Of a stretch of 35,263 bases of DNA, positions 1 through 35,263 are shown in pieces; position 1 is the first letter of the stretch, and each line of letters starts with the position of its first letter. Origin of the DNA: Pseudomonadota bacterium (GTDB taxonomy: Bacteria > Pseudomonadota > Alphaproteobacteria > Sphingomonadales > JBCDDR01); contig JBCDDR010000003.1 of the NCBI GenBank assembly GCA_039180205.1, forward strand, positions 1 to 35,263. The letters are read 5' to 3'. Under the pieces are notes generated by a model, which had not been told where the DNA came from, did not search any database, and was given only the letters and a program-made list of their open reading frames with translations. Position numbers and translations under genes: made by a program.

Positions 1-27
1 CCTGTTTATGCTCGCTCACCTATTGTC

Positions 28-753
28 TCACCCGCTGTGAAGTTCATTTGCCGCCGTCTCATTCAATACGCGATTTAAGAGCGCTTGGGCCGCACTTTGT
101 TCGGTCTCGCGTTTTGAGCGGCCTTCTGCCTCAGCTGACTGGCCCGAGATTAACGTAACCGAAATTTGAAAGCGCGGCGCATGGTCGGGCCCGGTACGCG
201 CGACAATCTCATACTGCGGCGGCGGCATTGCCCTTGCCTGCGCCCACTCCTGAAGGCGCGACTTGGCATCTTTCAGGATTTCGGGCGGATTTTGAAAACT
301 CTCTTCCCACGCCCGGCGGATCAACGCCTGGGCAGGAGCCAGCCCCCCATCGAGAAATACCGCCGCGATCACCGCCTCCATAACATTGGAAAGTACACTA
401 TCAAGTTCCGCCGCATCGGCTTCTTGGGCCGCAGTTGCCATGCGGATATGCGGCGCGAGGTCAATCATGCGACCGATTTCAGCAAGCATTTCCTTGCGAA
501 CCAAACGCGTATAGCGGTTCGCGAGCCTGCCTTCCGGCTCATCGGGGTAAGCCGCATAAAGCCATTCCGCGATCACGAGCCCCAGCACCCGATCCCCAAG
601 GAATTCAAGCCGCTGGTAGTTGGGTTCGCCATCCCGGCTGGGATGGGTAAGCGCATGTAAAAGCAGGGCTTCGTCAGCAAATTCATGGCCGAGTGCCGAA
701 GCTGCCCACTGGCGAACATGTTCGGAAACACCAGTCGTCTGAGCCATTGGCAC
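28..753 (-). CDS. rnc: Ribonuclease III
   Basis: RNase III signature NYQRLEFLGDRVLGL, ALTHPS, and C-terminal dsRBD (DAKSRLQEWAQ...GPDHAPRF); follows lepB as in the usual lepB-rnc-era order. Start is GTG 753 or ATG 747. Confidence 0.97.
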   Translation of the reverse strand: MPMAQTTGVSEHVRQWAASALGHEFADEALLLHALTHPSRDGEPNYQRLEFLGDRVLGLVIAEWLYAAYPDEPEGRLANRYTRLVRKEMLAEIGRMIDLAPHIRMATAAQEADAAELDSVLSNVMEAVIAAVFLDGGLAPAQALIRRAWEESFQNPPEILKDAKSRLQEWAQARAMPPPQYEIVARTGPDHAPRFQISVTLISGQSAEAEGRSKRETEQSAAQALLNRVLNETAANELHSG

Positions 754-821
754 GTTGACCTCTCACCCCATGTGACCTCACCGCGAGCGACCTGGCGCCC
801 GACAGCACCAGACTTTGCCCG

Positions 822-1715
822 CTATGTGCGCAGTGATTTGAAAATCCGCCCGAAGCGTGTCGACTGGATCCATTTCCACGGCTGCCAAAGACGAGCCTCG
901 CCGTCGGTTGAGAAGAAAATCACCTCGGCGCGCCCCACAAGGTTTTCAAAGGGAACACATTGCGGCCCGATCGCCCCGGGGATCCGGCAATCACTGGAGA
1001 GATCGCGATTATCACCCATCACATAGAGATGTCCCTCGGGGACCAGAACCTCACCCCGAATATTGGTATCGCTGCGCGGCTCAACGTCGAGGACGAGATA
1101 GTTTGTCCCATCCGGCAGCGTTTCGCGGTATTGCGGAAAGGCACACCCACGCGACCCATCGGGCAAAGTCGCCCGATACTCGGCTCTGAGATAGTATCGC
1201 CGGCGCCAGCACGCGGTGCGGGGCAGCGGCTCCTGGATAAAATCTTCAACCCGCTCGCGTTTGACAAGCTCTCCATTGATCCGAAGCACACCGTTTAGAT
1301 AAGTCAGCCGGTCACCGGGCAGACCGATGACGCGCTTAATGAAATCGGTTTTGTTGTCGAGCGGCTTTTTGAAAACGACGACATCACCGCGTTTGGGTAC
1401 ACTCTCAAATATGCGCCCCTTGAACGGGATCGGGCTTAGCGGGATCGAATGGCGGCTATAGCCGTAGGAATATTTCGAAACGAACAGATGATCGCCGATC
1501 AACAGGTTGGGCACCATCGACTCCGACGGAATGCTGAACGGCTCAAAGGCGACGATGCGCACGACCAGCGCGATCAGTACCGCAAAGACCACCGTGCGGA
1601 TAAATTCGACGAACCCTCCACTTTCGGTTTTTTTCTTTGCTTTCGTGCGTCCGACGTCCTTTTGCTGGGACTGGTTCGCGGTTGTTTCCGCCTCGGTCAT
1701 GGCGAGCTCCGTCAT
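822..1715 (-). CDS. lepB: Signal peptidase I
   Basis: Single TM segment followed by FSIPSESMVPNL (catalytic Ser), DFIKRVIGLPGD (catalytic Lys), MGDNRDLSSDCR. Confidence 0.97.
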   Translation of the reverse strand: MTELAMTEAETTANQSQQKDVGRTKAKKKTESGGFVEFIRTVVFAVLIALVVRIVAFEPFSIPSESMVPNLLIGDHLFVSKYSYGYSRHSIPLSPIPFKGRIFESVPKRGDVVVFKKPLDNKTDFIKRVIGLPGDRLTYLNGVLRINGELVKRERVEDFIQEPLPRTACWRRRYYLRAEYRATLPDGSRGCAFPQYRETLPDGTNYLVLDVEPRSDTNIRGEVLVPEGHLYVMGDNRDLSSDCRIPGAIGPQCVPFENLVGRAEVIFFSTDGEARLWQPWKWIQSTRFGRIFKSLRT

Positions 1716-1813
1716 TTCTTCGCGCCCAAGACCTTGCTGATCTCAGACATCTGTTTGTGAGGGGAAATTGGTGAAAGCGTCAACCCCACATCCACGCTTT
1801 CCCATCAAGGCTT

Positions 1814-2272
1814 TTATTTTGGCGCAAGTTGGCTCATTTGCGCTGGTGTTCTGGCCAATAAGACAGCTTCTTGCGGCGAGAGTGCGGCAATCATCACGAA
1901 GGCCTGCGCCCATGGGTCATCATCGGTGATCGTGAGCAGGATCTGCGGTTGGTGGCCCCGTGGCATCATCGACTTCAATCGTTCAGCTGCTCCACCCGTC
2001 AGCGCCATCGTCGGTTGACCAGTCGGGAGATTGACAACGCCCATGTCCCGCCAGTAAACGCCGCGACGAAACCCGGTCCCGAGCGCTTTCGAACATGCCT
2101 CTTTTGCCGCAAAACGCTTGGCGTAGCTTTGCGAACGCGCAGCCCGTCTATCAGACTTTTCGCGCTCGATATCGGTAAAAATCCGATTGAGAAAGCGCTC
2201 ACCAAATCGGTTGATGGAGGCATCGATACGAGGGATGGAGACCATGTCGTTGCCAATACCTAAAATCAGCAT
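1814..2272 (-). CDS. acpS: Holo-[acyl-carrier-protein] synthase
   Basis: [25 protein letters not shown] motifs; start overlaps the pdxJ stop. Confidence 0.96.
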
Positions 2273-3084
2273 GGGGTCCTTGCCCCCTCACCGACGCGGA
2301 TCGCGGCGCGCATGCGGTCAATCGAACCCGAAAGACCGTGAAAAATTGCCTCGCCAATCAGAAAATGGCCGATATTGAGTTCGGCCACTTCGGGGATTGA
2401 GGCCGCCATTTGCGCCGTTTCATAATCAAGGCCGTGTCCGGCATGGACTTCGAGCCCGAGGCTATGAGCCAGGGTGGCCATGTGGCGCAGACGCACGAAC
2501 TCGTCTGATCGCGCCGCCCTGGTTGCTTCATCATCGCCGCGCAGGTCACAAAGCTTCCCGGTATGAAGCTCGATCACCTGGGCACCCAGCTGTGCTGCGG
2601 CCTCAACCTGCTGCACCTCGGCATCGATAAAGAGGCTCACGCGAATATCGCGATCCTGAAGTTTATCGACAAAGCGCTTCAGCCAGTTTGCACGCCCGGC
2701 GGCATCAAGCCCCCCTTCCGTGGTTAGCTCCTCTCGCCGCTCGGGAACGATACAGGCCGCATGGGGTCGATGACGTAATGCGATTTCGAGCATCTCATCG
2801 GTTGCCGCCATTTCCAGGTTTAACGGTACCGTAAGCCGCGCCATCAGGGCTGTGATGTCTTCATCCGAAATATGGCGGCGATCTTCGCGCAGATGCGCGG
2901 TAATCCCGTCCGCCCCTGCCTCGACAGCTTTCTCCGCAGCGAAAACAGGGTCAGGGTGCAGACCGCCACGTGCATTCCGAACCGTTGCCACATGATCGAT
3001 ATTTACGCCGAGACGCACGCGCGTCGGCAGATCTCTCTCCCGGGCCTCGCGCATGTCCGGATCTATTCTGCGTGTGGTGTTCAT
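2266..3084 (-). CDS. pdxJ: Pyridoxine 5'-phosphate synthase
   Basis: [51 protein letters not shown]. Start placed at ATG 3084, behind an AGGAGAGG Shine-Dalgarno; the ORF-track start at 3255 overlaps pyrE. Confidence 0.96.
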
Positions 3085-3118
3085 AGCGTGGCCCTCTCCT
3101 GAAATCACGAGGTTCGAC

Positions 3119-3706
3119 TTATCGCATTCCAGGCCGACTGCCAGGTTTAATGGGGTCAATTGCCGCAAGTTCCGGCGGCACATCTTCAACCCGATAGGTA
3201 GGCGCATCAATTTCAGCCAGTGCAACAAGCGGTACACCGACATTCGCGGTGCCACCCGAACGGTTGATCAAACAGGCCGCCGCGACAACCTCGCCACCAG
3301 CCGAAGAGATTGTCGAGATGCATTCGCGCGAGGAAAGTCCGGTTGTGACGACATCTTCCACCATCAACACCCGTGCGGCTTTCGGTATTTGAAAGCCACG
3401 GCGGAAGGTGAAAACCCCGTCAACGCGCTCGGTGAACATGGCCCTCACATCGAGCGCGCGTCCCATTTCCTGACCAATGATCACCCCACCCATCGCCGGG
3501 GAAACAACACAATCAATCGGCTCTGTGATCCCAGATTTCACCTTTTTGGCGAGCGCGCTGGCCAAGCGATCGGCTAACTGTGGATATGACAGAACCAGGG
3601 CACACTGCAGAAAAACCGGGCTACGCAAACCCGAGGACAGAATAAAATGCCCTTCCAACAACGCCCCTACGTTTCGAAAAAGGTCCAAAACCTCGTTTCG
3701 GTCCAT
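3119..3706 (-). CDS. pyrE: Orotate phosphoribosyltransferase
   Basis: [14 protein letters not shown] and PRPP-binding [10 protein letters not shown]; ATG 3706 preceded by GAGGGG. Confidence 0.95.
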
Positions 3707-3743
3707 CGCCTGTCCCCTCACAAACCAATCCCGTTGGCGATCG

Positions 3744-5897
3744 TCAGCCCCTTAACCGCTCAACCTCACTTACGATCTTGAGGGCGCGCAGAGCCGTGAT
3801 GGCCGACGAGAGCTGTTTGGTATCGCTGACAGAAATGTCCATGACAAGCGAGAATAGATGTTGGTCGCGGTCGGTAATCTTGAAATTGGTAATGTCAGCA
3901 TCGTTATTGGCGACAACTTGCGCGACCGTGGCCAATGCACCGCGCACATTATTGACAAGCAGACGCAACCGTCCGGGAAACAGCATGTCGTTCCCGCCTT
4001 GTGCCCGCCAAGAGACGTCAATCCACCTCTCCGGCGTATCCGCAAACGATGCCAACACCTCGCAATCGATTGTATGAATGAGCACGCCTTTTCCAAAACT
4101 GCGAATGCCGACGACGCGGTCTCCGGGAACCGGATGACAACAGTCTGAAAAGTGAACCGCAACCCCGTCCGCAAGCCCATCGATCGAAATTGCGCGCGCG
4201 GCAACCTTCGGATCTACCGTATCGCCCGATAGGCCGGGTAAAACGGTGGTATCATTGATCCCTGCTCCGGCATGATGGCTGGGAAAAATCGTTGCAATCA
4301 CCTGGTCTTCATCAACCTTGTTTGAGCCGATCGCCGCATATAGATCATCGCGACTGTCAAACTTCAGCCGGGGCAACGCATCATCGATGGCTTCATCTGC
4401 AAGTTCAACATCTTGCGCTTCAATCGCAGCCGTGAGGAGGCGCTTGCCCAAATGAACATAATCCTCCCGTTCACGCAGGCGCAGAAACCGCCGGATCGAC
4501 GAGCGCGCCTTGCCGGTTCGTGCAAAACTGAGCCAGCCTTGCGCCGGCACCTGCCCCTCAGAGGTCAGAATTTCAACCTGGTCACCATTTTTCAGCTCTT
4601 GCTTGAGCGGGGCAACTCGACCGTTGATACGTGCGCCCACGCATTGCTCACCCACATCAGAGTGCACAGCAAACGCAAAATCGATCACGCTGCTGCCGAT
4701 GGGTAGCGAGATGAGATCACCTTTGGGCGTAAAGCAAAAAACCTGGTCGGAAAACATCGCCAGCTTGGTGTTTTCCATGAACTCTTCGGGGGTTTCGGCA
4801 TTTTCAAGGATATCAAGCAATTCACGCACCCAGCCATATTGGCGCCCCTCAAGCCCGCCAATTCCTTGCTTGTACTGCCAGTGCGCGGCCACGCCGACCT
4901 CAGCGACCTCGTGCATCGAACGCGACCGGATTTGCAGCTCGATCGGCCGGTTCGCCGGGCCAATAACAGTGGTATGGAGTGATTGATACCCGTTTCGCTT
5001 CGGTGTCGAAATATAGTCTTTGAACCGTCCGGGCACCATCGGCCAGTGTTTGTGCACGGCACCCAGTGCACGGTAGCAATGCCCTTCGTCACCTGTGATG
5101 ATCCGAAACGCCACCACATCGCTCAAGTCTTCGAAGGGGATATGCTTCTCTTCCATTTTTTGCCAAATGGAATAGAGTGATTTTTCCCGCCCCTGAACGT
5201 CTGCCTCGATGGCATGATCGGCAAGCGTCGTGCGAACCGCGTCGCCAAATTCCTTTATCAGGTCACCGGTTTCGGCGCGTAGCATCTGCAAGCGCTTCGA
5301 AAGGGAACCAACCGCCTGGGGATGGAGGTGATGAAAGGCGAGCGTTTCAAGCTCATTCTTGATCTGATAAATCCCCATCCGTTCCGCGAGGGGGGCATAA
5401 ATCTCCAGCGTTTCCAGAGCAATGCGGTGACGTTTCTCTTCCTTCTTGATGAAGTGGAGGGTGCGCATATTATGGAGGCGGTCAGCGAGCTTAACGAGCA
5501 AAACCCGAATGTCGCTGGACATCGCCAGCAGAAATTTCCGGAAGTTTTCTGCCTGTTTGGTGTCTTCGGAGTGAAATTCGATCCGCGAAAGCTTAGTGAC
5601 GCCATCAACAAGCTGAGCGACGTTTTCGCCAAACATATCGCGGATCTGGTCTTCGGTCGCGACCGTGTCCTCGATCGTATCGTGCAGGATTGCGGTACAG
5701 ATCGTATCTGTATCGAGCGCGAGGTCCGTCAGGATGCCCGCAACCTCAATCGGGTGCGAAAAATAGGGATCACCGCTCGCGCGCTTTTGCCCGCCATGCA
5801 CTTTCATCGAAAAAACATAAGCGCGGTTGAGCTTATCCTCGTCTACATCGGGTTCGTAGGACCTGACTTTTTCGACGAGTTCAAGCTGACGCAGCAT
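3744..5897 (-). CDS. spoT: Bifunctional (p)ppGpp synthetase/hydrolase (Rsh/SpoT)
   Basis: HD hydrolase (HPIEVA, LHDTIED), KLADRLHNMRTL, synthetase RFKDYI..PKRNGYQSLHT, TGS (FTPKGD, DFAFAVHS), CCHPVPGD, C-terminal ACT domain; directly downstream of rpoZ. Confidence 0.97.
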   Translation of the reverse strand: MLRQLELVEKVRSYEPDVDEDKLNRAYVFSMKVHGGQKRASGDPYFSHPIEVAGILTDLALDTDTICTAILHDTIEDTVATEDQIRDMFGENVAQLVDGVTKLSRIEFHSEDTKQAENFRKFLLAMSSDIRVLLVKLADRLHNMRTLHFIKKEEKRHRIALETLEIYAPLAERMGIYQIKNELETLAFHHLHPQAVGSLSKRLQMLRAETGDLIKEFGDAVRTTLADHAIEADVQGREKSLYSIWQKMEEKHIPFEDLSDVVAFRIITGDEGHCYRALGAVHKHWPMVPGRFKDYISTPKRNGYQSLHTTVIGPANRPIELQIRSRSMHEVAEVGVAAHWQYKQGIGGLEGRQYGWVRELLDILENAETPEEFMENTKLAMFSDQVFCFTPKGDLISLPIGSSVIDFAFAVHSDVGEQCVGARINGRVAPLKQELKNGDQVEILTSEGQVPAQGWLSFARTGKARSSIRRFLRLREREDYVHLGKRLLTAAIEAQDVELADEAIDDALPRLKFDSRDDLYAAIGSNKVDEDQVIATIFPSHHAGAGINDTTVLPGLSGDTVDPKVAARAISIDGLADGVAVHFSDCCHPVPGDRVVGIRSFGKGVLIHTIDCEVLASFADTPERWIDVSWRAQGGNDMLFPGRLRLLVNNVRGALATVAQVVANNDADITNFKITDRDQHLFSLVMDISVSDTKQLSSAITALRALKIVSEVERLRG

Positions 5898-5928
5898 CGG
5901 GTATGCATCGCCCCAAAAGGGTTACGGA

Positions 5929-6237
5929 TCAAATTTTTGGAGGAGTATCCACACCAACTGAGTCGCCGCCAATCATTGAGGACATATCATGTTCCTCAGG
6001 CTCATCGACCTCAATGTGTTTTTGATAGCTCGAAATCAGCGATTCTTTGAGCTGATCCGCGCCGATCTCTTCGTCCGCGATTTCACGCAGGGAAACCACC
6101 GGGTTCTTATCATTGTCGCGATCAACTTTTAACTGAGCACCCGACGAAATCTGCCGAGAGCGCTGCGCCGCAAGCAGCACAAGGTTGAACCGATTGGGAA
6201 CTTTCTCAACACAATCTTCAACGGTAACACGCGCCAT
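5929..6237 (-). CDS. rpoZ: RNA polymerase omega subunit
   Basis: [30 protein letters not shown]...[12 protein letters not shown], the alphaproteobacterial omega signature. Confidence 0.98.
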
Positions 6238-6333
6238 AAAGCCTTAACCCTTCAAAGCCAATAATTTAATCCTTAAACGTATTTGAAAACTCTGGACGCG
6301 TAAACAGTTTTTTCGCACCGCAACAAAGTGTGA

Positions 6334-6927
6334 TCATCCGAGGTTGCCAAGCAGTTGATCCTTTTGGCGGTGCACCATGCTTTCTCTCGCACCCATCGGG
6401 TCTCGACGCTCATATACATCGAGCTGATCCCGCATCTCCCGCACTGACTTTTGCAAAACCGGATGCACCCAATCGGGCGCGACTTCGACGAGCGGTTCGA
6501 GAACGAAGCGGCGGTCGTGTAACCGAGGGTGCGGAACGATGAGCGCGGCAGCAGCCGCTGATGACCGACGCTCGGCCTGAAGATGCCAACTCAATCGGTC
6601 TGGTAAGACTCGGTCATCGACGGCCAGCAAATCAAGATCGAGGAGCCTCGCATCCCAGCGAACACGGCGTTCGCGGCCAAATTCCGCCTCGACCTGATGA
6701 AGGATCCTCAGGATGCTTTGGGCCGGAAGATGGCTATCAGCGGTGAGAACGGCATTCGCAAAATCGGGCTGACCGCTCGGTGGGACCGGTGATGATTGAT
6801 AAATATGCGACCCCGCAAAAACCGATAAACCAAGCGCGATGAGCCTTTCGGCAGCCGCGCGCAAAGTTTGCGCTGGCGCACCATGTTCAGGATGAGGCAG
6901 GTTAGCGCCAAGTGCAATCAAGATCAT
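6334..6927 (-). CDS. folK: 2-amino-4-hydroxy-6-hydroxymethyldihydropteridine diphosphokinase
   Basis: IALGANL, QPDFANAV, RWDARLLDLDLL, PHPRLHDRRFVLEPL. Confidence 0.95.
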   Translation of the reverse strand: MILIALGANLPHPEHGAPAQTLRAAAERLIALGLSVFAGSHIYQSSPVPPSGQPDFANAVLTADSHLPAQSILRILHQVEAEFGRERRVRWDARLLDLDLLAVDDRVLPDRLSWHLQAERRSSAAAAALIVPHPRLHDRRFVLEPLVEVAPDWVHPVLQKSVREMRDQLDVYERRDPMGARESMVHRQKDQLLGNLG

Positions 6928-6943
6928 GAAAGCCGTGATAGCG

Positions 6944-7606
6944 ATGGCAACAACCGCCCGTCAACAACTCCCCGCCGAGCCGCCGCACGACTGCGCGCTT
7001 TGCCCACGCCTCGCCAGTTTCCGCGAGGAAAATGACGCCGCGCATCCCGATTGGTTTAATGCGCCTGTTCCTGGATTTGGCGACGAGGCAGCGTGGCTGC
7101 TGATCATGGGGCTTGCGCCGGGCTTGAAAGGTGCCAATCGCACAAGCCGACCGTTTACCGGCGATTTCGCGGGCGATCTTTTGTATCCAACGCTGCTTTC
7201 CTGCGGTCTTGCGGAAGGAACCTATGCGGCACATCCCGATGATGGGCTCACACTCCGGGGGGCCTTCATCAGCAACGCTGTGCGCTGCGTTCCCCCACAA
7301 AACAAGCCTATTGGTTCTGAAATCAACAACTGCCGCCCGTTTTTGATCGGCCAGCTCAATGCGCTTCCCCAGCTCACGCATATCGTGGCACTTGGGCGCA
7401 TCGCGCACGAAAGTCTCATCCGCGCCCTTGGCGGCAAGCTCAAAGATACGCCGTTTCGGCATGGTGCTCACCACAAAATAGGCGGATATATCCTCGCCGA
7501 CAGCTATCATTGCTCGCGTTACAATACGAATACCGGTCGGTTGACGGCGGACATGTTCGCCGCCGTCTTTCAGGCTGTCATCGCCGATCGAAATGCAACA
7601 GCTTAA
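6944..7606 (+). CDS. Uracil-DNA glycosylase, family 5 (UDGb-like, Fe-S cysteines)
   Basis: CALCPRL, GLAPGLKGANRTSRPFTGD, NAVRCVPPQNKP, SYHCSRYNTNTGRLT. Start is ATG 6944 or 6926. Confidence 0.92.
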   Translation: MATTARQQLPAEPPHDCALCPRLASFREENDAAHPDWFNAPVPGFGDEAAWLLIMGLAPGLKGANRTSRPFTGDFAGDLLYPTLLSCGLAEGTYAAHPDDGLTLRGAFISNAVRCVPPQNKPIGSEINNCRPFLIGQLNALPQLTHIVALGRIAHESLIRALGGKLKDTPFRHGAHHKIGGYILADSYHCSRYNTNTGRLTADMFAAVFQAVIADRNATA

Positions 7607-7609
7607 CCG

Positions 7610-9709
7610 CTACCAGATCTGTACGCGCTCTTCAGGCGGGAGATAAAGTTCGTCGTCTTCCTTCACGTTGAAGGCCGCGTACCAGGCATCGATATTGCGA
7701 ACGATCCCATTGGTGCGGAAGCTCGACGGGCTGTGCGGATCGGATTTCAAACGACGGCTCAACTCCGCATCACGATAGAGGCGCCGCCAGACCTGTGCCC
7801 ACGCCATGAAAAACCGCTGGTCCCCGGTATAGCCCGCAATCACCGGAGCCGGTTTGCCATCAAGCGAGATTTTATAGGCATAATAAGCGACTTCGAGCCC
7901 GCCGAGGTCGCCAATGTTTTCGCCAAGCGTAAAACGCCCGTTAACGAACTCTCCGGGAAGCGCGGCATAACCGTCATATTGCGCAACAAGCTTGTCCGAC
8001 CGCGCTTTGAAACGCTCAACATCTTCCGGCTGCCACCAGTCTCTGAGCCGGCCCTCACCATCGGATTTTCGTCCCTGATCATCAAACCCATGCCCCATCT
8101 CGTGGCCGATGACCGCACCGATAGCCCCATAATTGACGGCATCGTCGGCAGCGGGATCAAAGAACGGCGGTTGCAGGATGGCAGCGGGGAAAACGATTTC
8201 ATTACGGTTTGGACTGTAATAGGCGTTCACCGTTTGCGGGGTTATAAACCACTCCGTCCGGTCGATGGGATCATTGAGCCGCGAAACCTGACGATCATAT
8301 TCGGCTGCGGCAGCGCGGCGCAAGTTTCCGACTAAATCGTCGCGACGAATGTCGATCGCCGAATAGTCCCGCCATTTTTCCGGATAGCCGATTTTCGGCG
8401 TGAATTTCGCGAGCTTATCCAGCGCTTCAACCTTGGTGTCTTCGCCCATCCAATCGAGCTTGCGAATCCGATCCCCATAGGCCGCACGCAAATTTTCAAC
8501 CAGCACATCCATCCGTTCCTTGGCAACCGGAGGGAAATGTTCGGCAACATACAGTTTTCCAACCGCTTCCCCCATCGTGCGATTGACAAGCGAAACACCG
8601 CGTTTCCAACGCGAACGGAGTTCAGGAACGCCCGAAAGCGTCCGCCCGGAAAAATCAAAGTTTTCCTCAACAAAAGCGGCACTCAAATAGGGCGCGGCAT
8701 CCGATATTGCATGGAATTGGAGATAGGCCTTCCAAACATCGACAGGCGTCTTTGCAAAGATCTCGGTCATGCCTGCAAGCGACGAGGGCTGCCGAACGAT
8801 AACCTGGCCCTGTCCATCGATTTCAAGCTCGCTCGCGAACGCTGCCCACGGGAAGCCGGGCATCGACGTTTCCATGTCAGCGATTGTCATCGGGTTGTAG
8901 GTTTTGTCGCGGTTGCGGCTTTCCGCGCGCGACCAAAAGACCTCGGCCATCGCCGTTTCCAGCTCGAGAGTCTTCGCGGCCTTTTCTTCAGCGCCGTCAA
9001 TATCAGCCAGATCCATCATCGAGGTTACATGGCGCTCAAAGGCTTCACGGAGCGCAGCCGATTTTTCGCTGTCTTCCAGATAATAATCGCGATCCGGCAG
9101 GCTTAACCCGGACTGAGTGAAATAGACCGCATAGGCATCCGGGTTTTTCGAGTCGACATTGAAAAAGAAATTGAAAGGTGAGGTGCCGTTCGCGCGTACA
9201 TTTTGAGCCATGATCATCGCAATCTCATCATGGGTTTCGGCAGCCGCAATCTCTGCAAGGTCGGACGCGATCGGCGCGAGCCCAAGGCTGTTGATGCGCC
9301 CCTCATCCATAAAACTGGCGTAAAGGTCCCCTACCTGCTGGGTTTCGGTGCCCTTTTCAACTGACTGCGCCTTAGCGGCCGAGCTTTCTATGATCTCCCG
9401 GGTACGCTCCTCCGAACGTTCGGCGAGCTTTGTGAACGAGCCATAGTTTGATCGATCCGCTGGGATCTCAAAATTGACAAGCCACTTACCATTGACAAAC
9501 TGATAGAAGTCATCCTGAGGACGAATACTTGTATCAATCGTGTCGAGCTCGATTCCGAATTCCCCGAGTTCAGGCTTCAGCGCTGGCTCGGCAGCTACAG
9601 CACTGGCAACCGAAGGCGTTTCATTCGATGCGCCATACCCCGAAGCACAGGCGCCGAGTGCACCAAGCAACGTGGTGGCCAACAGAATGCGGAGACTGAC
9701 AGTAGTCAT
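7610..9709 (-). CDS. M13-family (neprilysin/PepO-like) zinc metallopeptidase, predicted lipoprotein
   Basis: PQDDFYQFVNGKW, VNAYY, HEMGH, GENIGD, DPHSP. ATG 9709 behind GAGGA gives a signal peptide with lipobox LGAC. Confidence 0.93.
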   Translation of the reverse strand: MTTVSLRILLATTLLGALGACASGYGASNETPSVASAVAAEPALKPELGEFGIELDTIDTSIRPQDDFYQFVNGKWLVNFEIPADRSNYGSFTKLAERSEERTREIIESSAAKAQSVEKGTETQQVGDLYASFMDEGRINSLGLAPIASDLAEIAAAETHDEIAMIMAQNVRANGTSPFNFFFNVDSKNPDAYAVYFTQSGLSLPDRDYYLEDSEKSAALREAFERHVTSMMDLADIDGAEEKAAKTLELETAMAEVFWSRAESRNRDKTYNPMTIADMETSMPGFPWAAFASELEIDGQGQVIVRQPSSLAGMTEIFAKTPVDVWKAYLQFHAISDAAPYLSAAFVEENFDFSGRTLSGVPELRSRWKRGVSLVNRTMGEAVGKLYVAEHFPPVAKERMDVLVENLRAAYGDRIRKLDWMGEDTKVEALDKLAKFTPKIGYPEKWRDYSAIDIRRDDLVGNLRRAAAAEYDRQVSRLNDPIDRTEWFITPQTVNAYYSPNRNEIVFPAAILQPPFFDPAADDAVNYGAIGAVIGHEMGHGFDDQGRKSDGEGRLRDWWQPEDVERFKARSDKLVAQYDGYAALPGEFVNGRFTLGENIGDLGGLEVAYYAYKISLDGKPAPVIAGYTGDQRFFMAWAQVWRRLYRDAELSRRLKSDPHSPSSFRTNGIVRNIDAWYAAFNVKEDDELYLPPEERVQIW

Positions 9710-9827
9710 GCGGTTTCGTCCTCGTTTCATAGAAATTTTTGCCGTCAAACGACAGTGTTGAGACGCGCGTAGGCGGCAAATGGCACAGGAATGAGGCAAG
9801 CCGAGCCATCGACGCGACAAATCGCTT

Positions 9828-10547
9828 TTACTTTATCCGCCACAGCTTGGCGCGGTACATCATCCAAACGCGAACGGCACCGTCTCCAAAAACGGGGATA
9901 AATGCCTCGTCGTCAATCGCAAGGCCGCCAGTATAGCTGCCAAAGGCAGGCATAACCAAGCGTTTTTCACCCACCGCAAAACAAGGGCCTGCTGCGACCC
10001 GGCCTTTTAGGGGAACGCGGACCTTGGGATGATAATGACCGATGATTTGTGAACACGGCACGTCTTCATCCTCATGCGCGAAAAGTATCCCGCATTCGCT
10101 TAAACTGTGTACTACATGCCCACCGAAAACCCCGCCAAGTTCACCGTCATGATTACCGGTGACCCAGGTCCAGTCATCGACGCTTTCAACGAGCGAGGCG
10201 AGATGATCGCCATCGGGCCGCGCCATCCGCTCGCCTGCGCGCCGGTCGTGAAAACTATCGCCGAGAGAGATCACCCGCTCCGGTTTATGGTGGTCAATCG
10301 CAGCAGCAAGACGGGCCAGTGTGTCCAGGCTGTCAAGCACACTTACGGGAATGCCACGGCGGGCAAAATAAGACCCCTTTTCGAGATGCAGATCAGAAAC
10401 GACAAGTGTATTCCGTGCCGGCCACATAAGCACGCCCGACGGGCAAAGCAGGAAGTTTGCATCGCCAAAAGTGACCGGGGTCGGCGCACCGATCCTCTGC
10501 GGGCCGAAAGCCACCGGGTCTTTTGGGAGGGCCTGGTTAGTTTGCAA
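9828..10547 (-). CDS. pdeM: Ligase-associated DNA damage response metallophosphoesterase/endonuclease (PdeM/MPE)
   Basis: SDLHLEKGS, GDSFH, GNHD, HE, GHYHP, MPAFGSYTGG; start overlaps the lhr stop. Confidence 0.92.
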   Translation of the reverse strand: MQTNQALPKDPVAFGPQRIGAPTPVTFGDANFLLCPSGVLMWPARNTLVVSDLHLEKGSYFARRGIPVSVLDSLDTLARLAAAIDHHKPERVISLGDSFHDRRAGERMARPDGDHLASLVESVDDWTWVTGNHDGELGGVFGGHVVHSLSECGILFAHEDEDVPCSQIIGHYHPKVRVPLKGRVAAGPCFAVGEKRLVMPAFGSYTGGLAIDDEAFIPVFGDGAVRVWMMYRAKLWRIK

Positions 10548-13023
10548 TCGTCGCTCCTACTTCACGCGCGATATCGCGATACAATTCATCGGCCTCTTCA
10601 TCGAAGGTCGCCTGCTCAAGAAGTGCTTCGACCCCGCTGCCGGGAACAGGTTCGGTACGCGCGTCCATTAGGATCGGTATGGCAAGCGGGCTCACCCGGT
10701 CAAGCGACCGAAAGAGCGCATGCCCATGAAACCGGTTGAGCCAGTCAGACAAACGCGCGACGTCCAAAAGCTCGCCCTCGGCATCCTCGCGGGCGATCCG
10801 CAAAAGGATATGGTCGGGCTCATATCGCATGAGCACATCATAAATTAGATCGGTGTTGAAAGTGATCTGCTTCATGGCGCGTCGCTCTCCCGCGCGGCGC
10901 TGCTCGGTCAAACCCGTAATTGTGGCGATCCGCCGGAAAGACCGCTTCAGCATCGGCGATGCCGCGATCCATTCTTCTAATTCGTCGCCCAAAATATCGG
11001 GAGCGAGCAGCTCATCGACATGGTCTGCCATCACTTCGCGCGCACCGGAGACAGCGAGCCCATAATCAGTGATCCGAAAACTTAACGGTTGCAGGCCTAA
11101 CCGCTCCATCCTTCGGGTGATCAGCATGCCAAGCGTCTGGTTCGCAAGCCGTCCTTCGAAAGTGTAGATCACCGTATAATTGAGGCCCTGGCGGGTAAAA
11201 TGCTCAACCAGGACATGTTTGTCGTCGGGGAGCACCGAATACGCCTGTTGTAGCGTCAACCATTCGCGCACATCATCAACATACCCTCCCCAGCTTTCCG
11301 GTTTATTCAATCGGTCGCGGACGCCCATGGAGAGAAAGGTGGAAAGGGGCATCTGACCACCTGCATAGGCCGGCACCTTTGGCAGTCGCCCCTTGCCCGC
11401 ACGGCATTCCAGGTTCATGTCACTCACGCCAATAAAGACGAGCATTTCACCCGCGAAGATAAAGCTATCGCCTGGGGTTAGCCCTTGCGCGAAATATTCT
11501 TCGACCTCCCCAAGAATGCGCCCCACCGAACGGTTTTTTGGGCTGACCTTTTTCACCTTAAGGCGCGCCGCCTCAACAATCACGCCGATATTCTGCCGGT
11601 GACGCGCAATGATCGCCCGGCTCGGAATGCGGTAGCGCCCGTCCTCGTCTCGCACCAAACGCTGATACTGGTCATATTGCGAAAGTACCGACCCGCCATC
11701 GATGCAAAAACGGAACAGCCGCTCAAATGTGTCTTCGTCCAGCCTTCGATAGGGAAAGGCGCTCCTGACAACCGCGAGCACCTCTTGAGGCGTCGCGGGC
11801 ACTGCACAAAGGCAGTTCATAACGAACTGAACGACGACATCCAAAGCGCCAGCCCCAGGGGCAGGGCTGTCCTGATCACCCCGCTCAATCGCATCGCGCG
11901 CCGCATAGCATTCAAGCGCCTCAAACCGATTTCCAGGCACCAGAATTGCGCGGCTTGGGGTATCCAATCGATGGTTTGACCGCCCAATCCGTTGCATCAG
12001 ACGCGATACGCCCTTGGGTGCCCCCACCTGCAAAACCAGGTCAACATCACCCCAGTCGATGCCGAGTTCGAGGGCGGATGTCGCTACCACCGAGCGGATT
12101 TTTCCATCGGCCATCATGGCCTCGGTTTTGCGGCGTTGCTCTTTGGCGAGCGAGCCGTGGTAGATCGCAATAGGGAGGCCATCCTCATTCGCCTCCCACA
12201 GCATTTGAAAGAGAAGCTCCGCCTGCGCGCGGGTGTTTACGAAAACGATCGAGGTGCCGGTTGTGCGGATTATATTGTAGATATCATCAACTGCGTATCG
12301 CGCCATAAACCCGCCAAAGGGCATTTCGGCATCCGAACGGAGGATCTCGATTTCCGGCTGAACAGCATCTTCAGCCCTTACCACGGTCGCGGTTTTGTCA
12401 GGCGGACTTAACCATTTGGCGAGTGCTGGCATATCGGCAACGGTTGCCGAAAGCCCAAATCGGCAATATCCCGGAACCAATTGCTCCAGCCTGGCAAGCG
12501 CAAGGCTGGTAAAGTCACCGCGTTTGGAGCCGATAAAGCTATGCGCTTCGTCAAGAATCACCAGCTTCAGCGATCCGAAAATTCGATCCGCGTCGGGGTA
12601 GCTGAGCATCAACATCAGTGATTCAGGCGTTGTCAGCAGCATATGCGGCGGGCGTTCGCGTTGACGCTTTCGTTTCGATTGCGGCGTATCGCCCGTGCGG
12701 GTTTCAACCGAGATCGGAAGCCCAATTTCGGTAATGGGAGCCCCCAGGTTACGCTCGATGTCATTGGTCAGTGCTTTCAGCGGGGATACATACAGCGTGT
12801 GGAGCCCGTCGTGCGTTCCCGCCATCAGGTCCTCAAGCGCGGGAAGAAACCCGGCGAGTGTTTTCCCTGCCCCGGTAGGAGCCACAAGCAAAGCCGAGTT
12901 CCCAGAACGAAACGCCGAGCGCATCGCCGTCTGGTGCCCGCGCAGGGCCCAGCCACGCCCCGCGAACCAATCAACAATCGGCTGCGGCCAATCGGCCCCA
13001 TCAGGGCGCAAGGGGGTGGACAT
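10537..13023 (-). CDS. Ligase-associated Lhr-core DEXH-box helicase
   Basis: APTGAGKTLAGF, YVSPLKALTNDI, TTPESL, DEAH, LSAT, ELGIDWGDVD, QRIGRSNH. Start uncertain (ATG 13023, 13035 or 13044). Confidence 0.94.
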   Translation of the reverse strand: MSTPLRPDGADWPQPIVDWFAGRGWALRGHQTAMRSAFRSGNSALLVAPTGAGKTLAGFLPALEDLMAGTHDGLHTLYVSPLKALTNDIERNLGAPITEIGLPISVETRTGDTPQSKRKRQRERPPHMLLTTPESLMLMLSYPDADRIFGSLKLVILDEAHSFIGSKRGDFTSLALARLEQLVPGYCRFGLSATVADMPALAKWLSPPDKTATVVRAEDAVQPEIEILRSDAEMPFGGFMARYAVDDIYNIIRTTGTSIVFVNTRAQAELLFQMLWEANEDGLPIAIYHGSLAKEQRRKTEAMMADGKIRSVVATSALELGIDWGDVDLVLQVGAPKGVSRLMQRIGRSNHRLDTPSRAILVPGNRFEALECYAARDAIERGDQDSPAPGAGALDVVVQFVMNCLCAVPATPQEVLAVVRSAFPYRRLDEDTFERLFRFCIDGGSVLSQYDQYQRLVRDEDGRYRIPSRAIIARHRQNIGVIVEAARLKVKKVSPKNRSVGRILGEVEEYFAQGLTPGDSFIFAGEMLVFIGVSDMNLECRAGKGRLPKVPAYAGGQMPLSTFLSMGVRDRLNKPESWGGYVDDVREWLTLQQAYSVLPDDKHVLVEHFTRQGLNYTVIYTFEGRLANQTLGMLITRRMERLGLQPLSFRITDYGLAVSGAREVMADHVDELLAPDILGDELEEWIAASPMLKRSFRRIATITGLTEQRRAGERRAMKQITFNTDLIYDVLMRYEPDHILLRIAREDAEGELLDVARLSDWLNRFHGHALFRSLDRVSPLAIPILMDARTEPVPGSGVEALLEQATFDEEADELYRDIAREVGATIAN

Positions 13024-13086
13024 CTCGGCTTTCATCGCCACCATATTGGCTCGGGTATTGGCAATCGCCAACAATTATTGCTATGA

Positions 13087-13112
13087 ATACGTATCGCGAA
13101 CAAAAAAGCAAC
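13087..13112. promoter_or_regulatory. Candidate alphaproteobacterial LexA (SOS) box
   Basis: GAAC-AAAAAAG-CAAC (13098-13112) is one mismatch from GAAC-N7-GAAC; a further degenerate half-site ATAC (13087-13090) is in register. Lies in the divergent promoter of a DNA-repair module. Confidence 0.55.
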
Positions 13113-13116
13113 TTAA

Positions 13117-14124
13117 ATGCACCCTGAAACCTGGATCGAAATTCGGCCTGAAGGCCCCTATGTGGTGCCTGCTGATGCCTATATTGATCCGACACGGCCG
13201 GTGCCGCGGGCGATTATTACCCATGGTCATGCCGATCATGCCCGCGCAGGCCATGGTACCGTTTATGCCACGCCCGAAACATTGAAAATCATGGCGGTAC
13301 GGTATGGGGAAACATTTACGGACACCCGGATCCCCTTGGCTTATGGAGAAACGATTGAGATCGGCGGGGCCGAACTTTGTTTCGGGCCTGCCGGACATAT
13401 ATGGGGCAGCGCCCAGGCGATGGTTGAGCATGCCGACAAGCGGATTGTCTTCGCGGGCGATTACAAACGCCGCGAGGACCCGACCGCAGCGCCATTCACC
13501 CCCATGGCGTGCGATGTGTTTGTCACCGAGGCCACCTTTGGTCTCCCTGTCTTTCGCCACCCGCCGATCGAGGATGAAATCGCCAAACTTCTGAATTCAC
13601 TCGCATTGCAGGGGGACCGGCCGCATCTTGTAGGCGCCTACGCACTGGGGAAATGCCAGCGTGTCATCATGGCACTGCGCGCAACCGGATATCAAAAGCC
13701 AATTTATCTCCATGGCGCTCTGATGAAACTTGCTACGCTGTATCAGGAAAACGGTTTTGATTTCGGCGAGTTACGACCGGTTGCAGGGGTAAAGAGGGAT
13801 CAGCTTGCCGGAGAGATTATCATGTGCCCACCAAGCGCGCTCGCCGACCGCTGGTCACGGCGGATGGGGGACCCGGTGACCGCGATGGCCTCGGGGTGGA
13901 TGCGCGTTCGCGCGCGGGCACGCCAGCGCGGGGCCGAGTTACCCCTGATCATCTCCGACCATGCCGATTGGAATGAATTGTGTCTCACGTTACAAGAAAT
14001 GGCGCCGGCGGACATCTGGATTACCCACGGGCGCGAGGATGCGCTGATGCATCAGGCCGAGCGGATGCAGATCAAGGCGCGCGCGCTTTCTTTGATCGGC
14101 TATGAAGAAGATGCGAGCGAGTGA
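13117..14124 (+). CDS. Ligase-associated DNA damage response exonuclease (MBL/beta-CASP fold)
   Basis: ITHGHADHAR, PAGHIWGSAQ, GDYKR, TEATFGLPVF, GAYALGKCQR, ISDHADW, THG. Confidence 0.93.
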   Translation: MHPETWIEIRPEGPYVVPADAYIDPTRPVPRAIITHGHADHARAGHGTVYATPETLKIMAVRYGETFTDTRIPLAYGETIEIGGAELCFGPAGHIWGSAQAMVEHADKRIVFAGDYKRREDPTAAPFTPMACDVFVTEATFGLPVFRHPPIEDEIAKLLNSLALQGDRPHLVGAYALGKCQRVIMALRATGYQKPIYLHGALMKLATLYQENGFDFGELRPVAGVKRDQLAGEIIMCPPSALADRWSRRMGDPVTAMASGWMRVRARARQRGAELPLIISDHADWNELCLTLQEMAPADIWITHGREDALMHQAERMQIKARALSLIGYEEDASE

Positions 14125-15719
14125 TGCGTGCGTTCGCGAAGCTCCTTGATCAGCTATACTTCACGAGCGCGAATAATGCCAAACGGGCCTATTTGCTTGA
14201 TTATTTCCGATCGACCCCCGATCCGGATCGTGGGTTTGCGCTCGCGGCCCTCGCGGGAACTCTTGATTTCGATCTTTTCAAGCGCGGGCTGATCCGCGAA
14301 TTGATCGAAGAGCGTGTCGACCCGACACTCTTCGCGATGAGCTATGATTATGTTGGCGAAATCTCTGAAACCGTGGCCCACCTCTGGCCGACCCCGCCTC
14401 GCCAACCTGGCCAACCGGACGACACCGACCTACCATCGCTTTCCCGCGTGATTGACGAGTTCCGCACCGCTGGCAAGGCTGACATTCGCAGCCTCCTAGC
14501 TGACTTTCTGGACAGGATGAACGCCAGCGAGCGCTGGGCGCTTCTGAAACTGGGCACCCGCGGGCTTCGGGTGGGTGTCTCTGCGCGCTTTGCCAAAAAA
14601 GTCGTTGCGGAATTTGCGGGCGTTGATGTTCATGAAGTCGAAGAGATCTGGCATGCGCTCGCGCCACCTTATGAAGACCTGTTTGCCTGGGCGGAAGGGC
14701 GCGCACCGCGACCGAGCATTGAGGGTCGCGTTGTGTTCCATCCGGTCATGCTTGCGCATCCACTAGAAGACGACAAGGTTGAGACGATCTCACCCGACCA
14801 ATTTGCTGCCGAATGGAAATATGATGGTATCCGTGTCCAGCTTGTGGGGGAGCGGTCGGGCAGCGGCGTGTTCTCACGGACGGGCGATGATATCTCGGGC
14901 GCCTTCCCCGATATTCGTGATGCGATCGACTTTCGCGGCGTGGTCGACGGGGAATTGCTGATCATCCGCAATGGTGAGATCGGCAGCTTTCAAGACCTCC
15001 AAACCAGACTGGGGCGAAAGTCGCCCTCCGCCAAAATGATTGCTGAACGGCCAGCGGGTATCATGCTTTATGACGCCCTCAATCTCGATGGTGAGGATAT
15101 ACGCCCCCTGCCCTTTCGCGAGAGGCGCATTCGACTTGAAGCATTCAGTGCCCCGAGAAAAGGGGGGCGATTTCACCTCTCCCCACTCGTGACGTTTGAG
15201 TCGGTGGAAGCGCTGGCGGCCTTACGCGCACAAATCGCCGGTGAAGATGCCGGGCTGATCGAAGGTCTGATGCTGAAACGGTGGGACGCGCCCTATCTAC
15301 CCGGTCGCCCTACTGGGCAATGGTATAAGTGGAAGCGCGATCCTCTCCTACTCGATGCCGTTCTCATGTATGCGCAGCGCGGGCATGGCAAACGGTCGTC
15401 GTTTTACTCCGACTATACGTTTGGGCTTTGGAAAGACGACCAGCTTTTGCCAATTGGCAAGGCCTATTTCGGGTTTAGCGACGACGAATTGAAACAGCTC
15501 GACAAATGGGTGCGTGCTCACGCCATCGGGCGGTTTGGTCCGGTACGTGAGGTTGAGAAAGCACTGGTTTTTGAGGTTGCATTCGATAGCGCTCACCGCT
15601 CGAAACGCCATAAATCGGGCTTTGCCCTGCGTTTTCCACGGATCAGCCGGATCCGCTGGGACAAACCGGCGCACGAAGCCGACCAGCTTTCAGCGCTGGA
15701 AACACTTGTTGGCGAGTAG
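14121..15719 (+). CDS. ATP-dependent DNA ligase (cisplatin-damage-response type)
   Basis: EWKYDGIRVQL (adenylated Lys), DGEL, EGLMLK, WYKWK, YAQRGHGKRSSFYSDYTFG, LRFPRISRIRWDK; overlaps the exonuclease stop. Confidence 0.95.
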   Translation: MMRAFAKLLDQLYFTSANNAKRAYLLDYFRSTPDPDRGFALAALAGTLDFDLFKRGLIRELIEERVDPTLFAMSYDYVGEISETVAHLWPTPPRQPGQPDDTDLPSLSRVIDEFRTAGKADIRSLLADFLDRMNASERWALLKLGTRGLRVGVSARFAKKVVAEFAGVDVHEVEEIWHALAPPYEDLFAWAEGRAPRPSIEGRVVFHPVMLAHPLEDDKVETISPDQFAAEWKYDGIRVQLVGERSGSGVFSRTGDDISGAFPDIRDAIDFRGVVDGELLIIRNGEIGSFQDLQTRLGRKSPSAKMIAERPAGIMLYDALNLDGEDIRPLPFRERRIRLEAFSAPRKGGRFHLSPLVTFESVEALAALRAQIAGEDAGLIEGLMLKRWDAPYLPGRPTGQWYKWKRDPLLLDAVLMYAQRGHGKRSSFYSDYTFGLWKDDQLLPIGKAYFGFSDDELKQLDKWVRAHAIGRFGPVREVEKALVFEVAFDSAHRSKRHKSGFALRFPRISRIRWDKPAHEADQLSALETLVGE

Positions 15720-15751
15720 CATTCTGCACGACGTTCAAGAGCTGAAGCGTC

Positions 15752-16237
15752 TCACCCCTTATCGCGCAACAGGCGGGCTTTCTGGCGTTCCCAGTCACGC
15801 GATTTCTGATCCTGGCGCTTGTCATAGAGTTTTTTACCCCGCGCCAACCCAAGCTCCACCTTTGCACGCCCTCGATCGTTGAAGTAGATTGCGAGCGGGA
15901 TCAATGTCATGCCCTGACGCATGATTGCGCCCTGCATCCGGTTGATTTCCTTGCGGTTGAGTAACAGTTTCCGGGGGCGGCGGGGTTCGTGATTGTAGCG
16001 ATTGCCGTGGGTAAACTCCGGGATATAGGCGTTCACCAAAAACGCCTCGCCATTGCGAACTTCGGCATAGCTGTCGGCGATGTTGCCGTCGCCGAAGCGG
16101 AGCGATTTGACCTCGGTCCCCTGCAAAGTGATTCCGGCTTCAACGGTGTCTTCGATATGGAAATTGTGCCGCGCTTTGCGGTTTTCCGCCGCAACGCGAA
16201 CCTTATGACCCACTTTTCCGACAATCGGGCGCGCCAT
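15752..16237 (-). CDS. smpB: SsrA-binding protein
   Basis: [43 protein letters not shown]; ATG 16237 is 2 nt after the dapA stop. Confidence 0.97.
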
Positions 16238-16239
16238 GG

Positions 16240-17118
16240 CTAGAGTCCTGCATGCCGAAGGGCTGCATCGATCTGCGCACATGCTTCCGGATCCGGCGGC
16301 AGAATCGGCAATCTGACCTCTCCGCTGATATGCCCGAGCTTGGCAAGCGCATACTTCGCGGGCCCGGGCGAGGGCGAACAAAACAAAGCTTTATGCAGCG
16401 GGAACAAGCGGTCGTTGATCGTGATTGCCGTTTCGAAATCACCCGCGATACAGGCATCCAGAAACTGAGCGCACATGGCAGGCGCCACATTCGCAGTTAC
16501 CGAAATGGCGCCGCGGGCGCCCATTGCCATAAGGCCCAATGTCTGGTCGTCATTGCCAGAAAGCTGAATAAAACCAGCGCCGCAGGCATGCCTTTGCGCC
16601 GACATTCTCGTTGGATCACCGCTCGCATCTTTCACACCGACAATGTTGGGGTGTTGGGCTAGCGTGGCCATCGTCTCGACCGTCATGTCGATGACCGATC
16701 GCCCTGGGATGTTGTAAATATAAAGGGGGCGGTCAGTCGCATCGGCCACCGCGCGAAAATGCGCCAGCAGTCCCTCCTGATTGGGTTTGTTATAATAAGG
16801 TGTCACCACGAGCAGCGCATCGGCCCCCATGGCGGCGGCGTCTTTCGCCAGACCAACCGCCTCAGCAGTTGCATTGGACCCACATCCCGCCATCACCGGA
16901 ACCCGCCCCGCAACATGTTCGAGCGTCAATTCGATCACACGGCGATGTTCGCTGTGGCTAAGGGTCGCTGATTCACCTGTCGTTCCGCAGGGCACAAGCC
17001 CATGAGTGCCGGCCTCAATCTGCCAATCGATAAAGCCACGCATCGCCGGTTCATCGATCGCGCCATCGCGAAATGGTGTCACCATGGCAGGCAACGACCC
17101 AAAAAATTCTCGTCCCAC
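16240..17118 (-). CDS. dapA: 4-hydroxy-tetrahydrodipicolinate synthase
   Basis: [37 protein letters not shown] (Schiff-base Lys). Confidence 0.97.
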
Positions 17119-17524
17119 GTTAGTGACTCCCTTAAGGGGTGTGCAATCATGCGAATGCGAGGCCGGAGGCGCAATTCCCCCGTGCCATCATGCGCGTGCT
17201 ATCCCACAGGATATCGATACCGTGCAAGCCTTGAAATGGCAGCGCCATTCAAGTGCCGTTCAACTCCCCGCGCTTATTGTGGCAGAAGTTGACCGACTGG
17301 CACAAAATTGTTCGCGGCTTGATCAAGGCCCTTGTCACACCAGATTGTAGTGAGTTGATTTGCGAATGGCCGAACTCGCTAGTAAATTGTTGTGAATGAA
17401 AGGGTTTTGTTGAGCATATGGCTGCTATGATCATGATCAAAGGGATAATCTTGTGATTGATTTCTATGATAGTCTGCAGCGGCACGCAGGCCGTGCACCA
17501 CGGCCTAAGGTTGTGCGTCTTTTC

Positions 17525-19678
17525 ATGTTAAAACCGCCAGTGTTAAAGTCGCTGCTCCTGCTCATCGCCATTACCGGTTTGAGTGCCGCACCGTCCAAAA
17601 GCGAGGCGCAACTGGCAATGGCGCCTGCACACCCCATACCGAAGCCCGAGATCTTGCCGCCTTTGAATGGCAGCCAGGTGTTTCACTATCGGAAACAATT
17701 TCAATTGATCCGTAAAGGGGGTGCTCGGCCCAAAACATCGCGGTCTCATCCCCATTTTGATCCGCTTGCCGAATTGCTCGTGAGCTGGGCCTATGTGTTG
17801 GAGCAAGGTCCAAATGCGCGGTTTTCCGATTTGGCGCGCGTATTGAACGCGGCGGAAACATTCCCCCATGCGACTCTCCTTACCCGTCGTGCAGAGAGCA
17901 GGATGCCCTTAAGTTTGACCCCTGAGGTTCGCGCGCGCTGGTTTGCCAAACACCCGCCGGTGAGTGGAGCGGGAAACATACAGAAGGCAATTGGCTTGCT
18001 TGGCGAAAACCCGCGCGACGAAGTGGCGGTTGCCCTGCTGCGGAAAGGCTGGCGCAGCGCCAATTTTATCGTCAGTGTCGAACGCGAGGTGATTCGGCGG
18101 TATGGCCATCTCCTCCGCTCGCGAGATCATGAAGCCCGTGCTGATTTTAAGCTTTGGTACAAGAACAGCTACGCTGCGGCGCGGGTGATGGGCTATGCGC
18201 GCAAAGATTACCGAAAGCTGATCGCTGCGCGCGTGAAACTTCAACGTTCTGAAGCGGGGGTCGATACGGCGATTGCGGCAGTGCCCAAGGTGCTCCAGAA
18301 TAATCCGGGGTTGATTTATGACAGGGCGGTGTGGCGTCGCAACCGCGGCAAGCACGAGGGAGTGCGTAAGCTCCTTTTGAAACCCGACCTGCCGGTTGCT
18401 GAGAATCCGCGCCCTGATCGCTGGTGGCGTGAATTTCATCTGCAAGCCCGCAAAGCGCTTCGCGAGGGTAAATATCTCGAAGCTTATCGCCTGGCCGCGC
18501 AACATCATCTGATTGCCCCCGATCAGGACATTCAGGCCCTATCGCAAAAACACCTGCAGGCGCTGGTTGACGCCGAGTGGCTATCAGGATGGATAGCCCT
18601 TCGCTTTCTTCAGCAGCCCGAACGCGCCATCACCCACTTTGACCGTGTGGCCCCGGCCGTGAAAACCGATGTGAGCTGCTCGCGCATTGCCTATTGGCAG
18701 GGCCGGGCGCGCGCCGCAACCAAAGCCGCAGGCGCGGACGCCTTCAGCTATTATGAAGCCGCTGCGAAGTATCCAAACCGTTTCTATGGCCAGCTTGCGC
18801 TCGAAGAACTCAAATTTTCGCCGGGCAGAACATCACCCCTGCCCGTCGCGCAACCCGCACCGTATGCGGGCAGACAAGCTGAAAACAACGCTGTCCGCCC
18901 AAATAACTGGGAAATGAGCCCGCTGATCCAGGCGGCAATGATCCTTCATCAACTGGGCGAAGATCGCTGGCTTAAGCCTTTCATTCGCCATATCGCGCGG
19001 CATGGCGATCTCATTGCGGATGATCCCAAGGTGCTGGCGCTCGGGAAGGTGCTTGGCCGACAGGATCTTGGCTATCAAATCGCCAAGCGGGCGCAACAAC
19101 TGCAAATGCTAAGTTGGCAGGCCGACGCCGCCTACCCTTTGATTACGCCTGTATCAAAAGCCTTGGTGCTGCAAGGCGATGCCATACAGCAAACGGCCAT
19201 CGTCCACGGCATCATTCGCCAGGAAAGTGCCTTCGAAACGACCGCGCGCAGCCGTGCCGGCGCTCTTGGGCTGATGCAGCTTTTACCCTCAACCGCAAAA
19301 ATAACGGCGCGCCGCATTGGCGTTCCCTACGACCGCGCACGCCTGACCCGAGACCCGGTTTATAATCTTCAGCTTGGACAGGCTTATTTTGGGAAGCTTC
19401 AGCGTATGTTTGAGGGATCGCACATTTTGCCGATTGCCTCTTACAATGCCGGGGAAAATGCCGTTGCCCGCTGGGTAAGGCAATATGGAGACCCGCGCAC
19501 GCCCGCCGTCGATCCGCTCGATTGGATGGAACTTATCCCCTACAGCGAAACACGGAATTATGTGCAGCGGGTTTTGGAGGCGGCTTCGGTGTATCGGTAC
19601 AGGCTGGCGCGCGATCAAAGCCGCGAAGATCCTACGCGAGCCCAACTTGTGCCTTTGATTTCGAGACGGGCGAGCTAG
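17525..19678 (+). CDS. Soluble lytic murein transglycosylase (Slt70-like)
   Basis: Signal peptide from ATG 17525, helical-repeat body (AEWLSGWIALRFL, FYGQLA), catalytic domain IIRQESAF, GLMQLLPSTA, SYNAG, IPYSETRNYVQRV; divergent from dapA. Confidence 0.93.
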   Translation: MLKPPVLKSLLLLIAITGLSAAPSKSEAQLAMAPAHPIPKPEILPPLNGSQVFHYRKQFQLIRKGGARPKTSRSHPHFDPLAELLVSWAYVLEQGPNARFSDLARVLNAAETFPHATLLTRRAESRMPLSLTPEVRARWFAKHPPVSGAGNIQKAIGLLGENPRDEVAVALLRKGWRSANFIVSVEREVIRRYGHLLRSRDHEARADFKLWYKNSYAAARVMGYARKDYRKLIAARVKLQRSEAGVDTAIAAVPKVLQNNPGLIYDRAVWRRNRGKHEGVRKLLLKPDLPVAENPRPDRWWREFHLQARKALREGKYLEAYRLAAQHHLIAPDQDIQALSQKHLQALVDAEWLSGWIALRFLQQPERAITHFDRVAPAVKTDVSCSRIAYWQGRARAATKAAGADAFSYYEAAAKYPNRFYGQLALEELKFSPGRTSPLPVAQPAPYAGRQAENNAVRPNNWEMSPLIQAAMILHQLGEDRWLKPFIRHIARHGDLIADDPKVLALGKVLGRQDLGYQIAKRAQQLQMLSWQADAAYPLITPVSKALVLQGDAIQQTAIVHGIIRQESAFETTARSRAGALGLMQLLPSTAKITARRIGVPYDRARLTRDPVYNLQLGQAYFGKLQRMFEGSHILPIASYNAGENAVARWVRQYGDPRTPAVDPLDWMELIPYSETRNYVQRVLEAASVYRYRLARDQSREDPTRAQLVPLISRRAS

Positions 19679-19692
19679 CGAAAAATCTTACG

Positions 19693-19721
19693 AAAAAAGG
19701 GCAGCGCGCTGGCACTGCCCT
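19693..19721 (-). terminator. Rho-independent terminator of the EF-hand gene
   Basis: Minus strand reads AGGGCAGTGCCAGCGCGCTGCCCTTTTTT: GC-rich stem followed by a T run, about 30 nt past the stop, between convergent genes. Confidence 0.75.
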
Positions 19722-19750
19722 CACCGTTTCATAACCCCGGAGAGTTGGAG

Positions 19751-20437
19751 CTATTCAATCGCCTTGCGATAGCTGCTGTGGCGTTCCTTTTGTAAATAGT
19801 GTAGTTTTTGCCGTCCGGCCTTAAGTTCTTCGGCGGACAGGAAACCGTCGGCATCGGTATCGAGCATGGCAAACCGCTCTTTCGGATCCGCCAGAAGCTC
19901 ATCCTCGCTGATGCTGCCATCACCATTCACATCAATCCGCTCCATGCGATCTGCGCGTCGTTCGTCACGCGCGCCACTTCGCTTTTCGACCCGCTCATCA
20001 ATCGTTTGGCCAAGTTCTTGTTTTGAGACGGCGCCATCATTGTTCCGATCAGCCCGGTCAAAGACTGTTGATTGATAATCGATAAATTCGTCTCGTGTGA
20101 CAATTCCATCTTCGTCGTGATCAGCCCATTCAAACTGACGGGCGGCACCCCGTTTGGCCTTTTGTTTTCCTCGTTTTTCCCAGGATTTTTGAACCTCTTC
20201 AAACTCGCCTTCGCTGATCAGCCCGTCCTGATCGGCATCCAGTCGTTCGAAACGCACTTTGTGACGCGCGAGAAACTCATCGAGGCTGACCTGGCCGTCG
20301 CGGTCGCGATCGGCACGCAGAAGCTGATTGTTGGGAAATGCCGATCGATCGAAGGCGTTTGCAGCCAACGCCCAACCCGCCGTAGAGGTCGCGGCAACTG
20401 CCCCCAAGAGAAGTACATGTTTGGTTATGAATTTCAT
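19751..20437 (-). CDS. Secreted EF-hand calcium-binding protein
   Basis: Signal peptide, then six DxDxDG-type loops: DRDRDGQVSLDE, DADQDGLISEGE, DHDEDGIVTRDE, DRNNDGAVSKQE, DVNGDGSISEDE, DTDADGFLSAEE. Confidence 0.9.
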   Translation of the reverse strand: MKFITKHVLLLGAVAATSTAGWALAANAFDRSAFPNNQLLRADRDRDGQVSLDEFLARHKVRFERLDADQDGLISEGEFEEVQKSWEKRGKQKAKRGAARQFEWADHDEDGIVTRDEFIDYQSTVFDRADRNNDGAVSKQELGQTIDERVEKRSGARDERRADRMERIDVNGDGSISEDELLADPKERFAMLDTDADGFLSAEELKAGRQKLHYLQKERHSSYRKAIE

Positions 20438-20583
20438 TGCTTCATCCTTTGTGACTTTATGTCTTTCAGTCTAACGAGCGTTCAGGGGCGTTTTCCGCCA
20501 CGCACTCATGCATGATACGTTGGGGTCTGGACTTATCCTTCGGTCTTTTCGTGGCGTCCGATTATTTCGTTGTCAGTTCGGTT

Positions 20584-21363
20584 TCAATCGTGCGGGTCGT
20601 TCGCAAGCGCCGACGCGATATCAGGGTCCACAGGGGCCGGTGTCATATCAATGTCTTCACGCAATCGATCGATCACATCGCGCATCACCTGAAGTCGCCC
20701 ATATTTCTTTTGGTGGAAGGGGATGACCCGCCATGGTGCTTGCTTGGTTGATGTTCTCTCCAGCATCTCAAGCGTTGCCGCCTCGTAAGCGTTCCATTGG
20801 GCGCGGTTCCGGATATCCTCCATGGTGAGCTTCCAGTGTTTCCCGGGCGTATTCAGCCGATCCTCAAATCGTTCGCGTTGGACATTGGGTGAAATATGCA
20901 GAAAATACTTCAAAATTCGGCTTCCGTTATCGATCAGCGTTTTTTCAAAATCGTTGATCTCGTTGTACGCGCGTTGCCAAGCCGCTTCCTTGCAAAACCC
21001 CTCTACGCGCTCAACCAGTACGCGCCCATACCAGGATCGATCGAAAATCGCGATTTCGCCTTTTCCGGGGAGACGTTTCCAAAAACGGTACAGATAGTGA
21101 CGCTTGCGCTCGCGTTCATCGGGGGCGGCAATAGGCCAGACCTTGTACCCTCGTGGGTCAAGTGTGGCGGTAATCCGTTTGATCACGCCGCCTTTGCCGG
21201 CCGCATCCCAGCCTTCAAATACAATGATCGCCCGTTCCTGATGGACAATATAGGCGGTTTGAATGCGCTCAAGTTCAGCTTGCATGGCCTGCAACTGTTG
21301 CCGGTACTCATCCTTGTTGACGCGCTTGTCTTGATCCTGGTCAGGCAACGCGGCTTTCGTCAT
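20584..21363 (-). CDS. ppk2: Polyphosphate kinase 2 family protein (single domain)
   Basis: Walker A FEGWDAAGKGG, LDPRG, FDRSWYGRVLVERVEGF; ATG 21363 preceded by GGGAGGAG. Confidence 0.92.
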   Translation of the reverse strand: MTKAALPDQDQDKRVNKDEYRQQLQAMQAELERIQTAYIVHQERAIIVFEGWDAAGKGGVIKRITATLDPRGYKVWPIAAPDERERKRHYLYRFWKRLPGKGEIAIFDRSWYGRVLVERVEGFCKEAAWQRAYNEINDFEKTLIDNGSRILKYFLHISPNVQRERFEDRLNTPGKHWKLTMEDIRNRAQWNAYEAATLEMLERTSTKQAPWRVIPFHQKKYGRLQVMRDVIDRLREDIDMTPAPVDPDIASALANDPHD

Positions 21364-21487
21364 AGCACTCCTCCCGTTTTTTTTCGCACACTCCGGTCGA
21401 AACGCCTGGTATCCAGCATGGACAAGCGCGGCTGGAGGCGATAGCGTCGCCAGCCGAAAACCGATACACCAACAAGGGGGTTGCGTT

Positions 21488-23917
21488 ATGCGCGGGATGT
21501 CAAGCGTGAAGTCGATTTTGGTCGGGGCATTTGCCGGGCTTTTGGCGATCGGTAACGCCGCAGCGCAGGTCGAACAGACCAAAGGCAGTTTTGTTGATAA
21601 GTTCCGCCAGCTCGAAGAAATCCTGCCGACCCCGAACGTGTATCGGACGGCTTCAGGCGCCCCTGGCCATCAATATTGGCAGCAGCGCGCCGATTATAGA
21701 ATCAACGTCAGTATTGATGATGACAAGCAGATCCTGACGGGCTCCGAGACGATTACCTATACCAATAACTCGCCCGATCAGTTGCGCTATATATGGGTCC
21801 AACTCGACCAGAACCGCTTCGCCAAGCACTCCGATAACTACCGCAGCGAAACTTTGAGCGGTTCGCGCGAAATCGCGAAAGCAGGCGGCGGATCATCAAA
21901 CAAACTGCCTTATTCGGCCATGCGGCGCGCGTTCAAGACGCTTGAGTTCGATGGCGGACACAAAATCGACGCGGTTACCGATGCAAGCGGGGCGAACCTG
22001 CCGTACACCATCAACCAAACCATGATGCGCATCGATCTACCGACACCGCTGAAACCGAGTGCCAGCCTGACATTCAATATCAACTGGCACTATAATATCA
22101 CCCCCAGCCGCCAACTCGGTGGGCTTCGTTCCGGATATGAATTTTTCAAGGACGACGAAAACTACCTCTATCTGATTGCACAGTGGTATCCGCGGGTTGC
22201 TGCCTATACCGATGCCACCGGCTGGAACAACAAACAGTTTCTCGGCCGCGGTGAGTTCACGTTGGAATTTGGCGACTATGAAGTCGCCATCGAAGTACCC
22301 GCTGATCATGTCGTTTCGTCAACGGGTGAATTGACCAACGCAGACACGGTCTTGACAGCAACCCAGCAGAAACGCCTTGAGACCGCGCGCACCGCAAAAG
22401 CGCCGGTGTTTATCGTTTCACCCGAGGAAGCGGTTGAGAACCAGAAAACCAAAGCAAAAGGCCGCAAAACCTGGGTGTTCAAAGCCGAAAATGTGCGCGA
22501 TTTCGCCTTTGCGACGTCACGGAAGTTCATTTGGGATGCGGTTGGATACAAGCAACCAACCGACGGCAAAACGATTATGGCTATGTCGTTCTACCCGGAC
22601 GAGGCTGAACCGCTTTGGAGCAAATATTCAACGAAAACCATCGTTCACACGATGAAGGTCTACTCGAAATATTCCTTTCCCTATCCGTATCCGACTGCGC
22701 AATCCGTCAACGGACCTGTAAGTGGGATGGAATATCCGATGATCACCTTCAACGGCCCCCGCCCGGTAATCGACAAAGAAACCGGCGAACGCACGTATAC
22801 GCGTCGTGCGAAATATGGCCTGATTAGCGTCATCATCCACGAGATCGGGCATATCTACTTTCCGATGACGGTGAATACTGATGAGCGCCAATGGACCTGG
22901 ATGGACGAAGGTATCAATACGTTCCTTCAGTTCCTTGCGCAGGAAGAATGGGAAGAGGGTTACCCATCCCGCCGCGGTGAGGCGCGCAAGATTGTGAGCT
23001 ATATGCGCTCGCAAAACCAAGTGCCCATCATGACCAATTCGGAATCGATCCTCCAGTTCGGTAACAACGCCTATGGCAAACCCGCGACGGCGTTGAATAT
23101 TCTTCGTGAGACCGTCATGGGGCGTGAGCTTTTTGATTTTGCATTCAAAGAGTATGCGCGGCGGTGGGCCTTCAAACGGCCATACCCCGCTGACTTCTTC
23201 CGCACGATGGAAGACGCGTCGGGCGTTGATCTCGACTGGTTTTGGCGCGGATGGTTTTATTCGACCGACCATGTCGATATCTCAATCGACCGCGTGGTTC
23301 ATGCCCATATTAATACCGAAGACCCCGACATTGAAGAGGCGCTGAAGCGTAAGAAAAAAGCCGACGAACCGGTCAGCATCACAGTGGAGCGGAATAAAGG
23401 CATGCCGCGCGCGGTTGAGGCTGATCCCGACCTTCTCGATTTCTACAACGAGAATGATGAGTTCACCGTTTCGGGCAAACAGCGCAAAGCCTATGAAAAA
23501 CTGATCGAGGATCTGGAAGACTGGGAGGCCGAACTCCTGAAGCGCGGGGAGCATGTCTACTTCCTCCAGTTTTCCAATAAAGGTGGGCTGGTCATGCCGG
23601 TTATCCTCGATGTCACCTTCAAGGATGGCTCCAAGAAAGAGTATCGCTGGCCCGCCGAGATTTGGCGTTACACCCCGCATACAGCGACCAAGATGGTGAT
23701 CACGGAAAAAGAGATTGCTAAAATCGTCGTCGATCCCCGGCTTGAAACCGCTGATGTTGATCTGGAAAACAACACATGGCCAGCGGAGCCTGTCGAAAGC
23801 CGACTTGAGCTCTTCAAACGCAAGAAGAGCCGGAATCTCATGAAAGAGATCTACGATGATCAAAAACCCGACGAAGAGGATGGCGACGACACAGATAGCG
23901 ACGATGAGGATAAGTAG
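21488..23917 (+). CDS. Secreted M1-family zinc aminopeptidase
   Basis: Signal peptide, YRTASGAPG..YWQQRADY, GMEYPM, HEIGH...WMDEG, AYGKPA; acidic C-terminal tail. Confidence 0.92.
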   Translation: MRGMSSVKSILVGAFAGLLAIGNAAAQVEQTKGSFVDKFRQLEEILPTPNVYRTASGAPGHQYWQQRADYRINVSIDDDKQILTGSETITYTNNSPDQLRYIWVQLDQNRFAKHSDNYRSETLSGSREIAKAGGGSSNKLPYSAMRRAFKTLEFDGGHKIDAVTDASGANLPYTINQTMMRIDLPTPLKPSASLTFNINWHYNITPSRQLGGLRSGYEFFKDDENYLYLIAQWYPRVAAYTDATGWNNKQFLGRGEFTLEFGDYEVAIEVPADHVVSSTGELTNADTVLTATQQKRLETARTAKAPVFIVSPEEAVENQKTKAKGRKTWVFKAENVRDFAFATSRKFIWDAVGYKQPTDGKTIMAMSFYPDEAEPLWSKYSTKTIVHTMKVYSKYSFPYPYPTAQSVNGPVSGMEYPMITFNGPRPVIDKETGERTYTRRAKYGLISVIIHEIGHIYFPMTVNTDERQWTWMDEGINTFLQFLAQEEWEEGYPSRRGEARKIVSYMRSQNQVPIMTNSESILQFGNNAYGKPATALNILRETVMGRELFDFAFKEYARRWAFKRPYPADFFRTMEDASGVDLDWFWRGWFYSTDHVDISIDRVVHAHINTEDPDIEEALKRKKKADEPVSITVERNKGMPRAVEADPDLLDFYNENDEFTVSGKQRKAYEKLIEDLEDWEAELLKRGEHVYFLQFSNKGGLVMPVILDVTFKDGSKKEYRWPAEIWRYTPHTATKMVITEKEIAKIVVDPRLETADVDLENNTWPAEPVESRLELFKRKKSRNLMKEIYDDQKPDEEDGDDTDSDDEDK

Positions 23918-24425
23918 AGCTCTCGCGGTTACGGTCGCGCTCTTTTTGGGCGCGGTTTCCGCATACGGGCATAACTTCCACACCGTACTCAGCACGATCA
24001 GTTTGAATGAGCGCACGGGTAACCTCGAAATCGTGCAGGAGCTTACCCTCCATGATTTGATGCCCGTGCTCATTGCGCTTTCGGGCGACCAGGCCCTCAC
24101 GATTGACAGTGAGGGAGCGGAAATCATGGTCAGAGATTATCTCAACAGGAATTTTCGTCTGCGTTTTGGCAAGACGGACGCGGCAATCGAGTGGATCGGG
24201 ATGGAAGCTGATATCGATACGCTGACCACCTATCAGCAGGTCACCTGGCCGGGCGAGCGTGAACCCATTACGGTTGAAAACCGGGTGTTGGCGGACGCGT
24301 ATTCCGACCAGGTCAATACACTGACGCTGGTCGTGGGAGACGCCGCCAAAAGCTATAGTTTTATCAAAGGGCAGTTCGAGCAGGAAATTGCCGTTGCGGA
24401 CGTGAGCCAGGATCGGCGGCCTTAG
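23904..24425 (+). CDS. DUF6702-like exported protein
   Basis: Signal peptide (MRISRALAVTVALFLGAVSAYG) followed by HNFHTVLSTI, HDL and DQVN, as I recall for DUF6702; start overlaps the M1 peptidase stop. Confidence 0.7.
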   Translation: MRISRALAVTVALFLGAVSAYGHNFHTVLSTISLNERTGNLEIVQELTLHDLMPVLIALSGDQALTIDSEGAEIMVRDYLNRNFRLRFGKTDAAIEWIGMEADIDTLTTYQQVTWPGEREPITVENRVLADAYSDQVNTLTLVVGDAAKSYSFIKGQFEQEIAVADVSQDRRP

Positions 24426-24453
24426 GGTCAGGACCCTGGGCCCTGTTGACAAA
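24423..24453. repeat. Short palindrome / IS-end-like motif at the photosynthesis cluster edge
   Basis: TAGGGTCAGGACCCT (AGGGTC-AG-GACCCT palindrome) followed by GGGCCCTGTTGACAAA; first 10 nt are identical to 29200-29209. Confidence 0.4.
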
Positions 24454-24521
24454 CTGTTTTTGGATCATGGCGCGCAATGGCAGGCATGTGGTCGGGACAC
24501 CTCCCCCTCAAACCAGCCTGC

Positions 24522-25535
24522 TTATCCGAACCACCAGCCGCGCGGCATGCGAACCGGCAGCATCGATTTCACAATCGGAGAGGAAAACCGCCTTAGATCA
24601 AGGCTTTCATGCATGGCGACCAGCGGCTGCCCGCCCAACACGGTGGTGATCATTGAGCGCACGTAAAACGGTGAGTCAACAAGTGCGCGGCGCACCCGCG
24701 GTCGCGACCCAGGGTCCGCAGCCGTTGAGCGTTTAACCCCCCAAAACCCTCGCGGCAGATCACATCGCGGGGGCACATCGAACATGCTGATGCTGCCATC
24801 ATCGCGATAAATCAAGCCAAGGTCCTGGCGAGGGGATTGCACAGGATCATCCCCGCAGCGAGATACATTGCCAAACAGTCGTGCCGCATCAGACGGGTGG
24901 CGGTGTTTGATATCGGGCATTTCGGCCGAATAAAGGATCACCGTTTCACGCCCGCGACGCGCACGCGACCAATCCCAGCGATGAAAACCTTTCGCGAGCG
25001 GCTCATGCCCTTCATTCATATCAAAATAGCCATGCCCTTCCCACGAAATGTCTGGCTTATCGAAGGCGACCGAGACCCGCATATGCGGCGCAATTGGACG
25101 CCAATGATGGCGTCCCCGCGCCTCCAGCGGATAGCGCGCAGAAAACATCGGATCGAGACGAAAACTGACCCGGCCTTTGAGCCTTTTCGGCATGGGGGCC
25201 GTCACTTCATCGAGCTCAATTTCAATAAGGTCGCCGTTTCGGGTGAGCGAGCTTGGCCCTACTGTGAACTGACCGGCACCGGTGGAAAGCCCGGTGCGCG
25301 GGCGTTCAGTCATCGCCCAAAGCGTCGCTTTTGGTGTATAGAGCGCCACGTTGACGGCCACATGATTGAACGGGTCCTTGTAGCCGCGCCAGGCATAATA
25401 GGGTGAAAAAACCGAACCGATGAAAAAGATCAGACTGAGCGACTGGGTCCCGTCGTCGCTGATGGCGTCGACATACCACCAGCGATAACCACTGGGTGGG
25501 ACCGGCGCATCGAAGCCCAATCCTCGATCAGACAC
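24522..25535 (-). CDS. crtC: Carotenoid 1,2-hydratase (hydroxyneurosporene synthase)
   Basis: GYRWWYVDAISDDG, FIGSVFSPYY, WAMTER, HHWRPIAP, WEGHGYFDMNEG, DSPFYVRS, HESLDL, MLPVRMPR. Start uncertain (GTG 25535 assumed, inside crtD). Confidence 0.92.
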   Translation of the reverse strand: MSDRGLGFDAPVPPSGYRWWYVDAISDDGTQSLSLIFFIGSVFSPYYAWRGYKDPFNHVAVNVALYTPKATLWAMTERPRTGLSTGAGQFTVGPSSLTRNGDLIEIELDEVTAPMPKRLKGRVSFRLDPMFSARYPLEARGRHHWRPIAPHMRVSVAFDKPDISWEGHGYFDMNEGHEPLAKGFHRWDWSRARRGRETVILYSAEMPDIKHRHPSDAARLFGNVSRCGDDPVQSPRQDLGLIYRDDGSISMFDVPPRCDLPRGFWGVKRSTAADPGSRPRVRRALVDSPFYVRSMITTVLGGQPLVAMHESLDLRRFSSPIVKSMLPVRMPRGWWFG

Positions 25536-26986
25536 TGTGCCGCCATCTGCCCCGAGAGCGAAGCCATCGGCATGCCCGGGGCCGGGTGCGCGCTGCCCCC
25601 CGCCAGGTAAAGCCCCGGCAGCTTGGTCCGTTGTCCCGGGCGGAGAAAATTCGCCAGCAAATGATGGTTCGCACGTCCGTACAGAGCCCCCCCGCTCCCC
25701 GGAAACCGATTGGCGAACATCGCCGGAGTTGTCCGCAAGCTTTCGGTCTTGGACCAATTGATCTGGAGCCCCGCACTGCTCAACCTTTGCTTCACCTGCG
25801 TCTCGCATCGCTCAATCTCCTCAGGGGCTGGCCCGCCCGTATCACCGCGCGCGGCGGCATTTACAATTAGAAACAGTCGCTCGTTTCCGTCGTGTTGATC
25901 ATTTTCTTCGTGCGATGTCTGGCGGCATATATAAATCGTGGGATCGCGCGGCAGGCCGTAACGGGCGATATCCTTGAATTCCAGCCGATAGTTCGCACCA
26001 AACGCGACATTGTGGTGCGCGAGCGGAAAGCCCGAAACAGGCCCATTGAGCGCCCACGTCAAGGCTGAGTAGGATCGTGCCCCGGGTGAAACGCGTTTCA
26101 CATGGTGCCCCTGGAGCGATCCCAAGAGCCCTGAGGCAAGCGCATTCACATCACCGTTTAAGACAACCGCATCGGCAGCGATCTCTTCGCCTGTTTCGAG
26201 GCGCAGGCCACTCACGCGTCCAGCCTCGGTTTTGATTTCGCTGACACCTGTCCCCAGGCGGATTTCTCCACCGGCATTCTCAACCAACGCGGCAATCGCC
26301 TGGGGGAGTTTCGCCATGCCGCCGCGGACCCGCCATACGCCCATCAGCTCGGCATAGGCGACCAGCATGAGCGTTGCCGGCGCACGGTAGGGAGAGGCCC
26401 CGCAGTATGTTGTGTATCGCGCAAACAACTGATGCAGGCGCGGGTCGCGGAAGTAGGATTTGAGTTTGCGCGCATAGGTCGGCACGGGCGACGCTGCCAA
26501 AAACTCCGCAAGCGTTGCATTTTTGAAAAGCCGCGCCATCGATGGCCGAGGGTAACGCATGAAACGCTCGTCAAGAACCTCAAATGCGGCTTGAGCATCT
26601 TGTGTAAACCGTGCAAACCCTTCGGCTTCTCCCGGCCCGGCAAACGCGCCAATTGCGTCTTTTGAGCGCTCAGTATCCTGAAACAAATCAAGCCGAGACC
26701 CATCTGGCCACACATGGCGGGCAAGCTCACAAAGCGGATCGAGCGTGATATGCGTCTCCAGCCGTGTCCCCGCACATTCAAAGAGCGCCTCGAACACATG
26801 ACGCATCGTGAGGACGGTAGGCCCCACATCAATCGCTGCCCCCCCAACCATGTCTTCGCGCGCCTTGCCGCCCACATGTGCCGCGCGTTCGAATACCCGC
26901 ACGTGGGCGCCCTTTGCAGCGAGCATCAAGGCGGCTGAGAGCCCTCCAATTCCGGCACCAATCACAGCGATACGAGGGGTGTTCAT
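25430..26986 (-). CDS. crtD: 1-hydroxycarotenoid 3,4-desaturase
   Basis: VIGAGIGGL FAD motif, DVGPTVLTM, PATLMLVAYAE, LYLAGGSAHPAPGMPMASLSG; sits between crtC and crtE. Confidence 0.93.
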   Translation of the reverse strand: MNTPRIAVIGAGIGGLSAALMLAAKGAHVRVFERAAHVGGKAREDMVGGAAIDVGPTVLTMRHVFEALFECAGTRLETHITLDPLCELARHVWPDGSRLDLFQDTERSKDAIGAFAGPGEAEGFARFTQDAQAAFEVLDERFMRYPRPSMARLFKNATLAEFLAASPVPTYARKLKSYFRDPRLHQLFARYTTYCGASPYRAPATLMLVAYAELMGVWRVRGGMAKLPQAIAALVENAGGEIRLGTGVSEIKTEAGRVSGLRLETGEEIAADAVVLNGDVNALASGLLGSLQGHHVKRVSPGARSYSALTWALNGPVSGFPLAHHNVAFGANYRLEFKDIARYGLPRDPTIYICRQTSHEENDQHDGNERLFLIVNAAARGDTGGPAPEEIERCETQVKQRLSSAGLQINWSKTESLRTTPAMFANRFPGSGGALYGRANHHLLANFLRPGQRTKLPGLYLAGGSAHPAPGMPMASLSGQMAAQCLIEDWASMRRSHPVVIAGGMSTPSATTGPSRSV

Positions 26987-27003
26987 CGACAAATTACGGC
27001 TCC

Positions 27004-27055
27004 TGTTTCAATGACTATACATTTCAACAGTTTTATGTGACAATCAAAATTGACA
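27004..27055. promoter_or_regulatory. PpsR/CrtJ operator pair in the divergent crtD-crtE promoter
   Basis: Perfect TGT-N12-ACA at 27004-27021 (TGTTTCAATGACTATACA) and one-mismatch TGA-N12-ACA at 27038-27055 (TGACAATCAAAATTGACA); they overlap a minus-strand TTGTCA-N18-TATAGT promoter for crtD. Confidence 0.8.
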
Positions 27056-27109
27056 CATGGATTGAATTTGCGTTGTCCAAAGGCATCGCGCGAGAAGAAA
27101 GGCACGGCT

Positions 27110-28066
27110 ATGGCGTCATCACCCGTTGGAACAGCGAGACAACCCCTGGATAAGCTGGAACGCCGGTCGATGGTGGAGATAGAACGCGACGGCAGTGCGC
27201 TCATCGAGACCCTGATTGAAGAAGCGCTCCACCGCGCGGAAGGGGAAGGGTCACCGCCGCGACTGGCTGCGGCGCTTCGCCACGCGGTATTACCCGGAGG
27301 CGCGCGGATACGTCCCCGGTTGGCAATGTCCGTCGCGGCTGCCCATGGTGCCCATTTGGATGGAACGGCATGGCGCGGCGCCGCTGCAGGTGCCGCAGCG
27401 ATCGAAATGTTACATTGCGCGTCGCTTGTACATGACGACCTCCCTTGTTTTGATGATGCCGATATGCGCCGCGGGAAGCCAGCGGTTCACCGTGCGTTTG
27501 GGGAGCGGTTAGCGGTTCTCGGTGGCGATGCTCTGATCGTCATGGCATTTGAAACCGCTGCGCTGAATTGCGCACCCATGCCGCGCCGCCTTGTGGCGAT
27601 TACCCGAGTTCTGGCGGCATCAGTTGGCATGCCCCAGGGGATTGCCGCGGGTCAGGCGTGGGAATGCGAACCCCATGCGGAACTATCAGCCTATCAGCAG
27701 GCAAAAACCGGGGCGCTGTTCGCGGGCGCGACCATGGTCGGCGCGCTGGCCGCAGGCGGCACCGATCAAGAAGGCTGGGCCCTTTTTGGTCAGCGCCTTG
27801 GCGAAGCTTATCAGGTCGCGGATGATATCCGCGATGTGGCGGGGGATGCTGAACAGCTTGGCAAGCCGGTCGGTCAGGATGACCGATTAGGACGGCCAAA
27901 TGCAGCACTTAGTTTTGGTCTGCCAAGAGCTGTGAAGCGGCTCACCAAGCTGGTCGAAGACGCCGCAGCCGACATTCCGAAGTGCGCTGGACGAACTGCC
28001 TTGCAAGCGCTGGTCGCTGCCGAAACGCGCAAATTCCTTCCACAAAAGATATGGGAACTGGGCTAG
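27110..28066 (+). CDS. crtE: Geranylgeranyl pyrophosphate synthase
   Basis: PGGARIRP, HCASLVHDDLPCFDDADMRRGKP, KTGALF, GEAYQVADD, GKPVGQD. Start is ATG 27110 or 27170. Confidence 0.95.
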   Translation: MASSPVGTARQPLDKLERRSMVEIERDGSALIETLIEEALHRAEGEGSPPRLAAALRHAVLPGGARIRPRLAMSVAAAHGAHLDGTAWRGAAAGAAAIEMLHCASLVHDDLPCFDDADMRRGKPAVHRAFGERLAVLGGDALIVMAFETAALNCAPMPRRLVAITRVLAASVGMPQGIAAGQAWECEPHAELSAYQQAKTGALFAGATMVGALAAGGTDQEGWALFGQRLGEAYQVADDIRDVAGDAEQLGKPVGQDDRLGRPNAALSFGLPRAVKRLTKLVEDAAADIPKCAGRTALQALVAAETRKFLPQKIWELG

Positions 28067-28164
28067 TCCCGAGGCTTCACGTCGCTGGATTTCTGAAATT
28101 CGGTGTCGCCTTATCACCACGCATACGCATGTGTTCACGAGCAAAGGCTTCGGTGGTCAATAAC

Positions 28165-29202
28165 ATGTATTTTGGCAGATTGCTTGGGGCTTCACTATTC
28201 TTTGCAGCGTTTGGGTGGTGCCCTCCATGGCTGTCTCCTGCGGTTTCCAAAGAGGTCGCAGACCCCGAGCCATATCGTTTTTTTGCGGTTCAGGCCGAAA
28301 ATGACCTCTATGTTGCCGATGGTGACCGCCATTATACAAACGGCGTCCGCATTGCGTATGGATTTCGGGAAAATGCCCGTCCACGCGCGCTTCGCTGGCT
28401 CCGCCACCTGCTACCGATGAAGATGCCTGAAACGCTCGCTTTCGAGGTGGCGATCGGTCAGAATTTATATACGCCTGAGATTTTTTTCATTCCTGATCCG
28501 ATCCCCGATGATCGGCCATTTGCTGCGTGGGTTTTCGCCGATGCCGTGGCCACCGCGCGCAAGCCGGGCCGCGAGGAGAGCCTTGTGCTCACGGTGGGCT
28601 GGATCGGAGAGCCTGCCCTCGGAGATGAAAGTCAGAGCTTTTTCCACTCCATTTTCGGTGCCCCCGAGCCGCTTGGCTGGGATAATCAATTGCGTGCCGA
28701 ACCAACGCTGCAATTTCGGTATCAGCGCAGTCATTTCCTACCCTTGATCCGTGACCGGGATCATCGTGTTAGGGCGGATATCGTTCCCCGCGTCGGGGGG
28801 TCGCTCGGAAATGTCTTTATCGATATCGGCGCTGGGCTCACGTTTCGGCTGGGAAGCAATCTGGTAAACCGCGACACACCCCTTGCCATCCCACCCGGCC
28901 TCAATGGTCAAACCAGCCGCTTTGAGGTTCGCTCTGGAAAGGTCGATTGGCTGATCTTCGCCGGGGGAACGGCACGCGCGGTTTTCCACAATCTCTTTCT
29001 CGATGGAAACAGCTTTCGCGATAGCCTCTCCGTCGATCGCCGCACCTTTGTATGGGACACGACGGCAGGCGCGATGCTGATCTTCGGGTTTCGTAAAACA
29101 CCGATTGCCATCAGCTTTACGCACGCCCTGCGCGCGCGGGAATTCAATGAACAAATCGGGCGCAACCGAATCGGAAGTTTGCAGGTCAGCATTGGTTTCT
29201 AG
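28165..29202 (+). CDS. LpxR-family (DUF2219) outer-membrane beta-barrel lipid A 3'-O-deacylase-like protein
   Basis: Signal peptide, ENDLY..DRHYTNG, GQNLYTP, DRPFAAW, QSFFH, GWDNQL, LGNVF, LFLDGN, alternating beta-strand pattern and C-terminal Phe. Confidence 0.85.
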   Translation: MYFGRLLGASLFFAAFGWCPPWLSPAVSKEVADPEPYRFFAVQAENDLYVADGDRHYTNGVRIAYGFRENARPRALRWLRHLLPMKMPETLAFEVAIGQNLYTPEIFFIPDPIPDDRPFAAWVFADAVATARKPGREESLVLTVGWIGEPALGDESQSFFHSIFGAPEPLGWDNQLRAEPTLQFRYQRSHFLPLIRDRDHRVRADIVPRVGGSLGNVFIDIGAGLTFRLGSNLVNRDTPLAIPPGLNGQTSRFEVRSGKVDWLIFAGGTARAVFHNLFLDGNSFRDSLSVDRRTFVWDTTAGAMLIFGFRKTPIAISFTHALRAREFNEQIGRNRIGSLQVSIGF

Positions 29203-29238
29203 GGTCAGGGCTCATTAATTCCATGGCCGTGACCCTAG
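29199..29238. repeat. 40-bp inverted repeat bounded by CTAG
   Basis: CTAGGGTCAGGGC-TCATTAATTCCATG-GCCGTGACCCTAG: arms match at 12 of 13 positions; no U-tract follows. Confidence 0.7.
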
Positions 29239-29288
29239 GGGAAAGCGACGCAAGCGCGAAAGGCAGGGCGCAAAAGTTAAAAAATATT

Positions 29289-30413
29289 ATGACCGATTTC
29301 ACACATCAATTATCAAAATCTGCGTCTGGTTGGATGTCCCGGTTTACCGCGGGCAATCGCTTTCAGGAAATGGCTATTCGCCTTCCTTTTTTTAATCAGA
29401 TCACTCGTCATTATCTTCGTGACCTTTTCGGCCTGATGACCGGCTTTGTTGGCGCTCAGGTTCTGGCCGCCTGCGTTGAGCTCGACCTCTTTACCCAGCT
29501 TCGCGGCGGGCCAAAGTCACTTTCCGCGCTTTGCTTTCCATCCAAAATAAAGCCGAGGGAAGCCGCGCGATTGATGCAAACTGCCGAGAGCTTTGGTCTG
29601 GTGAAAATCAACCGCCGGGGCGACTATGCGCTCACCTTGAAAGGTTCAGCCATTGCTGCCGACCCTGGGATTGCCGTGATGGTCAAACATCACGCCAGAT
29701 TATATCAGGATCTACAATCACCGCTGGCGCTTTTTGAAACACCGATGCCGCGGACCGAATTGCGTGATTTTTGGCACTATACCGACCCCGAAAGCGCCGC
29801 GACCGAAGACAAGCACTCGCTCGCCTACAGCGATGTGATGGCAGCATCACAGCCAATGGTGATTGACGCCGTCCTGGCCGGTTTTCCATTTCATCACCAC
29901 AAACGCATTCTCGATATCGGCGGGGGACATGGTGGCTTTCTGACCCGGCTCCTCAGCAAAGTCCCTGAACTTGAAGCCACACTTGCCGACCTTCCGCCCG
30001 TCGCCGACGACGCCAAGGCGAAGCTTGCGAACACATCCGTTGCGCAGAGGATCAAGACAACAGGTATGGCTTTCCGCGTCGACGCATTTCCCCCTGATCA
30101 TGACTTGATCACCATGATTCGGATCGCCTTCGATCACCCGGATGAACGGCTTGAAATGCTCTTTTCTAAGGCTTTTGAAGCGCTCGATTCGGGGGGGCGC
30201 CTTCTGATTGCCGAGCCCATGGCATCGAAAAAACGATCACGGGCGGCGATCAACGGATATTTTGATATGTATCTTCTCGCAATGGGAGGCGGACGTCTGA
30301 GGACGGTTGAGGAATTCGCATCATTATTGCGCCGTGCCGGATTTGAAGCGCCGCGCCCGCACAAGTCGCGCACGCCCGAACTCATTTCCCTACTAAGCGC
30401 GCGCAAGCCCTGA
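29289..30413 (+). CDS. crtF: Hydroxyneurosporene/demethylspheroidene O-methyltransferase
   Basis: GFVGAQVLAACVELDLF, MVKHHARLYQDL, YSDVMAASQPMV, SAM motif LDIGGGHG, YFDMYLLAMGGGRLR; immediately upstream of bchC. Start is ATG 29289 or 29223. Confidence 0.9.
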   Translation: MTDFTHQLSKSASGWMSRFTAGNRFQEMAIRLPFFNQITRHYLRDLFGLMTGFVGAQVLAACVELDLFTQLRGGPKSLSALCFPSKIKPREAARLMQTAESFGLVKINRRGDYALTLKGSAIAADPGIAVMVKHHARLYQDLQSPLALFETPMPRTELRDFWHYTDPESAATEDKHSLAYSDVMAASQPMVIDAVLAGFPFHHHKRILDIGGGHGGFLTRLLSKVPELEATLADLPPVADDAKAKLANTSVAQRIKTTGMAFRVDAFPPDHDLITMIRIAFDHPDERLEMLFSKAFEALDSGGRLLIAEPMASKKRSRAAINGYFDMYLLAMGGGRLRTVEEFASLLRRAGFEAPRPHKSRTPELISLLSARKP

Positions 30414-30490
30414 GTGGCGGTACGATCTCATACCCGGATTGCCGACGGACCCATCACATCGATTTGATTAAAAAATATTGACGATCTATG

Positions 30491-30534
30491 TGTAAATCTA
30501 GGTTGACAACTCATCTCGTTTAATTAGACTGACA
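30491..30534 (+). promoter_or_regulatory. bchC promoter with tandem PpsR/CrtJ palindromes
   Basis: TGTAAATCTAGGTTGACA (30491-30508, perfect TGT-N12-ACA) and CGTTTAATTAGACTGACA (30517-30534, one mismatch), 8 bp apart as in Rhodobacter bchC; they overlap TTGACA-N16-TAGACT. Confidence 0.85.
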
Positions 30535-30669
30535 GGACTAGTTTTAGACTCTTGTTGAGAGTGGAAAGTGGGTTGGGCGTCCGCGAAAGGGCGCCGGTTG
30601 CGGTGGACCAGGGTTGAGGACGCCGACGTTATTGGCCCGCCACAAACGACGGTAAACGAGATACATCTC

Positions 30670-31611
30670 ATGCAAACAGAAGCGATTGTTCTGACAGCTC
30701 CGCGCCAACTGGCCGTTGAGCGCTTATCGCTCGTCAAGCTCGCCCCAGGCGATGTTCTGATCGACGTGGAGTGGTGCGGGGTTAGCTCTGGAACCGAGCG
30801 TCTGCTATGGTCGGGCGAAATGCCCCCCTTCCCTGGCATGGGCTACCCGCTGGTACCAGGCTATGAATCCGTAGGTCGCGTGATTGCGCTCGGCGACAAA
30901 GTTGAAAAGAGCGATTTGCGGATTGGGGATCGGGTCTTCGCGCCAGGTTCCTATAGTTTTGAAGATGCTTTCTGCCTGTTCGGCGGTGCTGCCCGACGGC
31001 TGGTCGTTGCCGCAGAGAAAGTGCGAAAAATCCCCGATGGTCTGGGTCAGGAAGGCGTATTGCTTGCCCTCGCAGCGACGGCGCATCACGCGCTGAAACG
31101 CGGCGGTATTCCTGATTTGATTGTGGGTCATGGCGTTCTCGGCAGGTTGCTTGCCCGCCTGGTTCAGGCGCACGGCGCGACACCGGTCGTTTGGGAACGC
31201 GAAAATTGTCGCCGAACGGGTAACTTTGCCTATCCGTTGCGAACCGCCGAGACCGATCCCGAGGCAAAATACAAGGTCATCTGCGACGTGAGCGGTGATC
31301 CGAAGATTCTCGATGTGCTGACCCGTCGCCTTCACCGTGGTGGACGCGTCGTCCTTGCGGGATTTTATGCGGCCCCGGTTCAGTTTTTATTTCCCCCCGC
31401 GTTCATGGCCGAAGCCGAGTTTCGCATCGCCGCCGAGTGGACACCGGGAGACATGGATATGGTTCTCAGCCTCATTGACGCGGGCAAGCTCAGCCTCGAT
31501 GGGCTGATCACCCATAGCGCGCCCCCGAAACAGGCTGAGTCCGCCTATGCGACGGCGTTTGAAGATGCCGAATGTTTGAAAATGGTAATTGATTGGAGAG
31601 ATGCAGCATGA
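30670..31611 (+). CDS. bchC: 3-hydroxyethyl bacteriochlorophyllide a dehydrogenase
   Basis: SSGTERLLWSGEMPPFPGMGYPLVPGYESVG, LLALAATAHHA, GHGVLGRL, FPPAFMAE, CLKMVIDWR. Confidence 0.97.
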   Translation: MQTEAIVLTAPRQLAVERLSLVKLAPGDVLIDVEWCGVSSGTERLLWSGEMPPFPGMGYPLVPGYESVGRVIALGDKVEKSDLRIGDRVFAPGSYSFEDAFCLFGGAARRLVVAAEKVRKIPDGLGQEGVLLALAATAHHALKRGGIPDLIVGHGVLGRLLARLVQAHGATPVVWERENCRRTGNFAYPLRTAETDPEAKYKVICDVSGDPKILDVLTRRLHRGGRVVLAGFYAAPVQFLFPPAFMAEAEFRIAAEWTPGDMDMVLSLIDAGKLSLDGLITHSAPPKQAESAYATAFEDAECLKMVIDWRDAA

Positions 31612-32603
31612 GCCCGTTAAGCCCAACATCCCCCAACGGAGAGCGGCCTGAGCCGCATGAACCATCCTCAGGAAAACCTGAAGAGAATAGCGCCAAAAAA
31701 GAAACGCAGATCATTGCGATCTATGGCAAAGGCGGCATCGGCAAAAGCTTCACGCTTGCAAACCTCAGCTATATGATGGCGCAACAGGGCAAACGTGTTT
31801 TGCTGATTGGCTGCGATCCGAAAAGCGATACGACGTCGCTGCTCTTTGGCGGTCGTTCCTGCCCGACAATTATTGAAACGTCTGCCGCGAAGAAAGCTGC
31901 CGGGGAAGACGTGAGCATCTCCGACGTCTGCTTCAAACGCGATGGTGTGTTTGCCATGGAGCTCGGCGGTCCCGAAGTGGGGCGTGGCTGCGGCGGTCGG
32001 GGCATTATCCACGGCTTTGAACTTTTGGAGTCGCTCGGCTTTCACGAGTGGGACTTTGACTATGTTTTGCTCGACTTTCTCGGCGATGTCGTCTGCGGCG
32101 GCTTCGGTCTGCCAATTGCGCGCGATCTTTGTCAGAAGGTCATTGTGGTCGGGTCGAACGACCTGCAATCGCTTTATGTCGCAAACAATGTCTGCTCCGC
32201 CGTTGAGTATTTTCGCAGGCTCGGCGGCAATGTCGGTGTCGCGGGCCTCGTGATCAATAAGGATGATGGCACCGGCGAGGCAAAGGCTTTTGCTGATGCC
32301 GTCGGGATCCCGGTTCTGGCAGCAATCCCGCAGGACGAGGATATCCGCCGCAAATCCGCGAACTATCAGATCATCGGCAAGCCTGGCAGCCCCTGGGCAT
32401 CGCTGTTTGAGGGCCTCGCCACAGAAGCCGCTGACGCCCCGCCCTTGCTGCCCAACGCGCTTGAACAGGAGGCGCTGCTCGACCTTTTCGACGCCGAGGA
32501 AACCGGTCGCGATTATGTCCTCGAACCTGCGTCCAGCGCCGACATGCATGGCGGCTCGCTGCCGGAGGTGAAAACCCTCGAAGTGATTTACGACAACGTG
32601 TGA
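31608..32603 (+). CDS. bchX: Chlorophyllide a reductase iron protein subunit X
   Basis: [53 protein letters not shown]; ATGA overlap with bchC. Confidence 0.98.
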   Translation: MSPLSPTSPNGERPEPHEPSSGKPEENSAKKETQIIAIYGKGGIGKSFTLANLSYMMAQQGKRVLLIGCDPKSDTTSLLFGGRSCPTIIETSAAKKAAGEDVSISDVCFKRDGVFAMELGGPEVGRGCGGRGIIHGFELLESLGFHEWDFDYVLLDFLGDVVCGGFGLPIARDLCQKVIVVGSNDLQSLYVANNVCSAVEYFRRLGGNVGVAGLVINKDDGTGEAKAFADAVGIPVLAAIPQDEDIRRKSANYQIIGKPGSPWASLFEGLATEAADAPPLLPNALEQEALLDLFDAEETGRDYVLEPASSADMHGGSLPEVKTLEVIYDNV

Positions 32604-34240
32604 AGAACCAGGCGAAGCTCATGTCCGAAACCAATCAAAACGCAGACAATGCCCGCGCTGAAGTGGTTTATGATCGAAGTGCGGATGTCCAGGTATCATC
32701 AGGAATGCCAACCGAAGCACCTGCGTCCGCTGAAACCACAGTCAGTGGATGTCATGCAGGTGCCGATGAAATGCGCAAGGCCGCTGAGGCCGCTGGCAAT
32801 AGCGAGCTTCTCGCGCAGTATGCGAAAGACTACCCCACAGGCCCGCATGATCAGCCGCAAAGCATGTGTCCTGCGTTCGGCTCGCTCCGCGTCGGGCTGC
32901 GCATGAAACGCACGGCCACCGTTCTCAGCGGGTCGGCATGCTGCGTTTATGGTCTCACATTCACGTCCCATTTCTATGGTGCGCGGCGCACGGTCGGGTA
33001 TGTGCCCTTCAATTCGGAAACGCTCGTCACCGGCAAGCTCTTTGAGGATATCAAGGAAGCGGTCGAAGACCTGGCGAACCCCGATGAATATGACGCCATC
33101 GTCGTGACCAACCTTTGTGTACCCACGGCCTCGGGCGTGCCGCTGCGCCTGTTGCCAAAGGAAATCAATGGGGTGCGGATCATTGGGATCGATGTGCCGG
33201 GCTTTGGCGTGCCGACCCATGCGGAAGCCAAAGACATTCTGGCGGGCGCGATGCTCAACTACGCCCGCAAGGAAGCGCAGACGGGACCCGTTCTTCCGCC
33301 CAAGTCCGCCTCGGAAACAAAGCCCACCATCACCCTGCTCGGCGAGATGTTCCCGGCTGACCCCATGTCGATCAGTGCGATGCTTGAGCCGCTCGGTTTA
33401 GCGGCCGGCCCGGTTGTGCCGACGCGCGAGTGGCGTGAGCTTTATGGCGCGCTTGATTGCGCCGGTGTCGCCGCGATCCATCCCTTCTATACCGCCTGCG
33501 TACGCGAGTTTGAGTCGGCTGGTCGACCGATCATCGGTTCCGCCCCGGTTGGTGTCGATGGCACTGCCGCTTGGCTCGAAGCCATTGCCGATATGACCGG
33601 CGCACCTGCCGCCGCCCTCGATCAGGCGAAGGCGCAGTTCCTGCCAGCCATCAAAGGGGCGCTTGCGGCAAAGCCGGTTGAAGGGCGCATCACCATGTCA
33701 GGCTATGAAGGATCGGAATTGTTGGTCGCGCGCCTGCTGATCGAAAGTGGTGCAGATGTGCGCTATGTGGGCACTGCCTGCCCGCGGACAAAATGGTCGG
33801 ATGCTGACCGCGAGTGGTTGGAAGCCAAGGGCGTCCATGTCCAATTCCGCGCTTCGCTTGAAAACGACCTGGCCGCGTTTGAGGCGTTTCAGCCTGATTT
33901 GGCAATCGGCACCACGCCTGTCGTCCAAAAAGCAAAAGAAGCCGCTGTTCCCTCGCTTTATTTTACCAATCTCATTTCGGCACGGCCGTTGATGGGGCCT
34001 GCCGGCGCTGGTGCGATTGCCGATGTGATTGCAGGCGCGCTTGCCTCGAAGGCGCGCTTTAAGACAATGGACGAGTTCTTTGGTGAAGTGGGCAAGGGCC
34101 ACAATGCCGGTGTCTGGCAGGATACGCCCAAAGCCCCGCCAAAGCCGCGACGGAAGATCAATCTCAAGGCGAAGGCTGACGCCGAAGCTGCCAAAAAAGC
34201 AGACAAATCGCGGCCCGTTGAGGGAGCGATCGGATGCTAG
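32600..34240 (+). CDS. bchY: Chlorophyllide a reductase subunit Y
   Basis: [55 protein letters not shown]. Start is GTG 32600 or ATG 32621. Confidence 0.97.
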
Positions 34241-35250
34241 TCAACGACCATGATCGCGCCGGCGGCTATTGGGGGTCGGTTTACGCATTCACCGCCATCA
34301 AGGGTCTGCAATGCATCATCGACGGTCCGGTTGGATGCGAAAACCTGCCGGTTACGTCGGTGCTCCATTACACCGACGCGCTGCCGCCGCATGAGCTGCC
34401 GATTGTTGTTACCGGGCTTGGCGAGGAAGAACTCGGCAAGACAGGTACCGAAGGTGCGATGAAGCGCGCGCATTCAACAATCGACCCTGACCAACCCGCC
34501 GTTGTGGTGACAGGTTCAATCGCCGAGATGATCGGTGGCGGTGTTACGCCCGAAGGGACGAACATACTTCGGTTTCTGCCGCGGACAATCGATGAGGACC
34601 AGTGGCAGAGCGCCGACCGCGCCATTAAGTGGCTGTGGAACCAGTACGGTATGAAGGGCAAGAAAATGCCCAAGGAAAAGGCCCGTTCCGAAGGCGCGAA
34701 GCCGCGGGTCAATATCATCGGGCCTATCTACGGCACCTTCAACATGCCCTCCGACCTTGCTGAAATCCGTCGCCTCGTCGAGGGGATCGGTGCCGAGATC
34801 AATTTGCCCTATCCACTCGGCAGCCATATCAAAGACACGCCTCGGCTCGTCGATGCCGATGTCAATATCTGTATGTATCGCGAATTTGGTCGTATGACCT
34901 GTGAGGCGCTCGAGAAACCCTATCTCCAGGCTCCCATCGGGCTTCATTCGACAACGAAGTTTCTGCGCAAACTTGGCGAACTGCTGGGTCTGGACCCCGA
35001 ACCCTTTATCGAGCGCGAAAAGCATACGACAATCAAACCGCTGTGGGATCTGTGGCGCTCGGTAACGCAAGACTTTTTTGCAACCGCAAGCTTTGGTATG
35101 GTGGCAACAGAAACCTATGCCCGGGGCCTGCGCAATTTCCTGGAAACCGAGATGGGCCTGCCCTGCACGTTCGCCTTTTCACGCGAAGCGGGACGCAAAC
35201 CCGACAACCAAGCGGTTGAGGAAGCGATCAGCAGTAAGCCGCCGCTGATC
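34234..35250 (+). CDS. bchZ: Chlorophyllide a reductase subunit Z (3' truncated by contig end; absent from ORF track)
   Basis: Manual translation from ATG 34234: [56 protein letters not shown]...; the same frame ends [10 protein letters not shown] at 35250. Confidence 0.96.
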
Positions 35251-35263
35251 AGATCGGAAGAGC
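35251..35263 (+). other. Illumina TruSeq adapter remnant (artefact)
   Basis: The terminal 13 nt are AGATCGGAAGAGC, the standard Illumina adapter prefix. Confidence 0.95.

Follow-up and report, generated by a model that had tools for sequence, protein, structure and literature searches.

To our knowledge, LpxR is known solely as a lipid A deacylase of pathogens. The closest described system for the protein analyzed here (P0001) is LpxR of Salmonella Typhimurium (3FID), a Ca2+-dependent lipid A 3'-O-deacylase, with which it has the Pfam family, a 12-strand barrel, and a helix in loop 3 in common. The active-site Gln and His align residue for residue, and P0001 also retains Asn-Asp and Thr at the Ca2+ site. 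Apart from these shared features, the identity is only 20–23%, the segment from Asn-Asp to Thr comprises 12 residues in P0001 and 24 in the Salmonella enzyme, and P0001 appears to lack Lys67 and Asp11 and displays Ala at position 241 in place of an Arg conserved in its clade. In addition, no genes of the lipid A pathway were found in the host of P0001 by our profile searches, and its gene is located inside a pigment operon. OMPLA (PldA, PF02253), which may be a functional analogue, is likewise a Ca2+-dependent outer-membrane barrel and deacylates lipids misplaced in the outer leaflet; it uses a Ser-His-Asn triad, works as a dimer, and has no sequence or family relation to P0001. PagL, a lipid A 3-O-deacylase, is also an outer-membrane barrel deacylating an outer-leaflet lipid, belongs to another family of smaller barrels, which use a Ser-His-Glu triad, and was matched by none of the searches with P0001.

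The pigment genes of the window, i.e., the whole 35,263-nt stretch of DNA analyzed in this study, share with Rhodobacter-type clusters (crtD<>crtE-crtF-bchCXYZ) the gene order, the orientation, and paired TGT-N12-ACA palindromes before crtE and bchC, but differ from them by a 1038-nt gene for an outer-membrane enzyme and a strong hairpin located between crtE and crtF. The order crtD<>crtE-crtF-bchC was present in 25 of 49 other loci. The crtE gene (27050–28066, plus strand; geranylgeranyl diphosphate synthase, Pfam polyprenyl_synt, E 3.8e-45) revealed 45–66% identity to those crtE genes that adjoin crtF in relatives; translation may in fact begin at the ATG at 27110. The crtF gene (29289–30413 with an alternative start at 29223, plus strand; hydroxyneurosporene O-methyltransferase, Pfam Methyltransf_2, E 4.4e-32) showed 31–42% identity to crtF of the 49 other photosynthesis clusters. 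It is followed downstream by bchC, bchX, bchY, and bchZ, while the divergent genes crtD and crtC are located on the left side.

An ORF scan revealed an open frame at 27982–29202 of the plus strand, in which the lpxR-family gene was assigned to 28165–29202 (plus strand). Based on the profile PF09982 and a structural model, it is predicted to encode a 12-strand outer-membrane barrel esterase of 345 aa, P0001. Read from the ATG at 28165, the protein ends in ...VSIGF, which agrees with the complete frame of about 345 aa with a terminal Phe described in the first-pass annotation of this DNA. A public gene call (P0002, 357 aa) starts 12 codons further upstream, at 28129. The spacer between crtE and lpxR (28067–28164, plus strand) measures 98 nt, or 62 nt with the start at 28129, and that between lpxR and crtF measures 86 nt; all three genes are co-oriented, and these were also the gaps and the orientation given earlier. 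The span 28067–29288 that had been reported for the gene comprises lpxR plus the spacers on both sides. With regard to the signal peptide proposed at that time, the N-terminus of P0001 displays a few basic residues and then a hydrophobic helix (helix 2–16 of the model, with disorder up to residue 38) and looks like a signal peptide, a resemblance seen in sequence and model.

The membership in the LpxR family, already suggested from the letters of the sequence, was recovered by a profile search with PF09982 (E 7.2e-77; 258.9 bits at a Pfam cut-off of 26), the match spanning residues 25–345 of P0001 and thus nearly the whole profile (positions 11–323 of 323); none of the NCBIfam models matched. 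An AlphaFold2 model of P0001 (pLDDT 89.8, pTM 0.84) displayed 12 strands and a loop-3 helix at residues 153–164. Its top Foldseek match was 3fid_A, i.e., Salmonella LpxR (E 4.8e-17), which was also the top match in VIA (Z 30.2, rmsd 2.2 Å, 275/296 residues), with the next unrelated barrel at Z 18.0. Both the barrel and the catalytic His expected by the first-pass annotation were located, the latter as H161, which aligns with H122 of the Salmonella enzyme.

The presumed Ca2+ site (N9, D10, and T34 in Salmonella) was assigned by alignments to the codons N46-D47 and D54-R55-H56-Y57-T58 (28300–28338, plus strand). Among 34 diverse family members, N46, D47, D54, and Y57 were invariant and H56 and T58 nearly invariant. 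T58 pairs with Salmonella T34 in a weakly aligned stretch of the profile alignment to 3FID, and N46 and D47 correspond to chain positions 9 and 10 as deduced from the structural range (38..345 to 1..296), not from a residue-by-residue alignment. The codons Q157 and H161 (28633–28647, plus strand), which the residue alignment to 3fid_A pairs with Q118 and the catalytic H122 of Salmonella, are located on the loop-3 helix; H161 was invariant and Q157 nearly invariant among the 34 family sequences. For LpxR of Yersinia, published work (PMC3486919, Table 2) lists N9A, D10A, S34A, Q118A, and H122A as each abolishing activity; the assignment of the catalytic residues also draws on mutational data in PMC6260217. 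A loss of catalytic residues, which had been named as evidence against the earlier proposal, was not observed, Q157, H161, N46, D47, and T58 all being kept. Since the nearest relative is only 51% identical and synonymous sites are saturated, we counted the retention of conserved columns in place of dN/dS. Of 56 columns showing at least 90% conservation across 33 other members of the family, P0001 retained 53, which placed it 11th from worst of 34. Within the set of its 16 closest relatives it diverged most, with 85 of 96 conserved columns kept; Ala at position 241 stands where 32 of the 33 others have Arg. Judged from sequence and model, P0001 is an LpxR-family barrel that appears to keep the residues required for activity.

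On balance, it seems probable that P0001 is a working LpxR-family esterase encoded by a relocated native gene, which is likely driven by the crtE promoter, and that its substrate is not lipid A. In such a scheme, His161 and Gln157 on the loop-3 helix, together with Ca2+ held by Asn46, Asp47, and Thr58, would activate a water molecule, which would then cut an ester-linked acyl chain off a lipid of the outer leaflet. This chemistry would be that of Salmonella LpxR and would resemble that of phospholipase A2. The gene would have moved in one lineage from a type II secretion neighbourhood to its place between crtE and crtF, where it would be transcribed together with both from the PpsR-type crtE promoter, and the hairpin at the lpxR stop codon may act on this transcript by stabilising it or by terminating part of it. 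The role of P0001 may be a housekeeping one, similar to that of OMPLA.

A selected functional link, in which the esterase belongs to the photosynthesis regulon and the outer membrane is remodelled along with pigment synthesis switched on through PpsR by low oxygen or light signals, we regard as fairly unlikely, although several features of the locus are in line with it. Paired PpsR/CrtJ-type palindromes (TGT-N12-ACA) were detected in the divergent promoter region of crtD and crtE (27004–27021, perfect; 27038–27055, one mismatch), about 1.1 kb upstream of lpxR and in the same orientation, and again before bchC (30491–30508, perfect and overlapping TTGACA; 30517–30534, one mismatch; starts 26 nt apart), but nowhere else in paired form. 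As exact palindromes occur in the window at chance frequency (5 seen, 4.09 expected), the argument rests on the position of the sites. A gene for PpsR/CrtJ was identified in the genome (C157, 408.5 bits; cut-off 275.4). The spacer between crtE and lpxR contained neither a terminator-like nor a promoter-like site in our scan and folded like its shuffles (z −0.75), and the absence of a terminator after crtE noted earlier was borne out by the plus-strand terminator scan. A single TGT-N12-ACA with one mismatch in this spacer (28104–28121) is of chance density (98 seen, 97.8 expected). One promoter-like site (28172–28201) was rejected as lpxR promoter, since it starts 7 nt past 28165 within the coding frame and the next ATG (28227) is out of frame. 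Because no promoter or operator of its own was seen for lpxR, which is co-oriented with its neighbours across spacers of 98 and 86 nt, its transcription most likely starts at the PpsR-type crtE promoter, so that it is probably read together with crtE and crtF. The functional link is also consistent with lpxR being intact with conserved catalytic residues, being the sole LpxR found in the assembly, and showing no sign of recent arrival in its base composition.

A stem-loop overlapping the lpxR stop codon (29199–29238, plus strand; 13-nt arms, 92% complementary, 14-nt loop) had been missed in the first-pass annotation. Its folding energy of −30 kcal/mol (z −4.63) was reached by none of 200 shuffles, and the regions 3' of lpxR in two relatives, G042 and G013, did not fold better than their shuffled counterparts (z −1.62 and 0.16, respectively). 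The stem-loop has no T-run behind it and was absent from the output of the terminator scan; it could be a terminator separating lpxR from crtF.

Comparison with other loci argues against the functional link. None of 29 crtF loci of the order held LpxR (crtE directly beside crtF in 6 of them), nor did any of the 20 from other orders of the Alphaproteobacteria (crtE beside crtF in 19), and crt or bch neighbours of LpxR were found in none of 19 loci in relatives and none of 80 metagenome loci. Thus, neither the 49 other crtF loci, in 25 of which crtE adjoins crtF, nor the 99 other LpxR loci displayed crtE-lpxR-crtF. This comparison covered the neighbourhood of one of the four closest homologues (the other three being P0003, P0004, and P0006, 49–51% identity), had the genome of the window (G000) as sole member of its family and genus, and included from the metagenome scan only LpxR relatives of 32–44% identity. 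A single-protein search of genome contigs returned as its only match 23 residues of a Halobacterium record, which was dismissed as spurious. Our literature search yielded no published account of LpxR in a photosynthesis cluster, just as the first-pass annotation knew of no example. In the phototrophic relatives G013 and G042, lpxR is located elsewhere, adjoining genes for T2SS-N, a prepilin peptidase A24, and YccF, with crtE-crtF on other contigs. Across the order, the neighbours of LpxR varied (MazG in 4 loci, T2SS in 2, all others single, among them MlaC in one), as would be expected for a stand-alone housekeeping gene. Of the two possibilities raised initially, a passenger insertion and a PpsR-controlled link between pigment synthesis and the outer membrane, these comparisons favour the former and speak against the latter.

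Relocation of a native gene is also suggested by the relatives of P0001. In a quick tree search, it grouped with G013, P0005 (= G042), P0003, P0004, and P0006 with modest support (SH-aLRT 87–88), and its nearest relatives are phototrophs of the same order with lpxR beside type II secretion genes. P0001 shared 44–51% identity with its relatives, which falls within the span of the values for its neighbours (65–66% for crtE, 53–56% for bchC, and 37–41% for crtF). Altogether, the sequences point to a lineage-specific relocation of native lpxR and not to a foreign insertion, as we infer. The assembly of G000 is 90.8% complete in 328 contigs with 2.67% contamination and revealed one LpxR; at the counterpart of the locus that holds lpxR in relatives, a gspN-like match extends past the first base of contig C32, and neither a prepilin peptidase nor YccF was detected. 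Since the assembly is incomplete and the gspN locus is cut at a contig end, a second lpxR copy at that locus is possible, in which case lpxR would have been duplicated instead of relocated.

That P0001 is a true lipid A 3'-O-deacylase like LpxR of Salmonella, Yersinia, and Helicobacter, with lipid A being made or acquired by the organism, is very unlikely. Its family, fold, and catalytic residues are clear, close relatives carry the public name 'lipid A deacylase LpxR family protein', and LptD was identified in all 41 genomes of the order, G000 included. However, profile searches detected LpxC in none of these 41 genomes, of which 34 have a completeness of 90% or more, and LpxB (0/1), LpxD (0/5), KdtA (0/5), and LpxK (0/5 over cut-off) were likewise not found in genomes of the order, while the controls with E. 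coli and Caulobacter were all positive and completeness is given as 100% for 3 of the 5 genomes checked closely. A match of the Spt type (serine palmitoyltransferase) was present in 5 of 5 genomes, with 589.7 bits in G000 versus about 230 bits for paralogues. Thus, by these profile searches, the organism and its order appear to be without lipid A and, based on the serine palmitoyltransferase genes, are predicted to make sphingolipids; a molecule resembling lipid A might still be made by an as yet undescribed pathway. In Salmonella LpxR, K67 contacts Kdo or phosphate and D11 is the second cation ligand (PMC6260217). In P0001, Ile109 takes the place of K67, at a variable position of a loop whose alignment is uncertain, and Leu48 follows N46-D47 at the place of Asp11.

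Since the pathway genes were not found in the order, the substrate of P0001 is very probably not lipid A but another acyl-ester lipid of the outer membrane, our best guess being a glycerophospholipid or other acyl-ester lipid that reaches the outer leaflet. Among the substrates considered in the first-pass annotation, lipid A thus loses its basis, another acyl-lipid survives by elimination of lipid A, and a carotenoid ester found no support. LpxR was above the Pfam cut-off in 25 of the 41 genomes. OMPLA was detected in 4 of the 41, each of which lacks LpxR, and was thus absent from all 25 LpxR-bearing genomes, so that the two families never co-occur, an exclusion observed in 3 genera of related genomes, with neither enzyme in 12 of the 41. 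This pattern, the single MlaC neighbour, and Ile109 at the position of Salmonella K67 may be hints at the role of P0001.

Also very unlikely are a chimeric assembly and the recent delivery of a foreign gene by a mobile element. The assembly is fragmented and of the metagenome type, with the contamination given above, and the linkage is unique among the loci compared. In contrast, an independent 2346-nt contig, built by a different assembler from the public run X1 (which may be the sample of the window), spans 27125–29470 and hence both junctions; its depth is even, and it differs from the window at 3 bases. The linkage of crtE, lpxR, and crtF is no assembly artefact. The earlier concern that it might be unique to this assembly or unsupported by reads therefore held in its first part, with respect to the 49 crtF and 99 LpxR loci, and failed in its second, as reads support the linkage. 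Moreover, lpxR revealed no compositional break, its GC of 0.565 and GC3 of 0.595 lying inside the range of the window. A search for a mobile-element scar yielded only repeats of 10–19 nt of the chance type, with no above-chance flanking repeats at lpxR and no transposase or integrase among the ORFs of the window, and the nearest relatives are within the same order.

That P0001 hydrolyses esters of carotenoids or other pigments made through the neighbouring crt genes is extremely unlikely, as nothing but the position between crtE and crtF speaks for it, while crt products reside in inner and photosynthetic membranes and P0001 is a predicted outer-membrane barrel with the typical terminal Phe, LpxR occurs in 25 of the 41 genomes versus crtF in only 47 of 300 others, and the crtE-lpxR-crtF linkage is unique among the loci compared.

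For the relocated esterase with a substrate other than lipid A, the consequences concern the family more than the locus. We consider it distinctly unlikely that LpxR in an order that lacks lipid A and builds sphingolipids stands for a new substrate class, namely an acyl-ester lipid of the outer leaflet that is not lipid A, possibly in the role of OMPLA, combined with the wiring of a single lineage into an oxygen-/light-controlled crtE-crtF transcript. The position in the pigment operon carries the lesser weight: it was observed once and most likely arose by relocation. It would illustrate how, in nature, the crtEF-bchC transcription unit can capture an envelope gene unrelated to it. Since the lipid A pathway was not found, the annotated job of P0001 would not be its real one. 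As the family occurs, with its catalytic residues intact, in 25 of the 41 genomes and the order is apparently without lipid A, the annotation of LpxR as lipid A deacylase would be wrong there, and the LpxR fold would have to serve another lipid as well, which may bear on how outer membranes without lipopolysaccharide are kept up.

The first-pass annotation had described an intact LpxR-family deacylase gene between crtE and crtF, an observation that was confirmed by its Pfam match, its predicted fold, and a bridging contig. The sequence represents one entire contig of an assembly of 2.63 Mb (328 contigs, 90.8% complete, 2.67% contaminated), of which the first ~24 kb harbor ordinary housekeeping genes. 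The open frame at 27982-29202 (+) encodes, from the ATG at 28165, a protein of 345 aa with the C-terminus ...VSIGF (P0001; lpxR at 28165-29202), which a public annotation (P0002, 357 aa) begins 12 codons further upstream. P0001 matched the Pfam family LpxR (PF09982; E value 7.2e-77) with 258.9 bits, the cut-off being 26, over profile positions 11-323 of 323, and NCBIfam held no model matching it. Directly to the left lies crtE on the same strand (+), preceded by the divergent crtC and crtD, and to the right follow crtF, bchC, bchX, bchY, and the start of bchZ. The flanking spacers of 98 and 86 nt were as initially described. Of the words sampled from 27400-30000, 95% were present in the public sequencing run X1, and another assembler yielded from this run one contig of 2346 nt, corresponding to 27125-29470 with even depth and three base differences, which extends from crtE through lpxR into the start of crtF. 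Since X1 may be the source sample of the window, this contig, spanning both junctions, gives the join read support but no independent occurrence.

Some further features of the window and genome were observed. The frames of crtC (24522-25808, -) and crtD (25430-26992, -) share 379 nt. As the match to the CrtC profile begins only at residue 127, the true crtC start probably lies well 3' of the first start codon; the first 120 residues are of low complexity. Two frames of 202 aa (6902-7510, -) and 281 aa (23282-24127, -), the latter just left of the pigment cluster, had no Pfam match. A DNA-repair style cluster at 10537-15719 encodes an Lhr-type helicase, a metallophosphoesterase, a metallo-beta-lactamase-fold nuclease-like protein, and an ATP-dependent DNA ligase, and a gene whose product looks secreted and contains four EF-hand Ca2+ motifs (19751-20437, -) adjoins one for a PPK2 polyphosphate kinase. 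On other contigs, the genome carries two separate 5-aminolevulinate synthase genes (TIGR01821; C218:1393-2736, 673.6 bits, and C97:6987-8234, 666.8 bits), as occurs in some phototrophs.

The AlphaFold2 model of P0001, with 34 family members as input (mean pLDDT 89.8, pTM 0.84), displayed an N-terminal helix (2-16) followed by disorder up to residue 38, then twelve strands as well as a helix spanning residues 153-164. Of the solved structures, Salmonella LpxR 3fid_A matched it best (Foldseek E value 4.8e-17, target TM 0.81), and VIA-align placed residues 38-345 on 1-296 (Z 30.2, rmsd 2.2 Å, 275 of 296 residues) as compared to a Z of 18.0 for the next, unrelated barrels, so that profile and structure together bore out the LpxR barrel. 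Yersinia LpxR loses its deacylation activity through N9A, D10A, S34A, Q118A, or H122A (PMC3486919, Table 2), and simulations of the Salmonella enzyme assign Ca2+ binding to N9, D10, and T34, with H122 acting as the water-activating base (PMC6260217). In P0001, the catalytic His is kept: in the residue-level alignment, Q157 and H161 correspond to Salmonella Q118 and H122, and T58 lies opposite T34 in a weak stretch of the profile alignment. N46-D47, invariant across 34 diverse family members, would correspond to chain positions 9 and 10 of 3fid_A, judging from the ends of the structurally aligned range. P0001 keeps 53 of the 56 columns conserved in at least 90% of 33 other members (11th from worst of 34), is the most divergent among its 16 closest relatives (85 of 96 columns kept), and has Ala at position 241, where 32 of the 33 others have Arg. 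We read it as a putatively active enzyme with some lineage-specific drift. Salmonella LpxR and P0001 share the barrel and the Q/H active site. Lys67, which contacts Kdo or phosphate (PMC6260217), falls opposite Ile109 in a variable column of a loop with uncertain alignment, and Asp11 corresponds to Leu48, two small observations that would be in keeping with a changed head-group site.

A search of genomes and metagenomes for crtE-lpxR-crtF did not reveal the arrangement outside this assembly. Within the order, 22 of 40 genomes, none of the same family or genus, had an LpxR homologue (28–44% identity), and crtC, D, E, F, or bchC was found within ~1.5 kb of none of the 19 fetched loci. As to crtF, it was present in 47 of 300 other genomes of the order; the 29 fetched loci contained no LpxR, and upstream of crtF they showed crtE directly (6), divergent crtD (19), crtC (1), or nothing (3). 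In the class, crtF was detected in 21 of 400 sampled genomes, and LpxR in none of 20 new loci; 19 of these had the order crtE-crtF-bchC, with divergent crtD (18) or crtC (1) on the far side of crtE, and one was incomplete. Pigment genes lay near none of the best 80 metagenome LpxR loci, where the sole non-LpxR match was one weak methyltransferase match. In full-text literature, with most subscription journals outside coverage, no paper was found that pairs LpxR with a photosynthesis gene cluster, joins a lipid A deacylase and bacteriochlorophyll, or concerns DUF2219. LpxR together with Sphingomonas led to a lipid A review, and titles and abstract openings for LpxR and sphingolipid held nothing on LpxR in such hosts.

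That lpxR lies within the pigment operon is real but singular, and the best explanation is that a native gene was relocated in this lineage alone. The best non-self matches of P0001 (P0003 to P0006) showed 49–51% identity; P0005, named a Rhodothalassiaceae MAG protein at NCBI, is 100% identical in G042, a genome of the same order, and the homologue of the relative G013 showed 44%. In a quick maximum-likelihood tree, P0001 grouped with these five proteins (SH-aLRT 87–88), and its identity to these relatives falls within the range shown by the flanking genes. G042 and G013 are phototrophs in which crtE and crtF are adjacent, on contigs other than that of lpxR, which adjoins genes for T2SS protein N, a prepilin peptidase (A24), and a YccF-type protein. 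Since, in addition, the GC content of lpxR (0.565; GC3 0.595) is ordinary for the window (genome 0.557) and its flanks contain neither repeats above chance nor mobile-element genes, we conclude that the operon of this lineage received lpxR by relocation or duplication of a gene native to the order. In this 90.8% complete assembly, contig C32 ends within a gspN-like gene, and neither the prepilin peptidase nor the YccF gene was detected; the old lpxR site being unassembled, a second copy is possible. Judged by its varied neighbors (42 of 83 flanking open frames, leaving out frames overlapping LpxR or spurious-looking), namely MazG at four loci, small outer-membrane barrels at two, and MlaC, TspO, and an EF-hand protein once each, LpxR in the order is the picture of a stand-alone gene. 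The EF-hand protein (L020:846-1439, genome G039) directly adjoins the LpxR homologue, a single case; LpxR enzymes require Ca2+. The TspO gene (L013:491-1027) belongs to G026, in whose 81% complete assembly the crtF query had no match; TspO is a usual member of Rhodobacter-type photosynthesis clusters.

A selected link between lpxR and photosynthesis is possible but unsupported. A PpsR/CrtJ protein is encoded in the genome (408.5 bits, cut-off 275.4), and the window contains five exact TGT-N12-ACA sites, no excess over chance (4.09 expected). Two of the five lie at expected operator positions and are paired with a one-mismatch site: in the crtD-crtE region, 27004-27021 is paired with 27038-27055, and before bchC, 30491-30508, which overlaps TTGACA, is paired with 30517-30534. 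The two spacers flanking lpxR contained only single one-mismatch sites at background density and, on the + strand, no promoter-like or terminator-like site, as had been noted for the terminator after crtE. As a selected trait, the proposed PpsR-controlled connection of pigment synthesis and the outer membrane found no support, the arrangement occurring at none of the other crtF or LpxR loci examined. For the presumably relocated gene, the simplest reading would be transcription from the crtE promoter through lpxR, which is probably now read together with crtE and crtF. A strong stem-loop without T-run on the lpxR stop codon (29199-29238; -30 kcal/mol, z -4.63, none of 200 shuffles reaching this stability) might act as a stabiliser or a partial stop ahead of crtF. 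The other assembly of X1 differs at 29210 and 29212, within the 5' arm and loop edge of this stem-loop.

Lipid A deacylation, also suggested at first, was not borne out. LpxC (PF03331) was found in none of 41 genomes of the order, this one included (34 at least 90% complete), and LpxB not in this genome; in a set of five (this genome, G013, G042, G005, and G015, three listed as 100% complete), LpxK over cut-off, the KdtA N-terminal domain, and LpxD were found in none. All of these lipid A marker searches were positive in E. coli and Caulobacter controls. The alphaproteobacterial serine palmitoyltransferase model matched in all five, passing the strict cut-off in three (589.7 bits in this genome versus ~230 for ALA-synthase and BioF-like paralogues). 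The genome thus does not appear to have the annotated substrate. The marker pattern matches that of sphingomonads, in which glycosphingolipids take the place of lipopolysaccharide; the host order is presumably theirs. The whole order, beyond its largest family, looks lipid A-free, yet keeps the LPS transporter barrel LptD (41 of 41).

To our knowledge, the LpxR family is known only as a lipid A deacylase. With LpxR above the Pfam cut-off in 25 of 41 genomes, it thus appears common in an order without lipid A. Acyl chains of glycosphingolipids are amide-linked, so that an esterase would need another target. OMPLA (PF02253) was detected in four of the 41 genomes, all without LpxR; the 25 LpxR-carrying genomes lacked it, and 12 had neither. 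The two never share a genome, a weak pattern of small counts from three genera of related genomes, which suggests that the LpxR-type barrel may stand in for OMPLA in clearing phospholipid from the outer leaflet. At one locus in the order, mlaC adjoins the LpxR gene. Judged by gene content, it is very unlikely that an LpxR-type esterase with an apparently intact active site acts on lipid A in this order, and this result for the family is more interesting than the locus itself.
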